Below are positions 1 to 64,000 of a stretch of DNA of 64,000 nucleotides, one piece after another. The position numbers and the translations under genes were made by a program. The DNA lies in contig DATHEF010000004.1 in the NCBI GenBank assembly GCA_035490435.1, forward strand, positions 216,044 through 280,043, given 5' to 3'. The DNA comes from Thermoanaerobaculia bacterium (lineage in GTDB: Bacteria > Acidobacteriota > Thermoanaerobaculia > Multivoradales > UBA5704). How positions within the stretch are numbered: the stretch's first letter is position 1; each line of letters opens with the position of its first letter. The notes under the pieces are model-generated. The model ran no database searches. It was not told the DNA's origin and was given only the letters and a program-made list of their open reading frames with translations.

Positions 1-1487
1 AACTCGCGGAAGGCCTGGACCAGCTCCTCGCCGAACATGCGCGGTAGCAGCTCGCCGCGCTGCTGGCCGTCGCCGTGCTCGCCGGAGAGTGAGCCGCCGT
101 GGGCGACCACCAGATCCGCCGCCTCCTCCACGAAAGTCCGGTAGGTCCGGATCCCTTCCGGTGCGCGGAAGTCGAAGTCGATGCGGGCGTGCAGGCACCC
201 CTCTCCGAAGTGGCCGTAGAGGGCGGCGCCGAGGCCGTGGCGGGCAAGGAGGGCGAGGAGATCGCGGAGGTAGGGGGCAAGACGCTCGGGCGGCACCGCC
301 GAATCCTCCCAGCCGGGCCAGCCGTCGCCGAGGCGCGGATCGCGCGAGGTGGTCGCCACCGCGGCCTCACGCACCTGCCAGATCCTCGCCTGCTCGGCCG
401 GAGCCTCCACCAGCAGAGCCTTCGAAAGCTGGCGCGCCCGCTCCAGCGCCTCCTCCCGGCTTTCGCCGCCGAATTCGACAAGCAGCCAGGCATCCCCCGG
501 CGGGAGAAGAGCGAGCGTTTCGGGATAAGACCGGCGGGTGAACTCGTTGTCGACCAGGAAGCGGTCCATCCCCTCCAGGCCGATCGGCCCCGCCGCCAGC
601 ACCTCGGGAACGCTCTCGGCGGCGCGCACGACATCCGGATATCCCAGCACGGCCAGCACGCGGGCCTTGGGCGCCGGCGTCAGGCGCACGGTGGCCTCGA
701 GGAAGGTGACGCAGGTCCCCTCGGTGCCGGCGAGAGCGCGGGCGACGTGGAAACCCCGCTCGGGGAGGAGATCGTCCAGATTGAAGCCGGAGACCCGCCG
801 GGAGAGCTGCGGGAAGCGCTCGCGGATCAGCCCGGCGTAGCGGTCCCGCAACTCGCGCAGCCGGCGGTAGATCTCGCCGCGCCGCCCCCCGGAGCGGACG
901 ATGCGGTCGATCTCCGCCTCCGGCGTCGCTCCTACCCGCAGCCGCAGGCCGTCATAGGTGAGGATCTCCAGCTCCTCGACGTTGTCGGAGGTCCGGCCGG
1001 TGGTCAGCGAATGGACGCCGCAGGAGTTGTTGCCGATCATGCCGCCGACCGTGCACCAGCCGTGGGTGGCGGGATCAGGGCCGAAGGTGAGCCCGTGCCG
1101 TAGAGCGTCGCGGCGGAGGTCGTCGAGCACCGTGCCGGGGCGGACGCGGGCGATTCGCCGCACGGGATCGATCTCGCGCACGCCGGTCAGATGGCGCGAG
1201 GCGTCGATCACCACCGCCACGTTGCAGCACTGCCCGGCGAGGCTGGTGCCCGCGCCGCGGTGGACGATCGGAGCTCTATAACGCCGGCAGGCCGCCACCG
1301 CCGCGATCAGATCCTCGTCGTCCACCGGGACCACGACCCCGATCGGCACCTGCCGGTAGTTCGAGGCATCGGTGGCGTAGAGGGCGCGGTGCCCTGCGTC
1401 GAAGCGCACCTCGCCGCGCAGGGAGCGGCGGAGATCGTCCTCGAGAGCGGTGGTGTCGCCGGGCCAGGGATTTTCTCGTCGGATCAT
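1..1487 (-). CDS. FAD-binding oxidoreductase (GlcD / D-lactate dehydrogenase-like), C-terminal part runs off the window
   Basis: Manual minus-strand translation from ATG at 1487..1485 gives MIRRENPWPGDTTALEDDLRRSLRGEVRFDAGHRALYATDASNYRQVPIGVVVPVDDEDLIAAVAACRRYRAPIVHRGAGTSLAGQ..., a typical FAD_binding_4 (PCMH) N-terminus with RGAGTS. The frame stays open to the window edge; it is missing from the ORF track because no stop lies inside the window. Confidence 0.75.
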   Translation of the reverse strand, partial: MIRRENPWPGDTTALEDDLRRSLRGEVRFDAGHRALYATDASNYRQVPIGVVVPVDDEDLIAAVAACRRYRAPIVHRGAGTSLAGQCCNVAVVIDASRHLTGVREIDPVRRIARVRPGTVLDDLRRDALRHGLTFGPDPATHGWCTVGGMIGNNSCGVHSLTTGRTSDNVEELEILTYDGLRLRVGATPEAEIDRIVRSGGRRGEIYRRLRELRDRYAGLIRERFPQLSRRVSGFNLDDLLPERGFHVARALAGTEGTCVTFLEATVRLTPAPKARVLAVLGYPDVVRAAESVPEVLAAGPIGLEGMDRFLVDNEFTRRSYPETLALLPPGDAWLLVEFGGESREEALERARQLSKALLVEAPAEQARIWQVREAAVATTSRDPRLGDGWPGWEDSAVPPERLAPYLRDLLALLARHGLGAALYGHFGEGCLHARIDFDFRAPEGIRTYRTFVEEAADLVVAHGGSLSGEHGDGQQRGELLPRMFGEELVQAFRE

Positions 1488-1592
1488 CCGGATGGCAGGT
1501 TACCCCAGTCGGGGGCTTTCGTGTCCGTAGTATCATCGAGCAAATCCTGAATTCATGGGCATGCTCCAAGACCGTATCGGCGGGGAGGGCAG

Positions 1593-2237
1593 ATGGCGCG
1601 AAAGGTTCTCGAGATCACGCTGAAGTCCCTGACCATTCAGCACAACGGCGAGATCACACGCCAGGACGGGCACAACCTCCTGACGGTGTCGCTGATCTAC
1701 CCGTGTCCAGGCAAGCCCACGATCACCACCGTCAAGCCGCTCAGCCTCGGCGAGGGGATGACGGTCAATTTCGACGCCGCGCCCTACACCTACGCCGACC
1801 GCATCCTCTTCAAGGAAGAGGTGATCGGTCCGACCCTGCTGGTGGCGCAACTGACCGACGTCGAGGTGCTCTCCAAATTCAACAAGTTCATGGCCGGCCT
1901 CTTCTCGACTGCCTTCTCCGCGGCCTGGAACCTCTTCGCGCCGGGCGGGGGGAACCTGCTCCTGGCGGCCGCCACGCACTCGGTCGCCGCCCTGCAGCTC
2001 GACACGCTGAAGACTACCGATGGGGACCGGCTCTATGTGATCGGACGCGCCTCGCTGCCGATCGACACCGCCCAGGCGCTCCCCGCGGGGACCGTGCCGC
2101 TGATGGTGCCTAGCGACGTCAAGCGCGACAAATTCGTGTTCGCTCCCGGCAGCAGTCAGCCGACCCGGAAAGAGCAGTTCATCCTGGCGGCCGGGCAGCA
2201 GAACGGATCGATCACTTTCGGAATTCGCGAGCTCTGA
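1593..2237 (+). CDS. hypothetical protein (214 aa), no recognisable domain
   Basis: Clean ORF with protein-like composition, followed 20 bp later by a membrane-protein gene. Local GC is visibly lower (about 58-60%) than the flanks. Confidence 0.6.
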   Translation: MARKVLEITLKSLTIQHNGEITRQDGHNLLTVSLIYPCPGKPTITTVKPLSLGEGMTVNFDAAPYTYADRILFKEEVIGPTLLVAQLTDVEVLSKFNKFMAGLFSTAFSAAWNLFAPGGGNLLLAAATHSVAALQLDTLKTTDGDRLYVIGRASLPIDTAQALPAGTVPLMVPSDVKRDKFVFAPGSSQPTRKEQFILAAGQQNGSITFGIREL

Positions 2238-2256
2238 TCACTCAAGGAGGATTGCC

Positions 2257-3291
2257 ATGCTAGGTTCCATGGTTCTGGATGTCGGTATCGGCTTGGTTCT
2301 GATCTATTTCCTGCTGAGCCTGATCTGCTCGACGATCAACGAGGGTATCTCCAATTTGTTCGGCCTTCGGGCCGCGTCCCTCAAGGAAGGGCTGGATAAC
2401 CTGCTCGGGTCCGAGCTGGCGCAAGGTATCTTCGATCATCACCTCGTCAAAGGTCTGGTGCAGCAGGATGCGCTGCCCTGGAAGCGCCGGCCCTCTTACA
2501 TTCCAACCCGGACCTTCGTCATGGCGGCGCTCCACTCGCTGAACGGCCAGAATTTTCCCGCCACGGTCGACGAAGTCCGAGTGGCGGTTCAGAATGTCAA
2601 GGATGAGAATGTCCGGCGAGCTCTGCTGGCACTGATCGACGACGCCCGAGGTGATTTCAGCAAGATGAAAGACAACCTCGGAGTCTGGTTCGATCACTCC
2701 ATGGATCGGGTCTCCGGCTGGTATCGCAGAAAGATTCAGAGCTACATCCTCATCATCGCCATCTTCATCAGCTTCGGGCTGGGGGTGGATACACTCGCGC
2801 TCGTAAAGTTCCTGCGGGCGGATTCGACGCTGAGGGAATCTCTGGTTGCAGTGGCGAAGGCCGAGGTCGAGAAGCCCGCCGCGCCAACAGTGACTGACGG
2901 TGCCGCTCCCAGTCCGGGCGCGCAACCGAACGCGGCCCAGAACCTCAAGAAGGATCTGGTGAATCTCGAGACGCTCCAGACGCAGTTTTTCAATCTCAAC
3001 ATCCCGCGCTACCCGCTTTATTACTTCAAGGACCGTGTGAAGGATTGGCAGGCCGGCCAGCCGCAAGGACAGGTCGCGACGGTCGCCGCCCGAACTCCAC
3101 CCTCGCCAGGTTTCGTGGCGGTCTTGTGGTTCTGGTTCTGGCAGCACTCCCTGGGCTTCTTCATCACTTCCGTAGCTCTTTCACTGGGCTCTCCATTCTG
3201 GTTCGATCTGCTCAACAAGCTTGTGAGCCTGCGCTCGACAGGCCAGAAGCCGAAACCAGAAGCCGCGGCGATCCAGACGGTCCAGGGATAG
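2257..3291 (+). CDS. hypothetical integral membrane protein (344 aa)
   Basis: N-terminal TM ([19 protein letters not shown]), central TM ([18 protein letters not shown]) and C-terminal Trp-rich TM ([23 protein letters not shown]). RBS aaggagg upstream. Lower GC (about 55%). Confidence 0.6.
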
Positions 3292-3323
3292 GGTGGGGCG
3301 GGCGGGAGATATACTCCCCGCTC

Positions 3324-5057
<1,734 letters not shown>

Positions 5058-5081
5058 AGCGAGGGAGGAACGTCGGAGGTT

Positions 5082-5169
5082 GAGGACGCGGAAGGCGCGA
5101 GGCATCTGGAGGGTTGGCGCCGCCGCGGCGGCGCCAACCCTCCAGATCCCTCGTACCTTCCGCGTCCTC
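5082..5169. repeat. 88-bp near-perfect palindrome (long hairpin or cruciform; possible bidirectional terminator)
   Basis: gaggacgcggaagg(c/t)(g/a)cgagg(c/g)atctggagggttggcgccgccgc is followed by its reverse complement, so both strands give near-identical spurious ORFs (MRTRK(A/V)RGIWRVGAAAAAPTLQ...). Confidence 0.85.
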
Positions 5170-5215
5170 AACCCCTACCGAACCGCACTACACCGGGGCG
5201 AAAAGACCGGAGCGT

Positions 5216-5367
5216 CCGTGGCCTGCGACCTCATCCTCTGTCTCCTTCTCCTGAAGGAGAAGGAGGACGTATCTGGGCCGGCTCCTCTGCGCTTCGGCAA
5301 TGTCGCTTCAGACAGGTCCCTCCTCTCCTTCAGGAGAGGAGGACAGGAGGTGAGGTCGCAGGCCACG
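5216..5367. repeat. REP-like palindromic element (GGCCTGCGACCTCAyCCTC...CTCCTGAAGGAGArGGAGG family), two inverted half-copies
   Basis: The left arm cgtggcctgcgacctcatcctctgtctccttctcctgaaggagaaggagg pairs with the right arm ...cctcctctccttcaggagaggaggacaggaggtgaggtcgcaggccacg. A third half-copy lies at 54585..54632. Confidence 0.8.
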
Positions 5368-5439
5368 GATGCCACGATCTCGGCTGATACTCTCAGATCC
5401 CGGTTCCACCGTCGTCCGAGCGATAGGCAGCGCTGGCCC

Positions 5440-5893
5440 TCCGGATCGCGCTTTCCGCCTTCCGTGTTTCCGCATGGGCCCACGGGCTCTGCGGATGCGC
5501 CTCACCGATCTCCGAGTCCGCTTACCCGATCGCCGTGTCTTCCCGCCCGATCTCCACGTGCGCCCACCGGAACTGCGGTCGCGCCCCCTGGATCTCTGTG
5601 TGCGCCCTCTGGTTCCGCGATTGCGCCGGCTGGTTCTCTGTGTGTGCCCCCTGGAACTGCGGTCGCGCGCAAGGGAAGGCCGTGCCGGCGTGACGACGGG
5701 CTGACTCCGCTTTCCAGAGGGCTGGTGCGTGGAAGCAGAGGGCGCCAACACGAGACCAGAGGGCGCGGTCTGCCCTCAGAAGCTATGGGACGCGGCTCCA
5801 GAGGGCGCAATCGCAGCTCCAGAGGGCACACACGGAAAAACCAGAGGGCACGGTCCACCGAGCAGAGGGCGCGACCGCATCAGCAGAGGGCGC
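5440..5893. repeat. complex intergenic repeat cluster: inverted arrays of short GCGCCCTCTGG / CCAGAGGGCGC motifs
   Basis: Left arm carries gcgccccctgg, gcgccctctgg and gtgccccctgg units. The right arm carries six cagagggcgc/cagagggcac units spaced 20-30 bp. The arms are imperfect reverse complements of each other over about 200 bp. Confidence 0.8.
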
Positions 5894-5897
5894 TACG

Positions 5898-6773
5898 CTA
5901 GCGTCCTTCGATCGGTACCGCGAACTGGTCGAGCTGAGTCAGATCGCGCCGGTAGGCGGTGACCGCCACGCGGTCCGGATAGACGTCGACGACGCAGAAG
6001 TGGTTCACCTTCTCGAAGACGTCGCCAGGAACCCCGAGCTCGGGGTGCTCGCCGTCGTAGAGCGGGGCGCCGCCGCCGCCGGTGACGACGTAGGTGATGC
6101 CGTCCCTCAGGGTGCGGTAGTAGATGTGGTCGTGCCCCTCGAAGACCAGGCGGACCCCGTATTTCCTGAACAGCGGATGGAGGATCGCCTGCAAGGCCAG
6201 GATTCCGCTCTCGTCGGCGTGGGGTCCGGTCGAGAAGATCGCCTTGTGGAAGAAGGGGACGATGAGCTTCCCCTCGGACCGCGCCCTGGCGAGGTCGGCT
6301 TCGAGCCAGCGCCCCTCCTCGCTCGCCGGGTCGAGCGGCTGCTGGGTGTCGACGGCGATGAAGTGGAGGTTCCCCTTCTCGAAGGAGTAGTAGAGCTTGT
6401 TGCCGGAGAGGAACGGCTGGGTCACCCGCTGCTCGTAGTAGCCGTGGGTGCCCATGTCGTGGTTGCCGCGGGCCGGGTAGTAGGGGATCTGCCGCCGCAT
6501 GTCGCCGGTGATCTCGTCGAAGATCCGCCATTCGTCCGCGGCGTCGCCATGGCGAACGAGGTCGCCGGTCTGCAGGACCAGCGCCGGCTGGAAGCTCATC
6601 ACTCCCTTGACGATCTCGCGGTGGATGTCGTGGTTGTCGCGGGTGTCGCCATACGCGGCGAAGCGGAGCAGGGCTCTCGCCGGCGCCGGCAAGGGGTTCT
6701 GAGCCTGGGGCGTCTGGGAGCAGGCGGAGACCAGCAGGGCGAGCAGGAAGGCGAAACAGGGGGTGGGTTTCAT
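5898..6773 (-). CDS. calcineurin-like metallophosphoesterase, secreted or lipoprotein
   Basis: MKPTPCFAFLLALLVSACSQ signal/lipobox, then GDTRDNH...GNHD...GHDH metallophosphatase motifs. Start trimmed from the 791-aa ORF-track call to the Met preceding the signal peptide. Confidence 0.8.
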   Translation of the reverse strand: MKPTPCFAFLLALLVSACSQTPQAQNPLPAPARALLRFAAYGDTRDNHDIHREIVKGVMSFQPALVLQTGDLVRHGDAADEWRIFDEITGDMRRQIPYYPARGNHDMGTHGYYEQRVTQPFLSGNKLYYSFEKGNLHFIAVDTQQPLDPASEEGRWLEADLARARSEGKLIVPFFHKAIFSTGPHADESGILALQAILHPLFRKYGVRLVFEGHDHIYYRTLRDGITYVVTGGGGAPLYDGEHPELGVPGDVFEKVNHFCVVDVYPDRVAVTAYRRDLTQLDQFAVPIEGR

Positions 6774-6845
6774 CGGAGTCTCCTTGGCGGGGTAGAATAG
6801 GGCAAAGCTTCGATCTGATCCACGCGCCCGAGGGAGGAGAATCCG

Positions 6846-8150
6846 ATGCGCCGCTCCGCCGCGTTCCGTTCCGTCGCCCTGGCGACTCTGCTGCTCTTCT
6901 CCGTCTCCTGCGTCTCGACGCGGCTGCCGCCGATCTCGAGCCAGGGCGGGGCTTTCGAGCCGCTGCACGACGAGCAGATCCTCTGGGACCAGTCCCGGGG
7001 GGAGGAGAGGAAGCTCCTCGAGGACATCCGGCTCTACAAGGATCCGGGCCTCGACGCCTATCTGGAGGAGGTGGTCGCCCGCCTCAACCCGCCCGGCATG
7101 GCCTCCAATGAGGCCGTGCGGTACCGGGTGCGAGTGATCGAGGACCCCACGCTCAACGCCTTCGCCTACCCGCACGGCTCGATCTATGTCCACACCGGGC
7201 TGCTCGCGCGTTTGGAGAGCGAGGACGAGCTGGCGACGGTGCTCGGCCATGAGATGACCCACGTCGAGAACCGCCACATGCTGCGCTATCAGCGGAGCGC
7301 CCACAACAAGGAGATCGGCCTCTCGATCGCCGCCGTCACCGCCTCGGTAATCCTCGCCGGTGTCGAGGGGGATGCCCTGAATGCCGGCGACTGGGGGAAA
7401 GCGGCGGCGATCGACCTCTTCGGCAATCTGCTCGTCGGGCTCGGGCTGGATCTCGCCTTCCAGGCGTCGGTCAACGGCTACGGCCGCGGTCTCGAGGAGG
7501 AGGCGGACCTGGGCGGCTTCACCAAGCTGGCCGCGGCGGGCTACGACCTCCAGGAGGCGCCGAAGGTCTACCAGGCGCTCCTCGACGACCAGGGGGAGCC
7601 CCACCGGGCCGAGGCGTTCTTCTTCGGCAGCCATCCGCGCCTGAGCGAGCGGATCGAGGTCACCCGGCGCTATCTGGGAGCGCACGCGGCGGTGGCGGGC
7701 GTGGTGATCGACCGCGCCGGCCGGCAGGAGGCCTTCGCCCGCCACCTCCGGCCGCTGGTGCGGGAGGACGCCCGGCTCAACATCGAGATGGGGCGGCTGA
7801 TGCTCGCCGAGGCCGAGCTCCGGAGGGTGCGGGAGTGGATGCCCGAAGACCCCGAGACCCACTTCCTCAAGGGGCGGCTGCGGCTCGCCCAGTCGGTCGC
7901 CGAGCAGAGCCCGGAGGCGCGGGCGCGGCTCCAGGGGGAGGCCGAGGACGCTTTCCGCAAGGCGATCGAGCTCGACGGCGACCGCCCGGCGCCGCACCGC
8001 GAGCTGGGGCTGCTGCTGCGCGAGCGCAAGGACTTCCGCGGCGCCTGCGTGCAGCTCCGGCGCTACGAGCAGCTCGATCCGCAGGCCGACGACGCCGGGC
8101 AGATCGAGGATTCGATCGCCGAGTTGGAGGGGTTCGGCGGCTGCGGGTAG
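6846..8150 (+). CDS. M48 family zinc metallopeptidase with C-terminal TPR-like region
   Basis: Signal peptide; HEMTH (HExxH) with downstream E; Peptidase_M48-type context (LGHEMTHVENRHM). Confidence 0.8.
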   Translation: MRRSAAFRSVALATLLLFSVSCVSTRLPPISSQGGAFEPLHDEQILWDQSRGEERKLLEDIRLYKDPGLDAYLEEVVARLNPPGMASNEAVRYRVRVIEDPTLNAFAYPHGSIYVHTGLLARLESEDELATVLGHEMTHVENRHMLRYQRSAHNKEIGLSIAAVTASVILAGVEGDALNAGDWGKAAAIDLFGNLLVGLGLDLAFQASVNGYGRGLEEEADLGGFTKLAAAGYDLQEAPKVYQALLDDQGEPHRAEAFFFGSHPRLSERIEVTRRYLGAHAAVAGVVIDRAGRQEAFARHLRPLVREDARLNIEMGRLMLAEAELRRVREWMPEDPETHFLKGRLRLAQSVAEQSPEARARLQGEAEDAFRKAIELDGDRPAPHRELGLLLRERKDFRGACVQLRRYEQLDPQADDAGQIEDSIAELEGFGGCG

Positions 8151-8196
8151 CCAGTCTGGAGTAGAGTCTCCAGGACCAACTCGTTCTGGAGGTTCC

Positions 8197-10263
8197 ATGC
8201 GCAAGCTGTTCATTTGTTTCGCGATGCTGACGGCGGCCCTCCCCGCGCTGGCGGCGGACCCGCATCCGTTCAACGTCCATGATCTGGTGACGATGCAGCG
8301 GATCTCGGACCCTCAGCCCTCGCCGCGGGGGGACCGGGTCGCCTTCGTCCTCCGCTCCACGGATCTCGACGCCAACCGGGGTCGCACCGATCTCTGGATC
8401 GTCAATGCCGACGGCGGCGGCCTCGCCCGGCTGACCACCGATCCGGCGTCGGACGACACCCCCCGCTGGGCGCCGGACGGCCAGAGCCTCTACTTCCTCT
8501 CCAGCCGCTCCAAGTCGAGCCAGGTCTGGAAGTTGCCGGTCGCTGGGGACACCGTGGGCGACCCCGTGCAGGTGACCCATCTCCCTCTCGACGTCGCGAA
8601 CCTCACCCTCTCGCCCGACGGCTCGCGGCTCGCCTTCAGTCTCGAGGTCTACGCCGACTGCCCGACGGTCGCCTGCACGAAAGAGCGGCTGGACCAGAAG
8701 GAGAAGGAGAAGTCCTCCGGCCAGCTCTTCCAGGGGGATGCCGGCTTCTTCCGCCACTGGGACGTCTGGTCCTCGGGGCTGCGCAACCATATTTTCACCC
8801 TGCCGGCCTCTGGCGAGGGCGATCCGGTCGACCTCTCGCGCGGCATGAACGCCGACGCCCCCTCGCGCCCCTTTGGCGGCTCCGAGGAGTTCACCTTCTC
8901 GCCCGACGGCCGCACGTTGGTCTTCACCGCCCGCCTCGGCGGCCGCGAGGAGCCGTGGTCGACCAACTTCGACCTCTACAGCGTGCCGGCGGACGGCTCG
9001 CAGGCGCCCCGGAACCTGACGCAGGCCAACCTCGCCTGGGACACCCAGCCGGTCTTCTCGCCGGACGGCAAGACCCTGGCCTACCTCGCAATGTCCCGCG
9101 CGGGCTTCGAGGCCGACCGCTTCCGCATCCGGCTGCGCGACCTCGCCACCGGCCGCGAGCGGGTGCTCGCGGAGGCCTGGGACCGCTCGCCGGCCGGGGT
9201 CTTCTTCTCGGCGGACGGCCGCACTCTCTATGCCTCGGCCGGTGACGTGGGGCAGACGCCGCTCTTCGCCATCGACGTCGCGACCGGCAAGGTGACCAAG
9301 CTGGTGTCCCAGGGGCACGTCCATGATCCGAAGCTCGCCGGCGACCGCATCGTCTACGGCCTCGATACCCTGATCTCGCCGGTGGAGCTGTACACGGTGG
9401 GGCGCGACGGCACGGGGGTGTCCCAGCTCACCCACGTCAACCAGGAGGCGCTCGCCGCCATCCGCATGGGGGAGCCGGAGCAGTTCTCCTTCAAGGGGGC
9501 CAACGGCGATACGGTCTGGGGGTGGGTGACCAAGCCGGTCGGCTTCCAGGCGGGCAGGAAGTACCCGCTGGCCTTCCTCATCCACGGCGGCCCCCAGGGA
9601 TCGTTCAGCAACGAGTTCCACTACCGCTGGAACCCGCAGCCCTACGCGGGGGCGGGGTACGCGGTGATCACCATCGACTTCCACGGCTCGACCGGCTACG
9701 GCCAGGCGTTCACCGACGCCATCACCCGGGACTGGGGGGGCAAGCCGCTGGTCGACCTTCAGAAGGGGCTCGCCGCCGCCCTCCAGCGCTACCCCTGGAT
9801 CGACGGCACGCGGGCGTGCGCTCTCGGCGCCTCCTACGGCGGCTTCATGATCAACTGGATCCAGGGCAACTGGCCCAACGCCTTCAAGTGCCTGGTCGAC
9901 CATGACGGCACCTTCGATCAGCGGATGATGTATTACGGCACCGAGGAGCTCTGGTTCCCGGAGTGGGAGATGGGCGGCACCTACTGGCAGCACCCGCAGC
10001 TCTACGAGAAGAACAACCCGGTGAATTTCGTCGACCGCTGGAAGACCCCGATGCTGGTCGTCCACAGCGCCCTCGACTACCGCATCCCGGTCACCCAGGG
10101 GATCGCCGCCTTCAACGTCCTCCAGCGCAAGGGGATCGCCAGCCAGTTCCTCTACTTTCCCGACGAGAACCACTGGATCCTCAAGCCGGCCAACAGCATC
10201 CTCTGGCACGACACCGTGCTGACCTGGCTCGACCGCTGGCTGGGGCCCGGGGGAAGCAAGTAA
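8197..10263 (+). CDS. S9 family serine peptidase (prolyl oligopeptidase / acylaminoacyl-peptidase-like) with N-terminal TolB-like beta-propeller
   Basis: Signal peptide MRKLFICFAMLTAALPALA; propeller repeats (SPDG...); GASYGGFM nucleophile elbow (GxSxGG); D and H of the catalytic triad lie in the C-terminal alpha/beta hydrolase fold. Confidence 0.85.
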   Translation: MRKLFICFAMLTAALPALAADPHPFNVHDLVTMQRISDPQPSPRGDRVAFVLRSTDLDANRGRTDLWIVNADGGGLARLTTDPASDDTPRWAPDGQSLYFLSSRSKSSQVWKLPVAGDTVGDPVQVTHLPLDVANLTLSPDGSRLAFSLEVYADCPTVACTKERLDQKEKEKSSGQLFQGDAGFFRHWDVWSSGLRNHIFTLPASGEGDPVDLSRGMNADAPSRPFGGSEEFTFSPDGRTLVFTARLGGREEPWSTNFDLYSVPADGSQAPRNLTQANLAWDTQPVFSPDGKTLAYLAMSRAGFEADRFRIRLRDLATGRERVLAEAWDRSPAGVFFSADGRTLYASAGDVGQTPLFAIDVATGKVTKLVSQGHVHDPKLAGDRIVYGLDTLISPVELYTVGRDGTGVSQLTHVNQEALAAIRMGEPEQFSFKGANGDTVWGWVTKPVGFQAGRKYPLAFLIHGGPQGSFSNEFHYRWNPQPYAGAGYAVITIDFHGSTGYGQAFTDAITRDWGGKPLVDLQKGLAAALQRYPWIDGTRACALGASYGGFMINWIQGNWPNAFKCLVDHDGTFDQRMMYYGTEELWFPEWEMGGTYWQHPQLYEKNNPVNFVDRWKTPMLVVHSALDYRIPVTQGIAAFNVLQRKGIASQFLYFPDENHWILKPANSILWHDTVLTWLDRWLGPGGSK

Positions 10264-10289
10264 ACGATTTTTTGTTCCTTTTGAGCTCT

Positions 10290-10336
10290 GAGGGCGGCCC
10301 GCGGGCCGCCCTCAACGTTTGCAGGTTTTTTTGTTG
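10290..10336 (+). terminator. putative rho-independent terminator of the S9 peptidase gene
   Basis: GC hairpin gagggcggcccgcgggccgccctc followed by a T-rich run (gtttgcaggtttttttgttg). Confidence 0.5.
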
Positions 10337-10525
10337 AGCATTGGGGATAGTGATCCGCAAACCCCCGAAAAACGGGCTCTCGAAAAAAAGTTCGGGATTT
10401 TTGTCCCGGAAAACCCCTCAGCGGAAACGAAGGTATTAGAGGCGATATGAACAGCCGTCCCGTTCACTCGACGTGCAGGGGAGGGTCGACCCATCGCCGG
10501 CTTCACCGAAGGAGGAGGATGAGCC

Positions 10526-11956
10526 ATGTTTCCGACGACCACCATGCCCATGCCCGGCGCCTTGCGACTGAGGGCCCTGCACCCCCTGATCGAGGGGGAC
10601 GGCTCCTGCAGCCTGATCTACGACCTGGAGCGCGCGGCGGTGGTGGAGGTGCCCGAGGACCTGCAGTTCCACGTCGCCCCGGCGCTGGAGACCGGGGATC
10701 TCGACGAGGCGCTGCTCGGCTGGCTCGTCAACGAGGACCTGCTGACCAGCGAGGGGGGCGCGGGCTGGAGCGTGACCGCCGGTGCCGTCCAGCTCCCCGA
10801 GGGGGGGTGGTGGAGCCTGGGGGCGATCTACCGGATCGACGACGAGCTCCACGTCCGCATCGACCAGGCGCGCGAGGACGCCGCGCTGGAGGTGGTGGGG
10901 TTCGTGTTCAAGCAGGGCTTCGGCGCCAGCCGGGTCAAGCTGCACCTGAACTGGGGGGGCGCCTTCCCGGGGACGGCGCTGCTCGAGCGCATCGTCGTCG
11001 AGTCCTCCCGCCTGGCCGCGCTGCTGGGGCAGGAGATCGCCTTCGAGCTGACGCTCGCCGCCCGCGAGGTGACCCCCGTCCGCGCGGCATTCCTCGCCGG
11101 CTACGGTTTCCAGGTGCGGCTGCTCTGCGGCAGCTACCCGGCTCCCTACGCCGGCTTCTACGCCGATCTCCGCGACCGGGATGGGGACAATAATGGCGGG
11201 ACGTGGGAGGCGGAGGCGCCGGTGCGCCTGCTGCACGAGGCCCTGAAGGGGCGGCTGACCGTCCACTGCGTGCTCGACCGCGGCCGTCTCCTCGACCTCT
11301 GGGAATGGGCCAAGCGGACCGGCCTCCGCCACCTGGACGCGACGGTGCTCGAGGACGCCGCGTTCGGCGACGGCGCGCCGCGCCCCGGCCGCCTGCGCGA
11401 GGTCCGCAACGACCTGCTGTCGGTCTGCGACGAGATGGCCGACGAGCTCGGCGGCCAGCGCCTGCCGGTCGAGTTCAAGCCGCTGACCCGGATCGTCGAC
11501 CGCCTGATGCGTAGCGAGCCGCTCGGCCAGGCCTACGGCGAGCGCGGCAGCTTCGCCAGCAGTTTCGCCGGGATGATGATGCCGATGGCCGACGCCTGCC
11601 CGCGCTCCTTCTTCGACAGCCTCGACCTGCGCTCGCTGCCGGACCTCCCGGACGGGCTGGGGGAGGAGCCGCGGGGGGATCTGGAGATGGAGACCTCCTG
11701 TCTCGGGTGCTGGGCCCGGCACGCGTGCGGTCACAGCACCTACGTGACCTCCCCCCAGGACGACGACGCGCGGGGAGCCGCGGAGGACCGCTGCCCGCTC
11801 TGGCGGACCGAGGTCGAGGTGGCGCTCCGCTTCTACCACCGCCTCGCCCACATGGACCCCATCCAGGTCCGCCAGTTCTTCGATCAATCCCTCCGCGAGC
11901 CGGCCCCGCCGCTCGGCCGCCGCGAGGACCTCGGACACCTGAGGATGCCGTTCTGA
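10526..11956 (+). CDS. hypothetical protein with C-terminal CxxCx5C...C cysteine cluster (SPASM/twitch-like), lacking a radical-SAM CxxxCxxC motif
   Basis: Strong RBS ggaggagga; C-terminal SCLGCWARHACGHSTY...EDRCPLW; no CxxxCxxC anywhere in the N-terminal half. Composition is protein-like, whereas the overlapping ORF-track calls are R/A/G-rich. Confidence 0.65.
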   Translation: MFPTTTMPMPGALRLRALHPLIEGDGSCSLIYDLERAAVVEVPEDLQFHVAPALETGDLDEALLGWLVNEDLLTSEGGAGWSVTAGAVQLPEGGWWSLGAIYRIDDELHVRIDQAREDAALEVVGFVFKQGFGASRVKLHLNWGGAFPGTALLERIVVESSRLAALLGQEIAFELTLAAREVTPVRAAFLAGYGFQVRLLCGSYPAPYAGFYADLRDRDGDNNGGTWEAEAPVRLLHEALKGRLTVHCVLDRGRLLDLWEWAKRTGLRHLDATVLEDAAFGDGAPRPGRLREVRNDLLSVCDEMADELGGQRLPVEFKPLTRIVDRLMRSEPLGQAYGERGSFASSFAGMMMPMADACPRSFFDSLDLRSLPDLPDGLGEEPRGDLEMETSCLGCWARHACGHSTYVTSPQDDDARGAAEDRCPLWRTEVEVALRFYHRLAHMDPIQVRQFFDQSLREPAPPLGRREDLGHLRMPF

Positions 11957-12054
11957 GCCCCGCTCCGGCATCTCTCGCCCCATCTCCCCTCGGGTAGAGG
12001 CGTCCCCCTCCGGGTCGCCTCTGCCCACCCTTTTCTGATTTACTCCGGTCCATC

Positions 12055-12654
12055 GTGCCGTCTAACGCCTGGCTCCGTTTCCGCTATTCGTTCTGGGCTC
12101 CCCACTACGACCGGGTGACCAAGTTCCCGGATGAGCGGCGGCGCTCGATCGAGCTGCTCGACCTGCGCCCGGGGGAGCGGCTGGTGGTGATCGGCTGCGG
12201 CACCGGCGCCGACCTCCCGTTGATCCCTTTGGGGATCGAGGTGCTGGCGGTGGATCTCACTCCGGCGATGATCCGCCAGGCGATGGCTCACGCGCGGCCC
12301 GGGATCGAGTTCCGGGTGATGGACGGCATGGCGCTCGACCTGCCGGACGGCTCGTTCGACGCGGCGATCCTCCACATGGTGCTGGAGGTGATCCCGGATC
12401 CGGCCCGCTGTCTCGCCGAGGCCGCGCGGGTGCTCCGCGTGGGGGGGCGGCTGGCCGTCTTCGACAAGTTCCTCCCCGAGGGGGAGCGCCCCGGCCCGCT
12501 CCGCCGCGCCGGGCTCGCCCTGCTCGACTTCGTCTTCACCAGCACCAACCGGCGGATGGGGGAGATCCTCGCCCGCTCCGGGGCCCCCTTCGCGGTCGAG
12601 CGCGACGACCCTTCCGTCGGCTCCTACCGCCACCTGATCCTGCGCCGCGTGTAG
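12055..12654 (+). CDS. class I SAM-dependent methyltransferase
   Basis: VVIGCGTGADL (motif I GxGxG); Methyltransf_11/25-like; GTG start inferred from the ORF track. Confidence 0.75.
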   Translation: MPSNAWLRFRYSFWAPHYDRVTKFPDERRRSIELLDLRPGERLVVIGCGTGADLPLIPLGIEVLAVDLTPAMIRQAMAHARPGIEFRVMDGMALDLPDGSFDAAILHMVLEVIPDPARCLAEAARVLRVGGRLAVFDKFLPEGERPGPLRRAGLALLDFVFTSTNRRMGEILARSGAPFAVERDDPSVGSYRHLILRRV

Positions 12655-12679
12655 GCGCTTCGCGTGTAGGATTACCCCC

Positions 12680-13066
12680 ATGGAAAACGACGCGCGGTTC
12701 CGGGGAGCGGGTGGGACGCCGGGGGGGCTGGGAGAGTTCCTGATCGGGCTCGCCATGGCCGCCGGCGGCGCCTACCTGCTGACCCAGCAGGTCACGGTGA
12801 CGAGCGGCTACTGGAACGTCTGGGGGCACAACGCCTTCGGCCTGACGCTGCTCCCCCTCCTCTTCGGCGTCGGCCTGCTGTTCTTCAACGGCCGCTCGGT
12901 GCTCGGCTGGCTGCTGCTGGTCGCCGGCGCGGCCATCCTCCTCGCCGGCATCCTGATGAACCTCCAGATCTACTTCCAGAGCACCAGCCTGTTCAACACC
13001 CTGATCATGCTGGTCCTGCTCTTCGGAGGCCTCGGGCTGATCGCCCGCTCGCTGCGATCGCATTGA
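12680..13066 (+). CDS. small integral membrane protein (128 aa, 3-4 TM)
   Basis: Hydrophobic segments LIGLAMAAGGAYLL, LTLLPLLFGVGLLFF, WLLLVAGAAILLAGILM, LIMLVLLFGGLGLI; 25 bp downstream of the methyltransferase gene. Confidence 0.55.
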   Translation: MENDARFRGAGGTPGGLGEFLIGLAMAAGGAYLLTQQVTVTSGYWNVWGHNAFGLTLLPLLFGVGLLFFNGRSVLGWLLLVAGAAILLAGILMNLQIYFQSTSLFNTLIMLVLLFGGLGLIARSLRSH

Positions 13067-13094
13067 TACCGGCCGGCTAGAGACTTGTGGCTTT

Positions 13095-14348
13095 TTAAAG
13101 CCGCCAGAGCAGCATGGCCCCGGCGGCCAGGATGAGGGAGGCCAGCGTCACCGGCAGACCCACCCGCAGGTGCTCGCGGAAGCCGAAGCGGACGCCGAGT
13201 CTCCCCGCCTGCTCGGCCACGATCAGGTTGGCGATGCTCCCCACCAGCACCGCGTTGCCGGCGAAGGTGCTGGCGAGCGCCATGGCGTAACCGGTCGCCG
13301 GCTGCCGCCCGACGAACGGCAGCAGCAGCATGACGGCCGGCACGTTGCCCACCCCCAGCGACAGCAGCGACACCGCCACCACCAGCGCCGCCGGATGCGC
13401 GAGGTCGGCGCCCGCCGCGGCGAGGGCGCCGCGGGCGGCCTCCGTCCAGCCCGAGACCTCGAAACCGCGCCCGACCACGAACAGGCCGACGAAGAGGGCG
13501 AGGAGATGCCAGTCCACCTGGGCCAGCATGTCGCGTGTCCGCATCCGCCGGCTGGTCAGCACGAAGCCGGCGATCCCGAGGGCGGTCAGCGGCGCCGGGA
13601 CAGGGGAGAGGAAGAGGGCGATGGCCGCCGCGGTCAGCAGGATCGCCTTGGCCGCCTGCCAGCGGTGGAGCGGGATGCGCTCTGTTTCGGCAGCGGCTTC
13701 GGCGGCGGCGAGGTCGCCGGGGACGGCTTTGACAATCCTGCCCTCCGGAGCCCGGAGCCGCGGCGCTACGATCAGGTAGAGCACGCCGAGCGAGAGGACG
13801 ACCGGCGCGGCGCAGGCCAGCATGAAGGGGAGGAAGGGGAGGTGGAGGCTCTGCGCGATCAGGATGTTCTGCGGGTTGCCGATCGGGGTCAGGGCGCTGC
13901 CGAGGTTGGCGGCGCAGGCGAGGGCCAGCAGGTAGGGTAGGGGAGGGCGGCGCGAGGCGAGCAGGGCGCCGGCGAGCAGCGGGGTCAGCGCGAAGCAGAT
14001 CACGTCGTTGGTGAGCACGGCCGCGAGCAGGGCGGTGACCACGATCGTCCCCAGCAGCAGCCGGCGCGGGTCCGCCACCTGGGCGAGCCGGCCGCCGATC
14101 GCTGAATAGAGCCCCGATTGCCGGTACTGGGCCGAGAGCAGCATCATGCCGAAGAGCACGGCGAGAGTCGGCGCGTCCACCGCCTGCTTGGCCTGCTCGA
14201 CGGTGATCGCGCCGGTGGCGAGGAAGGCCACGGCCCCCAGCAGGGCGAACCCCGTGCGGTCGAGCGCCAGCCCCGGCACGCGTCCGAGGGCGAGCCCGGC
14301 GTAGGTGAGGACGAACAGGACCAGTGGGAGCAGCGGGGGGTGGCCCAT
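13095..14348 (-). CDS. ArsB/NhaD-superfamily anion permease (CitMHS/SLC13-like)
   Basis: 417 aa, about 10-12 TM, duplicated halves, typical ...GNPQNILIAQS... motif. Confidence 0.75.
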   Translation of the reverse strand: MGHPPLLPLVLFVLTYAGLALGRVPGLALDRTGFALLGAVAFLATGAITVEQAKQAVDAPTLAVLFGMMLLSAQYRQSGLYSAIGGRLAQVADPRRLLLGTIVVTALLAAVLTNDVICFALTPLLAGALLASRRPPLPYLLALACAANLGSALTPIGNPQNILIAQSLHLPFLPFMLACAAPVVLSLGVLYLIVAPRLRAPEGRIVKAVPGDLAAAEAAAETERIPLHRWQAAKAILLTAAAIALFLSPVPAPLTALGIAGFVLTSRRMRTRDMLAQVDWHLLALFVGLFVVGRGFEVSGWTEAARGALAAAGADLAHPAALVVAVSLLSLGVGNVPAVMLLLPFVGRQPATGYAMALASTFAGNAVLVGSIANLIVAEQAGRLGVRFGFREHLRVGLPVTLASLILAAGAMLLWRL

Positions 14349-14437
14349 GCGGCCGGGATCATCTCATGAGATGATGAATCGTTGCCGGCGGGCGCCGGTT
14401 CGACGAAGCCGTCACAACAAGGATCTCGGGACGTACC

Positions 14438-15295
14438 ATGCTTCGCTTTGTTGTAGCTTTGCAGGCTGAGGCCCACCCGCTGGTGGGCCGGTTCGGAATG
14501 GCGGCCGTGAGCGAGGCGCCGTTCCCGGTCTATCGGAGCGAGGAGGCCTGGCTGATCGTCTCCGGTCACGGCAAGGCGGCGTCGGCCGCGGCCACCGCCT
14601 ATCTTCACCTGATGGCCGGCGGCGCCCTGGGCCGCGCCTGGCTCAACGTCGGCCTCGGCGGCCACAGCCAGCGGAAGCTCGGCGAGGGGGTGCTGGCGCA
14701 CAAGATCTCCGACGCGGCGAGCGGCGCCTCCTGGTACCCCCAACTGGTCATCGACAGCCCGGGCCCGACCGTCCCCGTCCTCTCCGTCGAGCGGGTGGAG
14801 GAGGAGTACGCGCCCCCCTGGGTCTACGAGTCCGAGGCGGCCGGCTTCTTCCCCACCGCCTGCCGGTTCTCGGTCGCCGAGCTGGTGCACGTCTACAAGG
14901 TGATCTCCGACAATCCGGACGCCACCCTCTCGCGGCGCATGTCGAGCCGGGCCGTCGAGGCGGCGATCGCCAGCAACCTGGACCGGATCGAGGCCTTCGC
15001 CCGCGGTCTCACGGATCTCGCGCGGGAATTGGAGGCGCTGGCCGCCGAGCCGCCGGGATACCCCGAGGCCCTGGAGCGCTGGTCCTTCACCGCCGCGCAG
15101 CAGCTCCGGCTGCGGCGGCTGCTGCGGCGGCTGGCGGCGCTCGATCCCGCGAGCTCGCGCGATCCGGCCTACCTGGAATCCCTGTTCGACGGCGCCCGCG
15201 CCGAGCGGGAGGTGCTGCGCTCGCTGGAAGCGCGGCTCGCCGTCATCCCCATCCGACTGCCCCCGCCAGGAGCCGCCGCCGATGATCTACGTTGA
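14438..15295 (+). CDS. purine nucleoside phosphorylase / MTA-SAH nucleosidase family protein (PNP_UDP_1-like) with C-terminal helical extension
   Basis: N-terminus MLRFVVALQAEAHPL...WLIVSGHGKAASAAATAYL matches the phosphorylase-I fold signature. The 3' end overlaps the next gene by 14 nt. Confidence 0.6.
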   Translation: MLRFVVALQAEAHPLVGRFGMAAVSEAPFPVYRSEEAWLIVSGHGKAASAAATAYLHLMAGGALGRAWLNVGLGGHSQRKLGEGVLAHKISDAASGASWYPQLVIDSPGPTVPVLSVERVEEEYAPPWVYESEAAGFFPTACRFSVAELVHVYKVISDNPDATLSRRMSSRAVEAAIASNLDRIEAFARGLTDLARELEALAAEPPGYPEALERWSFTAAQQLRLRRLLRRLAALDPASSRDPAYLESLFDGARAEREVLRSLEARLAVIPIRLPPPGAAADDLR

Positions 15296-16322
15296 GGAAG
15301 AGATCCTGGCGCATCCGCGCACGCTGCAGATCCAGAGCCGCTTCCCGGACGCCGAGGTCGTCCCCTGCTCGCGGTACAGCGAGATCTTCAACCGGCGGGC
15401 TCAGCACTTCCGGCTGCAGAAGCGCCGGCCGTCGCTGATCCTGGCGCGCAAGCACCGCAGCTTCGTGCAGGAGGCGCCGGCGGGGTTCGGCGTCAAGGGA
15501 GCGCGGAGCTTCACCTTCTCCCACATGCACAACTGCATCTACGACTGCCGGTACTGCTTCCTCCAGGGGATGTACCGGTCGGCCCACTACGTCGTCTTCA
15601 TCAACTACGAGGACTACCAGTGGGCGATCGAGGAGCGGCTGCGGTCGCTCCCCAACGGCTCTGCCTGGTTCTTCTCCGGTTACGACTGCGACAGCCTGGC
15701 GCTCGAGCCGGTGACCCGCTTCGCGGCGAGCTTCGTGCCCTTTTTCGCCCGCTTCCCGGCCGCGTTCCTCGAGCTGCGCACCAAGAGCACGCAGATCAAG
15801 TCGCTGCTCGACATGGAGGCGCCGCCGAACGTGATCGTGGCGTTCAGCTTCACGCCCGCGGAGGTGGCTGCGTCGGTGGAGCACCTGACCCCCTCGGTCG
15901 ACCGCCGTATCCGGGCAATGAAGAAGCTCCAGGAGCGCGGCTGGCGGCTGGGTCTCCGCTTCGACCCGCTGATCTACGACGAGGGCTTTCGCGAGCAGTA
16001 CCGGCGCCTGTACGAGCAGGTCTTTGGCGCCGTTCGCGTCGAGAGCCTCCACTCGGTGAGCCTCGGCCCGTTCCACCTGCCGGGGGGGCTGTTCAGGAAC
16101 ATGGCGCGGCTCTACCCGGAGAGCCCGCTGTTCGCCGCTCCCCTCGACGAGACGGGCGGCCAGGTGGGCTACCGGCGGGACCTGGAGGAGGAGATGATGG
16201 GGTTCTGCCGTGAGGAGCTGCTGCGCCACATTCCGCCGGAGATCTTCTGCCCGGGGTTGAGCGCCCTGCCGGCGGCCCATGCCGCGGAGGCGGCTTCGCC
16301 GCTCGGCGAAGCCGCGATGTAG
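15282..16322 (+). CDS. radical SAM protein, spore photoproduct lyase (SplB) family
   Basis: CIYDCRYCFLQG (CxxxCxxC) at the canonical SPL position; MIYVEEEILAHPRT N-terminus and overall SplB-like layout. Confidence 0.75.
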   Translation: MIYVEEEILAHPRTLQIQSRFPDAEVVPCSRYSEIFNRRAQHFRLQKRRPSLILARKHRSFVQEAPAGFGVKGARSFTFSHMHNCIYDCRYCFLQGMYRSAHYVVFINYEDYQWAIEERLRSLPNGSAWFFSGYDCDSLALEPVTRFAASFVPFFARFPAAFLELRTKSTQIKSLLDMEAPPNVIVAFSFTPAEVAASVEHLTPSVDRRIRAMKKLQERGWRLGLRFDPLIYDEGFREQYRRLYEQVFGAVRVESLHSVSLGPFHLPGGLFRNMARLYPESPLFAAPLDETGGQVGYRRDLEEEMMGFCREELLRHIPPEIFCPGLSALPAAHAAEAASPLGEAAM

Positions 16323-16329
16323 CCGCTTT

Positions 16330-18261
<1,932 letters not shown>

Positions 18262-18449
18262 CTAGGGGATCTCCTCAAGAATTTGCGTGCATCATCTCAC
18301 GAGTGGCGAAAAGCCGTGCCGGGTACCCGCCGGTGAGAAGAGGATGAGGAGGCATTCTCCACCCCACGCGGCGGGCCCCGGCACGGGTACGTCATGCGGG
18401 CGTGAAGGTTGCGCTCGCACACCCTCCGAACGCCCCAGGCGGCATATTG

Positions 18450-19727
18450 TTAACGAATGTCGTAGCCGGTTAGTTCTACGTACCCGTGCCCTTGCACGGG
18501 CTTGCCGCGATGGGTCCCCGTGACCGCGACCGCCCCTTCCCAGTAGCGGAAAGAGACGTCGAGCTCCTGATCGGCGAGCAGCGGGCGGACGTCGAGGTCC
18601 AGGTCTTCGCCCGGGACGCGCAAGTGCCACCGTGCGGGGTACCCGGCGCCGCTTCGCGGGCTGCGCCACTCGCCGGAGCCCGCGATCTGGAAATCGGCGA
18701 GCGCGAGCGGCCGGGAGCCGCCGTCCGGTCCGACCGCGGTGCCGCTGCTCGCCGGATCGGCGGTGCCGTCCCGCCGGCGCAGCCGGTAGAGCATGAGGTC
18801 CGAGCCGTCCGCGAGCTGAAGGGAGAACCAGTCCCAGCCCACCTGATCCTTGCCGAGCGAGCTGGTGCTCCATTCACGGTCCATCCAGGAGGCGCCGGTC
18901 ACCGCGAAGGGCTCCCCGCCGATGCGCACCGTGCCCGCGGTCGGCATGCGGGTGAGGGAGTAGTAATAGGAGGCGTTGCCCGGCTCGGCGCTCTTGCGGC
19001 TCAAGCCCCGCTCCCCCTGGAGCACGGGAGGCTTCCCCGCCCGCAGGAGAAGATCGATCGCCACCTCCCCCTCCGCCGCGCGCAGACGCACGGGGAAGAC
19101 CGGAGCCCCTTCGGCCGTCCAGTCCTTCACCCAGACCCGGAAGGGCGTGCCCTGCGCGCCCGCGAGCCCGACGGCGTCCCGGCTCCAGCGCTCGAAGGAG
19201 TGGAACTTCTTCCCGTCGACGTCGCTCACCGTGAAGTGGGCGAGCCAAGCCTGCCGGGTGGCCCAGGCCGACGCCCGCGCGGGCATCTCCGGCGCCAGGG
19301 CCGAGCGGAAGAAGGTGAGCTGGAAGCCGAAGCGCCGTCCCTCGGCCGTCGCGAGGTTCCCCGTGTAGTACCACCACTCGGTGCGGAACTCAGGATGCGG
19401 CCCATGATCGGACGGAAAGTGGAACTCCCGCGGCGCCAGTGCCCTGGCGTACCCCCGGTCGTCGGCGCTGCGCAGGGCGCCGGCGACGGAGAGGGAGGCG
19501 CGGGGTTGGGAGGGCGGTTCTTGACAGGCGAAGAGGCAGAGGCTGGCGAGGAGGAGGATTGCTGATCGGGTCCGGAGCCGCCAAAGCCCGGGATTGAAAT
19601 CCCGGGCTACCCACGGTCGTCCTCCGGACTTCAAATATTTTTTGGGGAAGTCCCGGAAGGGACAGTCGTCGGTAGCCCGGGATTTCAATCCCGGGCTTTG
19701 AGGTCGCAACCCACCCACAGTCCACAT
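18450..19727 (-). CDS. CrtC/AttH-like lipocalin-fold protein (hydroxyneurosporene synthase family), probable lipoprotein; start uncertain
   Basis: FHFPSDHGPHPEFRTEWWYYTGNL hallmark; LLLASLCLFAC lipobox. The ORF-track Met at 19727 lies inside a MITE-like inverted-repeat element, so the true start is probably an internal or non-ATG codon. Confidence 0.7.
   Translation of the reverse strand: MWTVGGLRPQSPGLKSRATDDCPFRDFPKKYLKSGGRPWVARDFNPGLWRLRTRSAILLLASLCLFACQEPPSQPRASLSVAGALRSADDRGYARALAPREFHFPSDHGPHPEFRTEWWYYTGNLATAEGRRFGFQLTFFRSALAPEMPARASAWATRQAWLAHFTVSDVDGKKFHSFERWSRDAVGLAGAQGTPFRVWVKDWTAEGAPVFPVRLRAAEGEVAIDLLLRAGKPPVLQGERGLSRKSAEPGNASYYYSLTRMPTAGTVRIGGEPFAVTGASWMDREWSTSSLGKDQVGWDWFSLQLADGSDLMLYRLRRRDGTADPASSGTAVGPDGGSRPLALADFQIAGSGEWRSPRSGAGYPARWHLRVPGEDLDLDVRPLLADQELDVSFRYWEGAVAVTGTHRGKPVQGHGYVELTGYDIR
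19585..19697. mobile_element. MITE-like nested inverted-repeat element
   Basis: Terminal copies agcccgggattgaaatcccgggct and agcccgggatttcaatcccgggct, each itself a hairpin; inner inverted repeat tcctccggacttc / gaagtcccggaagggac around an AT-rich centre. Confidence 0.6.
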
Positions 19728-19730
19728 CCG

Positions 19731-22334
19731 CTACTCCTCCCGCAACGCCAGCGCCGGCGACGTCCGCGCCATCCTGTATGCCGGGTAGAGCCCGGCGAGC
19801 AGGGCGGCGGCGAGGGCCAGGAGCAGCGCCTGGAGGAGGACTCCGGGAGCGAGCTCCATGCGGATCGTCCAGCCGAAGGAGCGGCGGTTGATGACGTAGA
19901 TCATCACCGCCGCCAGGGTCATGCCGACCGGCAGGGAGAGCAGGCCGGCCGCGAGGCCCATCAGGCCGGTCTGCGAGGTCACGAGCTGCCAGACCTGCCC
20001 GGGGGTCATGCCGTTCGCCCGCAGCACGCCGAGCTCGCGGGCGCGCTCGAGCTGGAGCGCCATCAGCGACGAGAGCACGCCGATGAAGGCCACCAGCCCC
20101 GCCAGCAGGCGCAGGACCGAGGTGATCAGGAAGGTGCGGTCGAAGATCTCCAGCGAGATCTTCTTCAGCGAGCGGTTCGACTGGACCATCAGCGCCCGCT
20201 CGGAGCCGATCGCCGTCCGCAGCCGCTCGGCGACCCGGTCGGGGTCGGCCCCGGGCGCCAGATCCAGCGCGAAGCCGGTGAGGAACGGGTCGTTCCAGTT
20301 GCGCCGGTAGGTCGCTCCGCTCATCAGGACCACCCCCTGGTCCGAGGCGTAGTCGTAATAGACGCCCATCACCCGGAAATCGCGGTCCCCGCGCGCGGTC
20401 CGCAGGCGGATCGACGCACCGGTCCCCAGGCCGGTGCGCGAGGAGAAGGGCTCGGAGACGAGCACCGCGTCCCCGGTCTGAAACGCCGGCCAGGCTTCGG
20501 CGGGGCGCCCCTCCTTGAGCTCGAAGGTGCGGGCGAGCTTGCGCTCGCCGGCACCGATGGCGACGATGCGGACCGGCCCGGAAGGGGACGCCAGCTCGAC
20601 GCGGCGCAGGGTGTGCCCTCCCGCGATGCCCGGCAGCGCCAGCGCCCTTTGCGCCACGGCCGGATCGAGGTCGGCGCCGCTGAACCCCCCCGCCCGGCTG
20701 GGCACCGAGGCGTAGACGTCGGACTGCAGCGTCATCTCGAGCCAGCGCACCACCGTCTGCCGGAAGCTGTCGACCATCACCCCGATGCCGACCGTCACCG
20801 AGACCGCGATCACCAGGGCGGCGATGGCGACCGCCGTGCGCGAGAGGGAGGCGACGACCCCGCCGGCCGCCATCCGCCCGAGGACGCCGAGAGTGGCGCC
20901 CAGGGGCCGGCGGAGGAGCCGCATCAGCAGGACGGTGGCGACGGGGGAGAGCAGGGCGCACCCCAGGATCACGGCGAACAGCCCGACGAAGCTCACCGCG
21001 AGGTTGCGCGGCGCCAGCAGCCCGGCGCCGGCGGCGAGCAGGCCGATCCCCCAGGCGGTGACGCGCGGCAGCGAGCCGCGCAGCCGCGCCTCCAGCGTCG
21101 AGCGGAGGAGCGCCGCCCGCGGCGGTGCCTGGGTGGCCTCGATCGCTGGCACGAGCGCCGCCAGGAGCGTGGCCCCGATGCCGAGGAGGGCGCCGACGGC
21201 GAGCGTCGCGGGCGGGATCGCCAGCTCGCGCACGGAGACCACGAAGTAGAGGTCGTTGATCGTCTGCGTCACCAGCCGCACCAGCCCGCGCCCGAGGAGA
21301 ACCCCGGCGCCGAGGCCGGCGGCGGTGCCGAGCACGGCCACCGCCAGAGCCTCGCCCAGAACCAGCGTGAAGATCTCGCGCCGGGAGACCCCCAGCGCCC
21401 GCAGGGTGCCGATCCACTGCCGGCGCTGCACCACGGAAAAAGTCATCGTGTTGTAGATCAGGAAGGCGCCGCAGACCAGCGCCAGCATCGAGAGAGCGGT
21501 CAAGTTCAGCCGGAAGGCGCGCGTCATCTCCTCGGTGGTGCGCGTGCGCCCGGCTGCGGGTAGGATCTGGACGCCGGGCGGCAGCACCGCCCGCGCCCGG
21601 TCGAGCTGACGCCGGCCCGCGGCGCCTTCCTCCACGATGAGATCGATGCGGTCGATCCGCCCTACGCGCCCGAGCGTCTCCTGGGCGGAGGCGATGTCCA
21701 TCACCAGCAGATCGGCGATCGCCCGGCGGGTGTTCGCGTCTTCCGGGGCCAGCGTGCCGGCGAGCGTCAGCCGCCGCTTGATCCCCTGGGCGCGGATGGT
21801 GAACGGGTCTCCCAGGCGGAGCCCCAACTCGCGCGCCGTGCCCGCCGCCAGCACGCCGGCCCCCGGACGGGTGAGCAGCGGGCCGAGGTCGATGGCGGTC
21901 CCGCCCTGCCGCGAGCCGCCGGTGGCGCCGCCGAGATAGGAGCGGAAAGGGCCTTCCGAGAAGGGATCGACGCCGAGCAGGTGGAGCGTCCGGGCGGGGC
22001 GCACCGGCGCATTTGGGCGTCCTGGAGAAATTGGAGAGCTGGGGGGGACGCCCACCCAGCCCTCGACCACCGGCGCCGCCGCGTCGAGGCCGGCCTCCAA
22101 CTCCAGGCGACGGAAGGCGGCGTCGGGGATCCCTCCGGGGCCGCCGATCACTTGATGCGTGGCCTTGCCGGTGACCGCCTCCGTCGACAGCGTGAAGGCG
22201 CGGCTGGCGCTGGCGTTGGCGAGGCCGATCGACACCACCACCGCCACCCCGAGGGCGACGCCGAGCACCGCGAGGCCGAACTGCCAGGGGTGGCGCAGGA
22301 GGTAGCGCAGGCTGGAGCGCCAGAGGAGGCTCAT
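19731..22334 (-). CDS. ABC transporter permease, MacB/FtsX family with two FtsX domains (YbbP-like)
   Basis: 867 aa, two 4-TM FtsX modules each preceded by a large periplasmic domain; 4-bp overlap with the ATPase gene. Confidence 0.8.
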
Positions 22335-23017
22335 TCCCTCCGCTCCACCAGCCGGCAGTCCTCGATGCGGAACACCCGGTCCGCGAGCCCCACCACCTCG
22401 GGGCTGTGGGTGACCATCACCATGGTCTTGCCGGCTTGCCGGGTGAGGCGGTCGAGGAGGTCGAGCACCTGGAGGCCGGTTTCGAGGTCGAGATTGCCGG
22501 TCGGCTCGTCGGCCAGCACGAGCAGGGGATCGTGGGCCAGCGCCCGCGCCACCGCCACCCGCTGCTGCTCGCCGCCCGACAGCCGGTCCGGATAGCTGGA
22601 CGCCCGGTCCGCGATTCCCACTTCTTCGAGCAGCGCGAGCGCCGCCCGCCGCTGCTCGGGGCCGATGCGCCCCTTGAGCTCCATCGGCAGGAGCAGGTTC
22701 TCCTCGACGGTGAGGGTGGGGATGAGGTTGAAGAACTGGAAGACGAAGCCGATCCTGTCGCGGCGGAAGAGCGTCCGCTCGCGCTCGGAGAGAGAGGAGA
22801 TGGCGACGCCGTCGATCACCACCTCGCCGGAGCTGGGCTGGTCGATCCCGGAGAGCAGGTTGAGCAGCGTCGACTTCCCCGTGCCGCTGCGCCCGATCAG
22901 GACCGCGAACTCACCGCGCCCGATCGTGAGGTTGGCGTCGCACAGCACCATCCGCCGCCGGCTCCCCTCCAGGTAGTCCTTGGTGAGGTTCCGCAGCTCG
23001 ATGAGGGGGGCGGGCAT
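22331..23017 (-). CDS. ABC transporter ATP-binding protein (MacB/LolD-type)
   Basis: Walker [10 protein letters not shown], signature [15 protein letters not shown], Walker [14 protein letters not shown]. Confidence 0.9.
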
Positions 23018-23115
23018 GGCCCGGGGATGGTATCAGGCGAAGCGGGGGACCGGCTGGAGACGCCGTTGCTGGCCTGACGATCACGCGGGCTCAGATCTTC
23101 GAATAACGGCTGTCT

Positions 23116-23523
23116 TCAGAACTTCGCGCGGACGGCACTCACGAACTGAAGCAGATCGTCCAGATGATCTTTAATGATCTTCTTGACAATCGCCCCGTTG
23201 AGCCGTTCGTAACCGTGAACGATGATGTTCCGGAAGCCGACCATGTCCCGCAACGAAGCCGTGAGCTCGTGGGAGATCCAGCCATAACGGGCGAGGAGCT
23301 CGAAGAATTCACGGTTGTTGTGAGCCTCGCCCAAGCGATCGTCGGAAACGATATGGGCTGCCACGTCGAGAGCGGATTGGATTGCGATGTGCAGGGTATA
23401 CGCTGCGAAGCGAAGCTCGCGAAGATCGTCGGGAATAGCTTCGAGATGAACCAAGGTGCGCAGCTCTCCAACGCTGGTCTCGATGAGAACAAGTTTCTTA
23501 GCGACCAATTGATAATCCGTCAC
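23116..23523 (-). CDS. hepT: HepT (DUF86) nucleotidyltransferase-substrate-binding toxin
   Basis: Rx4HxY motif FRNIIVHGY; 135 aa; 4-bp overlap with the upstream MntA gene; locally AT-richer than the flanks. Confidence 0.8.
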   Translation of the reverse strand: MTDYQLVAKKLVLIETSVGELRTLVHLEAIPDDLRELRFAAYTLHIAIQSALDVAAHIVSDDRLGEAHNNREFFELLARYGWISHELTASLRDMVGFRNIIVHGYERLNGAIVKKIIKDHLDDLLQFVSAVRAKF

Positions 23524-23930
23524 CTCGGTTTCTCTCCCATTCTCCGGTACATCTTCAAATAGGGCTCCAGGTCCAGGAACTCGAATCGGGTCTTCACCTC
23601 GAAGCGGACACGTTTCGGCCGGTCCCGGTCTACGAGCAGCTTGCCGTCTCGGAGCACTCTGATAGTGAGATCCACCGGAGCGTAGTTGAGGACGACCACC
23701 TGAACGGGAACCCTGAGCAGGCTCTCGATCTCGCCTTCGAGTCGGAACCCCATTCCCTCCAGGGTGAGCGGAGGGTCCTCAAGGTAGAGAATGCCGATGT
23801 CCACATCGCTTTTTGGCCCCGCCGTCCCCCGAGCCACGCTGCCGAAGAGGTAGGCCGCGGCGATGCCTTCCCGCTCGGCGTTCGCGGCGAAGAATTCGCG
23901 GAGCCGTGCCTCGATCGCTTCAGGGTCCAT
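23520..23930 (-). CDS. mntA: MntA-type minimal nucleotidyltransferase antitoxin
   Basis: GSVARGTAGPKSDVDIG (GSx9-13DxD NTase motif). Confidence 0.8.
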   Translation of the reverse strand: MDPEAIEARLREFFAANAEREGIAAAYLFGSVARGTAGPKSDVDIGILYLEDPPLTLEGMGFRLEGEIESLLRVPVQVVVLNYAPVDLTIRVLRDGKLLVDRDRPKRVRFEVKTRFEFLDLEPYLKMYRRMGEKPR

Positions 23931-23950
23931 GACCCTAGTCTATAGGGATC

Positions 23951-25984
23951 TCAGAGGGGATGCCCCTCCACCAGCCTCGCCACCGCCGCGAGCAGCTCCG
24001 AGGCCTCCACAGGCTTGGCGACGTGCACCTGATAGCCCGCCTCCAAGGCGCGCCGGCGGTCCTCGGGGCGCGCGAGGGCGCTGACCGCGGCGGCGGGGAT
24101 GGCGCCCCCCTGGTCCGGCGGCAGGGCGCGCAGCCGGCGGACCAGCTCGTAGCCGTCCTCGCCCGGCATGCCGAGATCGCTCACCAGCACGTCCGGACGG
24201 CGGCGGCGGATCGCCTCCAGGGCCTCGGCCGCCGAGGCTACGGTCTCGACCTCGGCATCGCACTCCGTGAACACCCGTTCGAGGAGCTCGCGGGCGTCGT
24301 CCTGGTCGTCCACCACCAGCACCCGTACCCCCTTCAGCGTCACGCAGGCGTCATCGGCCGCGGCGGCGGAACCGGCGGCCGGCTGGCGGGCGGCAGCCTC
24401 TCCGGTCTGCTCGGGCGCGGTGTGCGGCAGGAGGATGGTAAAGGTCGCGCCCTTCCCCTCGCCGGGGCTCGTGGCGGTCACCGTGCCGCCGTGCAGCTCG
24501 ACGAACTGCTTGACGATCGCGAGCCCCAGCCCCAGGCCGCCGGACCTCCGCGTGATCGAGGCGTCCGCCTGCCGGAAACGGTCGAAGAGGTAGGGCGCGA
24601 ACGCCGGATCGAACCCCTGGCCGGTGTCGCTGACGCGGATCTCGACGCTGGCGGCCGCGCGCGCCAGCTCGACCCGCACCGTGCCTCCCGTAGGGGTGAA
24701 CTTGATCGCGTTCGACAGCAGGTTCCAGACCACTTGCCGCAGGCGGTCCGGATCGCCGGTGATGATGCCGTCCTCGCGGTCGATCGCTTCCACGATGCCG
24801 ATCCCCTTGGTTTCGGCGGCGAGCCGCACGGCTTCCGTGGCGCTTTCGACGACCGCGGCGAGATCGACCGCCTGCACCTCCAGGCGCATCTTGCCGGAGA
24901 TGATGCGGCTCATGTCGAGGAGGTCCGAGATCATCTGCGACTGGACGCGCGCGTTGCGCTCGATGACCTGGAGGCCCTGGTCGACCGCCTTGGGATCGTC
25001 CTTCTTCCTCTGCAGGATCTGCGTCCAGCCGAGAATGGCGTGGAGCGGCGTGCGTAGCTCGTGGGAGAGGGTGGCGACGAAATCGTCCTTGAGCCGGTTC
25101 GCCCGCTCGGCCTCGTTGCGCGCCGCCCGCTCGCTCTCCAGGAGCTGGAGCCGCTCCTCGGCGACCCGCACCCGGTCCGTGATGTCGGTGTTGATCGCCA
25201 CCGCGCCGATGACGCGGCCGTTGAGGAGAACCGGGGCCGAGGCGCCGCGGATGTGGACATCCTCGCCGGTCTCGGCGTTGCGGGCGATCACGTCCTCGAC
25301 CGCGACCTCACCGCGCAGAGCCTTGGCGAAGGAGAGCTCGTCCGGCGGCACGGGCCGTCCGTCGGTGCGGCGTATGTTGAACTTGGCTCCCAGCTCGCCG
25401 ATCCGCTCGCGGAGGTCGGCGAGCGAGGAGGCCCCGAGCTGCCGCAGGGCGTGGGCGTTGCACCGCGTGATCCCTTCAGGGGTGCCGACGTAGACGGCGT
25501 CGGGCATGCTCTCGATCACCGCGTCCAGCTCCGCCGCCCGCCGTTCGGCCACCTCCCAGGCATGGCGCAGCACCTCGGTGGCCTGCGTGCGCTCGTGGAT
25601 GTCGATGTGGAGGCCGGCCCACTCGCGGACGCCGCCGGCGCCGTCCGGAAGCGCCACGGCGCGGGAGACCATGTAGCGGTACTCGCCGTCGTGGCGGCGT
25701 ACCCGATGCTCCACTTCGTATCGAGTCCCCTGGCTGAGGGCCTGGAACCACGCTTCGCTTGTGGCGGCGCGGTCGTCCGGATGGACTGCGTCGAGCCACC
25801 CCCACCCTCGGAGCTCCTCGAAGCTCTGGCCGGTGAAGGCGCTCCAACCTGGCTGCACAGTCTCGAACTCGCCGCTCGCGGAGCGGTTCCAGACCATCGC
25901 CGCGATGGCCTCGACCAGGGTGCGGTAGCGCTCTTCGTTGTGAGGGAGGAGGCGAGGGTCGGCCGTGGAGGACCCGCTGATCAT
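23951..25984 (-). CDS. hybrid sensor histidine kinase (PAS/PAC - HisKA - HATPase_c - REC)
   Basis: H-box LSHELRTPL; N, G1/G2 boxes ([19 protein letters not shown]); C-terminal receiver [14 protein letters not shown]...D. Confidence 0.85.
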
Positions 25985-26238
25985 CGTGATGAAACTCCGA
26001 GTCAGGACAAAAAGCGCGAACCCTTCCGTGAGCCGGGTGGGTGCGGTTGGATCGACCCTTCAAACATCCGGTGGCGGGAGGACATTCCTGAAACGACCTC
26101 GGAGTTGTCCCGCAATCTCGCCAACGTGACACTCTGGAGATAACCTGACGCAGTTTTGCAGGGTTCGTCGTATATCGACGTTTATGAATGTTTTGTTTTC
26201 CGCCGTCTCTCCGACGGCGATCCTGGGGGAGAAAACCA

Positions 26239-27663
26239 ATGAGCAGAGCACTGCCCGAGCCGTGGCGCGTCAAAGTTGTCGAAAAAATTCAGCTCCTGCC
26301 GCGCGAAGAGCGTGAGCGCCTCCTGATCGAGGGGGGATTCAGCCTGTTCAAGATCCCTTCCGAGGCGGTGTTCATCGACCTGTTCACCGACTCCGGCACC
26401 TCGGCGATGTCCGACTGGCAGTGGGCCGGCATGATGCAGGGGGACGAGGCCTACGCCGGCGCCCGCAACTTCTTCCATCTCCAGGAGTCGATCCAGGACG
26501 TCTTCGGCTTCCCGGCCTTCCTCCCCGTCCACCAGGGGCGCGTGGCCGAGAACCTCCTGTTCTCGACCCTGCTGACCCGGCCGGGCATGGTGATCCCCAA
26601 CAACAGCCACTTCGACACCACCCGGGCCAACATCGAGGTCAATCACGGCATCGCGCTCGACCTCGTCATCCCCGAGGGGCGGGACGCCCAGGCCCGGCAC
26701 CCCTTCAAGGGGAACATGGACCTCATCCGCCTGCGCAAGCTGTTCGTCGAGGAGCCGGGGAACATCCCGGTCTGCATGCTGACGCTAACCAACAACTCCG
26801 GCGGCGGCCAGCCGGTCTCGCTGACCAACGTCAAGGCCGTCTCCGCGCTCTGCCGCGAGTTCGGCATCCCCTTCTATATCGACGCCTGCCGCTTCGCCGA
26901 GAACGCCTGGTTCATCAAGCAGCGCGAGCCGGGTCAGGCCGACCGCCCGGTCGCCGAGATCGTGCGCGAGATCTTCAGTTACGCCGACGGTTGCACCATG
27001 AGCGCCAAGAAGGACGGCCTCGCCAACATCGGCGGCTTCCTGGCCAGCCGCGACGAGGAGTTGCTGGAGACCCTGAAGCAGCGGCTGATCGTCATCGAGG
27101 GGTTCCCCACCTACGGCGGCCTCGCCGGGCGCGACCTCGAGGCGGTGGCGCGCGGCCTGCGCGAGGTGCTGGACGAGAGCTACCTGCGCTTCCGCGTCGG
27201 GCAGGTGGAGCGCTTCGGCGCCCTGCTGACCGCGGCCGGCATCCCGATCATGCAGCCCACCGGCGGCCACGCCGTCTACATCGACGCCAAGCAGCTCCTG
27301 CCGCACATCCCGGCGCTGGAGTTCCCGGCCCAGGCGCTGTCGGTGGCGCTCTACCGCGAGGGGGGCATCCGCGGCGTCGAGATCGGCAGCGTGATGTTCG
27401 GCAGCGAGCACCCGGAGACCGGCGAGCCGATCCCGGCGCCGATGGAGCTGATCCGCCTCGCCGTGCCCCGCCGCGTCTTCACCAACTCCCATCTGGAGTA
27501 TGTCGCGGGCGTTCTGGAGGACATCCGCGACCAGCGCCACACCCTCCGCGGCCTGCGCATGACCTACGCGCCGAAGGTGCTCCGCCACTTCTCGGCCCGC
27601 TTCGAGGAGATCCCGGCGCGGGTGGAGCAGCCGGTGGCGGTGAGGCAGGCGGTCGCGGTCTGA
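26239..27663 (+). CDS. tryptophanase / tyrosine phenol-lyase family beta-eliminating lyase
   Basis: N-terminus LPEPWRVKVVEKIQLLPREERE...FIDLFTDSGTSAMSD matches the TnaA/Tpl N-terminus; PLP-lysine region ...SAKKDGLANIGG. Start trimmed from 26188 to the Met with the GGGGGAG SD. Confidence 0.8.
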   Translation: MSRALPEPWRVKVVEKIQLLPREERERLLIEGGFSLFKIPSEAVFIDLFTDSGTSAMSDWQWAGMMQGDEAYAGARNFFHLQESIQDVFGFPAFLPVHQGRVAENLLFSTLLTRPGMVIPNNSHFDTTRANIEVNHGIALDLVIPEGRDAQARHPFKGNMDLIRLRKLFVEEPGNIPVCMLTLTNNSGGGQPVSLTNVKAVSALCREFGIPFYIDACRFAENAWFIKQREPGQADRPVAEIVREIFSYADGCTMSAKKDGLANIGGFLASRDEELLETLKQRLIVIEGFPTYGGLAGRDLEAVARGLREVLDESYLRFRVGQVERFGALLTAAGIPIMQPTGGHAVYIDAKQLLPHIPALEFPAQALSVALYREGGIRGVEIGSVMFGSEHPETGEPIPAPMELIRLAVPRRVFTNSHLEYVAGVLEDIRDQRHTLRGLRMTYAPKVLRHFSARFEEIPARVEQPVAVRQAVAV

Positions 27664-27671
27664 AGCGCGGA

Positions 27672-28430
27672 TCACCCGCCGCCGAGCAGGCCGCGAATCA
27701 GGTTGCGCTTGGAGAAATCCCCCAGGCTGGCGTAGGTCAGCAGCGCTTCGCGACCCAGCAGACGGCGGGCGATCTCCTCGACGGGAAGGCCCTGGTCCCG
27801 CAGTTCCCGGGCCTTCCCGGCCAGATCCTCCCACCACTGGATCTTGCGGGCGAGCCGCCCCTGGGCGTCTTCGAGGATGCCCGCGTGATCGCAGATCAGC
27901 AGCTCCGGCTCCAGCGCGAGCACCCGCCGGAGCGATGCGACGTGATCCCAGACGTTCTCGATCCGCCGCAGCAGCTTCACCCGCTCGTGGACGTAGAGAT
28001 CCCCTGAGAACAGCCACCGCCGCCCCTCCTCGAAGAAGGCGACGTGGTGGAAGGCGTGCCCCGGCGTCGGCACCACCCGCAGCCGGTACTCCTCCCCCTC
28101 GACCACCTCTCCTAGCGGCTCGGCGTGGAACGTCCGTGGCTGGCCGCCCCAGACGATCTTGCGGTAGAGCGGCATGCGCAGACCCTCGGCGAAGATCGGC
28201 ACCGCCCCCGCCGGCCCGAGGACCGGCAGGCCCAGCTCTTCCGCGAGCGCCGCCGCGCCGCCGATGTGGTCCTCGTGATGATGGGTGAGCAGCACCCGCC
28301 GCACCGGCCCGCCGCGGGCCCACGCCACCAGCCTGGACGCCGTCGCCGGCGGGCCGGTGTCGATCAGCAGATCCGCGAACGCGTAGGCCGACACCTCGCG
28401 GACCGGCCGGCCGAAGAGCGTCGGGGCCAT
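27672..28430 (-). CDS. MBL-fold metallo-hydrolase
   Basis: HHHEDHIGG (HxHxDH). Start trimmed to MAPTLFGRP to avoid overlap with the divergent gene. Confidence 0.75.
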   Translation of the reverse strand: MAPTLFGRPVREVSAYAFADLLIDTGPPATASRLVAWARGGPVRRVLLTHHHEDHIGGAAALAEELGLPVLGPAGAVPIFAEGLRMPLYRKIVWGGQPRTFHAEPLGEVVEGEEYRLRVVPTPGHAFHHVAFFEEGRRWLFSGDLYVHERVKLLRRIENVWDHVASLRRVLALEPELLICDHAGILEDAQGRLARKIQWWEDLAGKARELRDQGLPVEEIARRLLGREALLTYASLGDFSKRNLIRGLLGGG

Positions 28431-28545
28431 GCGGAGGCGGGTGAGGGAGTCGTGGCGGGTGGGGTGGAACACAGGGGTATTATCCACGCCCGCCGCCGGC
28501 CGGTTTCCAAAAAACGGTATAATCCGCGACCGAAGCCCCGACAAG

Positions 28546-30930
28546 ATGCGTTCCGAGATCCTCGATCCCACGAGCTACGCGTTCAACGCGTACGCGATCC
28601 CGCTGCTTGCGACCATGGTCGCGATGCTGCTCCTCGGCATCTTCGTGCTGTTCCGCGAGCGCGGCTCGCGGGAGGCCGTGCACTTCTCCCTGCTGGCGGG
28701 GAGCATCTCGATCTGGCTGATCTGTTTCTCCTTCATGTACCTCGCCGCCGTCGAGCGCGTCGCCCTGATCTGGGCGCGGTCGGCGTACCTCGGCATCTGC
28801 CTCATCCCCGGCGCGCTCTACGGCTTCGCGGTCGCGGTGACGCATTCCCGGCGCCGCTGGCTGGTGAGGGCCGGGTGGCTGCTCTCCATTGCCTTCGCCC
28901 TGGCGAGTGCCGGGACCGGCGCGCTGGTGCGCGACCTCTACCATTACTGGTGGGGTTTCTATCCGCGCTTCCGCGGGCTCGGCGTGCCCTTCCTCGCCTT
29001 CTTCTTCATCATGCTGGCGTTGAGCTTCCGCGAATATTGGCTCGACTACCGGAGGTCGAGTCCGGGGATCCACAGCCTGCGCACCCGTTCGCTGATGACC
29101 GGGTTCGCGGTCGCCTATCTCGGTTCCTTTGACTACGTCGCGGCCTACGGAGTGCCGCTCTATCCTTTCGGCTATCTGGCGGTCCTCGCCTTCATCGTCA
29201 TCGCCGCCCGTACCATCCGGCGCTACCTCCTGGTCGACCTCACTCCGGCCTTCGCCGCTGAGCAGATCCTGGCGACGGTGGCCGACCCGGTCATCGTCTG
29301 CGATTCTGGGGGCATCATCCGATTCACCAACCATGCGGCGTCGACAGTCTTCGGCTACGAGCCGGGCGAGCTCGCCGGCGCCCCGATCGAGCTTCTGGCG
29401 GAGCCGTGCATGGGCTCCTCCGTACTCCTGCTGGTGTCGGCGGGGGAGGTCGTGCGCGACGCGGAGATGGTCTTCCGCGCCCGGCAAGGGGAGCGGATCG
29501 AGGTCGGGGTTTCCCTCTCCCCCCTCGCCGACGACCGCGGGGTCGGCGTCGGCGCCGTCCTCGTCGTGCGCGACATCCGCGCCCGCAAACGCGCCGAGAG
29601 CCAGATCGCCTATCAGGCCTGTCACGACGCCCTGACCGGCCTGCCCAACCGCATGCTCTTCTACGACCGGCTCACGCAGGGGCTCGCCCGGGCGAAGCGC
29701 CATGGCGACCGCCTCGCCGTGCTGTTCCTGGACCTCGATCAGTTCAAGGTGGTCAACGATTCGCTCGGGCATGCCGCCGGCGACCGCCTGCTGATCGAGA
29801 TCGCCGGCCGTCTCCAGCGGACCCTCCGCCAGGGCGATACCGTCGCCCGCGTCGGCGGGGACGAGTTCACGTTCCTGCTCCCCGGCATCGAGCGCGGCGA
29901 GGACGCCTCGCGGGTGGCGCAGAAGATCCTCGAAGCTGTCTCCCGGCCGCTCGAGATCGACGGCCACCAGCTCTACGTCACCCCCAGCATCGGCATCAGC
30001 CTCTATCCCACCGACGGCGAGGACGCGGAGGCGCTGCTCAGCAGCGCCGATATCGCCATGTACCGGGCCAAGGACCAGGGGCGCAACGGCATCCAGATCT
30101 CCAGCCCGGCGATGAACGCGAGGTCGGTGGCGCGGCTGAGCCTGGAGCGGGATCTGCGGATGGCGATCGAGCGCGGCGAGTTCACCCTGGTCTACCAGCC
30201 ACAGGCCGGGGTGCTCAGCGGGCGGACCGTCGGGGTCGAGGCCCTTCTGCGCTGGAACCATCCGCGGCGCGGGGTGGTGCTGCCGGGCGAGTTCATCGCC
30301 ATCGCCGAGGAGACGCGGCTCATCCTGCCGCTCGGGGAGTGGGTGCTGCGGACCGCCTGCGAGCAGGCGCGGCAGTGGCGAAAGGGCGGCGGCTCCGCGC
30401 TGCGCGTGGCCGTCAACCTCTCGGCGCTGCAGTTTCGCCAGCGCAACCTGGCGCGCACGGTCCAGACGGTGCTGAGCGAGAGCGGGATCCCGCCCGGCTC
30501 CCTCGAGCTCGAGATCACCGAGAGCGCCGCCATGCACGACGCCGGGATGACGATCGGCGTGCTCTCGGAGCTCCGCGAGATGGGGGTCCGCATCGCCCTC
30601 GACGACTTCGGGACCGGGCACGCCTCGCTCTCCTACCTCAAGCGGTTTCCGCTCGACACGCTGAAGATCGACCGCAGCTTCGTCTGGGGCATCGAGAACA
30701 GCCGCCAGGACACCGCCATCATCGCCGCCATCACCGGGCTCGCCCACGGGCTGGGTCTCGCAGTTCTCGCCGAAGGGGTCGAGAGCGAGAGCCAGCTCGG
30801 CCTGCTCGCCGCCTGCGGCTGCGACGAGTACCAGGGCTTCCTCCTCAGCAAGCCGCTCGCCCCGGCGGTCGTCTCCGACTTACTCGGCGGATCGAGGCGG
30901 ACCGCCGTGCTGCCCCTCCCCCCAAGCTAG
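28546..30930 (+). CDS. membrane sensor diguanylate cyclase/phosphodiesterase (7TM - PAS - GGDEF - EAL)
   Basis: Multiple N-terminal TMs; GGDEF (RVGGDEF); EAL domain (EALLRW, DDFGTG). Start trimmed to MRSEILD. Confidence 0.85.
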   Translation: MRSEILDPTSYAFNAYAIPLLATMVAMLLLGIFVLFRERGSREAVHFSLLAGSISIWLICFSFMYLAAVERVALIWARSAYLGICLIPGALYGFAVAVTHSRRRWLVRAGWLLSIAFALASAGTGALVRDLYHYWWGFYPRFRGLGVPFLAFFFIMLALSFREYWLDYRRSSPGIHSLRTRSLMTGFAVAYLGSFDYVAAYGVPLYPFGYLAVLAFIVIAARTIRRYLLVDLTPAFAAEQILATVADPVIVCDSGGIIRFTNHAASTVFGYEPGELAGAPIELLAEPCMGSSVLLLVSAGEVVRDAEMVFRARQGERIEVGVSLSPLADDRGVGVGAVLVVRDIRARKRAESQIAYQACHDALTGLPNRMLFYDRLTQGLARAKRHGDRLAVLFLDLDQFKVVNDSLGHAAGDRLLIEIAGRLQRTLRQGDTVARVGGDEFTFLLPGIERGEDASRVAQKILEAVSRPLEIDGHQLYVTPSIGISLYPTDGEDAEALLSSADIAMYRAKDQGRNGIQISSPAMNARSVARLSLERDLRMAIERGEFTLVYQPQAGVLSGRTVGVEALLRWNHPRRGVVLPGEFIAIAEETRLILPLGEWVLRTACEQARQWRKGGGSALRVAVNLSALQFRQRNLARTVQTVLSESGIPPGSLELEITESAAMHDAGMTIGVLSELREMGVRIALDDFGTGHASLSYLKRFPLDTLKIDRSFVWGIENSRQDTAIIAAITGLAHGLGLAVLAEGVESESQLGLLAACGCDEYQGFLLSKPLAPAVVSDLLGGSRRTAVLPLPPS

Positions 30931-30944
30931 AGATCGGGTCGGAA

Positions 30945-31730
30945 TCAGTCGAACACGAGATGCTGCCGGCCGTCCGGCGTCGCGACGCTGACCGGCTCGA
31001 CGCCGAAGGCCGCGCGGACGTTCGCCGGCGTCATCACCTCCGCGGGGGAGCCGGCCGCGAGCACGGCGCCGTCGTGCATCAGCACGAGCTGGTCGGCGAA
31101 GCGCGCCGCCAGGGCCAGGTCGTGGACGACGCCGACCACGGTGATGTCCGGCGCGGCGCCGAACTCGCGCAGCTTCCGCATCAGATCGATCTGGTGCCCG
31201 ATGTCGAGGAAGGTCAGCGGCTCGTCGAGGAACAGCACCCTGCCGCCGGTCTCGGGTTGGCGCGGCTGCCAGACCTGCGACAGCACACGCGCGAAGTTGA
31301 CCCGCTGCTTCTCGCCGCCGCTGAGCGTCGGATAGCTGCGCCCGGCGAGCTCCTCGACGTCGCAGTAGCGCATGACCTCGGCCACCACCGCCGTGTCGCG
31401 CGCCGCCGGCCGGCCGCTGAAGTGCGGGTAGCGCCCCATCATCACCACCTCGTGGACCCAGAGCGGGAAGGCGATCTCGATCGCCTGTGACAGCACCGCC
31501 CGGCGCTGGGCCAGGGTCTGCTCGCCGGCGCGGGCGACGTCGGCGCCGTCGTAGAGCACCTGGCCGGACGCGGGCTTGAGCAGCCGCGAGAGCACCTTGA
31601 CGAAGGTCGACTTGCCGGCGCCGTTCGGACCGATGATCAGGTGCAGCCGCCCCGGCTCGAAGGCGGCCGAGACGCCGTGGAGGATCTCATGGCCGCCTGC
31701 CGCGTAGACGATGTCGCGCCCTTCGATCAT
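30945..31730 (-). CDS. iron-chelate/heme ABC transporter ATP-binding protein (FecE/HmuV-like)
   Basis: GPNGAGKST Walker A, LSGGEKQRV signature, FLDEPLTFLD Walker B; start MIEGRDIV. Confidence 0.85.
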   Translation of the reverse strand: MIEGRDIVYAAGGHEILHGVSAAFEPGRLHLIIGPNGAGKSTFVKVLSRLLKPASGQVLYDGADVARAGEQTLAQRRAVLSQAIEIAFPLWVHEVVMMGRYPHFSGRPAARDTAVVAEVMRYCDVEELAGRSYPTLSGGEKQRVNFARVLSQVWQPRQPETGGRVLFLDEPLTFLDIGHQIDLMRKLREFGAAPDITVVGVVHDLALAARFADQLVLMHDGAVLAAGSPAEVMTPANVRAAFGVEPVSVATPDGRQHLVFD

Positions 31731-31744
31731 CGGGTCCGTCCGCC

Positions 31745-32770
31745 TCAGAATACGTAACGCCCGCGCCGCAGCAGCGAGAGGAACACCGGCACGCCCACGA
31801 GCGAGGTGACGATGCCGATCGGCAGCTCCGCGGGCCGCAGCGCCACGCGCGCGACGAGGTCGGCCAGGGTGAGCAGCGTGCCGCCGAGCAGGGCGCTCCC
31901 CGGGATCAGGTACCGGTTGTCGGCGCCGCCGATCATGCGCAGGATGTGCGGCACGATCAGCCCGACGAAGCCGATGACGCCGGTGAACGCCGTCGCGATC
32001 GCCACCATCCCGACGTTGATGGCGAGAACCACCCACTTCAGCCGCGCGACGTTCACCCCGAGATAGGTGGCCTCGTCGTCGCCGATCAGCAGCGCGTTGA
32101 GCGGCTTGGCGTAGCGCATCGCCAGCAGCGTGCCGGCCACCGTCGCGAGCCCCACCACCCGCACCATCGGCCAGCTCGCGGCCGAGAGCGTGCCGAGGTT
32201 CCAGAAGGTGATCGAGCGCGCCTGCGGGTCGCGCGCGATGTAGGTGAGGAAGCCGATGCCGCTCAGGAAAAGCGCGTTCACGGCGAGGCCGGTGAGGAGC
32301 AGCGCGGCGACCGACGCCCGGCCCCCCGGTCCCCCCTGCGCGAGACCGAACACCAGCCCGGTGGCGAGGACGCCGCCGGCGCAGGCGGCGATCGGCAGCG
32401 CCCAGGGGCTGGCCTCGAAACCGAGCGCCGACCCGAGTACAAAGAAGAGCGCCGCGCCGAACGCCGCGCCGCTGGAGGTGCCGACCAGCCCGGGCTCGAC
32501 GATCGGATTGCGGAAGAGCGCCTGCATCAGCGTGCCCCCCACACCCAGGGCGGCGCCGACGAACAGGCAGAGCAGCGCGCGGGGGACCCGCAGCTCGGCG
32601 AAGATCCGTTCGTCCAGCGTGGCGCCGGTCCGCCCCGAGAGCAGGGCCGCGGAGGCCGACGCCATCTGCCGCCACGAGAAGTCGAGCGCGCCGAAGCGGA
32701 TCGAAGCCAAGGCCGCGACGACCATCACGGCGAGCAGCACCGCGAGCACCCGGCTCCTCCCGGTACTCAT
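31745..32770 (-). CDS. FecCD-family iron-chelate/heme ABC permease (HmuU/BtuC-like)
   Basis: 341 aa, about 9-10 TM; FecCD signature region. Confidence 0.85.
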   Translation of the reverse strand: MSTGRSRVLAVLLAVMVVAALASIRFGALDFSWRQMASASAALLSGRTGATLDERIFAELRVPRALLCLFVGAALGVGGTLMQALFRNPIVEPGLVGTSSGAAFGAALFFVLGSALGFEASPWALPIAACAGGVLATGLVFGLAQGGPGGRASVAALLLTGLAVNALFLSGIGFLTYIARDPQARSITFWNLGTLSAASWPMVRVVGLATVAGTLLAMRYAKPLNALLIGDDEATYLGVNVARLKWVVLAINVGMVAIATAFTGVIGFVGLIVPHILRMIGGADNRYLIPGSALLGGTLLTLADLVARVALRPAELPIGIVTSLVGVPVFLSLLRRGRYVF

Positions 32771-33657
32771 TTCCCTTCGTGGATCAGCTTCGCGAGCCTG
32801 GCGACGTTCGCGCCCGAGTCCGGGTTGAGGTACATCATGTCGTGCTCGACCACCCGGTAGATGCGGTTGTTCTTCGCCGCGTCGCTGGTGGCGACCCCCG
32901 GCAGCGCCTTGATCTGGTCGAGCGAGCCGCCCAGCCGGTCATAGCCGAACTCGGACATCAGGATGACGTCCGGATTCGCCTTCGCCACCACCTCGGGGGA
33001 GGCCATGCGCTCCATTCCCTTCTTGTCGATCGCCATCTGGCCGCCGGCCCAGGAGATCATCTGTCCGGCCCCGCCGCCGTCCCCCTTGCCGCCGCTGCCG
33101 ACCACCAGGTAGATGTTCGAGGCGCGGCCGAAGTGGATCACCGCCACCCGCGGCCGGTCCGTATAGCGCTTCACCTCCTCGAGCGACTTCGCGAGGTCGG
33201 CGTCGAGCTTCCGGCAGATCTCCTCGGCCTTCTCCGCCTTGTGGAAGTAGGCGCCGATCTCGCGGATCAGCGCCTTCGTGCCGTCGATCGAGTCGTTCTT
33301 CGCCGCGAACGTCTTGGTGGGGATCTTCAGGCTGGCGATCTGCTGCATCACCTGCGGCGGCCCGACGCTGCCGTCATGGATGATCAGCGTCGGCTTCAGC
33401 GACAGGATCCCCTCGGCGCTGAGCGCGCGGTGGTAGCCGACCGTCTGCACCTTCTTGACCGCCGGCGGATAAGTGCTCGAGAAGTCGACGCCAACAATGT
33501 CCTTCTCTGCGCCGAGGTCCCAGATGATCTCGTTGTACTGCTGGCCGATGACGATGATCCGCTCCGCCTGCGGGGCGGCGGCCTTCTCTTCGTTGCCGAA
33601 GCGTCCGCAGGAGGATGCCAGCAAGGTAAGGAGGGCGAACAGGGCAAGGCGTTTCAT
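32767..33657 (-). CDS. periplasmic substrate-binding protein for heme/siderophore/B12-type ABC importer (HmuT-like), lipoprotein
   Basis: MKRLALFALLTLLASSCG lipobox; Peripla_BP_2 architecture; 4-bp overlap with the permease. Confidence 0.8.
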   Translation of the reverse strand: MKRLALFALLTLLASSCGRFGNEEKAAAPQAERIIVIGQQYNEIIWDLGAEKDIVGVDFSSTYPPAVKKVQTVGYHRALSAEGILSLKPTLIIHDGSVGPPQVMQQIASLKIPTKTFAAKNDSIDGTKALIREIGAYFHKAEKAEEICRKLDADLAKSLEEVKRYTDRPRVAVIHFGRASNIYLVVGSGGKGDGGGAGQMISWAGGQMAIDKKGMERMASPEVVAKANPDVILMSEFGYDRLGGSLDQIKALPGVATSDAAKNNRIYRVVEHDMMYLNPDSGANVARLAKLIHEGK

Positions 33658-33743
33658 GGCCGGAGACTATATACCGCGGCTGCCGCGTGCCCTCGCGAAC
33701 GGTGTACCCTGGAGCCCTGAGGCGCGAGGAGAGACCGGCCACG

Positions 33744-35186
33744 ATGAGAAGCGTTTTCTGGATCGTTCTGACACATGTCCTCTGGGCGTCCGCGGGGTTC
33801 GCGGCGGCGCCCGCGCCGGCCAAGCCCGCCGAACTGCCGCGCGGAACCCTGGTCGAGAAGGTGACCTGCGCCGGCGCTCCGGATCAGGCCTACGCCCTCT
33901 ATCTGCCGTCCAACTACACCCCGGACCGCCGCTGGCCGATCCTCTACGCCTTCGACGCCCGCGCGCAGGGCCGGCGGGTGGCCGAGCTCTTCCAGCAGGC
34001 CGCCGAGACCCATGGCTGGATCCTGGTCAGCTCCTGGAACACGGCGAGCGATGGGCCGGCGGAGCCCAACTTTACCGCCATGCACGCCCTGTGGGCCGAC
34101 ACCCACGCCCGCTTCGCCATCGACGACGCGCGCGTCTATGCCGCCGGCTACTCCGGCACCGTACGCTTCGCCTGCATCCTCGCCCTCACCGCGCCGGGGA
34201 CGATCGCCGGGATCATCGGCGCCGGCGCCGGCTTCCCCTTCGGATCGCCGCCGAAGAAGGACAACCCGTTCGCCTTCTTCGGCACGGTCGGCGACCGCGA
34301 TTTCAACTACTACGAGATGAACGACCTCGACGCGGCAATGAAGGCCCTGGCCCTCCCGCACCGCATCGAGCACTTCTCCGGCCTGCACGACTGGCCGCCG
34401 GCCGGTCTCGCCATGAAAGCGGTGGCCTGGATGGAGCTGCAGGCGATGAAGGCGGGCAAGCGGGAGAAGAGCCCCGCGCTTGTCGAGTCGGAATGGAACC
34501 GCGACCGCGAGCAGGCCCGGTCGCAGGCCGCCGCTCACCCCGCGGACGCGCTCCACACCTGGTCCGCGATGGCTGCCGACTACGCCGGGCTGCGCGACGT
34601 GGCCGAGGCCGAGCGCAAGGCCGCGGCCCTCGCCGCCTCGCCGGCCTGCCGGAAGGAGCTCCGCGAGCGCGACGAGCGGGACCGCCGCGACAAGGATCTC
34701 CTCGCCCGGGCGCCGGCGATCCTGGCGCGCGCCAATCCCGGCAACGAGCCGGTGACCGCGGCGCAGATCGCCGCCGAGCTGAAGATCCCGGAGCTCAAGG
34801 TACGCGCCGCCTCGGCCGACCCGGAGGAGAGCCTCTCCGCCAAGCGGATCCTCAACACCTACCTGGGGCAGACGATGTTCTACCAGCCGCAGTCATTCCT
34901 CGAAAAGAAGGAGTACGACCGCGCTGTCTTCATGATTTCAGTGGGCGCCGAGATCCGCCCCGAGGAGCCGGGCCCCTGGGTAGAGATCGCGGCCATCCAC
35001 GCCCGCAAGGGGAAAGCCGGCCGCAAGAAGGCCCTGGAAGCCCTGCGCACCGCGGCGGACAAGGGGCTCGCCGATCCCGCCGCCCTGGACCGGGAAGCCT
35101 TCAACGACCTGCGGCAGGACGAGGAGTTCCGGCGGATCGTGGCCCAGGTGATGGGGCGCAAGAGCGCCGGTCCACCGAATAGATAG
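33744..35186 (+). CDS. secreted alpha/beta-hydrolase (esterase) with C-terminal helical/TPR-like domain
   Basis: Signal peptide MRSVFWIVLTHVLWASAGFAAA; nucleophile elbow GYSGT; divergent from the hmuTUV-like operon, so a siderophore/heme-associated esterase is possible. Confidence 0.6.
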   Translation: MRSVFWIVLTHVLWASAGFAAAPAPAKPAELPRGTLVEKVTCAGAPDQAYALYLPSNYTPDRRWPILYAFDARAQGRRVAELFQQAAETHGWILVSSWNTASDGPAEPNFTAMHALWADTHARFAIDDARVYAAGYSGTVRFACILALTAPGTIAGIIGAGAGFPFGSPPKKDNPFAFFGTVGDRDFNYYEMNDLDAAMKALALPHRIEHFSGLHDWPPAGLAMKAVAWMELQAMKAGKREKSPALVESEWNRDREQARSQAAAHPADALHTWSAMAADYAGLRDVAEAERKAAALAASPACRKELRERDERDRRDKDLLARAPAILARANPGNEPVTAAQIAAELKIPELKVRAASADPEESLSAKRILNTYLGQTMFYQPQSFLEKKEYDRAVFMISVGAEIRPEEPGPWVEIAAIHARKGKAGRKKALEALRTAADKGLADPAALDREAFNDLRQDEEFRRIVAQVMGRKSAGPPNR

Positions 35187-35271
35187 AAGCCTTCGCGATA
35201 GGACCGTTCATGCCAGCGCCTGAACCGAGAGCGCAGCCGATATTATTCTCTGTTCGGGAGATAATACGGAC

Positions 35272-35511
35272 ATGAAGACCCTGTCCCTGAGACTTCCGGA
35301 CGCCTTGGATGACCAGCTTGAATCGCTGGCTGGCAGACTGCGGACCACCAAGACGGCGGTCATTCGTGAAGCGATATCCGCCTATCTCAACGAGAACAGC
35401 CCTCCGGCCCGAGAGTCCTTTGCGTCGCTGGCTCAAGATCTCTCCGGATGGATTGAGGGCCCCGAGGATCTCTCGGTGAATCCAGACTATCTCGCTGGCT
35501 ACGGCAAGTGA
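35272..35511 (+). CDS. ribbon-helix-helix (CopG/VapB-like) antitoxin
   Basis: 79 aa, MKTLSLRLPDALDDQLESLAGRLRTTKTAVIREAISAYL RHH fold. Confidence 0.7.
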   Translation: MKTLSLRLPDALDDQLESLAGRLRTTKTAVIREAISAYLNENSPPARESFASLAQDLSGWIEGPEDLSVNPDYLAGYGK

Positions 35512-35524
35512 GGAGGAAACCCTC

Positions 35525-35653
35525 ATCGCTTGCCTGGTGCGAATGTCAGAGTTGCACCCGGACGCGGTTCTGCTGACCCTCGATTCCGATTTCAGGATCT
35601 ACCGCAGGAATCGTCGGTCCATGATTCCGACATTGATGCCCACGATCCGCTGA
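35525..35653 (+). pseudogene. remnant 3' fragment of a PIN-domain (VapC-like) toxin gene
   Basis: Frame +1 relative to the antitoxin reads ...LHPDAVLLTLDSDFRIYRRN..., resembling a PIN C-terminus. It has no start codon and no N-terminal catalytic acidic residues. Confidence 0.35.
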
Positions 35654-35715
35654 CGAGGAACTCCGGCGCGCCCGGTCTCGGATGGCCGGGCGCAAGAAAC
35701 CGGGTGAGCCGCCCG

Positions 35716-35892
35716 TCAGCAGAGAGTCGAATTGCAGAGACAGGTATCGAAACAGGCCGTGTTGGCGCCCGACCCGCATATCCAGGGGCAGGTGTCCGAG
35801 CGCCCGCCGCCGGCCTCGCGCAGGCTGGTCTTCCCGAGAGACCGCAGGGTCTCGCGGCTGAGCTCGAGCTTCTTCGGGAGTCTCTTTTTCAT
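35716..35892 (-). CDS. small Cys-rich precursor-like peptide A (58 aa) with double-glycine-type leader
   Basis: MKKRLPKKLELSRETLRSLGKTSLREAGGG|RSDTCPWICGSGANTACFDTCLCNSTLC; SD GGAGGA 9 nt upstream of the ATG. The leader and about 40 bp of upstream sequence are duplicated at 36848..36905. Not in the ORF track. Confidence 0.7.
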   Translation of the reverse strand: MKKRLPKKLELSRETLRSLGKTSLREAGGGRSDTCPWICGSGANTACFDTCLCNSTLC

Positions 35893-35961
35893 GGGGATGG
35901 TTTCCTCCTGCCCTGAACTCTACAACGGAAGTAGAATCCCGTCCCGATAAGGAGAGATCCC

Positions 35962-36411
35962 ATGCCCAAAGTTTCCCACGAACAGGCCCTTGCCGAGATG
36001 GAGAGCGTGCTCGGCATGGTCCGCGCGAACGCTGACCGGTTGCCCCCACTCGCCCTTCAGGTCGCGGACAAGCTCGAGGCCATCATCGCCGAGTTCAAGG
36101 CCGCGAGGATTGAGCAGCAGGATCTGCTCGCAAAGCGGATCTTGAAGACCGAGGAGATCATGTCCCTGATTGCCCAGGGCAACCGTGCCGCGCGCGATCT
36201 GCGGGCCTTCGTCATTCTCGCATTGGGTACGCGGCACCCGTTGCTCAAGCAGTTTGGAATCGGCATCCGCGGCCGCCGCCGCCGCAAGGCCCGGAAGGTT
36301 TCCGTGCCCACCGCCAGACCCTCCGCGGCCCGCCTGGAACCCGTCGAGCCCGCCCTGGAACCGTTCGCAGGAAGTCCGGACGATCTCCAGGCCGCCGCCG
36401 AAGGCGCGTAG
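35962..36411 (+). CDS. hypothetical helical protein (149 aa)
   Basis: RBS aaggagag; protein-like composition; lies between the two leader-peptide genes and directly upstream of the 21-bp tandem repeat block. Confidence 0.45.
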   Translation: MPKVSHEQALAEMESVLGMVRANADRLPPLALQVADKLEAIIAEFKAARIEQQDLLAKRILKTEEIMSLIAQGNRAARDLRAFVILALGTRHPLLKQFGIGIRGRRRRKARKVSVPTARPSAARLEPVEPALEPFAGSPDDLQAAAEGA

Positions 36412-36530
36412 AACGCGCCGGAGCCTCTCCGGGATGTCATGGAACCCGTCCGGCCCTGCTCGTAACGTTTTGAGCGCTGCCGACCCGAAAGGGGGGATGG
36501 CCGCCGAAATAGGGCAGCCGCCGGAGAGAA

Positions 36531-36762
36531 TGGGGGAGGCGTCCGGAGACTTGGGGGAATCGATTTTCGGAATTGGGGAACCGCCTCCGCGAGTTGGGGA
36601 AGCGGTCTCGCCAATGGGGGAGACGCCCGGAGCCTCAGGGGAAAGGGCCGCCCGAATCGGGGAGGCGTCTCCGCGCTGCGGGGAACCGTCCCGCGACTCC
36701 GGGGAGACGGCGAAACGAAAAGGGCGATCGTCTCCGTGCCTGGGGGAACCGTTCCCGGAAGA
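36531..36762. repeat. tandem array of about 10 x 21-22 bp direct repeats (consensus TGGGGGArnCG..CTCCG...)
   Basis: Units start at about 36531, 36552, 36574, 36595, 36615, 36638, 36659, 36680, 36701 and 36741. The 21-bp period equals two helical turns and seven codons. Confidence 0.8.
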
Positions 36763-36847
36763 CCCATGAGAAGCCGGTCAGCCGTCTACTCGCACGCCGC
36801 AGGGTCTCGCGGCTGAGGTCGAGCTTCCTCGGGAGTCTCTTCTTCAT
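36635..36847 (-). CDS. leader-peptide paralog B (70 aa): conserved MKKRLPRKLDLSRETLR leader fused to an Arg/Pro-rich heptad-repeat tail
   Basis: The leader DNA and upstream promoter/RBS are nearly identical to peptide A. The sequence diverges after ETLR and the 3' part is encoded by the tandem repeats (RFPQARR RSPFSFR RLPGVAG RFPAARR RLPDSGG). Confidence 0.5.
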   Translation of the reverse strand: MKKRLPRKLDLSRETLRRASRRLTGFSWVFRERFPQARRRSPFSFRRLPGVAGRFPAARRRLPDSGGPFP

Positions 36848-36907
36848 GGGGTGCTCCTCCTTTGCCCTAACTCTACACCGGACCGGACTCCAGAGCTGAG
36901 CCTTGGG

Positions 36908-37309
36908 CTAGGCGGGGACGGTGACGACTTCCAGTCCATCAATCGACTGGAAGTGTCTGGCGTTGTGGGTTACCAGAGGAAGGTGGTGTCGGACCGCGGT
37001 CGCAGCGATCCAAGCGTCTGCCAGGGAGATCGGGCGTCCCCTTCGCGACATGATTCGGGCCCACTCCCAACTCATCGCGTCATCGTAGGGGAGCACGGCG
37101 TAATTTCTGAGATGCTCCCGGAGCGATTGGACCCGATGTTCTCCCCAATTGCGGGCGAAAGGCCAGCGGTACAGCTCGGCGACTGACATGAATGAGAGGC
37201 ATAGAAGCCTTCCCTTGAGGTGCTCCCAGTAGTGCGGAGCCAGGGAATGCCCCTTCAGGAGGTAGGAAACTACGGATGTATCGACGACGAGACCTTCCAC
37301 CCTCCTCAA
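36908..37309 (-). CDS. vapC: PIN-domain toxin (VapC family)
   Basis: VVDTSVVSYLL N-terminus (first catalytic Asp), ...LPLVTHNARHFQ C-terminus; 4-bp overlap with the upstream antitoxin gene. Confidence 0.75.
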   Translation of the reverse strand: MRRVEGLVVDTSVVSYLLKGHSLAPHYWEHLKGRLLCLSFMSVAELYRWPFARNWGEHRVQSLREHLRNYAVLPYDDAMSWEWARIMSRRGRPISLADAWIAATAVRHHLPLVTHNARHFQSIDGLEVVTVPA

Positions 37310-37512
37310 TCCCGCTCCTGCCGCCAGCGAACGAGTTCCTCCTCGAATCCATCCTGAAGCTCTTCCGTGGGCCAGCCCCCGACGACCTCCTCAAGACGCT
37401 CGACCGGGCGAACGTTCTGCATCTTGGCCAGCTCCTCCAGAGTGGGGCCGGACCAGAACTCACCCGGGATTACGCCACGGCCTTTCGGGTCTTTCCTATC
37501 GTGGACGGCCAT
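37306..37512 (-). CDS. type II antitoxin partner of VapC (68 aa)
   Basis: Small acidic protein translationally coupled to the PIN toxin. Confidence 0.6.
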   Translation of the reverse strand: MAVHDRKDPKGRGVIPGEFWSGPTLEELAKMQNVRPVERLEEVVGGWPTEELQDGFEEELVRWRQERD

Positions 37513-37552
37513 CGTTTACCTCCATGGCAAGTGTAGCAGGCTGTTGGCCGAC

Positions 37553-39081
37553 TACTAGGAGCCTGCGCGCCAGGAATCCTGAGGCGAGATGTCCCCCTGC
37601 TGGGCGAGCGATCGCTGATTTCTCTAGGATGCTCTCCGTTCGAAAGAGCAGGGGGCCGAGCGGTTGGAGGAGAGCAAGTCCCGGGCGAGCTTGTCTTGGC
37701 CGGGCTTTCTCTTCTCACATCGCTTGGAGTAGCGGCCTCATCTGGCGTAAGTTCAGCGCAAGACAGACCAACGTCCATTCTCCGGACACCTTCGTCAGCC
37801 CTCTCAGGCTGAACTGCCGGAAGCCGAGCACCGACTTGATCCAACCGTTGACCGGCTCCACGATGCTCTTGCGCTTGGAGTAGCGTTTGCGCCCCTCTTC
37901 AGTTTCCAGCTTCTGCCTCATTCTTTGTGTCGCTGGGTGCCTGTCTTCGTTTGTCACCTTCGCCTTCTTGCCTTCTCGCCCCAGGGCCACATAAGCGTCG
38001 ATCCGAGAGGCCTCCAACTTCTGGAGGTTCTCCTCCGAGCGATACCCTGCATCAGCCAACACCGCCTGCGGAAACTTGCCGACGTTGGTGTGAGTCTCTT
38101 CCAACACCGGCAGCAGTTCATCATGGTCAGCACCACTCTGCGTGATCTTGGCTGCGAGGATCAGCCGCGACTCACTTTCCACCGCCAGTTGACCGTTGTA
38201 GCACTGCTCGAAGCCGGACGACGTCTTCATGATCCGGCTTTCTGGGTCCGTGAAGTTGTCCTGCTTTTTTTCCGGCGGCTCGCCGAAATCTCGCTTCGTC
38301 TTGCCCTCCTCGGCACAGGCCGGAACCGCTTTACGACCGGCGGCCTGATCCTCCGCGGCTTGGCGCGACCGCAGACGCTCAATCGCTTCCTGAATCTTGC
38401 CCAGACGCTGCTCGCGACGCTTTAGCTCCTCAGGTATCTCATCACCCGTGTTGTCCGGCCCGTACTGAGCATCCTCCTGCGCGTCCACACGCGCCGCTCG
38501 CGACGTCAACTCAACGATGTCCGCTTTCAGACGATCTTTCTCTTGCTTCATCCGCCCATAGCTCATCGCCTTGCGCTTGCTCGCCGACGCCTTCACTTTC
38601 GTACCATCCACCGCCACCGTCCCCATCCGGAGCAACCCCGCCTCCCGCGCCACCTCGATCACCTGCACAAACAGACCTTGGAAAGACAACAGGTGGCGCT
38701 GGCGAAACTCTGCGATCGTCCGGTGGGCCGGAAAGTTCTCCCCGGCCAACACCCGAAACGCCACGTCCTCCTGCAACTTCTTGGCGATTTTGCGAGAGGA
38801 AAAGACACCCGTCGCATAGCCATAGAGCAGCAGCTTGACCATCATCCGCGGATCGTACGGACTGTTGCGACGGCCATCTCCCTCGTAAGGCTCGTAGAAG
38901 GCCTTCAGATCCAGAGCATCGACCGTGTCCGACAGGAAGTACGCCAGGTGGCCCTCCGCAAGCCAATCCCGCGGCGACGGCGGAAGAAGAAGAGACTGTT
39001 CCGGAACGTAGCGACGAAAGGTCGTTGGCATACGGCTATTTTACCGCATGCCAACGATTCCTGCCGCGCAGGCTCCTAGTA
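37553..39081. mobile_element. IS1182-family (IS5-like) insertion sequence, about 1.5 kb, with 26-bp terminal inverted repeats
   Basis: Left end tactaggagcctgcgcgccaggaatc (37553..37578); right end gattcctgccgcgcaggctcctagta (39056..39081). Reverse complement matches 25 of 26 positions. A single transposase gene lies inside. Confidence 0.75.
37715..39031 (-). CDS. IS1182/IS5-family DDE transposase
   Basis: N-terminal LLLPPSPRDWLAEGHLAYFLSDTVDALDL (DUF772/InsH N-terminal motif); DDE catalytic domain in the C-terminal half. Confidence 0.8.
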   Translation of the reverse strand: MPTTFRRYVPEQSLLLPPSPRDWLAEGHLAYFLSDTVDALDLKAFYEPYEGDGRRNSPYDPRMMVKLLLYGYATGVFSSRKIAKKLQEDVAFRVLAGENFPAHRTIAEFRQRHLLSFQGLFVQVIEVAREAGLLRMGTVAVDGTKVKASASKRKAMSYGRMKQEKDRLKADIVELTSRAARVDAQEDAQYGPDNTGDEIPEELKRREQRLGKIQEAIERLRSRQAAEDQAAGRKAVPACAEEGKTKRDFGEPPEKKQDNFTDPESRIMKTSSGFEQCYNGQLAVESESRLILAAKITQSGADHDELLPVLEETHTNVGKFPQAVLADAGYRSEENLQKLEASRIDAYVALGREGKKAKVTNEDRHPATQRMRQKLETEEGRKRYSKRKSIVEPVNGWIKSVLGFRQFSLRGLTKVSGEWTLVCLALNLRQMRPLLQAM

Positions 39082-41117
39082 CAGGACTACGGTGCGGTCC
39101 GACCGGAACCGCTCGCCTGGTTTGCCCGTCTGGCTGAGGAACAGGCGGTTGATCTCGACAGCCTTGCCTTCCTGCTGGAACAGATCCCGGAGAGCAGTCT
39201 GGTTTTTCGAGAGCTAGCGGCAACTCTTTCGGCTCGCGCCGTGGAACTCGCGCGTAATCAAGATGCGCTCGAAACTCTGGCTCTGCTTCTCAACAACTTG
39301 TCCGTCCGCCTAAGCGATCTCGGCCGTCAAGAGGAGGGCCTGGAAGCCTGTGAGGAGGCGGTCAAGCTGTATCGTCAGCTCGTCTCCTCGCGCCCCGATG
39401 CCTTCTGCCCCGATCTGGCGATGTCGCTCAACAACTTGTCCATCGACCTGACAGATCTCGGCCGTTGGGAGGAGGCTTTGGCGGCTTGTGAGGAGGCGAT
39501 CAAGCTGTACCGCCATCTCGCTACCTCGCGCCCCGCCCTCCGCCCCGATCTGGCGATGCGCTCAACAACCTGTCCGGCCGCCTGAGCAATTTCGGCCGAC
39601 GGGAGGAGGCTCTGGCGGCCTGCGAAGAGGCGGTAGAGCTGTACCGCCAGCTCGGCGCTTCACGTCCCGACGCCTTTCGACCCGATTTGGCGACGTCGCT
39701 CAACAACCTGTCCAACGACTTGGGCTATCTCGGCCGTCGGGAGGAGGCTCTGGCGGCCTCTGAGGAAGCAGTCAAGCTGTACCGTCATCTCGCCACCTCG
39801 CGCCCCGACGCCTTCCGTTCCAATCTGGCTAGTGCGCTTAATAACCTGTCCGGCCACTTGAGCGATCTCGACCGTCGGGAGGAGGCTTTAGCGGCCTGTG
39901 AGGAGGCGGTAGAGCTGTACCGCCAGCTCGGCGCTTCACGTCCCGACGCCTTCCGATCCGATCTGGCGATGTCACTCAACAACCTGTCTGTCCGCTTGAG
40001 CGATCTCGACCGTTGGGAGGAGGCCTTGGTGGCTTGCGAGGAGGCAGTAGAGCTGTACCGCCATCTCGCTGCCTCGCGCCCCGACACCTTCCGGCCGGAT
40101 CTGACGATGTCGCTCAATAATCTGTTCGGCCGCTTAAGCAATCTCGGCCGTCAGGAGAAAGCTTTGGTGGCCTGCGAGGAGGCGGTAGAGCTATACCGCC
40201 AGCTCGCCACCTCGCGTCCAGACGTCTTCCGACCCTCTCTAGCGATGTCGCTCAACAACATGTCCGTCGGCCTGAGCGATGTCGGACGTCGGGAGGAGGC
40301 TCTGGCGGCCTGCAAGGAAGCGGTAGAGATCGGGCGCCATCTCGCCGTCTCGCGCCCCGACGTCTCCCGACCCGATCTGGCGATGTCGCTCAGCAACCTG
40401 TCCAACCGCCTGAGTGATGTCGGGCGTCGGGAAGAGGCTCTAGTGGCCTGCGAGGAGGCGGTAGAGATCCGGCGTCATCTCGCCGGCTCGCGCTCCCACG
40501 TCTTCCGACCCGATCTGGCGACGTCGCTCAGCAACCTGTCCATCCGCCTGAGCGATGTCGGGCGTCGGGAAGAGGCTCTGGTGGCCTGCGAGGAGGCGGT
40601 AGAGATCCGGCGTCATCTCGCTGCCGCACGCCCCGACGTCTTCCGATCCCCTCTGGCGGGTGCACTCAACAACCTGTTCGGCCGCCTGAGCGATGTCGGG
40701 CGTCGGGAGGAGGCTCTGGCCACCTGCGAGGAGGCGGTAAAGCTGTACCGCCATCTCGCCACCTCGCGCCCCGACGTCTTCCGGCCCGATCTGGCGATGT
40801 CGCTCAACAACCTGTCGGTCGGCCTGAGCGATCTCGGCCGGAAAGAGGAGGCCCTGGAGGCCTGCGAGAAGGCGGTAGAGATCCGGCGTCAGCTCGCCGC
40901 TGCACGCCCCGACGCCTTCCGACCCGATCTGGCGATGTCGCTTAACAACCTGTCTGTCTGCCTGAGTGCTCTCGAGCTTTGGGAGGAAGCCCTAGCGGCC
41001 TGCGAGGAGGCGGTCCGGACCCTTTCGCCGTACTTTCTCGCCTATCCCGCTGCATTTAGGGACCGGATGGCTATCTTGGCACGGGTCTACCTCCAATGCG
41101 CCGAGGAAGCAGGATAG
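39082..41117 (+). pseudogene. TPR-repeat (TPR_10/12-like) protein gene, 5'-truncated by the IS and carrying a frameshift near 39567
   Basis: About 14 tandem 42-aa repeats (RPDAFRPDLAMSLNNLSxRLSDLGRREEALAACEEAVELYRQLAxS). The upstream ORF 39025..39585 starts inside the IS right end and loses frame at ...DLAMRSTTCPAA, a 1-nt deletion relative to the repeat consensus. The repeats continue in another frame at 39687..41117. Confidence 0.65.
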
Positions 41118-41214
41118 GCACCCGACGCGGACCTTCTTTCACAGGTAGAAGCGTTGCTGGGCTCCTCGGGCGAACCTGACTGAAATGACAGGGCGCCCTC
41201 AGAGGTTGTCGCCC

Positions 41215-41517
41215 CTACTCCGGCAACTCGATCGTCTGCTTCTCGGGATCCGGCTGCTGCCGGTACAAGGTGACCACGAAGCCGATGAGGCCGACCCAGG
41301 CGCTGCCGGTGCGCTCGGCGATCTCGTCGGCGATCTCCTTCTTGCGGCCTTCGGAGTTGGAGATCCTCACCTTGATCAACTCGTGGTCGTCCAAGGCCTT
41401 GTCGATGATCTCGACCACCGAATCGGTGAGGCCGTTCTTTCCCACCTGGATCATGGGCTTGATGTAGTGGGCCATGCCCCTCAGGTACTTCCGTTGCGCG
41501 CCGGTCAGCTCTGCCAT
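41215..41517 (-). CDS. YhbY/CRM-domain RNA-binding protein
   Basis: LTGAQRKYLRGMAH...QVGKNGLTDSVVEIIDKALDDHELIKVRI matches YhbY. Start trimmed to MAELTGAQ. Confidence 0.75.
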   Translation of the reverse strand: MAELTGAQRKYLRGMAHYIKPMIQVGKNGLTDSVVEIIDKALDDHELIKVRISNSEGRKKEIADEIAERTGSAWVGLIGFVVTLYRQQPDPEKQTIELPE

Positions 41518-41626
41518 TTCGTCGTCTCCCTCCTGGCGCATTCTGTGGGAGAGCGGGCGCGGCGTAAAGGCGGGGGCCGCCGCGCGCCTCCTGTTTCTTG
41601 GGAGGGTGCGGCGGCCAGGGAGAGGA

Positions 41627-41935
41627 CTAGAGGTCGCCGCTGAGGGTCACCGCGAAGTTCGTGCTCGTTCCGCCGGGCGTAGCGAAGTAGTAGTTGTTGC
41701 CCGTCTTGACCTTGGACGACGGGAAGGCCGCGCCGTTCTGGATGGTGGTGACGACCGGGTCGGTGCCGCTGACGTCCTGCATGATCGAGCAGGTGGTCGA
41801 GTCCGGCATCGAGACCGTGATGTTGCCGCTGGCGGGCACCTGGAGGAACTTGAAGTTTTCGCTGGAACGGTTCTTCTGGCCGCTGAGCGGCTTGGGGGCG
41901 GAAACCTGGGCGGCGATCGACTGGTTGGTGCTCAT
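41627..41935 (-). CDS. small beta-rich hypothetical protein (102 aa), single-domain homolog of the 44844..45629 protein
   Basis: ...KTGNNYYFATPGGTSTNFAVTL and NITVSMPDSTTCSIMQ align with both repeats of the 261-aa protein; RBS ggagaatccc. Confidence 0.55.
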   Translation of the reverse strand: MSTNQSIAAQVSAPKPLSGQKNRSSENFKFLQVPASGNITVSMPDSTTCSIMQDVSGTDPVVTTIQNGAAFPSSKVKTGNNYYFATPGGTSTNFAVTLSGDL

Positions 41936-42222
41936 TGGGATTCTCCCTTGCAAGTGAATGAATCGTTTTCTGGATCGAGAGCCACGTCCTCGTGGTCTCA
42001 GCCTTGTTTTCATCTCCCGTCCTGGCCAGAACGTCGACGTTTTCCGGTAATAGCAGCCGGCGTGCCAGCCTGTGCCGGCGGCGGTTGATTTTCTAAGCTG
42101 CTGATTTGTAAAGGCTTAGAGGAAAGAAGAACCGGCGGCGGGTCGCGGAGCCTAGCGTTCCCGCGAGAGGGATCTAGCGGGTCCGCTAGAGGTCCACGGG
42201 GCGGCGTAGAATCTCCGGAGAC

Positions 42223-44847
42223 ATGACCGAACCGAACGACCGCATCGGGGCCTACCGCCTCGTCCGCCGCCTGGGCTCAGGTGGCATGGGGGAGGTCTTC
42301 CTCGCCTGGGACGGCCGTTTGGAGCGGACGGTGGCGGCCAAGCGGATGCGGCCGGACCGCGACCGCGGCGGCGCGCGGCGGGAACGGTTCCGCCGCGAGG
42401 CGCGGGCGGCGGCGCGGCTGAACCACCCCAACGTCGTCCAGATCTTCGACCTCGTGGAGTCCGGCGACGAGGCGGGGGACTGGATCGTCATGGAGTACGT
42501 TCAGGGGAGATCGCTTGCCGATCTCCTCCGGAATGGCCCGCTGCCTCCAGGAGCTGCCGTCGATCTCGCCCGCCAGGTGGCCGAGGGATTGGCCGCCGCC
42601 CATGCCCAGGGGCTGGTCCATCGCGACCTCAAGGCCGAGAACGTGATGGTCACCTCGGCCGGCCAGGCCAAGATCCTCGACTTCGGCCTCGCCCGGCCCC
42701 TGGAGTCCGGCACCGGCGAGACGCTCACCGGCGACGGCATGGTGATGGGGACATGGCGCTCGATGTCCCCCGAGCAGGCCGCGGGGGACACGGCGGATGC
42801 CCGTTCGGACCTCTTCTCCCTCGGCGTCCTGCTCTACGAGACGCTGGCTGGCCGCTCGCCGTTCCTGGGGAAGACTCCGATCGAGACCCTGCGCAACGTC
42901 ACGGGCGCTCCGCCCGAGCCGCTCGATGGCCTGCGGCCGGAGTTGCCGCCGGAGCTCATCGCGCTGGTCGCGTCGCTGCTGGAGAAGGACCCTGGCCGGC
43001 GTCCGGCGACGGCGGAGCAGGTAGCGCGGGACCTCCGCGCGCTCGCCGCCCGTCCCGAATTGTCCCCGCCCTCCGGGTGGGCGCTCCCCGCGGCCGGTTC
43101 CGCCACGGCCGAGGGGGAGATGCCGACGGTGATCGAGGGGCCGATCGGGATGCGGGGATCGTTCATCGATTCGAGGCGGTGGACGCGCCCCAGGAGGCTG
43201 GCGTGGATCGCCGCCTTCGCGGTCGCGGCCCTGGCGGTCCTGCTCGGAGTGATCGGCACGCGTCATTCCCGGAAGGCGGCCGGGCCTCTCCGGGTGGCCG
43301 TCCCCCCTCCCGCCCGTCTCGGGAACGGTGGCGAGGCGATCGATTTTGCCGCCTTCGGGATTCAGAACATCGTCCTCCGGACCCTGTCGTCCCTGGACGG
43401 CGTGACGGCGATCGATCCGTCACAGTTCCGGGAGGTCCAAGGAGGGAACCGGGAGATCGCGCGCGCGATATCAGCCGGAGAGGTGCTTGCCACGACCCTC
43501 GAAGGCAAGGGGAAGAAGGCCGAGATCTCGCTGCGCAGGATCCGGGGGAGCGACGAGGAGATTCTCTGGCAGGGCAGAGTGGAGGAGTCTCTGGACCCGC
43601 GGGATGCCTTGATGCTGGCGCGGGACGTCTCGGCGGTGCTGCGGGAAGCGTTCGAAGGCCGCGTGCCGCGGAAAGGGTCTCCGGGCCTGGAGGTGCGCGC
43701 GGCCGACTACGCCGAGTTTCTCCGCATCAAGCGGCGGGTCGAAGCGGGCCGGGGCGCCTGGGCTCCGGAGCTCGAGCGGCTGAACGCCATCCTGTCCGGT
43801 TCACCCCGGTTTCTGGACGCCTACATTCAGGCGGCCTCGCTCGCCATCTACCTCTACGAAGACTCGAAGAACCCGGCCTACCTGGAGCGCGCCCGCTCTT
43901 CCCTGCGGCGCGCCCGGCTGCTGGCGCCGGAGCTGCCGGACGTCCTGTCGATCGAGATCCGGCTTGCGGTCACCGAGGGGGACTGGGTGAGCGCGGAGCA
44001 ACTGATCGCCGAGCTCGAGCGGCTGGTTCCGGGAGACCCGCGGCCCCTGGTCCAGCGTGCATCCCTGGCGTATCAGCGCGGGCGTCTGGACGAGGCCGTC
44101 TCCTGGATGCGCCAAGTGGTCCAGCGGGTGCCGACCTGGCGCAACCTGGTGACGTTGAGCGGCTGGGAGGCCCGCACCGGGCAACTCGCGGAAGCCCGCC
44201 GGCATCTGGCCGGCGCGCTCCTCCTGGCGCCTGGAAACACCTGGGTGCTTGCCAAGATGGGCGAGGTGGAGCTCGCCTATGGCGACCTGTCCCGCGCTGA
44301 GAAGATCTACCGTGGGCTGGTGAACGCCAGCCCACAGCGCAGCGACCTCACCAATCTGGGCCTGATCCATTTCCTGCTGGGGCGCTATGAGGACGCCGCC
44401 GCCGACTACCGCCGGGCGCTTCAGATCGATCCCGGCCACATCACCGTCACTCTCGACCTCGCCGACGCCGAGCTGGCCCTGGGTCACCGGCGGGAAGCCG
44501 CCGAGCTTCACCGCCAGATCCTCGCGGCCCTGGAAGCCAAGGAGCGCGGGGCTGCCCTGCTGCCCATCGAACAGACCTTTCGCGCCCAGTGTCTGGCGTA
44601 TCTGGGGGAGAGCCGCAAAGCGGTCGACATCGCCCTGGGCGCTCTCCAGGGGAGCCCGGAGGACGCCGACGTCGTCTACCAGTCCGCCCTGGTCCTCGCG
44701 GTCTCGGGAGAGCGGGCCTCCGCCCTTTCGCTCGTGCGGAAGGCCCTCTCCCTCGGCTATCAGCCCCGGTGGTTCGGGGTTCCGGCGTTCGATTCCCTAC
44801 GCTCCGATCCGGCATTCCGCGAAATGCTCGCCGCGCGCCGGAGCTAA
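42223..44847 (+). CDS. Ser/Thr protein kinase with C-terminal TPR repeats
   Basis: GxGxxG (LGSGGMGEV), VAAK, HRDLKAENVMV, DFG, APE; TM segment after the kinase domain; TPR repeats at the C-terminus. Confidence 0.9.
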   Translation: MTEPNDRIGAYRLVRRLGSGGMGEVFLAWDGRLERTVAAKRMRPDRDRGGARRERFRREARAAARLNHPNVVQIFDLVESGDEAGDWIVMEYVQGRSLADLLRNGPLPPGAAVDLARQVAEGLAAAHAQGLVHRDLKAENVMVTSAGQAKILDFGLARPLESGTGETLTGDGMVMGTWRSMSPEQAAGDTADARSDLFSLGVLLYETLAGRSPFLGKTPIETLRNVTGAPPEPLDGLRPELPPELIALVASLLEKDPGRRPATAEQVARDLRALAARPELSPPSGWALPAAGSATAEGEMPTVIEGPIGMRGSFIDSRRWTRPRRLAWIAAFAVAALAVLLGVIGTRHSRKAAGPLRVAVPPPARLGNGGEAIDFAAFGIQNIVLRTLSSLDGVTAIDPSQFREVQGGNREIARAISAGEVLATTLEGKGKKAEISLRRIRGSDEEILWQGRVEESLDPRDALMLARDVSAVLREAFEGRVPRKGSPGLEVRAADYAEFLRIKRRVEAGRGAWAPELERLNAILSGSPRFLDAYIQAASLAIYLYEDSKNPAYLERARSSLRRARLLAPELPDVLSIEIRLAVTEGDWVSAEQLIAELERLVPGDPRPLVQRASLAYQRGRLDEAVSWMRQVVQRVPTWRNLVTLSGWEARTGQLAEARRHLAGALLLAPGNTWVLAKMGEVELAYGDLSRAEKIYRGLVNASPQRSDLTNLGLIHFLLGRYEDAAADYRRALQIDPGHITVTLDLADAELALGHRREAAELHRQILAALEAKERGAALLPIEQTFRAQCLAYLGESRKAVDIALGALQGSPEDADVVYQSALVLAVSGERASALSLVRKALSLGYQPRWFGVPAFDSLRSDPAFREMLAARRS

Positions 44848-45629
44848 CCGCCGGTTCCTCCCGTGGGGTCGAGCACGGTTCCCCGGTTGTCGATCGCCGG
44901 ATCGCCGCTGCTGATCCGGAGGATCTCGCCGCTGCCGATCCGCACCACCGAGACATTGAAGTAGTAGGTGCCGGAGATCCGGTTGTTCCCCGTGCCACGC
45001 ACCCGGTCGACGCCGGTCGTCAGGCTGGTGAACGGCCCCAGATAAGTGCTCGACACCTCGCCCTTGCCGTCGTAGCGGGTGAAGCTCACCACCGGACGCC
45101 AGGCATCCTGATCTTCGAGGGTGTTCTTGAAGACCCACTCGACCGTATCGCCGGGCTGGATGATCAACCCGATCGGCGAGACGTCGAGCGAGATCTCCGA
45201 GCCCGGCCTCGGTGTGATGGTGAAGACCTGCGTCACTCCGATCTTTTCCGAGCCGATCTTGAGCCGGCCCGCGTCGCTGCTGATCACGGCCGCTCCCTTT
45301 TCCCAGCCCGCCCCCAGACCCTTCTGGACGGCGACGCGGTAGACGAATTCAAGGGACGCCGGATCGATATCGGCCCGGCAGACGCCCCAGAGAGCGACGG
45401 CGCTCTGGCTCAGCTCCGCGAAGGGGCCGAGAAACTGCGTGCCGCCGTCCTGGGGGCGGAACTCGATCCATGGCGACCAGCCGGACGGGATGCCGAAGAA
45501 CTGCCAGACCACCCGGTCGCCCGGCTTGAGGTCCAGCGCCGGCTGGCTCAGGGTCAGGGTCGAGCTCGTCATGTCGCAATCGACGGTGATGAAGTGATCG
45601 ATGGGACCGGCCTTCTGCTCGTCTGCCAT
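44844..45629 (-). CDS. hypothetical protein with two tandem beta-sandwich (cupredoxin-like fold, no metal ligands) repeats
   Basis: Internal duplication (LKPGDRVVWQFF... / IQPGDTVEWVFK...; ...LGPF in both halves); 4-bp overlap with the kinase gene stop; divergent from the FHA-sigma54 activator gene. Confidence 0.55.
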   Translation of the reverse strand: MADEQKAGPIDHFITVDCDMTSSTLTLSQPALDLKPGDRVVWQFFGIPSGWSPWIEFRPQDGGTQFLGPFAELSQSAVALWGVCRADIDPASLEFVYRVAVQKGLGAGWEKGAAVISSDAGRLKIGSEKIGVTQVFTITPRPGSEISLDVSPIGLIIQPGDTVEWVFKNTLEDQDAWRPVVSFTRYDGKGEVSSTYLGPFTSLTTGVDRVRGTGNNRISGTYYFNVSVVRIGSGEILRISSGDPAIDNRGTVLDPTGGTGG

Positions 45630-45809
45630 GGAGGTCTCCTTGAGCCGGGCGGGATCGGCTCCCTGATGCCCGGCGGAAATTGAAGTTTTCGGCGCGCATC
45701 TCCGGATAGAGCACGGAACGTACCAGGGCGCCTCCCCCTGGATGGGACTGTCTACGCTCTCGCGGATACGCTAGAGTACACGCGGAATTACTAGACAGGC
45801 GCCCGCTTT

Positions 45810-47666
45810 TTGAATCCCTCCCTCGTCGCCCTCACCGGCCCGCTGCAAGGGCAGACATTCGAGCTGCGCGGCGGCGAGCTCGCTCTCGGCCGCCACCCCT
45901 CGAACGATCTGCGGCTGCCCGATCCGTCGGTCTCCCGCCATCACTGCGTCCTGCGCCGCACCGCCGAGGGGTGGCGGATCGTGGACCTGGAGAGCAGCCG
46001 CGGCACCTTCGTCAACGGCCTGCCGGTGCGGGAACGGGAGCTCGCCCACGGCGACTTTCTGGCGATCGGGGATTCCACCTTCCTGGTCTCGCTGCGGGAC
46101 GCCCGGGCCGGAACGCCCGAGCCGGCGGGGGACCTGGAGGATTCCGGCCTCGCCGGAGAGACCGAGATCCGCCTCGCCGTCACCGATTCCATCTACCTGC
46201 GGCGGGACCGGCTGCCGGCGGCGCTCGCCGGCCTGCTCGAGATCGCCGCCGCGCCGCCGGGCGGCTCCGCGGCCCTGGGAACCCATCTCTTGGAACGCGT
46301 TCTCGCGGCGGTGCCGGCGGAGCGGGCCGCGCTCCTGCCGGTAGAGGAGGATGGCGAGGGGCTGGCGCCGATCCACCGTTCGCCGGCCGGGGATCGCCCC
46401 TTCGCCGTCAGCCGGACGATCGTGGCCCGGGTTCTTGCCGGGCGCGAGGCGCTGCTGATCGATCGCGGGCGCGGCGACGAGGCTTCCGGCAGCGTCGCCT
46501 CCGCCGGCGTCCGCTCGCTCGCCTGCGTGCCGCTCCCGGGGCTGGCCGGCATTCTCTACGCCGACACTCTGACCTCTGGAGCGCATCTGGACGAGGAGCA
46601 CCTCCAGTGGCTGGCGGCGGCGGCCGCCCTCGCTTCCGGCCCGCTGGCCGCCGCCCTCCGCGCCGAGCGGCTGGAACGGGAGAACCAGCGCCTTCAGGCC
46701 GCCGAGCTGGGGCACGGGCTGGTGGGGGAGAGCCCCGGCCTGCGCCGGATCTACGGCGTGATCACGCGCGTGGCGCCGACGCCGTCGACCCTGCTGATCC
46801 TCGGCGAGAGCGGCACCGGCAAAGAGCTGGCGGCCCGCGCCCTCCACGGCGCCAGCCGGCGGGCGGGGAAGCCGTTCATCGCCATCAATTGCGCGACGCT
46901 CTCGGAGACCCTGCTCGAAAGCGAGCTCTTCGGCCACGAGCGGGGAGCCTTCACCGGTGCCGTGGAGCGCAAGACCGGCAAGCTGGAGGTCGCCGACGGC
47001 GGCACCCTCTTCCTCGACGAGGTGGGGGAGATGCCGCCCGCCCTCCAGGCGAGGCTCCTGCGCGTGCTCCAGGAGCGCACCTTCGAGCGGCTGGGGAGCA
47101 CGAAGCCGATCCGCGTGGACATCCGCCTGGTCGCCGCGACCAACCGCGACCTCCTGAAGGCGATCTCCGAGGGGAGCTTCCGGGCCGACCTCTATTACCG
47201 GCTGAACGTGGTCTCGATCACCATGCCCCCCCTGCGCGAGCGCCGGGAGGACATCCCGCTGCTGGCGAGCCACTTCGCGGCGCTGCACGGCCGGGACATC
47301 CGCGGACGCGAGGCGGGGATCTCGCCCGAGGCCCGGGCCCTGCTCCTTCGCTACGACTGGCCGGGCAACGTGCGCGAGCTGGGCAACGCCATCGAGCGCG
47401 CGGTCGTGCTCGGTATGGACGACACGATCCGCCCCGAGGATCTGCCGGAGACCCTCCTCGAGACCGCCCCCGCTGGCGGCGCGGGTGCGGCCACGACGAC
47501 CCAGTACCACGACGCGCTGAACGGCCTGAAGCGCCGGTTGATCGTCGAGGCGGTCCGCGACAGCGGCGGCACGATCACCCGGGCGGCCGAGCGCCTGGGA
47601 CTCCACCCCAATCATCTCCACCGGCTGATCACGACCCTCGGGCTCCGCGACGAGATCGAGGGGTGA
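45810..47666 (+). CDS. sigma-54-dependent transcriptional activator (FHA - GAF - AAA+ sigma54 interaction - Fis HTH)
   Basis: FHA ([22 protein letters not shown]...[10 protein letters not shown]); GESGTGKE Walker A; GAFTGA motif; C-terminal HTH. TTG start per the ORF track. Confidence 0.85.
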
Positions 47667-47679
47667 GAGGAGGACGGAC

Positions 47680-48099
47680 ATGACCCGCGAAGAGCTGGAA
47701 CGGGAGAACCGGGCGATCGACCAGACGTTCGCCGACTGGATGGAGGCCGGCAGGAAGGGGGACGCCGAGACCCTCGTCTCCCTGATCACCGAAGACGCGG
47801 AGTTCTGGACCCACGGCGCGCCGGCCATGAAGGGGCGCGAGGCCGCGGCCGCCATGTTCCAGGGGTTCTTCGCCGGCTACACCTACGAGCAGAGCTTCGA
47901 GACCCTGGAGCGGATCGTCACCGGCGGCTGGGCCTTCGTGCGCGGCACGGAACACAACCGGGTGACACCCCGGGGTGGCGAGACGGTCGAGATCCGCCAG
48001 CGGGCCTTCATGGTGCTCCGGCGGGAGCCGGACGGCCGCTGGCGCTACGCCCGGGGGATGACGAATCTGGAGACCCGGCCGCCGGTGGCCACCCTTTGA
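47680..48099 (+). CDS. SnoaL-like / DUF4440 NTF2-fold protein
   Basis: 139 aa; ...DAEFW...G...R.R-type layout typical of DUF4440. Confidence 0.6.
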   Translation: MTREELERENRAIDQTFADWMEAGRKGDAETLVSLITEDAEFWTHGAPAMKGREAAAAMFQGFFAGYTYEQSFETLERIVTGGWAFVRGTEHNRVTPRGGETVEIRQRAFMVLRREPDGRWRYARGMTNLETRPPVATL

Positions 48100-48120
48100 C
48101 GTGCCCTACAATGAACCCGC

Positions 48121-48525
48121 ATGGCCACCGCGAACCCCATCGTCCTCTTCGACGGCGTCTGCAATCTGTGCAACGGGTCGGTCCAGTTCATTCTCCGGCA
48201 CGATCCGGCAGCGCGATTCCGATTCGCTTCTCTCCAGTCGCCTGTGGGCCAGGAGCTGATGACCCGGTTCGGGATGGATCCCAAGCTCCTGGACAGCGTC
48301 ATCCTGGTCGAGGGGGACCGTTGGTTCAAGGAGAGCGATGCCGCGCTCCGCATCGCCCGTGGGATGAGCGGCGGCTGGAAGGCGCTCGCGGTCTTCTGGG
48401 TGATCCCCCGGCCGATCCGGGACGCCGTCTACCGCCTCATCGCCCGCAACCGCTATCGCTGGTTCGGGAAGCAGGAGACCTGCTGGCTGCCCACGCCGGA
48501 GTTGCGGGGGCGGTTTCTGGGGTGA
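48121..48525 (+). CDS. thiol-disulfide oxidoreductase DCC family protein (DUF393)
   Basis: LFDGVCNLCN (DxxCxxC) N-terminal motif. Confidence 0.8.
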   Translation: MATANPIVLFDGVCNLCNGSVQFILRHDPAARFRFASLQSPVGQELMTRFGMDPKLLDSVILVEGDRWFKESDAALRIARGMSGGWKALAVFWVIPRPIRDAVYRLIARNRYRWFGKQETCWLPTPELRGRFLG

Positions 48526-48530
48526 GAAGT

Positions 48531-48748
48531 TCGCCCGCAGGGCGGAATTTATCCAGCCTGGGGTGTTAACCCCAGGTAGGCGGCCCACCCACGTCCCCAA
48601 GCCCGCAGGGCCGGCAGAAACCTCCGTCGCTGAGGCCGCGCCGGTCCAAATTCAAATGATCTGCCGGCCCCTTCGGGGACTTGGGATTTGTGGGGCCTCG
48701 TACCTGGGGTTGACACCCCAGGCTGGATAAATTCCGCCCTGCGGGCGG
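48531..48748. mobile_element. MITE-like element with about 47-bp terminal inverted repeats and nested inner inverted repeats
   Basis: Left gcccgcagggcggaatttatccagcctggggtgttaaccccaggt; right acctggggttgacaccccaggctggataaattccgccctgcgggc (1 mismatch). Inner gccggcaga...tctgccggc and ccccaagcccgcaggg / ccccttcggggacttggg pairings. Lies between convergent genes. Confidence 0.65.
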
Positions 48749-48798
48749 TTGCCCTTCGGAATCCTGCCTCTGGAAGGCCGCCCCTGCGGGGCTGCACC

Positions 48799-49854
48799 CT
48801 ACCAGCTCCCGCTGGCCCCGCCTCCCGAGGAACTGCCGCCACTGAAGCCCGATCCCGAGCTGGAACCCGAGCCCGAGCTCGATCCCGAGCTGGAGTCGGA
48901 GGGCGGAGAGCTCGACGAGCTCCTACGGGAAGAGAACGCCCCCAATGCCGCGGCAGCTGACGACGAGGTGGTAGTGCGCTTTTCTTCCAGTCTCGCCCTG
49001 TAGCGGTCGTCGCGGTCGTCGCGGCCATCGTCGTAGGAGCGGTTCGCCCGGGTGCCCCAGGTCTCCATTCCCCCGCCCTGCGAGTAGGCCCGGAAAGCGT
49101 TCAGCCCGATGACCAGGAGCACGAGAACGCCGAACACGAGAAAGCCCACGATACCGCCCCTGGTTTCCGGCGGATCGACCGGAGCCCGAGAAGACATTTG
49201 AGCCCAGGGGGTGGGGACCGGCGCTGCCTCGGGGGAGTCGGGCACGACCGGCGCCGGCGCCTCGGCCGGAGCGTACGAGGTTGTTTCGGGGCTCGTCTCG
49301 GGAACTGTCTCCAACCCATCCACCCCGGAAAGGATGGGGGAGACATGGAGAATCCGCCGGGCGCAGGCGATGGCGCCCAGGACGATCGCCCCGGCGGGGT
49401 TCCCGGCCCGGAAGCGGGGAACCATCTCCCCCTGCATCACCGCCTCGCTCTCCCGGCGGCCCGCCTCGCCGTCCAGGCCTCTGCCGAGCACGATCTCCGC
49501 CTTGTGGTCCGCCAGGGCGGCGAAGACGAGCAGCCCGTTTTCCTTCCCGCGCTCGCCGATCCCCCAGGTGTTGAACAGGCGGGTGGCGAACTCGTGGGCA
49601 TCGACGCCGTTCGTCGAGCTCACCACCACGACGGCCATCTCGGCGCCCGTCTTCTCCTTGATCTGGTCGCCGAGCTGGTTCAGCTCCGCCAGCCTCTCAG
49701 GGGGCAGTGTGTTGGTCAGGTCGACCGCCCAGCCGGTGGGGCGGGGAGTCGGGATCTCTTCGACGGTTATTTCGACGGTAATGGCCCGCGCCGTGCAAGC
49801 GACGAGACCGAGGAGAAGGCCGAGGACGAAGCGGGAGCGATGACGAGCGTGCAT
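48799..49854 (-). CDS. TPM-domain protein (TLP18.3/Psb32/MOLO-1 family) with C-terminal TM and Ser/Gly-rich tail
   Basis: Signal peptide MHARHRSRFVLGLLLGLVACTARA; TPM phosphatase-like domain (...VVVVSSTNG...FNTWGIG...NGLLV...); TM; low-complexity S/G tail. Start trimmed from 50136. Confidence 0.7.
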   Translation of the reverse strand: MHARHRSRFVLGLLLGLVACTARAITVEITVEEIPTPRPTGWAVDLTNTLPPERLAELNQLGDQIKEKTGAEMAVVVVSSTNGVDAHEFATRLFNTWGIGERGKENGLLVFAALADHKAEIVLGRGLDGEAGRRESEAVMQGEMVPRFRAGNPAGAIVLGAIACARRILHVSPILSGVDGLETVPETSPETTSYAPAEAPAPVVPDSPEAAPVPTPWAQMSSRAPVDPPETRGGIVGFLVFGVLVLLVIGLNAFRAYSQGGGMETWGTRANRSYDDGRDDRDDRYRARLEEKRTTTSSSAAAALGAFSSRRSSSSSPPSDSSSGSSSGSGSSSGSGFSGGSSSGGGASGSW

Positions 49855-49987
49855 CGGATCCTCCTTGTCCGAGATACGCCTCCCGAGAGCCGGAAAGGCA
49901 TCTTCACTCAGAGTGTGCGGCCGGATGAAATCATTTCGCCCGGAAGCGCACAACTGGAATGGAAGAGATCCGTATAGAATCCACCCG

Positions 49988-50986
49988 ATGCCCATCGATA
50001 CGAGGACGCTCCTCAAGAAGAGCATCGCCAAAGCCATCCAATCCCCGGGCAACCTGGTGACGGGCGCGGTGAGCCTTGCCGCCTCGGCCGTGCTGTGGAA
50101 TCCGCTGCCGCTGATCCTTTGGGGTCTCGGCGCCACCGGCTGGGTGGCTCTCGCCGGGACGGGGCAGCGCTACATCCACCAGATCGAGGAAGAGGAGCGG
50201 CGCGACGCCGATCTCAAGGCGGAGAAGGACCGCGAGATCCTGCGCCAGAAGGTGGAGGCGAGCCTCGCCGAGAACCCGATCAACAACTGGATGCGCGCCG
50301 GCCTGCTGCCGGACTACATGTCCGTCTACCGGCGGCTGGCCGAGATCCGCGGCCGGGTAGGAAAGGTCCTCGCCGACCGCACCGATCTCGACGCCCTGAG
50401 CAAGGCGGGCATCGTCCAGCAGCTCGGCTACATGCTGACCGCCTACCTCAACTTCGTGCGCGAGCGGGTCGCCTATCTGCAGATCCTCGCCACCATTCGC
50501 CCCGGATCGGACACTCCGACCCTGCAGGCGGCACCCGCCGGGCCGAGCATCCCGGTGGTCGACAAGCGACGGGGCATCCAGGTCCAGATCCAGCCCGCGC
50601 GCCCCCTGGCGCCGGCCTCGCCGCTGCCGAGCGTGGAGAAGCGGCTGGCCGAGGTGGACGCCAAGGTGAAGCAGCTCGAGGAGCTGGCGCAGAAGGAGCC
50701 GGCCACCGCCCGCACCCGCCAGTTCCATATTGGCATCCTGCAGAAGCAGCGCGACCTGCTGCTCGAGTGCCAGAAGCGCGACCAGTGCGTGGATGCGCAA
50801 CTGGGTGCTTTTTCCGATGTCTTCGAAGTCATCCTGGGCCGGGTCAGCGCGTCGCAGTTCAGCGCGACCGAGGTCGCCAGCTACATGGGCACGGTGGTGG
50901 AGCAGGTCGTGGAAACCGAGCGGTTCGTCGACTCGCTGCGGCCCGCCATGGACGAGCTCATCGTAGGGCTGGGGAGTCCCGGCTGA
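49988..50986 (+). CDS. hypothetical membrane-associated coiled-coil protein, paralog 1 of 2
   Basis: Roughly 45-50% identical to the 54840..55865 product over the full length (shared N-terminal hydrophobic hairpin, EEERR coiled coil, ...EPATARTR(Q/E)FHIGIL(Q/E)KQR(D/E)LLL(E/D)C(Q/H)KRDQCV... C-terminus). Start trimmed to MPIDTRTLLKK to match the paralog's MPFLKKRTLLRR. Confidence 0.6.
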   Translation: MPIDTRTLLKKSIAKAIQSPGNLVTGAVSLAASAVLWNPLPLILWGLGATGWVALAGTGQRYIHQIEEEERRDADLKAEKDREILRQKVEASLAENPINNWMRAGLLPDYMSVYRRLAEIRGRVGKVLADRTDLDALSKAGIVQQLGYMLTAYLNFVRERVAYLQILATIRPGSDTPTLQAAPAGPSIPVVDKRRGIQVQIQPARPLAPASPLPSVEKRLAEVDAKVKQLEELAQKEPATARTRQFHIGILQKQRDLLLECQKRDQCVDAQLGAFSDVFEVILGRVSASQFSATEVASYMGTVVEQVVETERFVDSLRPAMDELIVGLGSPG

Positions 50987-51041
50987 GCCGCCGGCAAGTT
51001 GCGAGAACGTTTCGACCTGAAGGTCGAGAGGAGATAAGACA

Positions 51042-52685
51042 ATGAAGCTCACCCCCATGGGGAAGGCAATCGTCGTGTTGGCCCTGCTGGTCGCTGCGTT
51101 TTTCGCGGTCCGCCGGTTCGTCCCGGGTCTCAAGACCTGGGCCATCGGGGGGGACAAGAATGGCACGGCCGCCGCGCCCGGCAACGAGACCGTCGGCAAG
51201 AACGATTTCGACGCCCTGGGCAACGCCCCGGCCGATCCGGAGCGCGGCAAGGGCTCCGAGGGGGTCTCCCCGGCGAGCAACCTCGGCGGCAGCGGCAAGC
51301 TCGACCGCCCGCTGGTGGTGGCCATCAACACCTGGGCCGGCCACTCGCCCGGCATCGTTTTCAACAACGGCATGGATCCCAATTCCGGCTCGCAGTTCAG
51401 GAAGAAGTACGGGATGGACGTCAAGTTCGTCCTCTTCGAGGACCCGGCGACCAAGCTCGCGGCCTTCCGCAAGGGGGACGTCGACATCATGTGGGACACG
51501 GTCGACAACTGGGCCCGCGAGGCCTCGATCCTCGCCGAGCAGAACCAGAAGGCCAAGTCGATCATCATGCAGGACTGGTCGCGCGGCGGTGACGGCATCG
51601 TCTCGCTCGCCTCGATCAAGTCGATCGAGGAGCTGAAGGGGCACAAGATCGCCTGCACCCAGTTCACCCCCTCGCACTTCCTGCTCCTCTACCTGCTCGC
51701 CCAGTCCGGCCTCTCTCCGGCGGACCGCGCGTCCGTAGAGCAGGGGATCATCTTCACCCAGGACGCCCCGGCCGCCGCGGCCGCCTTCAAGGCCCGGCAG
51801 GTCGACGCCGCCGTGACCTGGGAGCCGGACCTCTCGGCCGCCGTCGAGGCGCGCGGCGCCGAGGCCCACGTCCTGGTCTCGACCGCCGCGGCGACCAACA
51901 TCATCGCCGACACCCTGGTCGCCCGGCAGGATCTGATCGACCGCGCCCCGGACACCGTGCGCGATTTCGTCCACGGCTGGCTCGAGGGGATCGAGGCGAT
52001 CAAGAACGACCCTCAGGGTTCCTACGCCATCGTCGGCAAGGCGCTGAAGCTCGACGCCGACACCATCTCCGGCATGCTCTCGGGGCTGAAGCTCACCCCC
52101 TACGCCGACAATGCCCAGTTCTACGGCCTGACCGGCGGCAAGGCGCACTTCGAGGCCCTGTTCGACACCGCCTTCATCATCTGGCGCAAGAAGGGGCTGG
52201 TGACCCGGCCGGTCGAGGCCAAGGACTGGGCGGACTCCCGCTTCCTGCAGGCGCTGGCCGCCGACTACCCCGGGCAGCAGGTCGAGGAGCCCAAGATCGC
52301 CGCCAAGGCGCCGTCAGAGAAGGACCGGGCGATCATCAACAAGCAGATCCAGATCCACTTCACCCCGGGCTCCGACGAGATCATGGCCGGCTCCTACATC
52401 GTCCTCGACGCCCTGGGGGAGACCATGACCTCCTTCGGCAACACCTACCTGCGGGTCGAGGGGAACACCGACGCGACCGGCTCGCAGAACGCCAACCTGA
52501 CGCTCTCCGAGAAGCGGGCCCTGGCGGTGAAGAACTACATCCTGCAGAGCTTCCCCAACATCCAGTCCGCCCGTTTCCAGACCATCGGCCACGGCGCGAC
52601 CAACCCGGTGGCCGACAACACCACGGAAGCCGGGCGGCAGTTGAACCGCCGGACGGATATCAAGGTGGTTCTGGCGACGCAGTAG
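51042..52685 (+). CDS. NitT/TauT-family ABC substrate-binding protein (NMT1/SsuA-like) fused to a C-terminal OmpA/MotB-like domain
   Basis: N-terminal TM/signal anchor; SsuA/NMT1-like binding domain; C-terminal ...EGNTDATGSQNANLTLSEKRALAVKNYI...NRRTDIKV is an OmpA_C-like peptidoglycan-binding signature. Confidence 0.7.
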   Translation: MKLTPMGKAIVVLALLVAAFFAVRRFVPGLKTWAIGGDKNGTAAAPGNETVGKNDFDALGNAPADPERGKGSEGVSPASNLGGSGKLDRPLVVAINTWAGHSPGIVFNNGMDPNSGSQFRKKYGMDVKFVLFEDPATKLAAFRKGDVDIMWDTVDNWAREASILAEQNQKAKSIIMQDWSRGGDGIVSLASIKSIEELKGHKIACTQFTPSHFLLLYLLAQSGLSPADRASVEQGIIFTQDAPAAAAAFKARQVDAAVTWEPDLSAAVEARGAEAHVLVSTAAATNIIADTLVARQDLIDRAPDTVRDFVHGWLEGIEAIKNDPQGSYAIVGKALKLDADTISGMLSGLKLTPYADNAQFYGLTGGKAHFEALFDTAFIIWRKKGLVTRPVEAKDWADSRFLQALAADYPGQQVEEPKIAAKAPSEKDRAIINKQIQIHFTPGSDEIMAGSYIVLDALGETMTSFGNTYLRVEGNTDATGSQNANLTLSEKRALAVKNYILQSFPNIQSARFQTIGHGATNPVADNTTEAGRQLNRRTDIKVVLATQ

Positions 52686-52736
52686 GATTTCGCAGGGACG
52701 AGGCTTGTTTCAATATCGTCCCCAAGGCGTTCTTTA

Positions 52737-52816
52737 CGTAGGGGAGGGGCTTGTCCCCTCCCGGGTGGGGGCCGGGCCGGCCTGCGCAGAGGGCGGGGAC
52801 AAGCCCCGCCCCTACG
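52737..52816. repeat. REP-like imperfect palindrome (aggggaggggcttgtcccc ... ggggacaagccccgcccct)
   Basis: About 19-bp arms separated by about 40 bp of GC-rich spacer, in the intergenic gap before the permease gene. Confidence 0.6.
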
Positions 52817-52852
52817 TTCCCTCCGCCAGCCTGAAAACGCACAAGGACCAAT

Positions 52853-53653
52853 ATGGCACGCAAGAAATCCAACTTCTTCGCCCTGCGCCAGCCGCTGCCG
52901 CGCTCGACCTCGACGGCGCTGGGGCTGCTCGCCCCGATCCTCCTGGCCGGCGCCTGGTGCCTGCTGACCTATGGCGGCTTCGTGACGCCCGACTTCCTCC
53001 CGTCTCCGACCGAGGTCTTGCGGGGCACCCTGCAGCTCTTCCTCCAGTACAACCTCTGGGAAGCGATCGGGATCTCCAGCCGGCGCATCTTCCTCGGCTT
53101 TCTCCTGGCTTCGGCGGTGGCGCTGCCGCTGGGCGTGCTGATGGGCGCGTTCGAGCCGATCAATCGCTTCTTCGAGCCGATCGTGGCGCCTCTGCGCTAC
53201 ATGCCGATCTCGGGCTTCATCGGCATCCTCATCCTCTGGTTCGGGATCTACGAGAAGCAGAAGGTGGCCTTCCTCTTCCTGGGAGTCTTCGTCTACCTGC
53301 TGCCGGTCGTGGTCACGGCCATCCGGCTGGTGCCCGAGGAGCTGGTGCAGACCTCGATGACCTTGGGCGCTTCCCGCTGGCAGGTGATCCGCACTGTCCT
53401 GCTGCCGGCGGCCCTGCCCGAGATCTTCGACTCCTTCCGGGTGATGAACGCCATCTCCTGGACGTACATCATCCTCGCCGAGCTGGTCAATCCGGGGGGC
53501 GGGCTTGGCTACATCATCGAGCTCGGACGCACCCACCAGAAAGCCTCCTGGCTGTTCGCCGGCCTGCTGGTGATCGGCGGCATCGGGCTCCTCACCGACT
53601 TCGTCATTCGTATCATCAGCTCGCTGCTCTTCCGCTGGAGGGAAACGGTATGA
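52853..53653 (+). CDS. ABC transporter permease, NitT/TauT family (BPD_transp_1)
   Basis: 266 aa, 6 TM; EAA-like loop region (...ASRWQVIRTVLLPAALPEI...). Confidence 0.8.
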   Translation: MARKKSNFFALRQPLPRSTSTALGLLAPILLAGAWCLLTYGGFVTPDFLPSPTEVLRGTLQLFLQYNLWEAIGISSRRIFLGFLLASAVALPLGVLMGAFEPINRFFEPIVAPLRYMPISGFIGILILWFGIYEKQKVAFLFLGVFVYLLPVVVTAIRLVPEELVQTSMTLGASRWQVIRTVLLPAALPEIFDSFRVMNAISWTYIILAELVNPGGGLGYIIELGRTHQKASWLFAGLLVIGGIGLLTDFVIRIISSLLFRWRETV

Positions 53654-54567
53654 GCGATCCTGAAAGCCCGCTGCCTCTGCCCACCGCGGGCGAACCGGGA
53701 ACGGTCGCCATCACCGTCCCGGGCAAGGGGGAGCCGCAGGCCCCCTCCTACCGCCACGAGCCGGAAACGGCGATGCCCAAGCTGCGGGTGTCGAACCTCC
53801 ACATCACCTACATCGACCGCACGGGGCGGGCGACCGAGGCGGTGCGGGACGTCTCCTTCGACATCGCCGACAAGCCCGGGACGGGGGAGATCGTCGTCTT
53901 CCTTGGCCCCTCGGGCTGCGGCAAGTCGACGATCCTGAAGTCGATCGCGGGCCTGCTCACGCCCACCAAGGGGGAGATCCTGATGGAGGGCAAGCCGGTC
54001 GAGGACGTCGGCCGCGACCGCGGCATGGTGTTCCAGACCTATACCTCCTTCGGCTGGCTCACCGTGCGGAAGAACCTGGAGTATGGCCTGCGTCTCCAGG
54101 GGGTGCCCAAGGAGAAGCGCCGTGCGCTCTCGGACAAGTACCTCCAGTCCGTCGGGCTGGCGGAGTTCGCCGACCGCTACCCCAAGGACCTCTCCGGCGG
54201 CATGAAGCAGCGGGTGGCGATCGCCCGCACGCTGATCAACCAGCCCAAGATCGTGCTCATGGACGAGCCCTTCGGAGCGCTCGACCCGCAGACCCGCTGG
54301 GGGATGCAGAGCCTCCTGCTCGACGTCTCGCGCACCGAGGACAACACCATCCTCTTCGTCACCCACGACGTCTCCGAGGCGGTCTACCTGGCCGACACGG
54401 TGTACGTCCTCTCCTCCCGCCCCGCGCGCATCCTGCACAAGGTGAACGTGCCCTCCTTCCCGGTGCGCGACGTGGCGCTCAAGTCGGCGACCGAGTTCCG
54501 CGCGGTGGAGAAGCAGTTGCTGGACCTGCTGTATGCGCCATCGGCGGAGGGGAAGGGGAAAGGATAG
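53650..54567 (+). CDS. ABC transporter ATP-binding protein, NitT/TauT family
   Basis: GPSGCGKST Walker A, LSGGMKQRVAIARTL signature, VLMDEPFGALD Walker B; ATGA overlap with the permease stop. Confidence 0.85.
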   Translation: MSDPESPLPLPTAGEPGTVAITVPGKGEPQAPSYRHEPETAMPKLRVSNLHITYIDRTGRATEAVRDVSFDIADKPGTGEIVVFLGPSGCGKSTILKSIAGLLTPTKGEILMEGKPVEDVGRDRGMVFQTYTSFGWLTVRKNLEYGLRLQGVPKEKRRALSDKYLQSVGLAEFADRYPKDLSGGMKQRVAIARTLINQPKIVLMDEPFGALDPQTRWGMQSLLLDVSRTEDNTILFVTHDVSEAVYLADTVYVLSSRPARILHKVNVPSFPVRDVALKSATEFRAVEKQLLDLLYAPSAEGKGKG

Positions 54568-54584
54568 GGGACGTCCGCGGCCTG

Positions 54585-54632
54585 CGACCTCACCCTCGGT
54601 CCCTCTCCTGAAGGAGAGGGAGGGCCTGTCAG
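54585..54632. repeat. REP-like element, third copy of the GGCCTGCGACCTCAcCCTC...CTCCTGAAGGAGAGGGAGG family
   Basis: Same core as 5216..5367. Confidence 0.7.
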
Positions 54633-54839
54633 AACCGGTGATGCCCGTAGGGTGTGCTGTCCTTTTCCTCCCCCCGTTCCGGGTGGAGGAAAAAATTCGG
54701 GCGTCCGGGATGATCCCCACACTTCCTCAGGACGAGATTCAATCCAGGTCCGCCCCAAGCGCGCTACAATCAACTTGGCCAAGATCTTGCTGCACGTTGT
54801 CCCCCGAAACGTGCCGGCCGGATCGAGCGCGAAGCCACC

Positions 54840-55865
54840 ATGCCTTTCCTGAAAAAAAGAACCCTGCTCCGGCGGAGCATCGCCAAGGCGCTCCAGACCC
54901 CCCTCAACTTCGTGGCCGGCGCGGCCGGCGTCGGGGCCACATGGTGGCTCCACGATCCCACCTGGGCGATCGTCTGGGGGGCGGGGGCCGCCGGCTGGGT
55001 GGTGATCGCCACCACCACGCAGCGCTACCGGCCGCGCATCCAGGAAGAGGAGCGCCGGCGGCGGGAGCTGAAGGAGGAGAGGGACCGCGAGGCCCTGCGG
55101 CTGCGGACGCAGCGGATGCTCGACGAGACCCCCTTCGATCTCTGGATCCACGCGGGCTATCTGCCGGATTACATGGCGGTCTTCGCCCGTCTGCTCGAGA
55201 TCCGCAACCGGGTCTCGCGGGTGCTGGCCGAGCGGCGCGACCTCGACGCCTTCACCAAAGAGGACATCCTCCAGCAGCTCAGCACCATGCTGACCGCCTA
55301 CCTGGGCTTCGTGCGCGAGCGGGTCTCCTACCTGCACATCCTGGCGAGCGTGCTGCCGGTGCCGGCCCCGCCCGCCGCTTCGAACTCGCTGCCGGGATGG
55401 CGGCGGGACTGGCGCCGGCTTTCGGCGCGTATCGCGCCCGCCTTCGTGCCGCCGCTGCCGAGCCTGGAGAAGCGCCTCGCCGAGGTGGGGGAGAAGATCC
55501 GCCAGATCCGCGAGCTGTCCGCCCGCGAGCCGGCGACCGCCCGCACCCGCGAGTTCCACATCGGCATCCTGGAGAAGCAGCGCGAGCTGCTGCTGGACTG
55601 CCACAAGCGCGACCAGTGCGTCGTCGCCCAGCTCGGAGCCTTCTCCGACGCCTTCGAAGTCATCCACGGCCGCCTCAGCGCCTCGCAGTTCAACGCCACC
55701 GAGGTCGCCAGCTACATGAGCAGCCTCGTCGAGCAGATCGTGGAGACCGAGCGCTTCGTGGAAACCCTGCGCCCCTCGATCGACGGGTTGATGGTGGGGA
55801 TGGATCCCGGGGTGGCGGCGCGGGTGCCGGGGGCGGGACCGGTACGGCAGGGCGGGCGGGGGTAG
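54840..55865 (+). CDS. hypothetical membrane-associated coiled-coil protein, paralog 2 of 2
   Basis: See 49988..50986; the two paralogs bracket the ABC importer operon. Confidence 0.6.
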   Translation: MPFLKKRTLLRRSIAKALQTPLNFVAGAAGVGATWWLHDPTWAIVWGAGAAGWVVIATTTQRYRPRIQEEERRRRELKEERDREALRLRTQRMLDETPFDLWIHAGYLPDYMAVFARLLEIRNRVSRVLAERRDLDAFTKEDILQQLSTMLTAYLGFVRERVSYLHILASVLPVPAPPAASNSLPGWRRDWRRLSARIAPAFVPPLPSLEKRLAEVGEKIRQIRELSAREPATARTREFHIGILEKQRELLLDCHKRDQCVVAQLGAFSDAFEVIHGRLSASQFNATEVASYMSSLVEQIVETERFVETLRPSIDGLMVGMDPGVAARVPGAGPVRQGGRG

Positions 55866-55872
55866 GGGCGGG

Positions 55873-56169
55873 TCACTCGCCTTTCGATGGGGCCGGGCGA
55901 GGGGGGTCCGGCGGCTCGTCGAGACGTGCGCCGAGCGGGTGAGGAGCGGGGAGAGGAGCCTCCAGGATCGCCTGCTCCTCCTCCCCGAGAAACCCCGCGA
56001 GCTGGGCGGCGATCTCCGACGCCCGCTCGGTTCCGAAGAGCCGATCGAACGCCTCCGGCGCCGCCTTGCGGATTCCCAGCACGGCCAGAGGAGTCGGCGC
56101 CCCGAGGTCGGCCAGCCGAGCCCGCTCCCCGGGAGAGATCCTGAGGCGATCGAGGTAATGGCTGCTCAT
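55873..56169 (-). CDS. small protein (98 aa) homologous to the N-terminal HhH-like module of the adjacent C1 peptidase
   Basis: ISPGERARLADLGAPTPLAVLGIRKAAPEAFDRLFGTERASEIAAQLAGFL aligns with peptidase residues LKPHEAALMALGFQTKEQVLGVAQAAGDDLSRFLGANITELLANLL. RBS GGAGGAG. Start trimmed from 56502. Confidence 0.55.
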   Translation of the reverse strand: MSSHYLDRLRISPGERARLADLGAPTPLAVLGIRKAAPEAFDRLFGTERASEIAAQLAGFLGEEEQAILEAPLPAPHPLGARLDEPPDPPRPAPSKGE

Positions 56170-56213
56170 CCCGTCTCCTCCCGCCCCACAGCCGGCACGA
56201 CCGGCACCTGGAG

Positions 56214-57209
56214 CTAGACGAGAGAGTACGCCTCCCGCCCGAACCAGGCAATGTACGAGTACGGGATCGTGCCGTAGCCCGTGCCGTGGTGCGAGGCGTT
56301 TCCCCAGTTGGGCCAACTGTTGCGGATCAGGAAGCGGCCACCCCCCAGGCCCGGATCCGCCGAGTCCTGGTAGCCGATCATGGTCATGGCATGACCGCCG
56401 ACGACCGTCTCCCCCGGGATGGGATTGATGATGTCGCCGGTGCTCGCGACCACCGGGTTGAGGTACCAGGAATTGAAGACCGGAATGGAGAAGGCGACGC
56501 AACTGCCTCCGGCGAGCTCGCGCTGGATGTCGACGACCGAGGTCGGCGGCAGCGCGTTGGAGGCGGTGATCCTGCGCGTCGCGGCATCCGCCTGGGCTCC
56601 CGCCGGCGGCGGCGCCTGCGCCTCGTTACCCGGAATGATGTTCGGGCTGTAGAGCCAGAGGGGGTCCTGGCAGCAGCCGTCGCTCTGGAGGACGCGGAAG
56701 GCGACGCCCACATAGGTGCCGGGAAGCGTGGGGATGCCGTCGTTCTGTTTGCAGTTCCAGTAGAGGAACTGTTCGGACATGTCCTGGAAGCTGCCCGTGC
56801 TCATCCCGCGCTGCTCGACGACGGCGAGCGAGGCGAAGGCAACGCAGGTCGACCTCTGCCCCTGGTCGCGGGGGGGCGGCAACTGTGCGAAGAGATCGAC
56901 CGACGAGGGAAGGGGCGGCGCGGCGGCGGCCATGGCGGCGACCGACGGCAGGGCGAAGGCGAACTGCGGCGCTGGAATGAGGTCGAGCGCCACCCCGAGC
57001 GGATGGGGAGTAGGCGCCTCGGCCTCGAGGCTCGACGGCAGCAGGTTCGCGAGGAGCTCGGTGATATTGGCGCCGAGGAAGCGCGACAGGTCGTCTCCGG
57101 CCGCCTGCGCGACTCCGAGCACCTGTTCCTTGGTCTGAAAGCCGAGCGCCATGAGAGCTGCCTCGTGCGGCTTGAGCTCCGGGATCTGGTCGAGGGATTC
57201 ATTGGCCAT
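56214..57209 (-). CDS. papain-like cysteine peptidase, family C1 (clan CA), cytoplasmic, with about 130-aa N-terminal HhH-like extension
   Basis: Q-x5-C-VAF (RDQGQRSTCVAFAS; compare papain QGSCGSCWAFS), GGHAMTMIGY His block, NSWPNWG...GTGYG Asn/Trp block; no signal peptide. Confidence 0.75.
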   Translation of the reverse strand: MANESLDQIPELKPHEAALMALGFQTKEQVLGVAQAAGDDLSRFLGANITELLANLLPSSLEAEAPTPHPLGVALDLIPAPQFAFALPSVAAMAAAAPPLPSSVDLFAQLPPPRDQGQRSTCVAFASLAVVEQRGMSTGSFQDMSEQFLYWNCKQNDGIPTLPGTYVGVAFRVLQSDGCCQDPLWLYSPNIIPGNEAQAPPPAGAQADAATRRITASNALPPTSVVDIQRELAGGSCVAFSIPVFNSWYLNPVVASTGDIINPIPGETVVGGHAMTMIGYQDSADPGLGGGRFLIRNSWPNWGNASHHGTGYGTIPYSYIAWFGREAYSLV

Positions 57210-57230
57210 GATGCGGTTTCTCCTTGCTTT

Positions 57231-58799
57231 TCAAATCACGGGGACCTTGAGGGTGGTGGCGATGGTCGCAGGCGTGAGCTGGGTCAGTTGCTGGCCCGCG
57301 GCGGGGATTCCGAACCCCCATAGCAGACAGACGAAGAAGTCCGCCGGAGTGCCGAAACCCGCCTTGTCGACCTGCGCGAGGTAACCGACGACGACCGTGA
57401 TGACCAGCCAGGCGACCCAGGACGCCCAGCCGATACGCTCGATGTCGATGCGCAGGCTCTCCGGCGTGGGAGGGGCCGGAGAGGCGGCCATGCCGACGGG
57501 AGCCGCCGCGGGCGGTAAGAGCGTGGCGAGGATCTGCTGAACCTGGGTGCGCGCGATGTCGGCCGACGGCGGCTGGATGTTGGCATCCAGGCGGTCGAGA
57601 GCCTGTAGGGCGCGTCCATACGGGTCGGGATCGGCCGGGGTCGGCGTCACCGGGATGGTGAGCGCGGTGACCATGCCGCCGACGATCACCTTGAGCATGG
57701 CGAGCCGGTTCCCTACGCCCGTCAGGAAGGTCTGGTAGGCGGCGGCATCACCCGCGCCGCCGAAGACCGTAGGCAGGAACCCTTGTCCGTCGAGCGCCGA
57801 GGGGCTGAGAGAGGCCAGCAGGTCGTCGAGCGCCGTCTTGGTTGCGTGGACCTGCCCGGCATGCCCGGGCGGCAAGCTCTCGAGGTCCTGGCGTAGCTTC
57901 TGGGCCGTCTGGCCCAGGGCCGCCACCGCGAAGAGCGCCCGGTCGCGCAGGATGCGCGCGCGGGCATAGACGGTGACGAACCACCCGAGCACTACTCCGA
58001 CGAGGATGCAGACGATGCCGAGGAGCTGCCATCGCCAGCTCGTATAGGAGATCTTGAGCGGCAAGGTCTCCGACTCGGGCCGGGTGTCGGCGGTCAGGAA
58101 GACGTTGCCGTCGTAGGTTCCTGGCTGTTGGAATCCGTCCTTCAGCTTGAGGAAGAGAGTGCTCCGTCCCTTCGGCAGGTCGAAAGCCGGCTTACAGAGG
58201 TCAGGCGAGTCGACGCAGAGCTGCAATTGACCGCAGTCGAACGGCATGGGGCCGTCGAGCCGGCAGAAGGCGAGCCGGACCCTCTGCGCGGGGCCTTCGA
58301 CGACCCCGAGCTGCCAGGTTCGGCCTGTAGCGCCGCGCACCGGCCAGGCGGAGCTGGAAGACTTGACGGTCCAGGCGAAGCTCTGGTTGGCGAGGACATA
58401 GGGGAGCACCCGGCTCGTCTTTCCCAGGGTCAGCTCGAGGTGCCTTTCCTGAGTGAGCTTGGGCGGAATGTTGGTGAGCTTGAGCGGAAAGTACCAGTCG
58501 CAATCGGTGGGCCCGGACGGCACCTTCAACGGCGTTTCGCCCACCGCGACCTGAGGGAGAGGTGCCGGAGCGAGATCCTTCACGGTCAGCGCCGGAGCGC
58601 ATTCCGCTTCGGCCCCTGCGACATGGACGTGGAGCAGCACGTCCGCGGTGGCCAACCCCGCTGGGAGGTACAGGGTCGGCTCGGGGAGGGAGACGGTAGC
58701 CGCCGATAGGGGCAAGCCCAGGAGCGACAGGAGAGCCGCGATCGCGGAGACGGCGATCGCCGGCATGGAGGGAAAACGGCGCGGGAGCGTAGCTGTCAT
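57231..58799 (-). CDS. hypothetical membrane protein (522 aa): signal peptide, large periplasmic domain, TM, cytoplasmic helical region, C-terminal TM pair
   Basis: MTATLPRRFPSMPAIAVSAIAALLSLLGLPLSAA signal; TM WQLLGIVCILVGVVLGWFVTVY; C-terminal WASWVAWLVITVVVGYL and FFVCLLWGFGIPAAG. Start trimmed from 59612. Confidence 0.6.
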   Translation of the reverse strand: MTATLPRRFPSMPAIAVSAIAALLSLLGLPLSAATVSLPEPTLYLPAGLATADVLLHVHVAGAEAECAPALTVKDLAPAPLPQVAVGETPLKVPSGPTDCDWYFPLKLTNIPPKLTQERHLELTLGKTSRVLPYVLANQSFAWTVKSSSSAWPVRGATGRTWQLGVVEGPAQRVRLAFCRLDGPMPFDCGQLQLCVDSPDLCKPAFDLPKGRSTLFLKLKDGFQQPGTYDGNVFLTADTRPESETLPLKISYTSWRWQLLGIVCILVGVVLGWFVTVYARARILRDRALFAVAALGQTAQKLRQDLESLPPGHAGQVHATKTALDDLLASLSPSALDGQGFLPTVFGGAGDAAAYQTFLTGVGNRLAMLKVIVGGMVTALTIPVTPTPADPDPYGRALQALDRLDANIQPPSADIARTQVQQILATLLPPAAAPVGMAASPAPPTPESLRIDIERIGWASWVAWLVITVVVGYLAQVDKAGFGTPADFFVCLLWGFGIPAAGQQLTQLTPATIATTLKVPVI

Positions 58800-58943
58800 C
58801 GAGACTCTCCAAGGAGATGCGTTCCATGAGATAGACGGCCGGCTTGGCGGATTTTCCAGGCTGGAGCCTCGCGCGCCGCCGCCTTCCGTTTCGTCGTAGA
58901 ATCCCGCGCCGGACGCCGCACCGACTTTCCAAAAGGAATCGAG

Positions 58944-59441
58944 ATGAACCTGAGACTCCTCGCCGCCGCCCTCGCCCTCTCCTTCATCGCCTGCTCGGGG
59001 AAGACGGAGGAGAGCACGGCCCCGTCGTCCGATGCCACCGCCACCGCCAGTGCTCCCGCCGCGGAGCAGGGGGCCGGGTCGGACACGTTTGCCATGCCGA
59101 CGAATCTCCAGACCACCCCGTCCGGGTTGCAGTACGCGATCGACCAGCCCGGCACCGGCCCCAAGCCGCAGACGGGTCAGACCGTGACCGTCCACTACAC
59201 CGGCTGGCTGACGAACGGCACCAAGTTCGACAGCTCGCGGGACCGCGGCGAGCCGTACCCGTTCGGGATCGGGCGTGGGGAGGTCATCAAGGGCTGGGAC
59301 GAAGGCGTGGCCGACATGAAGGTCGGCGAGAAACGGACGCTGGTGATCCCACCGGTTCTGGGCTACGGCGAGCAGGGCTCCGGCGCCATCCCGCCCAACG
59401 CAACACTGGTCTTCAAGGTCGAGCTGCTGGGCGTCCAGTAA
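58944..59441 (+). CDS. FKBP-type peptidyl-prolyl cis-trans isomerase, lipoprotein
   Basis: Lipobox LSFIACSG; FKBP_C core (GLQYAIDQPGTG...VTVHYTGWLTNGTKFDSS...PFGIGRGEVIKGWDEG...). Confidence 0.9.
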   Translation: MNLRLLAAALALSFIACSGKTEESTAPSSDATATASAPAAEQGAGSDTFAMPTNLQTTPSGLQYAIDQPGTGPKPQTGQTVTVHYTGWLTNGTKFDSSRDRGEPYPFGIGRGEVIKGWDEGVADMKVGEKRTLVIPPVLGYGEQGSGAIPPNATLVFKVELLGVQ

Positions 59442-59487
59442 GACCGCCGGTGCCGGTTCGGCGGGACCTCGCCGAGGTTCCCGAGCT

Positions 59488-59530
59488 TCGCAAAAACGAG
59501 GGGGAAGGACGGGGGCGAGGAGTCGCCCCC
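59488..59530 (-). terminator. rho-independent terminator for peptide C (possibly bidirectional, also serving the FKBP gene)
   Basis: Hairpin gggggcgaggagtcgccccc; on the minus strand it is followed by tcgtttttgc. Confidence 0.55.
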
Positions 59531-59538
59531 TTGCTACC

Positions 59539-59727
59539 TCAAACAGCCGAGCAATTGAGGTCGGTGTCGCAGGGATTGCAGTCCGAGAAATAGCAGTGTT
59601 CGGGGTAGCCACTGGCCGGCTCGGTCGCGAGCTTCTGCTCGGCGGCGAGGCCGCCCGTGACGTTGAGGCGGGCCAACGTCTCCCTGTCCAGAGTCAGCTT
59701 CTTCACCTTCTTGAGCTGCTTCTTCAC
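59539..59727 (-). CDS. small Cys-rich precursor-like peptide C (62 aa) with double-glycine-type leader
   Basis: (GTG start) MKKQLKKVKKLTLDRETLARLNVTGG|LAAEQKLATEPASGYPEHCYFSDCNPCDTDLNCSAV; SD AAGGAGG 5 nt upstream; own terminator; shares the KKL.L.RETL.RL leader with peptides A and B. Confidence 0.7.
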   Translation of the reverse strand: MKKQLKKVKKLTLDRETLARLNVTGGLAAEQKLATEPASGYPEHCYFSDCNPCDTDLNCSAV

Positions 59728-59798
59728 GCGTCCTCCTTGTGTGTGGCACCTCAGGGGTGCGGCTGAATCTTACCTCCTTTGGGGCTCCTCGATGAGCT

Positions 59799-61736
59799 TC
59801 AGTTCCCGCTCTGGTCGAGGCGCAGCACGCCCAGGCCGTTGGTCCCGGCATAGACGATCGACGGATTTCCCGGATCGACCAGCAGGCCCCCTTTGTACTC
59901 GACGCCCGGCGGCCAGAGACCCGCCAGGCTCCAGGTCTCCCCAGCGTCGGTGCTCTTGAAGACGCCGTTCTGCAAGGTCGCGGCGTAGAGCGTCGCGGGC
60001 TCGACCGGGTCGGGCGCCAGGGCGACCACAGACACGCCGGAGGGTAATCCGGTCGAGAAGGACTGCCAAGTCTGCCCGCCGTCGCGGCTCCGCGTCACCG
60101 CGGCCCCCTGGCCGCCCCAGAGGGTGCCCGCGACCAGCGGTGAGGGGGTGAAGGAGCTGGCAAGCAGGGGCTCTCTGCTCAGCGGTGTCCAAGTCACTCC
60201 GTTGTCCGTGCTCCGCAAGAGGTCTTGAAAAATCTGCGCGTAGACGGCCGAGGTGAAGGGGTCGATCCCCAGGAGCGCGTCCCTGCCAGGAACAAAAGAG
60301 AGGACGTTGCCGATGCACGACCAGGTCGCGCCCGCATCCAGGCTGCGAAAGAATGTGCAGATTGATATGTCGCAGTGGAGACCATTGATATAAGCGGAGG
60401 CGAAGACGTGGGACGGCTCCCGGGGATCGAGAGCGATCCGTCTGAACAACAGACAGGAAGAAGCGAGGGGCACGGTCCAGCGCCGGCCGCCGTTCGTGCT
60501 CTTGACGATGCTAGTGGGCGTCAAGGCGTAGACGATGTTCGGGTCGGCCGGATCGACCACGAGCGGCCGGCCTGAGGCAGGCGGGCTCGCGAGGTCACCC
60601 AGGCGCAGCCACGGCCGGCCCCGGCTGGCCGTCTTGAAGATCCCCATGGACGCTTCGGCGGCATAGAGCCGGGCCGGCTCCTGATGGTCGATGTCCATCC
60701 CGGCGATCGAGGTGGCGGCCAAGCCGGCGATGCGGACTTGCCAGGTGAGACCCCGGTCGGTGCTCAGCAGGACGCCTGCCGGGGTGCCGGCCAGCACACC
60801 ATATCCGGTTGTCTCCAGGGCATTGACGGAACCGCCGGCGAGTTGGGGAACGGGACGCGACCAGTCGCGTCCACCGTTGACGCTACGGAAGAGCTCACCT
60901 CCCGCGACGGCATAGACGATGGAGCGATTCTTCCGGTCCACGGCGAGCTCCGAAATCGTCGGCAGCGTGCCGTCGACCGCCGGCGGCAGCCCGCCCTGGC
61001 TCAGCCGCCAGGTAGCGCCGCCGTTCAGGCTCTTGAACAGCACTCTCTTGTCCTGCCGGATGCCGATGTAGAGGACCTGAGGATCGACGGGATCGACCGC
61101 GACCGCTTCGACGTGGGGAGGGGAGGGGAAGGGAGGGCTGTCGTCGATCCAGGTCTGGCCGTCGTCGGTGCTCCGCCAGAGCCCGTTGCCGGCTCCCGCG
61201 TACACCACCGTGCGCCGGCCGGTCAGCGCGAACGCGATCTTCGCGACCCCTTCCAGACCCTCGACGGCCGTGCGGGTGACGCCGCCGTTCGCGCTGCGCA
61301 GCAGGACCCCGCCCCGCACGGCGAAGACGATCGCGGCCTTGCGCGGGTGCGTCGCGACGAGCGTGTAGACGTCCGGGCTGGCGTCGAGCGCCGGCCACAG
61401 GGCACCGCCGTTCGTGCTCTTGAGGAGCCCGCGGTTGGTCGCGGCATACAGGGCCTTTCCCTGGACGTCGATGGCCAGGTCGAGAACGTTCCGGCCGAAC
61501 GCGTCGGTGGCGGCTCCCCAGCTTTGGCCACGGTCGGCGCTCTTGAAGATGCCGTAGCCCTGCTGGAGGCCGGCCAGGATCAAGCCGGGGAGCGCCGGCG
61601 AAACCGCCAGGGCCTGGACGTTGCCGCCGTCGGGCCCGATGGCGGTCCAGGGGGGCAACTGATCCGCCGCGAGCCGGGATGAGGGGAGGGGCAGTGCGGT
61701 GAGAAGCAGACAGATCGCGAGATGCCGAAAGCTCAT
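59799..61736 (-). CDS. secreted BNR/Asp-box (sortilin/GH74/Ycf48-like) beta-propeller repeat protein
   Basis: Signal peptide MSFRHLAICLLLTALPLPSSRLAA; many S-x-D-x-G-x-T-W repeats (KSTNGGALW, RSTDDGQTW, KSLNGGATW, RSVNGGRDW, STDRGLTW, KSTNGGRRW, RSTDNGVTW, RSRDGGQTW, KSTDAGETW). Confidence 0.85.
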   Translation of the reverse strand: MSFRHLAICLLLTALPLPSSRLAADQLPPWTAIGPDGGNVQALAVSPALPGLILAGLQQGYGIFKSADRGQSWGAATDAFGRNVLDLAIDVQGKALYAATNRGLLKSTNGGALWPALDASPDVYTLVATHPRKAAIVFAVRGGVLLRSANGGVTRTAVEGLEGVAKIAFALTGRRTVVYAGAGNGLWRSTDDGQTWIDDSPPFPSPPHVEAVAVDPVDPQVLYIGIRQDKRVLFKSLNGGATWRLSQGGLPPAVDGTLPTISELAVDRKNRSIVYAVAGGELFRSVNGGRDWSRPVPQLAGGSVNALETTGYGVLAGTPAGVLLSTDRGLTWQVRIAGLAATSIAGMDIDHQEPARLYAAEASMGIFKTASRGRPWLRLGDLASPPASGRPLVVDPADPNIVYALTPTSIVKSTNGGRRWTVPLASSCLLFRRIALDPREPSHVFASAYINGLHCDISICTFFRSLDAGATWSCIGNVLSFVPGRDALLGIDPFTSAVYAQIFQDLLRSTDNGVTWTPLSREPLLASSFTPSPLVAGTLWGGQGAAVTRSRDGGQTWQSFSTGLPSGVSVVALAPDPVEPATLYAATLQNGVFKSTDAGETWSLAGLWPPGVEYKGGLLVDPGNPSIVYAGTNGLGVLRLDQSGN

Positions 61737-61850
61737 GGTGGTCTCCTTGAGGGTTCGTTTCGATTCGAAGAATTTTCTAAATAGTCATACGAAGCGGAGC
61801 CACGAACCGTCACCGGAGCCGGGAGGGAGAGCGGGGGAGTCAGGACGTGT

Positions 61851-62105
61851 AGCGGGGGAGAGGGGAAAGATCTATGGAAGCCGTACAACAGCGGGGGGAG
61901 GGGTCCCCCCGCGAGGGGAGTTAAGCCCCCGCTCAGGTATACCCCTCTCCCTGGCGGGTACAGGGGCCCCCAAGCAGGGGGAGGGGTTCCCCAAGAAGGT
62001 ACAGGGGTCTCCCTGCTTGGGGAGTTAAGCCCCGCTCAGGCAGGTATACCCCCCTCCCCGGCAGGTACGGGGGTCTCCCAAGAAGGGGAGGAGTTCCCCC
62101 GCTCC
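61851..62105. repeat. about 2.5 tandem copies of an approximately 95-bp GC-rich repeat
   Basis: Recurring GGGGAGTTAAGCCCC(C)GCTCAGG..GGTATACCCC.CTCCC.GGC.GGTAC.GGGG ... CCAAG.AGGGGGAGG units directly upstream (5') of two tandem DinB-like paralogs. Confidence 0.7.
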
Positions 62106-62127
62106 GGTGGCAATCGCTCTGCGATCC

Positions 62128-62625
62128 CTACATGTTCCCTTCGTCCGCCGACGGGCCGTAGAGGGCGGGGACCGGGATGTCGTTGAGCCGCATGTAAACG
62201 GTGAGCTGGGCGCGATGGTGGATAATGTGGTTCATGACCATGGCGCGCAGCACGGCGATCCTTGGCATCGTGAAGACCACATGGTCGCCGTTGCGGAGCG
62301 TCCAGGGCTTGGACCAGTCCTCATTGCTGGCGTTCGCGATGGCCTCGCGGGCCTCGGCGCTGGTCTTGTCGAAGAGCGCCAGCAGCTTTTCGGTGGTGTT
62401 CACCTTGGGGACTTCCCCAGGCTGGGAGACGTCGAATTCCTCGGAGGCGAGGGTCATGGTGGCCCAGGAGGAGAGCCGGGCGACGTGAGTCGCCAGCTTG
62501 CCAAGGCTGAAGGACTTGGGGTGCGGCTGCCAGGTGAACTTGTCGGCGGGCATCCGCTGGAGGACTCGGCGGGTGCCCGCCATCTCCTGGTCGAATTCGG
62601 GAAGCAGGGACTGGCTCAGGTTCAT
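62128..62625 (-). CDS. DinB/YfiT-like four-helix-bundle protein (DinB_2 superfamily)
   Basis: ...MVMNHIIHHRAQLTVYMRLNDIPVPALYGPS C-terminal His-rich motif; tandem paralog of the next gene, about 60% identical. Confidence 0.7.
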   Translation of the reverse strand: MNLSQSLLPEFDQEMAGTRRVLQRMPADKFTWQPHPKSFSLGKLATHVARLSSWATMTLASEEFDVSQPGEVPKVNTTEKLLALFDKTSAEAREAIANASNEDWSKPWTLRNGDHVVFTMPRIAVLRAMVMNHIIHHRAQLTVYMRLNDIPVPALYGPSADEGNM

Positions 62626-62643
62626 GGAATCTCCTCTGAAGGT

Positions 62644-63147
62644 CTAGAAGTTGCTCTCGTCCGCCGACGGACCGTAGAGGCCGGGGACGGGGATGTCGTT
62701 GAGCCGCAGGTAGACGGTGAGCTGGGCGCGGTGATGAATGATGTGGTTCATGACGAAGCCGCGCAGCACGGCGATTTTCGGCATCGTGAAGAGCACCTGT
62801 TCGCCATTGCGGAGCGTCCAGTTCTTGAAGAACTCTTCATCGCCGGCTCCGGCCAGGGCCGCCCGGGCCTCGCCGACGCACTTGTCGAAAATATTCAGCA
62901 GGTCCTCGGTCTTCTCTACCTGGGTCGGGGCATAGGGTTTCGCGGCGAAGTCCAACTCGCTGGTGTTGAGGGTCAGGGTGGTCCAGGAGGGGAGCTCGGC
63001 GACATGGACCGCCAGACGGCTGAAGTTCATGGACTTCTCATGAGGGCCCCAGGAAAACTTGTCGGCGGGCACGCGCTCGAGGACGCGGCGGGTTCCGGCC
63101 ATCTCCTGGTCGAACTCGGGAAGAAGGGACTGGCTAATGCTCATGAG
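62644..63147 (-). CDS. DinB/YfiT-like protein, second tandem paralog
   Basis: MSISQSLLPEFDQEMAGTRRVLERVPADKF...FVMNHIIHHRAQLTVYLRLNDIPVPGLYGPS. Confidence 0.7.
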   Translation of the reverse strand, partial: LMSISQSLLPEFDQEMAGTRRVLERVPADKFSWGPHEKSMNFSRLAVHVAELPSWTTLTLNTSELDFAAKPYAPTQVEKTEDLLNIFDKCVGEARAALAGAGDEEFFKNWTLRNGEQVLFTMPKIAVLRGFVMNHIIHHRAQLTVYLRLNDIPVPGLYGPSADESNF

Positions 63148-63219
63148 GGTTTCCTCCAAAGGGTTGGTTGTTTTCGGGGATCGTAGAAGAAATCCCGTGC
63201 TGCGGCAATGGGGCGAAAG

Positions 63220-63795
63220 TTACGATCCCGAGACGTCTTCGGGGATGTCTTCAAACAGCGAGGGCTGATCGCCCGTGATCCCGTCGTAGAGCAGCCGATC
63301 CCCGGGGAGGACGCGGGCGTTGGCGTCCAGCTCGTGGGGGTTGGCACGGTTCGGGCCCAGGATATGCAATACCTGGATGCCCCGGACGACCAGGGCATCG
63401 GAGATGAGCCGGCGATGGCAGCGCCAGGGCACGGCCTCGGCGCAGAGGATAGCGACGGTCTCGCCGGCGGCACGCTGGATCAGCCGCCGCAGGGCGGTCT
63501 CGAACTCCGGGGTCTCCATGTGGTCGGCGTAGCCGCGGAAGGCTTCGACGCGCCACGCGGTATGGGGAGAGTCGGGCCGGGCGGCGCGGCGCCCCCCGAG
63601 GCCGGGCTCATGGACGTATTGGATGCCGGCACCGGCGAGCGAGGCGGCGAGGGCGTCGCGCGAGAACTGAGGGTGGCGCCGGGAGCCGGGGAAGCGCCGC
63701 ACGTCCACCAGGGTCCGCACGCCGTGCTCGGCGAGGAGGGCCAGCAGCTCTTCGATGGGGCGGGTGGAGTGGCCGACGGTGAAGACGGGCGGCAT
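63220..63795 (-). CDS. DUF488-family protein
   Basis: MPPVFTVGHSTRPIEELLALLAEHGVRTLVDVRRFPGSRRHPQF matches the DUF488 N-terminal signature. Confidence 0.7.
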   Translation of the reverse strand: MPPVFTVGHSTRPIEELLALLAEHGVRTLVDVRRFPGSRRHPQFSRDALAASLAGAGIQYVHEPGLGGRRAARPDSPHTAWRVEAFRGYADHMETPEFETALRRLIQRAAGETVAILCAEAVPWRCHRRLISDALVVRGIQVLHILGPNRANPHELDANARVLPGDRLLYDGITGDQPSLFEDIPEDVSGS

Positions 63796-63899
63796 GGGGC
63801 TACTATATCGCCTGTAAATATCGGCCCAAGAGGTTTTGTTGGGCTGGTGGAATGGAGCACGGAATCGACGTTTCAGGAGTCTCGGAGAGCCACGAATTA

Positions 63900-64000
63900 A
63901 TGCCGCTGCGGGTCATGACCTACAACATCCACCGCGCGATCGGGGTCGATCGCCGGTTCCGGCCGGAGCGCATCGTGGCGATCCTGCGTCACTACGATCC
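63900..64000 (+). CDS. endonuclease/exonuclease/phosphatase (EEP) family protein, N-terminal fragment (runs off the window)
   Basis: MPLRVMTYNIHRAIGVDRRFRPERIVAILRHYD matches the EEP N-terminus (MTYNIH). An alternative in-frame ATG at 63852 is possible. Confidence 0.5.
   Translation, partial: MPLRVMTYNIHRAIGVDRRFRPERIVAILRHYD

Follow-up and report, generated by a model that had tools for sequence, protein, structure and literature searches.

The geneA–geneB pair of a Thermoanaerobaculia genome occupies a conserved chromosomal locus rather than forming an inserted island. The two genes do not share one history: geneA is native by composition and phylogeny, and geneB has been exchanged, as a cassette the size of one gene, between genomes that are otherwise nearly identical. 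GeneB encodes a member of a three-transmembrane (TM) protein family whose gene neighbourhoods and domain fusions point, family-wide, to involvement in cell lysis or biological conflict. I tentatively prefer the explanation that conflict or lysis modules have geneB as their constant membrane component, with geneA as an accessory.

The locus and the exchange of geneB alleles

The window analysed here is a 64,000-nucleotide stretch of DNA from a Thermoanaerobaculia MAG. It contains geneA at 1593..2237 and geneB at 2257..3291, both on the plus strand, exactly at the positions and with the lengths (214 and 344 aa) given in the original prediction; both are hypothetical proteins in the GenBank annotation (HTG31415.1 and HTG31416.1). 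With these coordinates confirmed and both ORFs under purifying selection (dN/dS 0.15–0.37), they are real genes. Their spacing is tight, as had been described, though the gap measures 19 bp and not 20 bp. The good ribosome-binding sites were also confirmed: geneB is preceded by a canonical AAGGAGG (2244..2250, plus strand), located within the spacer and 6 nt before the ATG, and direct reading of the sequence reveals a Shine-Dalgarno-like GGGGAGGG (1582..1589, plus strand) 3 nt before the ATG of geneA. A promoter and terminator scan of the locus returned no promoter-like site, and no terminator between geneB and the next gene.

Both flanking genes are metabolic, in agreement with the housekeeping flanks previously described. 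Upstream, on the minus strand, lies a FAD_binding_4/FAD-oxidase_C/Fe-S oxidase gene, and downstream a TPP enzyme gene starts at 3324, 32 bp past geneB. No hydrolase gene adjoins geneB in the window, its neighbours being geneA and the TPP enzyme gene. Within positions 1–8000 of the window there is no integrase or transposase gene and no Rfam family or RNA, and at the borders of the locus there are neither direct repeats nor tRNA or mobility genes. Pfam, NCBIfam and PADLOC identified no toxin or antitoxin family in geneA or geneB.

The gene order FAD-oxidase, geneA, geneB, TPP enzyme is kept in every related Thermoanaerobaculia contig examined, which tells against the horizontally acquired two-gene module first proposed. 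GeneA is upstream of geneB in all ten loci that have it, and the same chromosomal locus is also seen with geneB but without geneA. In locus L002, a 212-aa gene adjoining geneB was considered as a geneA homologue; this was rejected, as it is an accessory DUF3782-like gene, present in locus L092 too.

As originally reported, the GC content of both genes (64.3% for geneA, 58.8% for geneB) is lower than that of the flanking genes (70–72%) and of the whole window (68.1%), but the difference is less uniform than this suggests, with synonymous-site GC low in geneB alone. The geneA deficit is confined to codon positions 1 and 2, and is therefore an effect of amino-acid composition; its GC3 is 0.883, against a mean of 0.879 (sd 0.072) for 45 ORFs of the window. 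The GC3 of geneB (0.748) is about 1.8 sd under this mean, a value as low as that of several other window genes. Low GC3 accompanies geneB allele classes I, to which the window allele belongs, and III, but not class II.

Sliding-window identity along a four-way alignment delineates the replaced cassette at 2192..3364 (no strand assigned). In this interval, DNA identity to the closest genomes with another geneB allele, L095 and L097, drops from 88–98% to 10–80% and then recovers, with the breakpoints at the geneB borders. Between the closest genome pairs the flanks and geneA are 93–99% identical, versus 61–63% for geneB, and in the same pairs dS is 0.9–1.2 for geneB versus 0.14–0.30 for FAD-oxidase, geneA and TPP, a synonymous divergence 4–6 times that of the flanks. 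I considered whether this high dS could be an artefact of low GC3, and rejected it: the window and L092 share a GC3 of ∼0.76, and their geneB dS is 1.6. Between L095 and L097, which belong to the same allele class, it is 0.23.

At least three or four geneB allele classes occupy this one slot, and the divergence between them spans the whole gene, not only the variable loop described below. The overall geneB dN/dS of 0.2–0.3 gives no indication of gene-wide positive selection. The signal of horizontal acquisition is genuine for geneB alone, where GC3 is low, dS is raised and identity drops, and not for geneA, which is native. The co-variation of a toxin–antitoxin or immunity pair is absent, as the geneB alleles change while geneA stays 93–99% identical, which also argues against tight co-adaptation of the two genes. 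These uncultured Acidobacteriota, near-identical apart from geneB, illustrate that a stretch of low GC can be the mark of an exchanged allele and not of an inserted island.

Architecture of the two proteins

Hydropathy analysis of geneB identifies three TM helices, with all segments below on the plus strand. TM1 (residues 5–27, 2269..2337) contains a conserved LSLICSxINE motif. The model then shows a helical domain (residues 36–160, 2362..2736), predicted to be cytoplasmic, which has a near-invariant motif at its end and in which W144, R151, S153 and W155 are invariant. TM2 (residues 161–183, 2737..2805) is followed by a hypervariable linker (residues 186–284, 2812..3108), predicted extracytoplasmic; among 72 homologues this is the most divergent region in both length (48–141 residues) and sequence, and it has the lowest DNA identity between allele classes (0.33–0.6). 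TM3 (residues 285–309) and a C-terminal amphipathic helix, recognised by hydropathy and hydrophobic moment, together span 3109..3246; their signature begins with SLG(A/S), and G300, A307, G311, P313, F314, W315, F316, D317, L319 and R326 are invariant. The C-terminal tail is rich in Lys and Arg. The description of geneB as Trp-rich is only modestly accurate: of its 344 residues, 8 are W (2.3%), most of them within the C-terminal membrane segment. The positive-inside rule, used to assign the side of the helical domain, suggests an N-out topology in which this ∼125-residue domain and the C-terminal amphipathic helix would be cytoplasmic and the hypervariable loop outside.

The geneB family is very large, with ∼17,000 clusters at 50% identity, and is very widely distributed over many phyla, mostly as a single gene. 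Neither geneB nor geneA matched Pfam, NCBIfam or PADLOC at E<=1, no curated C2 profile being hit by geneA, which confirms that no domain is recognisable in either; a PHROGs search gave a single chance-level match. For geneB, a sequence-profile search of the PDB gave chance matches only, with no solved structural relative, and its predicted structure had no match in BFVD (viral structures). The family is also essentially absent from phages: tblastn against 50,697 phage records gave no match, and 2.9 million viral contigs contained only 2 loci. A full-text literature search for the family motifs PFWFD, APFWF and RVSGWY returned nothing relevant.

GeneA is predicted to adopt an eight-stranded antiparallel beta-sandwich with C2 topology, in a model of only moderate confidence; a sequence-profile search of the PDB gave chance-level matches only. 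Its loops possess conserved acidic or polar residues (E20, D89, E91, N18 and R23). Inside the beta-sandwich, residues 92–145 (1866..2027, plus strand) form an Ala/Gly/Phe/Leu-rich helical hairpin, with helices at 97–115 and 120–135. It has low pLDDT in the predicted structure, a column conservation of 0.78, and invariant residues F99, G102, F104, F108, A111 and P117, and is a candidate membrane-inserting or partner-binding element. GeneA had been described as soluble. This is correct in that all its segments stay under the hydropathy threshold for a TM helix, but it needs qualifying in view of this conserved hydrophobic hairpin. A profile search for distant relatives found just five more proteins, all of the same lineage, and geneA appears confined to this one acidobacterial lineage. 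No relevant full-text literature on bacterial C2 proteins was found.

Neighbours and domain fusions of the geneB family

The gene neighbourhood survey covers the 80 best-scoring geneB-family loci, with ORFs called crudely by length. In 78 loci from many phyla, 52 neighbours lie on the same strand at a gap of <=100 bp, of which ∼28 are degradative or conflict-type. The domains found are PG_binding_1 (9), Amidase_2 (5), Peptidase_S8/kumamolisin (4), Peptidase_M15_4 (2), Tle1-like lipase (2), PLC-type phosphoesterase (2) and patatin (2), as well as Endonuclease_NS, NucS_C, GH75, CHAP, transglutaminase-like and SIR2-NB-ARC. No caspase partner occurs among the surveyed neighbours. As a control, in 110 ORFs located >2.5 kb away in the same loci, none of these families was found in two or more members. 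The RefSeq annotation, which is independent, agrees with this: in Hymenobacter and Caballeronia plasmids, an N-acetylmuramoyl-L-alanine amidase gene is found 1 bp after the geneB-like gene, and in Rhizobium a patatin gene is followed, 11 bp on, by a geneB-like gene.

Inspection of the N-termini indicates that most partner enzymes have no signal peptide; the Amidase_2, M15_4 and CHAP neighbours are located 1–16 bp from many geneB relatives. In over half of the loci sampled, no neighbour is an obvious effector. All-against-all clustering of 87 loci yielded no neighbour family that accompanies geneB throughout its own family; the commonest is present in 9 of the 87, all within the Thermoanaerobaculia synteny. 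What recurs across the family is the functional class of the neighbours alone.

Domain fusions were also identified. In one, an nSTAND1 NTPase is followed by a TM segment and the geneB domain; in two others, the geneB domain precedes a CHAP/PG_binding_1/GH-like region or a trypsin domain, with no extra TM before the C-terminal enzyme. The label of defence, abortive infection or toxin immunity is not borne out by PADLOC, which matched neither protein and none of ten diverse family members (relatives and fusion proteins), save for marginal matches outside the geneB domain.

Possible roles and comparison with known systems

The hydrolase neighbours, the fusions, the conflict-like evolution of the alleles and the peak of variability in the predicted outside loop all suggest a conflict role for geneB. 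In the explanation I tentatively favour, geneB would be a three-TM inner-membrane protein of a very large family which, in other phyla, would act as the constant membrane partner of interchangeable, signal-less degradative enzymes. It may be a regulated membrane-permeabilising or gating protein, with a holin-like logic: alone, or on an envelope-sensed cue, it would compromise the membrane and allow cytoplasmic partners to reach the envelope, leading to cell death, lysis or release. The turnover of its allelic cassette would reflect selection typical of conflict genes. The C2 fold of geneA, its conserved hairpin, its position upstream of geneB in 10 of 10 loci, the 19-bp gap and the strong ribosome-binding site suggest that the two work together. 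GeneA, probably co-transcribed upstream of geneB, would most likely work on the cytoplasmic side of the membrane that contains geneB, as an accessory (a regulator or a membrane-acting partner) touching conserved rather than allele-specific parts of geneB.

A bolder form of this proposal, possible but doubtful, is that geneB represents a previously unrecognised class, present in most soil and aquatic phyla, the constant envelope-sensing and membrane-breaching part of modular cell-death or lysis systems, for which interchangeable hydrolases without a leader, or a membrane-binding C2-fold protein in the present lineage, would serve as plug-in partners, with alleles kept diverse by recombination at a fixed slot. 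If the favoured explanation holds, a sizeable membrane-protein family that Pfam and NCBIfam do not yet cover would gain a function: it would control the access of leaderless lytic and lipolytic enzymes and be the terminal effector of some STAND NTPases. This is directly testable in culturable carriers with simple two-gene arrangements, namely Hymenobacter, Caballeronia, Rhizobium, Chitinophaga and Flavobacterium.

Several observations count against the favoured explanation. No homology links geneB or geneA to a protein of known function, and the family is nearly absent from phages and, at 300–450 aa, far above classical holins in length. In the window the neighbours are metabolic, with no hydrolase and no terminator before the TPP gene; most sampled family loci have no obvious effector neighbour, and geneB is found at this locus without geneA.

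An unlikely alternative is that geneB serves envelope housekeeping, regulating or scaffolding wall and membrane remodelling (by autolysins and lipases), with geneA as a lipid-binding accessory and no role in conflict. Other membrane proteins control amidases, and many geneB-family partners act on peptidoglycan. The position between metabolic genes, stable across the class, the purifying selection on both genes, and a very wide distribution, usually as a single gene, would also be expected of such a role. However, the partners include nucleases, sedolisin/S8 proteases, Tle1, patatin, PLC lipases and a SIR2-NB-ARC protein, and the enzymes have no export signals. The STAND NTPase fusion does not fit this role, and housekeeping genes seldom undergo gene-sized allele swaps between genomes that are nearly identical.

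GeneB could instead be a non-lytic conduit, moving leaderless exoenzymes over the inner membrane for nutrition or antagonism, with geneA as cargo or helper. Holin-dependent non-lytic (type 10) secretion is an established concept (PMC9527704, PMC13284979) and provides a precedent, and signal-less hydrolases of many classes do lie 1–16 bp from geneB relatives. I consider this quite unlikely: it leaves unexplained the STAND NTPase fusion, the fusions with enzymes on the predicted cytoplasmic side, the cassette turnover and the many enzyme-less loci, including that of the window, and geneA has no enzymatic domain.

It is very unlikely that geneB has an unrelated physiological role and diversifies, through its loop, as a receptor for phages, bacteriocins or contact-dependent toxins, with incidental hydrolase neighbours. 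This would account for the predicted external loop being most variable in length and sequence, and for the exchange of deeply diverged alleles at a fixed locus; but the enrichment of hydrolases relative to the control and the domain fusions are hard to call incidental, and the allele classes diverge over the whole gene, beyond the loop. Finally, it is highly improbable that the two genes form a compact island for abortive infection, defence or toxin immunity, recently acquired by horizontal transfer, for despite the GC under that of the flanks, the tight coupling, the lack of known domains and a geneB allele foreign to its background, geneA has host GC3 and flank-concordant dS, the locus is syntenic in all relatives examined and is bordered by neither mobility genes nor tRNA or direct repeats, geneB swaps alone rather than travelling with geneA, and there is no PADLOC match or recognisable toxin or antitoxin.

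The constant membrane component proposed here can be compared to several known systems. As in variable allelic cassettes (surface-antigen, kin-recognition and defence hot-spot genes), deeply diverged geneB alleles occupy one syntenic slot, with breakpoints at gene borders and atypical composition in a native neighbourhood. In contrast to these, there are no mobile-element or recombinase genes nearby, and a single gene is exchanged, not an operon or island. The predicted C2 fold of geneA, with its moderate model confidence, recalls the C2 domains of synaptotagmin, Munc13, ITCH/NEDD4 and perforin. Unlike these it has no sequence match to Pfam C2, it carries a 54-residue hydrophobic helical hairpin between strands, and it is a stand-alone bacterial protein of one acidobacterial lineage, which bears on the evolutionary history of membrane-targeting C2 domains.

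In the two-gene conflict system EACC1, as for geneB, a constant membrane component is found beside a highly variable effector partner (PMC7159879), and a link to the nSTAND1 NTPase clade is common to the two (PMC8195603). Prompted by this link, I considered whether geneB is an EACC1 protein. EACC1 is defined as a small domain in which the only conserved TM helix bears a glycine-rich patch, and whose 3′ partner has an N-terminal caspase (PMC7159879), and on this definition the assignment was rejected: geneB contains a large helical domain besides its three TM helices, its family partners are mostly stand-alone hydrolases, and the two show no sequence relationship.

Holin–endolysin cassettes and type 10 secretion systems (TcdE, ChiW/ChiX) offer a further parallel, as many geneB relatives likewise adjoin signal-less peptidoglycan hydrolases (Amidase_2, M15, CHAP), partners that would need membrane disruption or gating to reach their substrate. 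Holins are typically 70–150 aa long, with 1–4 TM helices and a charged C-terminal tail. GeneB similarly has few TM helices and a charged, predicted cytoplasmic C-terminal tail, but its family is 300–450 aa long (344 here) and has a conserved ∼125-residue helical domain. Its partners extend beyond peptidoglycan hydrolases to lipases, proteases and nucleases, and it is virtually absent from phage genomes, with no hydrolase adjoining it in the window. If the explanation favoured here is correct, a holin-like logic would be tied to non-phage, chromosomally stable conflict modules.

A conserved pair of unannotated genes

Both predicted ORFs are present on the + strand, geneA (1593-2237, 214 aa) and geneB (2257-3291, 344 aa), and the tight coupling with ribosome-binding sites is borne out: the spacer is 19 bp, with a canonical AAGGAGG 6 nt ahead of the geneB ATG, and GGGGAGGG precedes geneA. 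The products match exactly two GenBank entries labeled 'hypothetical protein', HTG31415.1 (geneA, locus tag VLB76_00690) and HTG31416.1 (geneB, VLB76_00695), from a 502-kb contig of a Thermoanaerobaculia bacterium MAG. Upstream of geneA, on the minus strand, lies the 5' part of a gene for a ~950-aa FAD_binding_4/FAD-oxidase_C/Fe-S oxidase (hereafter FAD-oxidase). Downstream, a TPP enzyme gene starts at 3324, 32 bp past geneB, with no terminator-like structure found in the gap, and metallophosphoesterase and M48 peptidase genes are found further downstream. As noted before, neither protein has a recognizable domain: Pfam, NCBIfam and PADLOC searches gave no match at E≤1, and PHROGs a single, chance-level one. 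The two genes form a real, conserved, unannotated pair.

I identified only 34 homologues of the geneA protein in 5.8 billion sequences, profile search included, all from Thermoanaerobaculia metagenomes and 36-97% identical to the window protein. Conservation is high (columns average 76% identity), and dN/dS values of 0.15-0.37 show purifying selection. Its predicted C2-type beta-sandwich places it in the C2 superfamily by fold only. Inserted in the sandwich is a helical hairpin (residues 92-145) with a high content of Ala, Gly, Phe and Leu and with F99, G102, F104, F108, A111 and P117 invariant; it is hydrophobic, though under the hydropathy threshold for a transmembrane (TM) helix. This suggests a peripheral or monotopic membrane protein, probably on the cytoplasmic side since it lacks a signal peptide.

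Cassette-like replacement of geneB at a syntenic locus

The original prediction, drawn from the atypical composition of a compact soluble-plus-membrane pair, was of a horizontally acquired two-gene module. GC is indeed lower in geneA (64.3%) and geneB (58.8%) than in the flanking genes (70-72%) or the whole window (68.1%), but the deficit at synonymous sites is confined to geneB. Relative to the 45 likely genes of the window (mean GC3 0.879, sd 0.072), geneA is at the mean (0.88), and its lower GC is therefore due to amino-acid composition; geneB (0.748) is ∼1.8 sd below, a value matched by several further window genes.

The order FAD-oxidase, geneA, geneB, TPP enzyme is conserved in every related contig that has geneA (L001, L006, L007, L009, L092 and L095-L098), which speaks against an inserted island. 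In three others (L002, L005, L008) geneB occupies the same neighbourhood without geneA, and geneA without geneB was never seen in the contigs examined. Identity to the window across relatives is 82-96% for the TPP enzyme, 69-91% for geneA and 34-86% for geneB. Genomes of near-identical background are decisive here. Compared to L095 and L097, the window shows 94-95% identity for FAD-oxidase, 93% for geneA and 95-96% for the TPP enzyme (dS 0.20-0.28), and 61% for geneB (dS 0.9-1.1); between L006 and L095 the values are 94%, 99% and 98% (dS 0.14-0.18), and 63% for geneB (dS 1.0). Sliding-window DNA identity is 88-98% up to ~2190, 33-80% over geneB, and 88-97% again from ~3365.

No fewer than three or four classes of geneB allele occupy the slot: class I (window, L006, L007, L098; GC3 0.75-0.79), class II (L095 and L097; GC3 0.90), class III (L092 and L009; a long form, GC3 0.76), and a further divergent pair (L005, L008). 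The nearest to class II are L001 and L002, at a divergence roughly in line with the flanks. geneB is thus replaced as a cassette within conserved synteny, and its low GC is that of a swapped allele, not of an inserted island. Acquisition therefore holds for geneB alone, as an in-situ allelic replacement. In every comparison geneA has the same dS as the flanks and is thus inherited vertically, although its protein evolves more quickly than theirs (dN/dS 0.36 vs 0.14). The original observation was largely right.

In some relatives an accessory gene separates the FAD-oxidase gene from geneA or geneB (L002 7209-7847 and L092 2947-3561, both minus strand; 204-212 aa, 81% identical, weak DUF3782 match). 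It is absent from the window, but shows that this space tolerates insertions. Between the TPP-enzyme and metallophosphoesterase genes, 5058-5897 is an 840-bp repeat-packed gap with no convincing ORF and no Rfam match. It includes a near-perfect 48+48-nt palindrome (5078-5173), 72-nt inverted arms (5204-5275/5309-5380), and ~21-nt units with GCGCCCTCTGG (5560-5668) facing CCAGAGGGCGC units (5713-5893). In relatives, the equivalent interval has genes for TIR_2-WD40 and TspO proteins, of which a tblastn search of the window found no trace. Elsewhere, ~35000-42000 is a broad region of lower GC (0.60-0.66) with several genes of GC3 0.70-0.76, such as 37715-39031 (-) and 39687-41117 (+), and, as a candidate acquired island, is stronger than geneA/geneB. 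Two small genes at 23116-23930 (-), of 135 and 136 aa with a 4-nt overlap, have GC3 values of 0.68 and 0.78, including the lowest of the window, and the 1-kb GC at this site falls to 0.598; they could be a toxin-antitoxin-like or otherwise acquired pair.

The geneB family and its neighbours

A profile of 72 geneB homologues retrieved 17,080 cluster representatives (50% identity clustering) at E≤1e-3, of which 8,158 reached E≤1e-30. A motif scan picked out relatives in no fewer than 593 species genomes, among them Acidobacteriota, Nitrospirota, Bacteroidota, Pseudomonadota, Verrucomicrobiota, Actinomycetota, Planctomycetota, Gemmatimonadota and Chloroflexota. In phages the family is all but missing. 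All source names seen were 'hypothetical protein', except a single JGI one of a generic kind ('uncharacterized membrane protein YgcG'), and no paper came up when the full-text literature was searched with the family motifs.

The geneB protein of the window has 8 Trp residues (2.3%). Hydropathy places TM helices at residues 5-27 and 161-183; a third, Trp/Phe-rich, spans 285-309 and is followed by an amphipathic helix bearing the family signature, starting SLG(A/S). By the positive-inside rule, the Lys/Arg tail and the RRK stretch that precedes TM2 are cytoplasmic, so the topology is probably N-out/C-in, with the helical domain 36-160 cytoplasmic and loop 186-284 external. Conservation is highest in TM1 and in the C-terminal TM with its helix, and variation is greatest in the predicted external loop (48-141 residues).

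Across 87 loci of geneB relatives, no single neighbour family is conserved throughout. What recurs is a functional class, seen in the closely spaced genes directly beside geneB relatives on the same strand. Pfam matches among 35 downstream neighbours include PG_binding_1 (6), Amidase_2 (4), Peptidase_S8 (4, three with a pro-kumamolisin domain), Tle1-like lipase, PLC-type phosphoesterase, Peptidase_M15_4 and patatin (2 each), as well as Endonuclease_NS, NucS_C, GH75+PG_binding_1 and transglutaminase-like domains; 17 upstream neighbours yielded CHAP+PG_binding_1, Amidase_2, PG_binding_1 and a SIR2-NB-ARC protein. Among 110 control ORFs >2.5 kb away in the same loci, none of these families had two or more members. 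RefSeq annotation independently confirms the hydrolase pattern. On a Hymenobacter canadensis plasmid, a non-specific endonuclease gene lies upstream of the geneB-like gene, which is followed by an N-acetylmuramoyl-L-alanine amidase (1 bp) and an S8 peptidase; on a Caballeronia plasmid, an amidase then a peptidoglycan-binding protein follow; on a Rhizobium plasmid, a patatin gene precedes at 11 bp; and on a Vitreoscilla plasmid the geneB-like gene is on its own. Most partner enzymes start without a signal peptide. Leaderless degradative enzymes and conflict-type proteins are thus enriched beside geneB relatives.

In rare fusions, the geneB domain is combined with CHAP/PG_binding_1/glycoside-hydrolase-like domains or with a trypsin-like peptidase, and no additional TM helix is present, so that the enzymes would lie on the predicted cytoplasmic side. 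In another, with an N-terminal nSTAND1 NTPase, an extra TM helix separates the cytoplasmic NTPase from the geneB domain, consistent with the proposed topology.

In Massilia sp. UBA9086 (L086, 1587-6340), a 982-aa SIR2_2-NB-ARC (STAND) protein, belonging to a kind familiar from anti-phage defence, is encoded 49 bp upstream of a geneB relative, with a PG_binding_1 protein 55 bp after the latter. In Pyrinomonadaceae (L003/L004, 8001-16900), a same-strand run of three proteins without domain match (131, 573 and 297 aa) comes after a 36%-identical geneB relative. Beyond it are an SH3_3-glycoside hydrolase 19 protein and a patatin-like protein of 1135 aa, and the whole could be a larger effector cluster.

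Possible role and relation to known systems

I tentatively favour geneB as a regulated membrane-permeabilising or gating protein, which would serve conflict or lysis modules as their constant membrane component, with an external loop under diversifying pressure. geneA would be a lineage-specific membrane-binding accessory, contacting, if anything, the conserved parts of geneB. Against this, no hydrolase adjoins geneB in the window, PADLOC gave no match, the protein well exceeds holins in size, an effector neighbour is missing at many family loci, geneB alleles change independently of geneA, and no positive selection was found across the whole gene.

Envelope housekeeping or autolysin control, which the amidase and peptidoglycan-binding neighbours may also suit, and the conflict-type proteins less so, is unlikely. 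A non-lytic export conduit would accommodate the leaderless enzymes, if not the solitary loci, and is doubtful. That geneB is an exploited surface receptor, its variable loop exposed and its neighbours incidental, is improbable given the contrast with the control ORFs. The acquired two-gene defence or toxin-antitoxin island is very improbable despite the low GC, since gene order is kept and geneB swaps without geneA; a defence-type label is plausible, if unproven, for the geneB family.

geneB matches known kinds, both as a putative membrane partner of leaderless effectors and as allelic cassettes at a fixed locus. Its logic is like that of holin-endolysin cassettes and type 10 secretion, but geneB is far larger than holins and does not fit a phage origin. 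Its logic also recalls the EACC1 system, where variable effectors accompany a constant membrane component; EACC1, however, is a single-TM domain paired with caspases (Kaur et al., 2020, PMC7159879), unlike geneB.

Follow-up and report, generated by a model that had tools for sequence, protein, structure and literature searches.

Several kinds of repeated DNA described in bacteria are close to the locus analysed here. The REP, REPIN and BIME sequences of proteobacteria, which are associated with RAYTs, are extragenic hairpin units that occur as singlets or inverted doublets, often just behind stop codons and with a GTAG tetranucleotide 5' of the palindrome, and BIMEs alternate palindromic units with defined linkers. 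A genome with RAYT-mobilised REPs has tens to hundreds of them scattered outside genes, and they flank the RAYT gene, which encodes an IS200/IS605-like Y1 transposase. The NIMEs of Neisseria (dRS3/RS) form intergenic mosaics of short repeat families at sites of strain-variable gene content, and in them 20-bp inverted repeats flank units of 50-150 bp. Plasmid iterons and ParR-type centromeres (parC) consist of direct repeats of ~20 bp with a conserved core, phased at two helical turns and arranged in two blocks around a centre; iteron origins adjoin a rep gene, an AT-rich unwinding element and DnaA boxes, and a centromere adjoins the partition operon with which it is retained. CRISPR arrays combine repeats of 23-50 bp with unique spacers of similar length and usually lie near cas genes. 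BrickBuilt, a minisatellite-bearing MITE of Porphyromonas gingivalis with 19 copies per genome, holds one intergenic, spacer-less tandem array of ~22-23-nt units with a leader and a tail, set within repeat DNA whose ends are inverted repeats; all its copies are extragenic, and what it does is uncertain (PMC4596501).

The locus lies in a 64,000-nucleotide stretch of DNA (hereafter the window) from an uncultivated soil bacterium of the Thermoanaerobaculia (Acidobacteriota). An 840-bp spacer separates two convergent genes, one for a TPP enzyme (stop 5057) and one for a metallophosphoesterase (Metallophos, stop 5898), and contains three unrelated repeat modules, namely a palindrome (a), a hairpin doublet (b) and a pair of facing arrays (c) (Table 1). 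An earlier note made from the sequence had described this spacer of about 840 bp as dense in palindromes and repeats. The description was borne out, and all three of the features it listed were found, with small corrections given below. The reading that we favour, and hold to be fairly probable, is that the spacer represents a deletion scar rich in repeats, and a rearrangement hotspot, at an unstable junction of two convergent core genes from which two other genes have been lost.

Table 1. Features of the spacer, its flanking genes and related repeats elsewhere in the window (window coordinates).
Feature	Position	Strand	Basis
TPP-enzyme gene, acetolactate-synthase-like	3045..5057	+	Pfam TPP_enzyme_N/M/C
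Element (a), 96-bp palindrome, 48-nt arms, zero loop	5078..5173	.	inverted-repeat pair, 94% complementary
3'-end remnant of lost TIR-WD40-Roc-DUF4365 gene, including stop codon	5174..5207	-	alignment to L132
Element (b), 171-bp REPIN-like doublet, units inverted	5208..5378	.	inverted-repeat pair; 96% identity to L132 7461-7631
Left array c-L, ~11-12 units of 21 bp, core GCGCCCYCTGG	5434..5685	+	register alignment, lag-21 autocorrelation
Non-repeat centre separating the facing arrays	5686..5710	.	array register
Right array c-R, 9 units of 21 bp, same family	5711..5897	-	register alignment, autocorrelation
Metallophosphoesterase gene, 291 aa	5898..6773	-	gene call in L001, Pfam Metallophos
Element (d), second REPIN-like doublet	19586..19696	.	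GGTAG-CCCGGGAT-TTCA-ATCCCGGG twice, inverted; outside 840-bp spacer
Singlet copy of (b) unit	54571..54645	+	83-87% identity to window (b) units

The immediate neighbours of the spacer encode the TPP enzyme, the metallophosphoesterase, and M48 and S9 peptidases. The real start of the TPP-enzyme gene is probably downstream of 3045; its orthologues in L132, L138, L140 and L261 (loci compared with the window are given L numbers) are 575-579 aa long as called, and a 344-aa ORF at 2257-3291 has no Pfam match. The C-terminus of the metallophosphoesterase is intact in an alignment with eight homologues. The GC content is 0.65-0.70 throughout the spacer region.

The same junction takes very different forms in relatives. 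In L140, L264/265 and L266 the Metallophos and TPP genes share 9 bp, in L138/139 a gap of 23 bp separates them, and the spacer region is missing from the orthologous junction in L138-L140 and L264-L266. In L132-134, which share 91-96% DNA identity with the window, the order is Metallophos, TspO, (b), a TIR-WD40-Roc-DUF4365 gene, a long version of (a) and TPP, such that the TIR-WD40-Roc-DUF4365 gene is bracketed by (b) and by an (a) of ~320 bp. A minus-strand gene, probably TspO (assigned without direct comparison), starts 2 nt past the Metallophos stop in L260 (92% aa identity), and the junction of L261 holds TspO plus a TIR fragment. The arrays (c) are absent from this junction in the close relatives L132 and L260 and in the distant L138, L140, L264 and L266. 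The rearranged L262 has an IS110 gene upstream, and no transposase adjoins the cargo in L132, L135 or L261. The window itself keeps a trace of the lost cargo. Positions 5116-5210 align to L132 11171-11080 (84% over 96 nt), an alignment that takes in the final ~30 nt of the DUF4365 gene and also its TAG stop (11111-11113); about 34 nt of the 3' end of this gene are kept. The length polymorphism across strains that the earlier note had proposed to look for is real, the same junction ranging from a 9-bp overlap to >4.5 kb. All of its breakpoints coincide with repeat edges. Because the length varies and the breakpoints fall at the edges of (a) and (b), the comparison of relatives also supports the idea of a recombination hotspot. 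The locus is a clean natural example of gene loss whose breakpoints are marked by palindromic modules, at a site with immune-like cargo in sister strains.

Element (a) begins 20 nt past the TPP-enzyme stop, and its arms (5078-5125 and 5126-5173) abut. The palindrome had been noted as 88 bp at 5082-5169; it exists and is slightly larger, at 96 bp. In L132 the same two arms (87-89% identity) are separated by 229 nt that contain three nested inverted repeats, and the whole is a foldback of ~320 bp with inverted ends. We read the window form, from this alignment, as a collapsed version of the foldback known from close relatives, in which deletion of the centre of a long palindrome would have brought the outer 48-nt arms together. 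Outer arms of a long palindrome are the product expected from an SbcCD-type centre deletion. The window fits this expectation, since a ~95%-identical strain has the 320-bp foldback of which nothing but the outer arms is left here, although the mechanism is deduced here from two end states only. The locus would thereby add an example of how a long palindrome can shrink to the outer arms alone. A second copy of (a) was sought without success in the window, in the related loci retrieved and in viral contigs; the viral scans for (a) and (b) yielded nothing but one coding match due to chance. No target-site duplication was recognised at the edges of either element.

Element (b) consists of two units, bL (~5204-5275) and bR (~5309-5380), with arms that are 79% complementary and 33 nt in between. 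Each unit holds its own perfect 10-bp hairpin with the loop TGAA/TTCA. The stem of this hairpin is 100% paired in all seven units compared, and three of its base pairs show compensatory change with both sides altered. The double half-site element of the earlier note and its recurrence near 54585-54632 are both present, as the doublet and as the third, singlet unit of Table 1, which begins 4-7 nt past the stop of an ORF ending at 54567. Together with these three units in the 64-kb window, the copies sampled include one diverged unit in L261 (17447-17516), which begins within ~10 nt of a stop codon. Over its 171 nt (b) is 96% identical to the L132 copy, yet both flanks differ, and both outer edges of (b) are breakpoints relative to L132. 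A variant of the locus, L131, breaks at the inner edge of unit bL (window-equivalent 5276). On these alignments (b) appears to be a discrete module of ~171-180 bp that behaves like an exchangeable REPIN-type unit; its mobility is suggested rather than demonstrated, because no target-site duplications or transposase were identified.

A second family, element (d), reinforces the resemblance to REPINs. Its unit has an 8-bp stem (CCCGGGAT/ATCCCGGG) with the GTAG tetranucleotide directly 5' of the palindrome (GGTAG-CCCGGG...), and doublets occur in three genomes, in the window, in L135 and in L261 (5465-5577). The sister strain L135 carries the (d) doublet at the exact site of (b): compared with L132, the flanks are 97% and 87% identical, yet the two strains have differing cassettes of 181-182 bp at this one site. 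Two different REP-like doublets thus swap at a single site, which makes a further example of such exchange. The window copy of (d) fills a convergent spacer, and in L132 and L261 (b) and (d) sit between divergent gene starts, not behind stops. Like REP and REPIN sequences, both (b) and (d) are extragenic, are built on short hairpin-forming palindromes of 10 and 8 bp, occur as inverted doublets and, for (b), as a singlet, often just behind stops, and belong to different families at the same site in sister strains. They differ in that GTAG is absent from (b) and that only a few copies are present in ~200 kb of sampled lineage DNA. The proposal of a REP/BIME-like cluster therefore fits (b), with its inverted hairpin doublet, its singlet and the L261 unit, and fails for the arrays (c), which are direct 21-bp tandem repeats rather than alternating palindromic units with defined linkers. 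Element (b) alone alternates, and with just two units. MITEs occur in several copies, with terminal inverted repeats and target-site duplications. The long (a) of L132 and (b) are foldbacks with inverted ends, with no target duplication recognised and, for (a), no second copy.

The arrays c-L and c-R are arranged head-to-head. Of the 21 bp of a unit, 11 form a conserved core, GCGCCCTCTGG, and the other 10 a variable spacer. Eight of the nine slots of c-R have a recognisable core (CCAGAGGGCGC on the + strand) and one is degenerate; one c-R unit is 22 bp long, and the 21-bp phase is otherwise kept with almost no indels. The array finishes 4 nt before the metallophosphoesterase stop codon. In c-L, five well-formed units (5560-5664) follow degenerate ones (5434-5559) that decay leftwards. 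The earlier note had reported an inverted array of short copies at ~5440-5890, which is present, with a spacing of 20-30 bp, which is not: the period is exactly 21 bp. Autocorrelation at lag 21 is 0.60 in the left array and 0.50 in the right one, compared with 0.29 +/- 0.035 in shuffles. The exact motif CAGAGGGCGC occurs six times in the region and not once in the other 63 kb of the window, and with at most one mismatch, 9 of its 19 matches in the window fall within 313 bp (binomial 1.4e-16). No single sites of the core were found elsewhere in the 64-kb window. Mismatches are far fewer in the core (14/143) than in the spacer (59/130, p = 1.7e-11). Since a purely neutral slippage array should decay evenly, this suggests that something recognises or regenerates the core. 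c-L also has a 42-bp super-period, and its unit pairs 5560/5644 and 5581/5623 are identical at 18 of 21 positions each; these 42/84-bp higher-order copies point to growth by slippage or unequal exchange. Two origins of the arrays were rejected. The arms are not a simple recent inverted duplication, as they show no mirrored unit order, and they are not a decayed TspO or TIR gene, for which blastx gave only E >= 0.12 with the match on the wrong strand.

Similar periods recur in the lineage with other sequences. An array of eleven 21-bp units lies between the Metallophos and TspO genes in L135/L136, with a 5+4+5 dyad (CCGCA-NNNN-TGCGG) in the units of L135, and 21/41-bp arrays of unrelated units occur in L132 (5839-5927), L261 (9742-9877) and L262 (11331-12016). 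Since the arrays of L135 and L136, from two samples, do not differ, such arrays are not hypervariable on short time scales. A distant Thermoanaerobaculia MAG, L110, has facing arrays between convergent genes with a related core, CGAGAGGGCGC / GCGTCTCCCAGG. This locus was the sole useful one among the matches listed in two scans, of genome contigs for three AGAGGGC at 20-22-bp spacing and of metagenomes for three AGAGGGCRC; the other matches listed came from many phyla and were unrelated minisatellites, 7-/11-bp repeats or repeats in coding sequence. When viral contigs were scanned for a pattern of two array units, nine loci were found: eight were dismissed as coding coincidences (PEGA-type repeats) or as otherwise not comparable, and the ninth (L002) carries a 21-bp array that is unrelated. 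The segment upstream of Metallophos in L132, examined for a clean-ended insertion carrying an array, is a complex replacement. That arrays with unrelated sequences keep a strict period of two helical turns across the lineage is a hint of a constraint that they have in common.

Like BrickBuilt, the arrays (c) are intergenic tandem units embedded in repeat DNA (PMC4596501); they differ from it in being two and facing, in having a conserved core and a variable half-unit, in lacking a defined leader, tail or terminal repeats, and in being known with this core from a single locus. The spacer resembles NIMEs as an intergenic mosaic of short repeat families at a site of strain-variable gene content, but the sequences are unrelated, the unit layout is unlike theirs, and the window locus has no evidence of phage integration. 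The arrays are not CRISPRs either: the whole unit is 21 bp (11-bp core and 10-bp variable part), the two arrays are opposed, and no cas genes are present among the annotated neighbours (window about 2.3-16 kb).

Under the deletion-scar reading, we infer the order and mechanism of events as follows. The ancestral-type junction would have held TspO and the immune-like TIR-WD40-Roc-DUF4365 gene, both of which were lost in the lineage of the window. Three unrelated kinds of repeat DNA, (a), (b) and (c), would have remained. The arrays would be two facing minisatellites of one family, grown by slippage or unequal exchange, and their head-to-head layout probably arose by inverted duplication or a template switch. 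Any present-day role of the region would be incidental, although the hairpins, which follow immediately on the two stop codons, could terminate or stabilise the converging transcripts. Only the conserved core and the strict two-turn phase, in a layout that recurs in a distant relative, give the locus a wider interest.

These two properties are also what speaks for a different view of the arrays, namely that they are a phased protein-binding platform (iteron-, parC-centromere- or insulator-like), which we consider unlikely. A putative protein would recognise the 11-bp core every two helical turns on one helix face, with the two arrays meeting at the centre, and would shape the local organisation of the DNA or obstruct transcription or replication between the two genes. 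The orientation of both arrays towards a short centre, the near absence of indels, the same architecture in L110 and the dyad in the L135 units agree with this, and the ~20-bp direct repeats with a conserved core in two blocks around a centre are indeed shared with iterons and parC. Against it, the arrays are chromosomal, convergent rather than co-oriented, and missing at the same junction in the six relatives named above; the other arrays of the lineage use unrelated unit sequences; and the core has no single-site occurrences in the window. The phase fits a plasmid iteron origin, but the called neighbours (annotated ~2.3-16 kb) include no rep or par genes, the GC-rich spacer has neither an AT-rich unwinding region nor DnaA boxes, and a distant-mode plasmid blastn gave no match. 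That facing pairs of 21-bp arrays are a functional element throughout the Thermoanaerobaculia, a putative platform for a DNA-binding protein that marks or insulates spacers, is decidedly doubtful; if it held, the arrays of the window and of L110 would both belong to a single class not described before, rather than being accidents, and arrays that proved common and protein-bound would represent a novel type of intergenic element in bacteria. The arrays could also be the multi-site ends of a degenerate Tn7/Mu-type transposon with a deleted interior, since in such elements both ends hold several inverted ~22-bp binding sites for the transposase. The sites of ~21 bp here do form two inverted sets that face each other, at a locus with variable, defence-like cargo in relatives. 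Yet 9-11 contiguous sites per end are far above known elements, the only transposase near the cargo is the IS110 upstream in L262, the arrays do not bracket the cargo in relatives, and no matching termini or target duplications are visible, because the outer left units are degenerate; this origin is very unlikely.

At the RNA level, the long hairpins (stems of 48 bp in (a) and ~70 bp in (b), and the pairing of the left and right arms in (c)) might be selected as U-tract-independent bidirectional terminators, 3'-end stabilisers or RNase III substrates, which we regard as improbable. The region folds far better than dinucleotide shuffles (z = -14.7 on the + strand and -16.7 on the - strand), but the strands fold equally well, as is true for any inverted repeat. 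The positions of (a), c-R, the (b) singlet and the L261 unit close to stops, the compensatory changes in the (b) hairpin and the place of (d) in a convergent spacer fit such a role; the location of (b) and (d) between divergent starts in L132 and L261 does not, relatives with overlapping genes need no spacer, and a consensus scan found no terminator-like or promoter-like sites. An Rfam scan, which the earlier note had called for, gave no match to Rfam 15 at the gathering threshold over the whole window; at a permissive threshold only generic miRNA-precursor hairpin models appeared, far below their cut-offs and on both strands. The suggested structured RNA thus finds no support beyond the trivial folding of inverted repeats, with no Rfam family and the region missing in several relatives. 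The mirror-image spurious ORFs reported on both strands are there, and a 273-aa ORF (5080-5901), called by a public gene caller, stays open across the whole region with a period that equals seven codons. There is next to no chance that it or the mirror ORFs are a real gene for an arginine/glycine-rich heptad-repeat protein. The ORF has no Pfam domain and crosses two palindromic elements, the 22-bp unit shifts the frame, conservation follows an 11-nt block and then a variable 10-nt block rather than a codon pattern, and the region is missing from orthologous loci. Its sole match among 5.8 billion proteins is a translation of element (b), read through behind an unrelated gene, and was rejected as an independent copy since it comes from a variant of the same locus (L131). 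Because the 273-aa "hypothetical protein" is almost certainly spurious, annotation should mask the region as repeat DNA. We see no sign of a new gene or a known RNA in the region, which is most likely leftover DNA. That short reads of a tandem repeat were wrongly assembled into an inverted structure is highly improbable as well, even though these arrays are seen in this assembly alone and their period is below the k-mer size. The units are individually distinct and therefore assemble uniquely, L001 (ENA ERZ27267999) is 100% identical over 11.5 kb, though possibly not independent of the assembly of the window, comparable arrays are present in the unrelated assemblies L110, L135/L136 and L262, and three further metagenomes contain (a) and (b) as well.

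The 840-bp spacer lies between two convergent genes on a metagenome-derived contig, one for a TPP (thiamine-pyrophosphate) enzyme (+ strand, stop 5057) and one for a 291-aa metallophosphoesterase (Metallophos, − strand). It is filled by three separate repeat modules: a palindrome (a), an inverted doublet of hairpin units bL and bR (b), and two arrays of 21-bp units in opposite orientation, pointing at each other (c). Exact CAGAGGGCGC occurs six times in the spacer versus zero in the other 63 kb of the window, and 9 of the 19 window-wide core matches with at most one mismatch fall inside 313 bp (binomial 1.4e-16). The lag-21 autocorrelation of the arrays is 0.60 and 0.50, compared with 0.29 ± 0.035 in shuffles, and the folding z-scores of the two strands are −14.7 and −16.7. 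The feature is real and non-random, and with all modules located, these statistics confirm the earlier note's description of a repeat-filled spacer, except that the repeats, given there as spaced by 20–30 bp, follow a strict 21-bp period. An assembly error is an unlikely source of this arrangement. Over window 4573-16077, the ENA contig L001 matches at 100% identity.

Coordinates of the repeat modules and related features (window positions unless a contig is named; L-numbers are contigs of relatives or matches)
Feature	Position	Strand or sequence	Remarks
Element (a), palindrome arms	5078-5125 and 5126-5173		94% complementary, loop absent
DUF4365 gene remnant	5174-5207		~34 nt of 3' end and stop codon; abuts distal arm of (a)
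Element (b), two ~72-nt units in inverted orientation	5204-5275 and 5309-5380		
Left array (c)	5434-5685	core GCGCCCYCTGG on + strand	five good units, decaying leftwards
Right array (c)	5711-5897	+ strand reading CCAGAGGGCGC	9 register slots, 8 with recognisable core
Metallophosphoesterase stop codon	5898-5900	−	
Third (b) unit	54571-54645		few nt after stop of ORF ending at 54567
Element (d)	19586-19696		fills spacer between ORF ends 19565 and 19731
Element (d)	L135 5564-5678		
Element (d)	L261 5465-5577		between divergently transcribed genes
21- or 41-bp array	L132 5839-5927		unit sequence unrelated
21- or 41-bp array	L261 9742-9877		unit sequence unrelated
41-bp (2 × ~20.5) repeats, ~700 bp	L262 11331-12016		unrelated units; downstream of orthologous metallophosphoesterase
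Two abutting 21-bp arrays	L110 2272-2812 (JADGNY010000016.1)	inverted cores	×15.5 at 93%, ×9.7 at 85%

The named metallophosphoesterase homologues come from Thermoanaerobaculia or Acidobacteriota MAGs, some on 7–8.8-Mb contigs. The strain comparison for length polymorphism proposed in the earlier note showed that the junction varies among relatives. The Metallophos and TPP genes overlap by 9 bp in L140, L264/265 and L266 (78–80% aa identity) and are 23 bp apart in L138/139 (82% aa). The flanking genes of L132-134 share 91–96% DNA identity with the window, and the order there is Metallophos, TspO(−), (b), a TIR-WD40-Roc-DUF4365 gene, (a) and TPP. In L135/136 (93–95% DNA identity), Metallophos is followed after 165 bp by an 11-unit 21-bp array, TspO(−) and the full TIR-WD40-Roc-DUF4365 gene. 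A minus-strand gene, probably TspO, starts 2 nt past the Metallophos stop in L260 (92% aa), and L261 (75% aa) carries TspO and a TIR fragment at the junction. The C-terminal 634 aa of the L132 immune-like gene are 90% identical to the L135 protein, and the 'non-coding' 1.6 kb at L132 7694-9200 reads in one frame as an uncalled TIR-WD40 N-terminal half (69% identical to the L135 protein), so the gene is either miscalled or a young pseudogene.

In these alignments, the junction breakpoints fall at repeat edges. Element (a) of L132-134 has 46–62-nt arms with 229 nt between them, holding three further nested inverted repeats; relative to the L132 form, the window has lost everything between the outer arms, exactly. 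Element (b) of L132-134 is 96% identical to the window copy over 171 nt, and the window-L132 similarity ends at both outer (b) edges, 5208 and 5378. L131, which represents a further version of this locus, keeps the flank on the TspO side but breaks at the inner bL edge (window-equivalent 5276), where a gene of 56% GC that has no Pfam domains takes over. The divergent TspO/TIR spacer is common to L135 and L132 (flanks 97% and 87% identical), and at the same position it holds different 181–182-bp cassettes, (b) in L132 and (d) in L135. Element (d), with two inverted units (GGTAG-CCCGGGAT-TTCA-ATCCCGGG) about 90 bp apart, occurs in three related genomes, each time at a different locus. Given this recurrence and the cassette exchange, the lineage has at least two dispersed REP/REPIN-like doublet families, and (b) behaves as one such discrete module; its mobility, suggested by end states, is putative. 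Within the doublet, each (b) unit has a separate perfect hairpin of 10 bp, closed by a TGAA/TTCA loop. Seven units keep this hairpin fully paired, and three of its pairs are altered on both sides by changes traceable to one sub-lineage. The TGAA loop common to both families may reflect a common recognition feature. Both work like REPs and REPINs, (d) even with the GTAG hallmark of REPs, which makes them candidate REP/REPIN families, judged by sequence layout.

The right array ends 4 nt short of the metallophosphoesterase stop codon. In the left arm, units separated by 84 bp or by 42 bp agree at 18 of 21 positions, which indicates that the arm grew through duplication of 42/84-bp blocks. A unit-by-unit comparison gave no mirrored unit order between the arms, ruling out a fresh inverted duplication. 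Mismatches affect 14 of 143 core positions versus 59 of 130 in the spacer part of the unit (p = 1.7e-11), a bias that is not predicted by a neutral slippage model. The core and its neighbours (window 5581-5591 and 5880-5894), for example CAGCAGAGGGCGCT or CCAGGGGGCGC on the other strand, coincide with the vertebrate CTCF consensus; in a bacterial contig this is a coincidence, though motif scanners would flag it.

The reading with the best support, which we consider probable, takes the spacer for a repeat-rich deletion scar where the junction is unstable, composed of a collapsed long palindrome (a), a REPIN-like module (b) and a pair of facing minisatellites (c). The tight Metallophos-TPP pair would be the widespread state, to which a sub-clade would have added TspO and the immune-like gene, both lost afterwards in the window's lineage; the deletion and inversion mechanisms are those suggested by end states. 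If the spacer has a function at all, for example to stop or stabilise the transcripts that converge on it, that role would be incidental. One of the two main rival readings, a selected RNA-level terminator or stabiliser, strikes us as improbable. The consensus scan detected no consensus promoter or intrinsic terminator in the spacer, and the earlier suggestion of a structured RNA found no Rfam family at the gathering threshold, below which only generic hairpin (miRNA-precursor) models matched, on both strands. Degenerate transposon ends are likewise an unlikely origin.

A real repeat protein is also unlikely. The 273-aa ORF at 5080-5901 (L001 508-1329), which the public assembly annotates as a gene, has no Pfam domain, and its only match in 5.8 billion proteins is 38 residues translated from (b). 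In the arrays, a conserved block of 11 nt alternates with a variable one of 10 nt, and a single unit measures 22 bp, which is not a coding pattern. The ORF is almost certainly spurious; it is presumably already in protein databases as a hypothetical protein. The other main rival, a putative phased protein-binding platform, is equally improbable: core conservation and the two-turn phase of the arrays favour it, whereas their absence in sister strains, the lack of partner genes and the unrelated cores elsewhere speak against it. The spacer is largely explained if it is repeat DNA that marks a variable locus in decay; the one point left over is why the facing arrays keep a conserved core and a two-turn phase. 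In form, the arrays resemble plasmid iterons or parC and the BrickBuilt minisatellite-MITE of Porphyromonas gingivalis (PMC4596501). They lack the context by which iterons, centromeres, CRISPR and BIMEs are defined.

The L135 array shares its orientation with the window array, and both flank one and the same gene on one side. In a hand alignment of unassessed significance, its best unit agrees with window unit 5644, which sits on the left rather than the gene-adjacent arm, at 17 of 21 positions (3 gap positions), so common descent with rapid turnover is suggested only tentatively. The L135 and L136 arrays are identical across two samples and thus not hypervariable in the short term. In the Thermoanaerobaculia MAG contig L110, a CPXCG zinc-finger gene and an SDR (short-chain dehydrogenase) gene convergent to it enclose arrays with cores GCGTCTCCCAGG and CGAGAGGGCGC, which face each other in the order of the window arrays; the search pattern forced AGAGGGC at 20–22-bp spacing, leaving the extended core, second inverted array and gene context as the independent features.

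Several further repeats were observed. The 41-bp repeat sub-units of L262 (an 8.78-Mb genome, ERZ25039542 contig_167) alternate in orientation, and its metallophosphoesterase gene is closely preceded by an IS110-family transposase. Window 61880-62110 is an intergenic cluster of 107-bp period (×1.9) with an inner 21-bp unit GGTACAGGGGTTCCCCAAGAA and many GGGGnnCCCC palindromes, unrelated in sequence to the spacer repeats. The 138-bp tandem repeat at window 39289-41014 (×12.5, 80% matches) probably codes for a repeat of 46 residues that looks TPR-like. L171 (Ga0066831_10051138, 1118 bp, 50% GC), from an unrelated organism, consists entirely of the 21-bp unit CCAAGAGGGCACTTCCTATGA, with about 12 copies in one direction followed by about 40 in the other, and is possibly a satellite or an assembly chimera. 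Tandem AGAGGGC/AGAAGGC heptamers occur in L106, L120, L058, L063, L108 and L122 (Vicinamibacterales, Thermoanaerobaculia and Acidobacteriota MAGs), putatively intergenic by eye and adjoining what seem to be the starts or ends of genes. Heptamer repeats known from cyanobacteria and Xanthomonas are similar to them, and they may form a separate acidobacterial repeat class.

Follow-up and report, generated by a model that had tools for sequence, protein, structure and literature searches.

The 476-aa protein described here, called X below, is homologous over its full length to RRE-rSAM-SPASM thioether-type peptide maturases. Our analysis suggested that X is probably a non-catalytic pseudo-maturase, whose N-terminal domain (N-domain) and four-cysteine site have been kept under selection and which has its own promoter/operator. 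X is encoded in a 64,000-nucleotide stretch of DNA from a Thermoanaerobaculia bacterium (the window). An earlier note on this DNA had reported a 476-aa protein, a methyltransferase and a 128-aa protein, and we found ORFs of 476, 199 and 128 aa at the same coordinates and with the same gaps (98 nt from X to the methyltransferase gene, 25 nt from there to the TM gene). The genes at the locus are as follows.

8197..10263, + strand: S9 (prolyl-oligopeptidase family) peptidase, secreted, with PD40 propeller repeats (Pfam)
10526..11956, + strand: X, 476 aa, degenerate (pseudo) radical-SAM/SPASM peptide-maturase homologue, ATG start
12055..12654, + strand: methyltransferase, 199 aa, class I SAM-dependent, GTG start
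12680..13066, + strand: TM protein, 128 aa, four predicted transmembrane segments, ATG start

X matched no Pfam family at E <= 1, Radical_SAM (PF04055) included. The SPASM HMM (PF13186 / TIGR04085) matched neither the whole protein nor its C-terminal 118 aa, the latter even at E <= 10. The one NCBIfam match was QhpD, with 15 bits versus a cutoff of 453, and phmmer against the PDB gave no matches. The Pfam scan for SPASM and Radical_SAM that the earlier note had proposed was therefore empty, and the maturase homology was seen through the family profile only. Among the proteins that this profile reached were genuine Radical_SAM+SPASM peptide maturases. The best-scoring models for the nearest active relatives of X were the nif11-type, QhpD, PapB and SCIFF maturase models. 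A profile built from degenerate members only matched CteB exactly at the cysteine segment of X (E 5e-7), where the four cysteines of X align to the CDSCWAKFYC...GC segment of CteB.

The AF2 model of X had a pLDDT of 59 with a shallow alignment of close relatives and of 76 with distant and active relatives. The N-domain was modelled at a pLDDT of 87-97, and barrel residues 100-330 at 84-98 except for two short surface loops, with strands and helices alternating. The top Foldseek matches of the model were CteB, TigE, anSME and ChlB. Judged by this model, the barrel has the partial (beta/alpha)6 TIM-barrel fold of the Radical SAM superfamily. Four parts of X can be delimited.

10547..10753, + strand: N-terminal domain, X residues 8-76, four short strands and two helices in the model
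10823..11515, + strand: degenerate partial (beta/alpha)6 barrel of the radical-SAM type, X residues 100-330
11516..11689, + strand: remnant of the first SPASM half (the place of the AuxI ligands in active enzymes), X residues 331-388
11699..11794, + strand: four-cysteine site, X residues 392-423, the AuxII ligand set of SPASM domains

The CteB/SCIFF-type, PapB, QhpD and nif11-type thioether maturases (compared through PDB 5WGG/5WHY and NCBIfam TIGR03974, NF047865, TIGR03906 and TIGR04064) are composed of the same three parts as X, namely a recognition domain, a partial TIM barrel and SPASM. They share with X a common fold and a CxxCWARxxC...C signature that is followed by a helix. Unlike them, X is without CxxxCxxC, GGE and the AuxI ligands, has lost one helix of the N-domain, and has no adjacent homologue of the precursor of its sister clade.

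The lack of CxxxCxxC and the presence of a C-terminal CxxCx5C...C had both been claimed for X before, and both were confirmed in the sequence. In radical-SAM enzymes this motif, located after beta-1, ligates the SAM-binding [4Fe-4S] cluster. CxxxCxxC was also absent from all 164 full-length family members, and the X segment aligned to the radical-SAM CxxxCxxC loop reads WSLGAIYRI(-DDELH). The GGE SAM motif (GGEP/GGEPLL), which follows beta-2 and contacts the amino group of SAM, is replaced by WGGAFP (LHLNWGGAFPG), with Ala in place of Glu, and the family does not conserve the motif. None of the AuxI ligands (Cx9-15Gx4C upstream, and C at +4 past CxxCx5C) was kept in X: where active relatives have CGAG...YPC, X has YGERG.../variable sequence, and the GGGC that holds their ligand at +4 has given way to GHST. 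Residues 331-388 are variable, predicted to be disordered (pLDDT < 50) and without conserved Cys. Since CxxxCxxC, GGE and all AuxI ligands are lost, X is predicted to be incapable of canonical reductive SAM cleavage.

X contains nine cysteines (28, 201, 248, 301, 358, 392, 395, 401 and 423). The C-terminal motif, ...ETSCLGCWARHACGHSTY...EDRCPLWRTE, corresponds to C392-x2-C395-x5-C401 ... C423, and these four residues were the only invariant columns in alignment A3 (36 sequences, identity down to 16%). The earlier note had let its proposal stand or fall with the conservation of this cluster in orthologs, and each of the four cysteines was conserved at a level of at least 98% in the 164 full-length members, whose identity goes down to 27%. 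The motif is thus not a product of chance. C358 was conserved at just 10%. In the ligand assignment for AhbD/SuiB, CxxCx5C plus the distal C bind AuxII and the x3C belongs to AuxI (PMC10452713). When the RS and AuxI cysteines of AhbD were mutated, so that the AuxII site alone was left, the variant still gave a [4Fe-4S] EPR signal (PMC10452713). We infer from the sequence that the Cys4 site of X is the equivalent of the AuxII [4Fe-4S] site, with Fe-S or Zn as the predicted metal.

AuxII-only proteins have been described elsewhere. According to sequence analysis, most AhbDs of non-methanogenic archaea keep the AuxII ligands only; like X they have lost the AuxI cysteines and kept CxxCx5C...C, but unlike X they still have the radical-SAM cluster, and heme synthase activity is predicted for them (PMC10452713). 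Twitch domains (BtrN, MoaA) resemble X in that a radical-SAM-type barrel is followed, on its C-terminal side, by one auxiliary cluster site (PMC9012708), whereas X keeps the second (AuxII) site and is without the RS cluster. Of the earlier description of X as SPASM/twitch-like and possibly a degenerate maturase, the SPASM-type auxiliary cluster motif and the maturase homology were borne out. The likeness to twitch was not, since it is the other (AuxI-type) site that those domains keep. TIGR04347, a 'pseudo-SAM/SPASM protein', is a precedent for X by name alone. It represents another lineage, as it matched the AhbC/NirJ-like region of protein P0255 and gave no match to X. A search of the literature on the X clade, and on radical-SAM proteins described as pseudo- or degenerate, returned nothing relevant. 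Radical-SAM/SPASM enzymes form a very large family, in which the role of the second auxiliary cluster (AuxII) has been described as unclear (PMC9012708), and the X clade offers a natural minimal system for an isolated AuxII site.

The N-domain occupies the same position as the N-terminal (RRE) domain of CteB. The two align, with one helix deleted, only when active enzymes are part of the profile. Known RREs are winged-helix domains with three strands and three helices, compared with four strands and two helices in the model of X. The N-domain alone had no match in Pfam, and its profile had none in the PDB by hmmsearch. An hhalign comparison with canonical N-terminal domains gave a weak match (E 5.6e-4, probability 30%), versus 0.41 for the reversed control. 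This positional homology and the weak profile match suggest that the N-domain may be derived from a peptide-recognition (RRE) domain.

The X family was found in Acidobacteriota MAGs only. In an NJ distance tree (computed without support values), the degenerate X proteins were monophyletic, and their sister group consisted of active enzymes with a YDxER N-domain. The tree points to a single origin of the loss in the X family. The sister enzymes belong to paired rSAM/SPASM cassettes with NHLP-type precursors ending in LCGGGGGC. Two further cysteines of X, C28 (conserved at 96%) and C201 (92%), were inherited from active relatives that carry the full CxxxCxxC.

Selection acts differently on the parts of X. 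With dS distorted by an extreme GC3 bias, dN/dS was 0.36 for the whole of X and, part by part, 0.13 (N-domain), 0.29 (Cys region), 0.40 (barrel) and 0.60 (residues 331-388); the same estimator gave 0.20-0.39 for the neighbouring genes. Mean identity was 0.83 in the N-domain, 0.61 in the barrel and 0.37 in residues 331-388. The X gene thus appears to be functional and not decaying, with intact ORFs in about 60 species and dN/dS in the purifying range. In four species (L062-L065), a stand-alone N-domain ORF of ~100 aa lies between the S9 peptidase and methyltransferase genes. As the N-domain is the most constrained part and the sole survivor in these four species, X is most likely non-catalytic and binds or senses something. 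The clade is a clear case of an enzyme becoming a pseudoenzyme, and its visible end point is the N-domain alone. In genome-mining pipelines that use SPASM-like Cys motifs, the X family should not be counted as biosynthetic RiPP maturases.

The region upstream of X contains three elements.

10289..10314, + strand: 11-bp GC-rich stem-loop, terminator-like, 3' of the S9 peptidase stop (centroid hairpin on folding, z = -2.8)
10398..10450, + strand: X-specific conserved cis element, TTTTTGTCCCGGAAAA-N-TCAGCGGAAACGAAGGTATTAGAGGCGATATG, about 75-125 nt 5' of the X start
10510..10519, + strand: Shine-Dalgarno sequence AGGAGGAGGA, ending 6 nt before the X ATG

X had been placed after a terminator and behind a strong RBS. 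The stem-loop is present, but a simple terminator scanner did not call it, because the U-run begins 13 nt past the stem. Other loci have different GC-rich palindromes at this position, several of them directly followed by TTTT. The RBS was found as expected, and it is kept as GGAGGA in homologous loci. The cis element has invariant blocks across loci whose X proteins are just 60-80% identical, and it occurs once in the window. Among its 13 exact metagenome matches, 12 sit 75-105 nt upstream of an X homologue, and the remaining one is a chance match. An RNA element was rejected for this upstream region, which had no Rfam match and no covarying structure (RNAalifold gave no supported structure and no compensatory pairs). 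Hairpins seen by eye were not consistent across loci, so we took the region as a DNA-level promoter/operator, and the cis element is probably a promoter or an operator. A sigma-70 or ECF-type promoter within it was dropped, as its spacings are wrong for one and the scanner found none. Between the S9 peptidase gene and X the sequence is conserved at the DNA level, with no ORF conserved between loci. A leader-peptide ORF at this place was likewise rejected, since the 36-aa ORF of locus L003 is not conserved elsewhere.

The reading that we favour, of a pseudo-maturase, can be put together as follows. The ancestor of X would be the second of the two enzymes in a paired radical-SAM/SPASM RiPP maturase system, whose active kin would act on peptides with an NHLP leader and a CGGGGGC core. 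The N-domain would bind a peptide or protein partner non-catalytically, and the retained AuxII-type cluster would be a structural or redox-sensing element. The (beta/alpha)6 barrel would be kept as a scaffold; given its constraint (dN/dS 0.40), it may do more, for example bind a ligand. Expression of X would start from its own conserved promoter/operator region.

A further step would be that the X family forms a new class of Fe-S sensor/adaptor made from a RiPP maturase, in which AuxII reports redox state or iron and the N-domain signals to a partner; we regard this as rather unlikely. In two related genomes, genes for an MHYT histidine kinase and a NarL-type response regulator directly follow an X paralogue, whose upstream flanks differ. 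The kinase/regulator neighbours are a hint of a sensing role. The partner of the paralogue would be this kinase/regulator pair, and the partner of the main copy would be tied to envelope functions (S9 peptidase, PmtA-like methyltransferase). If true, X would be a maturase turned into a signalling module and a natural 'AuxII-only' protein.

It is unlikely that X is still an enzyme, which would use the AuxII-type cluster, possibly with C28, C201 or other residues, in the retained barrel to modify a peptide or small molecule, the methyltransferase maybe acting in the same pathway. The purifying selection on the barrel (dN/dS 0.40), the conservation of C28 and C201 and the methyltransferase gene directly 3' of X in 39/57 loci are consistent with it. 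Non-canonical radical-SAM-like enzymes are also known, among them Dph2 and ThiC. However, X has no trio of conserved Cys near the top of the barrel, GGE is lost, and C28 and C201 are an inheritance from CxxxCxxC-bearing relatives. The four species without barrel and Cys site still keep the N-domain, S9 peptidase and methyltransferase genes. The methyltransferase, moreover, seems to be of a lipid N-methyltransferase kind, and the window gave no match to the sister-clade precursors.

The 199-aa protein had been proposed to be a SAM methyltransferase, and this was supported by its match to Methyltransf_11 in Pfam (E 2e-21). Its closest solved relative was Rt-PmtA of Rubellimicrobium thermophilum (PDB 8YS9; E 1.9e-20, residues 10-197). 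Like the R-type phospholipid N-methyltransferase PmtA, it has a similar length, a near full-length alignment and the N-terminal segment with the catalytic Tyr. The active-site residues of Rt-PmtA are Tyr10, Ser120 and His147 (PMC11446283). In the alignment Tyr10 is kept as Y11, but Ser120 and His147 are replaced by Glu111 and Lys138. These Glu/Lys replacements, and a score of 37 bits versus a cutoff of 390 with the NCBIfam PmtA model NF045882, make the substrate uncertain. By its sequence the methyltransferase resembles an R-type PmtA lipid N-methyltransferase, not a RiPP tailoring enzyme. The 128-aa protein showed four hydrophobic segments when read from the sequence, in agreement with its previous description as a small polytopic membrane protein (3-4 TM), and had no significant family match in the Pfam and NCBIfam scans.

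The earlier note had joined X, the methyltransferase and the TM protein into an operon. That the three form one operon for a maturase-like modification/export system now looks quite unlikely. The genes are on the same strand with gaps of 98 and 25 nt, and the terminator scanner called nothing between them. The methyltransferase gene is directly downstream of X in 39/57 informative loci, and the stand-alone N-domain ORF lies 77-115 nt before it. Against this, the gaps between X and the methyltransferase gene range across loci from 62 to 230 nt, never short enough for translational coupling. The methyltransferase gene is displaced by inserted genes in 8/57 loci (at one of these, L003, an insert is on the opposite strand), absent within 2-7 kb in 10/57 loci, and absent from all three X-paralogue contexts. 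The TM gene is downstream of the methyltransferase gene in only part of the homologous loci and missing from many. The most constant neighbour of X is the S9 peptidase gene, which is upstream on the same strand in 55/59 loci, even where X is just 36-48% identical. The whole 10-kb region (M48 peptidase, S9 peptidase, X, methyltransferase, TM, CitMHS, SPL) is syntenic in the class, so adjacency is little informative. X is less conserved than either the methyltransferase or the TM protein; identity across loci was 43-80% for X, 73-90% for the methyltransferase, whose nearest solved relative is, again, PmtA, and 64-82% for the S9 peptidase. The proposed check of co-occurrence among homologs thus gave a mixed outcome: the methyltransferase accompanied X in 39/57 loci, the TM gene was variable, and homologues of the sister-clade NHLP/CGGGGGC precursor, the one precursor type searched for, were found neither in the window (tblastn) nor in the X loci. 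The operon claim is weak, and what X has in the methyltransferase and the 4-TM protein are conserved neighbours, not demonstrated partners.

It is very unlikely that X is a relic without function, or with function in the N-domain only, whose barrel and Cys site are merely undeleted yet: X does evolve faster than the S9 peptidase and the methyltransferase, residues 331-388 are nearly unconstrained, four species are down to the N-domain and loci L026 and L059 have truncated or split X matches, but the four Cys are conserved at a level of at least 98% in a family diverging to 27% identity, dN/dS of the barrel (0.40) and of the Cys region (0.29) is within the range of neighbouring genes, and full-length ORFs and paralogues occur in most of the sampled species-level genomes, in two classes.

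The follow-up also brought out the active sister system. The contexts of the nearest active relatives, like those of distant degenerate members, were mostly on contigs too short to inform. The paired cassettes (L067-L073) contain the closest active relatives of X, with P0188, P0199 and P0218 matching the X profile at E 1e-41 to 1e-24. They share the YDxER N-domain with X. Their radical-SAM and seven-Cys SPASM motifs are complete, and with them go a partner rSAM gene and a precursor gene directly upstream; none of these is found with X. These paired rSAM maturases, whose NHLP precursors end in LCGGGGGC, are apparently undescribed.

The three open reading frames of the earlier note were found exactly where it had placed them, all on the + strand. 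The features of this region are as follows.

10289-10314, 11-bp GC stem-loop, between the S9 peptidase stop codon and X
10398-10450, conserved DNA element, about 75-125 nt 5' of the X start (TTTGTCCCGAAAA ... CAGCGG(A/T)AAC ... TAGAGGCGAAA)
5' of X, ribosome-binding site AGGAGGAGGA
10526-11956, +, ORF of 476 aa (X)
12055-12654, +, ORF of 199 aa with a GTG start, class I SAM methyltransferase (Methyltransf_11, E 2e-21)
12680-13066, +, ORF of 128 aa with four hydrophobic segments (TM protein)

X is most likely a pseudo-rSAM/SPASM protein. It has nine cysteines and lacks CxxxCxxC, and its C-terminal end (...SCLGCWARHACGHSTY...RCPLW) holds C392-x2-C395-x5-C401 and C423. Neither the Pfam scan nor the PDB sequence search with X gave a match, and the sole NCBIfam match was to the C-terminal end of the model for the maturase QhpD (15 bits). 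At least 274 homologues exist, every one annotated as an unnamed "hypothetical protein". When the family profile was searched exhaustively against 1.8 billion representatives, 232 proteins were returned, and the matches at E ~1e-11 to 1e-6 were genuine Radical_SAM and SPASM proteins aligned over X residues ~117-445. The closer active enzymes (P0160, P0188, P0197, P0199, P0218 and P0221) carry CNxxCxYC and CxxCWARYLCGGGC; their best models were nif11-type, QhpD, PapB and SCIFF thioether-forming maturases, with scores below the cutoffs. A profile built from the degenerate members alone matched one PDB protein, CteB (E 5e-7), through the CxxCWAxxxC...C segment and the next helix.

The AlphaFold model of X, made with a deeper alignment (pLDDT 76, pTM 0.78), was composed of the following parts.

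Residues 10-75, N-terminal domain (N-domain) of four short strands and two helices, very confident
Residues 100-330, alternating beta/alpha barrel, confident
Residues 333-388, disordered, exactly where an AuxI hairpin would be expected
C-terminal part, helix pair, confident

The top Foldseek matches of this model in the PDB were CteB (5WHY/5WGG), TigE, anSME and ChlB (E 1e-5 to 1e-3). The family profile and Foldseek, unlike the Pfam scan, show X to be homologous to the rSAM/SPASM peptide maturases of the thioether type. The tail of X (residues 457-476, window 11894-11953, ...RREDLGHL(R/K)MPF) is strongly kept in Thermoanaerobaculia copies though predicted to be disordered, and D468 and F476 are invariant in alignment A1.

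A joint alignment of 36 sequences from the X family and the active enzymes showed which sites have been lost.

Radical-SAM loop: C-NMAC-TYC-F in active enzymes, W-SLGA-IYR-I in X
GGE motif: HFGSGEPL in active enzymes, HLNWGGAFP in X
AuxI ligands, first half: CGAG...GD.YPC in active enzymes, YGERG...variable in X
AuxI ligand at +4: GGGC in active enzymes, GHST in X

C392, C395, C401 and C423 were the only invariant columns. In SPASM domains of the AhbD, SuiB and anSME type, CxxCx5C with a distal Cys is the ligand set of AuxII, and the +4 Cys is an AuxI ligand (PMC10452713). X therefore lacks the GGE motif as well as the ligands of both the radical-SAM cluster and AuxI, and keeps the four-cysteine set of AuxII. 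The proposed SPASM-like Cys cluster without a radical-SAM motif was right, and is more precisely an AuxII-only half-SPASM; a twitch domain also keeps one SPASM half, but the opposite one. An AhbD variant left with the AuxII site alone, its RS and AuxI cysteines being mutated, still gave a [4Fe-4S] EPR signal; according to sequence analysis, the AuxII ligands alone are retained in most AhbDs of non-methanogenic archaea (PMC10452713). Conservation of the cluster, on which the earlier note had made its reading depend, was high: the four motif Cys are kept in at least 98% of the 164 full-length degenerate members (C28, 96%; C201, 92%).

By the simple Nei-Gojobori estimator, whose absolute values are inflated by GC3 bias and are meaningful for comparison only, dN/dS was 0.13 in the N-domain (mean identity to X 0.83), 0.40 in the barrel (0.61), 0.60 at residues 331-388 (0.37), 0.29 in the Cys/helix region and 0.36 overall. 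Among the neighbouring genes, the values ran from 0.20 (methyltransferase) through 0.24 (TM protein) and 0.28 (S9 peptidase) to 0.39 (M48 peptidase). This comparison showed that X is a maintained gene under purifying selection, with the strongest constraint on the N-domain.

The N-domain can also persist alone. In four species (L062-L065), the barrel and the Cys site are completely deleted: a ~100-aa N-domain ORF (L062 3633-3992 and L064 6899-7291, called as 119 and 130 aa from upstream starts) is flanked by the genes for the S9 peptidase and the methyltransferase, which leave no space for a remnant of the barrel. These ORFs have a short tail after the domain, ending ...TKAPC, and several short representatives in the X-profile search also resemble this form. 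That only the N-domain persists there argues that the core function of X sits in it. The N-domain occupies the position of the peptide-recognition (RRE) domain in CteB-type maturases, and with a profile including the active enzymes it aligned, minus one helix, to residues 15-85 of CteB. Alone, it had no Pfam match and no PDB sequence match, and its profile-profile comparison with canonical maturase N-terminal domains was weak (E 5.6e-4, probability 30%; reversed control 0.41). Since these direct tests are weak, the designation RRE-derived is made with moderate confidence, on the basis of positional homology. In P0195 (212 aa, metagenomic), an X-type N-domain (residues 1-76) precedes an HD-domain-like LLHDIGK...HHGK, which is either a real fusion or a chimeric assembly.

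Judged from its sequence, X would be non-catalytic and bind one [4Fe-4S] cluster. It would act through binding mediated by the N-domain, possibly as a redox-sensitive adaptor. Extra copies outside the usual context were found in L039, L053 and L054. Those of L039 (6953-10571) and L054 (6974-10539), 43-45% identical to the X of the window, lie directly 5' of genes for a histidine kinase (MHYT domain, HisKA_3) and a response regulator of the NarL/GerE type, and their upstream flanks differ. This link in two related genomes is a hint of a sensing role, not evidence for one.

Scanning GTDB at one genome per species gave 62 X loci, every one in an Acidobacteriota MAG; where a finer taxonomic label was available, it was Thermoanaerobaculia or Holophagales. 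The X family was found in Acidobacteriota only. By neighbour-joining, the degenerate proteins fall into a single clade, whose sister is a group of active enzymes sharing the N-domain signature R.R...P....G.C...YD.ER. This topology, from a tree without support values, is consistent with a single loss. The X match of L026 is truncated at 361 aa, and that of L059 (7001-8953) is in two pieces ~300 nt apart; these may be frameshifted, interrupted or insertion-bearing copies in single genomes, through either assembly error or ongoing decay.

Each nearest active relative is the second gene of a cassette in which an 81-89-aa precursor is followed by two successive rSAM/SPASM genes (L067 6295-9386; L070 2421-5516; L072 243-3458). 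The precursors gave weak NHLP-clan leader matches and have a C-terminal ...(V/I)LCGGGGGC(P/G)G... motif. Because all curated NCBIfam models scored below their cutoffs, the cassette may represent an undescribed RiPP class. Homologues of these precursors were absent from the window and from the X loci. The presence of a leader peptide was not supported.

To survey the neighbourhood of X, the proteins of the window were compared with all loci by tblastn. In 55 of the 59 informative loci, the gene directly upstream of X, in the same orientation, is that of the S9 peptidase, even where X is only 36-48% identical. The methyltransferase directly follows X in 39 of 57 loci (gap 62-230 nt), is separated by inserted genes in 8 (an opposite-strand gene in L003) and is missing within 2-7 kb in 10, and only part of the X loci have a TM gene. 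A functional operon or "maturase system" of X, methyltransferase and TM protein, as suggested, was not supported. Adjacency says little about the function of X, because the whole block (M48 peptidase, S9 peptidase, X, methyltransferase, TM, CitMHS, 285-aa protein, SPL-like rSAM) is syntenic in the class and its genes are better conserved than X. Direct cooperation with the S9 peptidase is not obvious, as a signal peptide is present in the peptidase but absent from X.

Among solved structures, the methyltransferase was closest to PmtA, an R-type phospholipid N-methyltransferase (8YS9, E 1.9e-20), over nearly its full length. The methyltransferase retains the catalytic Tyr and has Glu and Lys at the positions equivalent to Ser120 and His147. 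It is probably PmtA-like with uncertain substrate, perhaps a methyltransferase of lipid head groups whose specificity has changed; no finding links it to peptide maturation. The TM protein matched no family in Pfam or NCBIfam. At window 14438-16322, the 285-aa protein, which has no Pfam match, overlaps the start of the 346-aa radical-SAM protein, which is SPL-like (spore photoproduct lyase family) and carries CIYDCRYC. Many homologous loci keep these two genes together, at times directly after the methyltransferase gene.

The DNA element upstream of X is unique within the window. Its exact matches in the metagenome collection lay 75-105 nt 5' of an X homologue in 12 of 13 cases, the 13th being a chance match within a gene of an unrelated low-GC contig. 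Its TTTGTCCCGA unit is tandemly duplicated in L009, L025, L055 and L058. It matched no Rfam family, and neither a covarying RNA structure nor a sigma-70 promoter was recognised in it. We read it as X's own promoter/operator, and with the hairpin that follows the S9 peptidase gene it makes X transcriptionally separate from the peptidase gene. The 98 nt between X and the methyltransferase gene showed no terminator, and 25 nt separate the methyltransferase gene from the TM gene. An A/T-rich stretch lies 5' of X. The window, of Acidobacteriota (Thermoanaerobaculia-type) origin and 65-75% G+C, contains no tRNA gene and no Rfam family. The closest public contig (L035) carries X at 99% identity. G+C falls to ~0.60 at window 2001-3000, 23001-24000 and 35001-40000, against a background of 0.67-0.75.

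Follow-up and report, generated by a model that had tools for sequence, protein, structure and literature searches.

What does a nucleosidase-type protein do next to a radical SAM enzyme that resembles spore photoproduct lyase (SPL), in a bacterium that does not appear to form spores? The question is raised by two overlapping genes, here called A and B, in a 64,000-nt stretch (the window) of contig DATHEF010000004.1 from a Thermoanaerobaculia bacterium (Table 1). The first-pass annotation of this locus proposed that A removes inhibitory 5'-deoxyadenosine for an SplB-like lyase in a probably non-sporulating organism, and left open whether the lyase repairs DNA photoproducts. The overlap of 14 nt is confirmed here, and the fold assignments of both proteins, their functional coupling, and the non-sporulating host are supported. 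The reading that we favor, with a probability of about 40%, is that B adenosylates a non-DNA substrate and A removes the adenine, with an SDR and a GT2 finishing the product where present.

Layout of the locus

A Shine-Dalgarno-like motif for B lies within the 3' end of A, and the junction between the two genes also overlaps or abuts in most related loci. Translational coupling of the two enzymes is part of the favored reading given above and shares its probability. Scans for promoters and terminators found no signal above chance. Rfam searches returned no match, and no regulatory RNA, for positions 12000–19000 of the window at E ≤ 1, and no match for 12 related loci at gathering thresholds.

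Neither an SDR nor a GT2 gene accompanies the pair in the window itself. The neighbors are genes for a CitMHS/ArsB-like permease, an S9 peptidase, a methyltransferase, and a 476-aa protein, with synteny within Thermoanaerobaculia only. Hopanoid, futalosine, and nucleoside-salvage genes were not found in the rest of the window. A link to arsenosugars, prompted by weak ArsM/ArsB-like and TIGR04283 matches, was dropped because of this restricted synteny and because the rest of the window lacks informative pathway genes. Farther along, a low-GC patch at 36–41 kb of the window carries an IS transposase; an rRNA operon was ruled out for this patch, which has no Rfam or tRNA match.

Table 1. Features of the A–B locus, in window coordinates.
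Feature	Position	Strand	Basis
Gene A, MTAN-type N-ribosylhydrolase with C-terminal helical domain, 285 aa	14438..15295	+	
A, alpha/beta nucleosidase core, aa 1–160	14438..14917	+	motif alignment to MTAN chains
A, catalytic-type residue E11	14468–14470	+	
A, catalytic-type E131-S132-E133	14828–14836	+	
A, catalytic-type K154..S157-D158	14897–14911	+	
A, C-terminal helical domain, aa ~170–270, with W215-x-F217-T/S218 and L225 motif	14945..15247	+	
Helical-domain segment missing from the ~217-aa short A of close relatives	15055..15222	+	blastn
Shine-Dalgarno-like AGGAG for B, within the 3' end of A	15268..15272	+	direct sequence reading
A stop/B start overlap, 14 nt, ATGATCTACGTTGA	15282..15295	+	
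Gene B, radical SAM enzyme of SPL fold, distinct highly conserved subfamily, 346 aa	15282..16322	+	
B, radical SAM cluster motif C85-x3-C89-x2-C92, then invariant F93 (Tyr98 in SPL)	15534..15560	+	alignment to SPL chains
B, invariant Y134-D135-C136-D137; Y134 at the position of SPL Cys140	15681..15692	+	

Folds and conserved residues of the two proteins

Protein A has the PNP/UDP alpha/beta fold of MTA/SAH nucleosidases (MTANs) and their motifs, namely the N-terminal catalytic Glu, Glu-Met-Glu, and Ser-Asp, which align to MTAN chains as SGIGKVAAA, NTGSAGG, EMEA, and RAISD. The first-pass annotation had named missing catalytic residues as grounds for rejecting its assignment. Among 150 representatives with at most 50% pairwise identity, the catalytic-type residues are conserved at 96–100%: E11 (99%), D/E131 (100%), M132 (98%; Ser in the window protein), E133 (100%), K154 (100%), S157 (96%), and D158 (99%). 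The fold and these residues make it very likely that A works as an adenine-type nucleosidase.

By sequence score, A falls outside the known MTAN models. The window protein has no Pfam match at E < 0.01, only 11 of 34 family members have one at E < 0.1, and the two MTAN models are matched by only 8 and 4 of the 34 (TIGR01704 by 4, at E < 0.1). Among the curated models, that of futalosine hydrolase (TIGR03664; best E 3.6e-7) gives the highest score for every one of the 34 aligned members, at 18–30 bits (18.2 for the window protein), all below the cutoff of 124.7 bits. The top fold matches include the structures of Helicobacter futalosine hydrolase and Chlamydia CT263. Compared with MTA/SAH nucleosidase (MtnN/Pfs; PF01048; EC 3.2.2.9), whose core spans about 230 aa, A has a core of about 160 aa and a further helical domain of about 100 aa; moreover, MtnN/Pfs is a stand-alone housekeeping gene, whereas A stands in obligate linkage with a single radical SAM gene. 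A also has conserved residues of its own (W68, H76, W99/Y100, and R143). The long helical C-terminal extension noticed at first pass is borne out as aa ~170–270 of A; its predicted structure has helices over residues 170–269, and the domain is conserved from Gammaproteobacteria to Planctomycetota. In the short form of A, part of this domain is missing, as blastn alignments of the window with two related loci (L007 and L092) stop at 15054 and restart at 15223.

Protein B matches the Pfam SPL model PF20903 (E 2e-16; 60.3 bits against a gathering threshold of 27). Its AF2 model (pLDDT 83.4) has an N-terminal domain and a C-terminal beta-hairpin as in SPL, and aligns in Foldseek with the SPL structures 4fhc–4fhg at TM scores of 0.78–0.81 over 338 columns. 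Common to B and SPL (SplB; TIGR04070; EC 4.1.99.14; PDB 4FHC–4FHG) are the full-length fold, the CxxxCxxC motif, and the SAM-binding residues: C85, C89, C92, K168, and S189 are invariant in 30 of 30 B sequences, and K168, S189, and Y91 align with Lys174, Ser195, and Tyr96 of SPL. However, B is only 17% identical to SPL, and its lesion-binding, hydrogen-donor, relay, and hairpin-tip residues are replaced. Cys140 of SPL is the H-atom donor and Tyr98 the relay, and Tyr98 was also proposed as a possible participant in SAM regeneration (PMC3467042). At these two positions, B has Y134 and F93 in all 30 sequences, with the invariant Cys136 two residues after Y134. For lesion contacts, the comparison covers R193, E268, and the hairpin tip, as SPL Tyr339 and Lys309 are not alignable by sequence: R193 is replaced by A187 (30/30), E268 lies in an alignment gap, and the tip reads E-E-x-G-G, acidic and Gly-rich, in place of Arg304/Tyr305. 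The net charge of B spans −11 to +9 across the family, and there is thus no conserved basic surface. The substrate-binding residues and Cys/Tyr relay that the first-pass annotation had suggested checking are therefore not those of SPL. Likewise, B reaches 78 bits on the SPL equivalog TIGR04070 (cutoff 400 bits) and 67.1 bits on TIGR03886, the model of a non-sporulating SPL paralog family (cutoff 437.55 bits). In the Fusobacterium branch of B, the third Cys is followed by Tyr instead of Phe and Cys136 is absent, so arguments from F93 and Cys136 do not apply to the whole superfamily.

Distribution of the pair and its partners

The A–B pairing, the loss of which would likewise have spoken against the first-pass proposal, is strongly conserved. 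B lies directly 3' of A in 63 of 64 metagenome loci, down to 33% A identity, and A lies directly 5' of B in 41 of 80 genomes. Moreover, members of the F. nucleatum group have a natural 623-aa A::B fusion (hhalign probability 98.8%, E 6e-17; BLASTP E 4e-20 and 8e-63), with the helical domain of A between both catalytic domains. Together, the adjacency in 63/64 loci and the fusion genetically link a dedicated PNP/MTAN-fold enzyme to one radical SAM enzyme. F. nucleatum carries an SDR in addition to the fusion, and two genes further downstream in Fusobacterium is a gene of the UDG superfamily. An apparent 442-aa A–B fusion in Thermoanaerobaculia (P0084) was rejected as a frameshift artefact because its residues 195–280 are an out-of-frame, low-complexity translation. 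In Methylococcales, 37 loci have B and an SDR without A within 5 kb; Methylomonas and Methylobacter have this B–SDR form. Unlike SPL, B occurs in non-sporulating hosts and is always accompanied by the nucleosidase and/or the SDR.

An SDR gene directly follows B in 65 of 113 loci. A soluble GT2 precedes A in 38 of 77 and is found only in loci with A. These partners form orthologous groups across phyla (49–69% identity for the SDR and 48–63% for the GT2), spanning Acidobacteriota, Planctomycetota, Marinacidobacterales, and several gammaproteobacterial orders. All four proteins are soluble. The strict pairing and the fusion, together with the orthology of both partners, delimit a discrete, testable module. 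No transporter or kinase conserved with it was found in the neighborhoods, and PADLOC gave no match for A, B, SDR, or GT2 and no defense system.

Both families are large and have no assigned function. Clustered at 50% identity, the A family splits into no fewer than 1,451 groups, and it lacks a Pfam model; B is present in at least 593 species-level genomes, with a mean column identity of 64% and many invariant polar residues. A literature search found no functional study of the A/B family. Source databases name B as "DNA photolyase" or "spore photoproduct lyase"; these names, and "adenosylhomocysteine nucleosidase", appear to be misnomers. The annotation of thousands of these genes as DNA-repair enzymes is probably wrong.

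A candidate adenosylation pathway and its alternatives

A and B may be the central part of a soluble module of two to four genes, GT2–A–B–SDR, in which they probably associate physically. B would bind a [4Fe-4S] cluster and SAM in the manner of SPL, but with a pocket remodeled to take a substrate other than DNA, probably a small polar molecule. Most likely, the 5'-deoxyadenosyl radical would be added to an unsaturated substrate atom to give a 5'-C-adenosylated product, SAM being consumed stoichiometrically and the product radical being quenched at the invariant Tyr134/Cys136 site. A would then hydrolyze the N-glycosidic bond, so that adenine is set free and a 5-substituted 5-deoxyribose remains. 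In loci that have them, the SDR may reduce the freed anomeric carbonyl to a polyol and the GT2 may glycosylate the product. The adenosylation chemistry, the step order, and the nature of the substrate are what we infer, from computational evidence throughout, on the basis of the observed gene structure, folds, conserved catalytic residues, lost SPL lesion-binding residues, conserved pairing, partner orthology, and natural fusion.

By analogy, these steps would mirror the logic of MqnE to MqnB in menaquinone biosynthesis and, for bacteriohopanepolyol, that of HpnH and HpnG followed by reduction and HpnI. MqnB shares the MTAN fold of A and strips the purine from the product of radical-SAM adenosylation by MqnE. 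However, the partner of A is SPL-fold rather than MqnE-type (TM 0.40 to MqnE), no mqn genes occur in the window or related loci, and neither the score cutoff nor an mqnA/C/D/E context makes A a member of MqnB. In the hopanoid side-chain pathway, an adenosylating radical SAM enzyme (HpnH), a PNP-fold enzyme that removes adenine (HpnG), a reductive step on the ribosyl aldehyde, and a glycosyltransferase of the GT2 type (HpnI) act together (PMC13459092), the same set of enzyme types as proposed for GT2–A–B–SDR. In contrast to that pathway, the four module proteins are soluble and the conserved residues of B are polar. The HpnG and HpnH models have no sequence match in A or B, and no squalene-hopene cyclase or other hpn gene was found near the module. 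To our knowledge, the module-bearing Omnitrophica and Fusobacterium are not lineages known for hopanoids.

Several lines of evidence argue for adenosylation: the obligate A–B linkage, with overlapping junctions, internal Shine-Dalgarno motif, and fusion; the MTAN fold and conserved catalytic residues of A; the preference of A for TIGR03664, since futalosine hydrolase acts on a radical-SAM adenosylation product; and the match of SDR and GT2 to the expected downstream steps. The replacement of SPL Tyr98 by F93 fits the use of SAM as a substrate. The characterized PNP/MTAN-fold enzymes dedicated to one radical SAM enzyme that we know of (MqnB and HpnG) all belong to adenosylation pathways. On the other side, adenosylation is rare among radical SAM families, and the only characterized SPL-fold enzyme known to us abstracts hydrogen and does not add an adenosyl radical. 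The sub-cutoff TIGR03664 scores and the absence of SDR and GT2 from the window also count against this reading, and the Methylococcales loci without A would need another nucleosidase.

Alternatively, B may perform hydrogen abstraction and release 5'-deoxyadenosine, which a docked or fused A would hydrolyze on the spot. This clean-up role, as proposed at first pass, seems unlikely, about half as probable to us as adenosylation. The MTAN fold and catalytic residues of A, the tight coupling, and the fusion suit it, and the loss of SPL Tyr98 suggests that SAM is consumed and 5'-deoxyadenosine released. Moreover, A looks accessory, with Methylococcales lacking it as if a housekeeping nucleosidase could substitute. 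However, genomes typically hold dozens of hydrogen-abstracting radical SAM enzymes, all producing 5'-deoxyadenosine, yet A adjoins B in nearly every metagenome locus, and no nucleosidase that serves just one such enzyme is known to us. Should A be a built-in scavenger, we would know of no earlier example in which relief from product inhibition is wired into a single radical SAM enzyme. The divergence of A from the Pfam MTAN models, its own conserved residues, and its extra domain suggest a specific substrate larger than 5'-deoxyadenosine. Clean-up also leaves the orthologous SDR and GT2 partners and the TIGR03664 preference unexplained, and gives no role to the GT2, which is tied to A.

Somewhat more doubtful still is the salvage or catabolism of a (modified) adenosine-type nucleoside, in which A would first release the base or sugar, B would cleave or rearrange it by radical chemistry, and the SDR would reduce the resulting carbonyl. 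Radical-SAM and reductase pairs are known in deoxygenation (AprD4/AprD3). The precedent is queuosine salvage by QueK and QueL, in which, according to PMC12632869 and PMC11130926, a nucleoside hydrolase acts first and a radical-SAM lyase follows on a modified purine nucleoside, enzyme types as in A–B; PMC11130926 also describes the queuosine hydrolases QueK and Qng1 as two mutually unrelated protein families. The gene order, with A before B, agrees with this precedent, and the invariant polar residues of B would suit a nucleobase or sugar. Against salvage, QueK comes from a different hydrolase family than A and is not known as an MTAN-type enzyme, the module has no conserved transporter or kinase alongside it, no queuosine transporter or tgt context is present, the Rfam searches revealed no riboswitch before the cassette, and a biosynthetic GT2 fits poorly with catabolism.

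Finally, it is very improbable that B is a DNA or RNA lyase akin to SPL that acts, with A as an accessory factor, on a thymine-dimer-like lesion or another kind of crosslink: although the full SPL architecture, the database names, a column identity that would suit a universal macromolecular substrate, and the UDG-superfamily gene near the Fusobacterium fusion favor such repair, the invariant residue replacements, the altered hairpin tip, the lack of a conserved basic surface, and the low equivalog scores speak against it, SDR and GT2 have no part in direct-reversal repair, no PADLOC or SOS-type context was found, and anaerobes of the gut and mouth, which see no UV, carry the module too.

If B does adenosylate, the SPL fold would gain in catalytic range and a new, widely distributed metabolite would be revealed. 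A bolder proposal, to which we give slightly less credence than to the adenosylation reading, is that the SPL fold was switched from hydrogen abstraction on DNA to 5'-deoxyadenosyl transfer onto a small molecule, forming, with the dedicated nucleosidase, the SDR, and the glycosyltransferase, a further radical-adenosylation pathway beyond those of futalosine and hopanoids, with a (glycosylated) polyol-tailed metabolite or cofactor as its product. This product would be widespread among Acidobacteriota of soils, Gammaproteobacteria of marine and fresh waters, methanotrophs, Planctomycetota, and the Fusobacterium nucleatum group associated with humans. Genetically tractable hosts that carry the module include Fusobacterium nucleatum, Methylomonas, and Methylobacter.

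Gene organization in the window

Gene A (MTAN-type fold) and gene B (SPL-fold radical SAM protein) lie exactly where the first-pass annotation had placed them, and the end of A and the start of B have 14 nt in common, ATGATCTACGTTGA. Direct reading of the sequence also reveals AGGAG within the 3' end of A, 9 nt 5' of the ATG of B. Third-position GC is 0.89 in A and 0.90 in B (window GC 69%), such that both resemble real genes. Because both flanking genes are on the opposite strand, A and B constitute a self-contained two-gene operon. The closest homologs, judged by their source names, assign the window to Thermoanaerobaculia (phylum Acidobacteriota).

Coordinates of the A-B operon and of other features in the window
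Feature	Position	Strand	Remarks
Large ORF	8197-10263	+	upstream of A-B
476-aa protein	10526-11956	+	
Methyltransferase	12055-12654		
CitMHS/ArsB-superfamily permease	13095-14348	opposite to A-B	Pfam
A	14438-15295	+	ORF, 285 aa
Codon of A residue 132	14831-14833	+	Ser
Segment deleted in short A	15055-15222	+	about 170-195 nt
B	15282-16322	+	ORF, 346 aa
Codon of B residue 265	16074-16076	+	His
S9 peptidase (beta-propeller/S9 prolyl-oligopeptidase family)	16330-18261	-	Pfam; first ORF downstream of B
Operon-like run of three ORFs	18450-23032	-	
CrtC-type lipocalin protein	18450-19727	-	first ORF of the run
Putative membrane permease, 867 aa	19731-22334	-	suggested by its sequence
ABC ATPase	22331-23032	-	last ORF of the run
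Low-GC patch	36000-41200		GC 0.61-0.63
DDE transposase with DUF772 domain	37715-39031	-	in low-GC patch
TPR protein	39687-41117		in low-GC patch

Two large ORFs flank the operon, each less than 10 kb away, and the upstream one resembles the S9 peptidase ORF by eye only. The 476-aa protein has no Pfam match and lacks a CxxxCxxC motif; its Cys-rich C-terminal stretch is weakly similar to the SPASM region of QhpD (TIGR03906, E 7e-3), and its gene is syntenic with the neighboring methyltransferase gene across many Thermoanaerobaculia loci. The low-GC patch, in which no rRNA or tRNA was found, is probably an insertion sequence.

Folds and conserved residues of A and B

A Pfam scan of the window's A returned no match, and among NCBIfam models futalosine hydrolase matched marginally (E 1.6e-3). 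The fold was settled by structure prediction as the MTAN/futalosine hydrolase type: the AlphaFold2 model (pLDDT 90.9) has an alpha/beta core (residues 1-160) followed by a helical domain (about 170-270), and its top 50 Foldseek matches in the PDB are all MTA/SAH nucleosidases or futalosine hydrolases. In profile alignments, the SGIGKVAAA, NTGSAGG, EMEA, and RAISD motifs of A line up with MTAN chains. An exhaustive profile search recovered 1,451 family representatives at E<=1e-30 and 2,932 at E<=1e-10 (median length 274 aa). Among 150 representatives with at most 50% pairwise identity, the catalytic residues expected of the nucleosidase fold noticed in the first-pass annotation are kept at 96-100%: E11 (99%), D/E131 (100%), M132 (98%), E133 (100%), K154 (100%), S157 (96%), and D158 (99%). 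This near-invariance of catalytic-type residues suggests that A is very probably an active adenine-type N-ribosylhydrolase. In the window's lineage, A has Ser instead of Met in the E-M-E motif.

Compared with housekeeping MTAN, from which it is far diverged, A has a shorter core, an added helical domain, and conserved residues of its own (W68, H76, W99/Y100, and R143). The futalosine hydrolase model matched all 34 aligned members (best E 3.6e-7), whereas two MTAN models matched just eight and four and Pfam PNP_UDP_1 matched 11, all scores being below the curated cutoffs. The long helical C-terminal extension, already recognized in the first-pass annotation, is the norm in the family. Nevertheless, an internal deletion removes most of this domain in a Thermoanaerobaculia subclade, where a "short" A of about 217 aa is common (loci L007, L092, L093, and L101-L107). 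In one of these loci, L007, the adjacent B is still 95% identical to the window's B, and the deleted part is therefore dispensable in some lineages.

For B, the score against Pfam SPL was 60 bits (GA 27), whereas the two SPL-family equivalogs of NCBIfam gave only 78/400 and 67/437 bits. The predicted structure of B (pLDDT 83.4) can be superposed on Geobacillus SPL across 338 columns (TM 0.78-0.81, 17% identity); the second-best fold is PFL activase (TM 0.45). The family is exceptionally conserved, with a mean column identity of 64% across phyla. Functional residues from the SPL structure paper (PMC3467042) were transferred to B by HMMER alignments. The cluster cysteines (C85/C89/C92), Tyr96 (Y91), and the SAM-binding Lys174 (K168) and Ser195 (S189) are shared. 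In contrast, the substrate-binding and relay residues, a check of which had been proposed, are replaced invariantly: Tyr98 by F93, the H-donor Cys140 by Y134 (C136, two positions on, is invariant as well), and the lesion contact Arg193 by A187. Glu268 aligns to a gap, Arg273 is matched by Arg in 27 of 30 B sequences and by His in the window's lineage, and the Arg-Tyr hairpin tip of SPL is acidic and Gly-rich in B. The net charge of the family ranges from -11 to +9. B is an enzyme of the SPL fold whose SAM site is conserved and whose substrate site is rebuilt, and it does not resemble a DNA lyase of the base-flipping kind.

Distribution of the gene pair and its natural fusion

Strong conservation of the pairing is evident from two scans. 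Among species-representative genomes, at least 593 have B; of the 80 loci kept, 41 have A directly upstream on the same strand; almost all loci with B but without A are from one order, Methylococcales. Among 64 metagenome loci found with A and having enough downstream sequence, 63 have B directly downstream, down to 33% identity of A, mostly with junctions overlapping or at most about 20 nt apart. Thus, A essentially never occurs without B. The sole exception (L113) has an A homolog with 46% identity and no B downstream. A 442-aa Thermoanaerobaculia protein (P0084) that looks like an A-B fusion is a frameshift artefact: between residues 195 and 280 the translation is out of frame and rich in Pro/Ser/Gly.

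Two further partner genes, SDR and GT2, join the pair elsewhere. Where the flanks were long enough on either side (113 loci), the gene arrangements are B-SDR (35), A-B (26), GT2-A-B (21), GT2-A-B-SDR (17), A-B-SDR (13), and B alone (1). The SDRs share 49-69% and the GT2s 48-63% mutual identity, and these groups span Acidobacteriota, Planctomycetota, Marinacidobacterales, and several gammaproteobacterial orders. L086, with GT2-A-B-SDR, is a typical full operon whose junctions overlap or abut, and in L003 and L087 the cassette GT2 ortholog is non-adjacent, a few kb off. No hydrophobic segment was found in GT2, and its sub-threshold NCBIfam matches include small-molecule glycosyltransferases (MftF and the arsenosugar-associated TIGR04283) and polysaccharide enzymes. 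The window has the minimal A-B form, with no SDR or GT2 ortholog found within its 64 kb.

A tblastn search of annotated collections with B identified a Fusobacterium vincentii homolog (32% identical) that makes up the C-terminal half of an ORF encoding 623 aa; an SDR gene directly follows. Family A is recognizable in the first 300 residues of this protein, both by hhalign (probability 98.8%, E 6e-17) and in a direct BLASTP comparison with the window's A (E 4e-20, 30% identity over 172 aa). These residues keep ALYIEA, DMEA, and KIVSD motifs, and the helical domain is located between the two catalytic domains. Databases give the protein no name beyond "spore photoproduct lyase (family protein)", and it is conserved across F. 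nucleatum, polymorphum, animalis, vincentii, and watanabei. This B branch is diverged: the third Cys is followed by Tyr instead of Phe, and Thr replaces Cys136, while Tyr134 and Ala187 are kept. As a separate line of evidence, the fusion argues strongly for joint action of A and B, as the first-pass annotation had proposed, probably in physical contact. Two UNVERIFIED "Bacteriophage sp." scaffolds from human faeces, which may be bacterial contigs rather than phage, also carry the cassette: L171 (MT835770.1) has A-B-SDR, and L170 (MT835514.1) lacks A and has an SDR located about 450 nt 5' of B.

Possible roles of the module

Our leading interpretation, with a probability of about 0.40, is that B adenosylates a substrate and A removes adenine from the product. 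B would transfer the 5'-deoxyadenosyl radical to its substrate, A would then release adenine, and SDR and GT2 would account for reduction of the freed ribosyl aldehyde and for glycosylation, respectively. This order copies MqnE/MqnB and the HpnH/HpnG/reduction/HpnI scheme (PMC13459092). Only this reading has a role for all four genes; it also fits futalosine hydrolase as the consistent nearest family of A and accounts for A being tied to B alone. Beyond folds, residues, and genomic linkage, the mechanistic steps are those that we infer.

The first-pass annotation had instead viewed A as a dedicated enzyme clearing the by-product 5'-dAdo of B. Although compatible with the fold, coupling, and fusion, such a role explains neither GT2 nor the divergence of A, and the lack of any precedent known to us also counts against it; it is rather unlikely. 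Neither of the two results that would have refuted the first-pass view was obtained, the pair being conserved and A retaining its catalytic residues. Slightly less likely, A may act before B by analogy with QueK/QueL salvage, for which neither transporter nor regulatory context offers support. DNA or RNA repair by B is highly improbable, and part of the probability is assigned to none of these readings. The hosts of the fusion and the faecal loci are anaerobes that do not sporulate and live in the dark, a further point against repair of UV photoproducts.

The folds and the logic of the adenosylation proposal are already known, and the module is not categorically new; it is uncharacterised and very widespread, and the labelling of B as a DNA-repair enzyme is probably wrong in thousands of genomes. 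With a fusion available in nature and the module present in tractable bacteria, the competing mechanisms can be put to a direct test.

In F. vincentii NZ_CP084075.1 (L169; a 2.1-Mb PLSDB "plasmid", evidently a chromosome), genes for an MBL-fold hydrolase, a UDG-superfamily protein, 5-formyl-THF cyclo-ligase, and an SIS-CBS protein are downstream of the fusion and SDR. In L003 (OZ375331.1, 12-Mb chromosome, 1-7000), SAM synthetase, MaoC dehydratase, and the cassette GT2 precede A-B on the same strand, as do NAD synthase and nicotinamidase (PncA equivalog, 268 bits), a neighborhood that may point to some connection with SAM or nucleotide metabolism.
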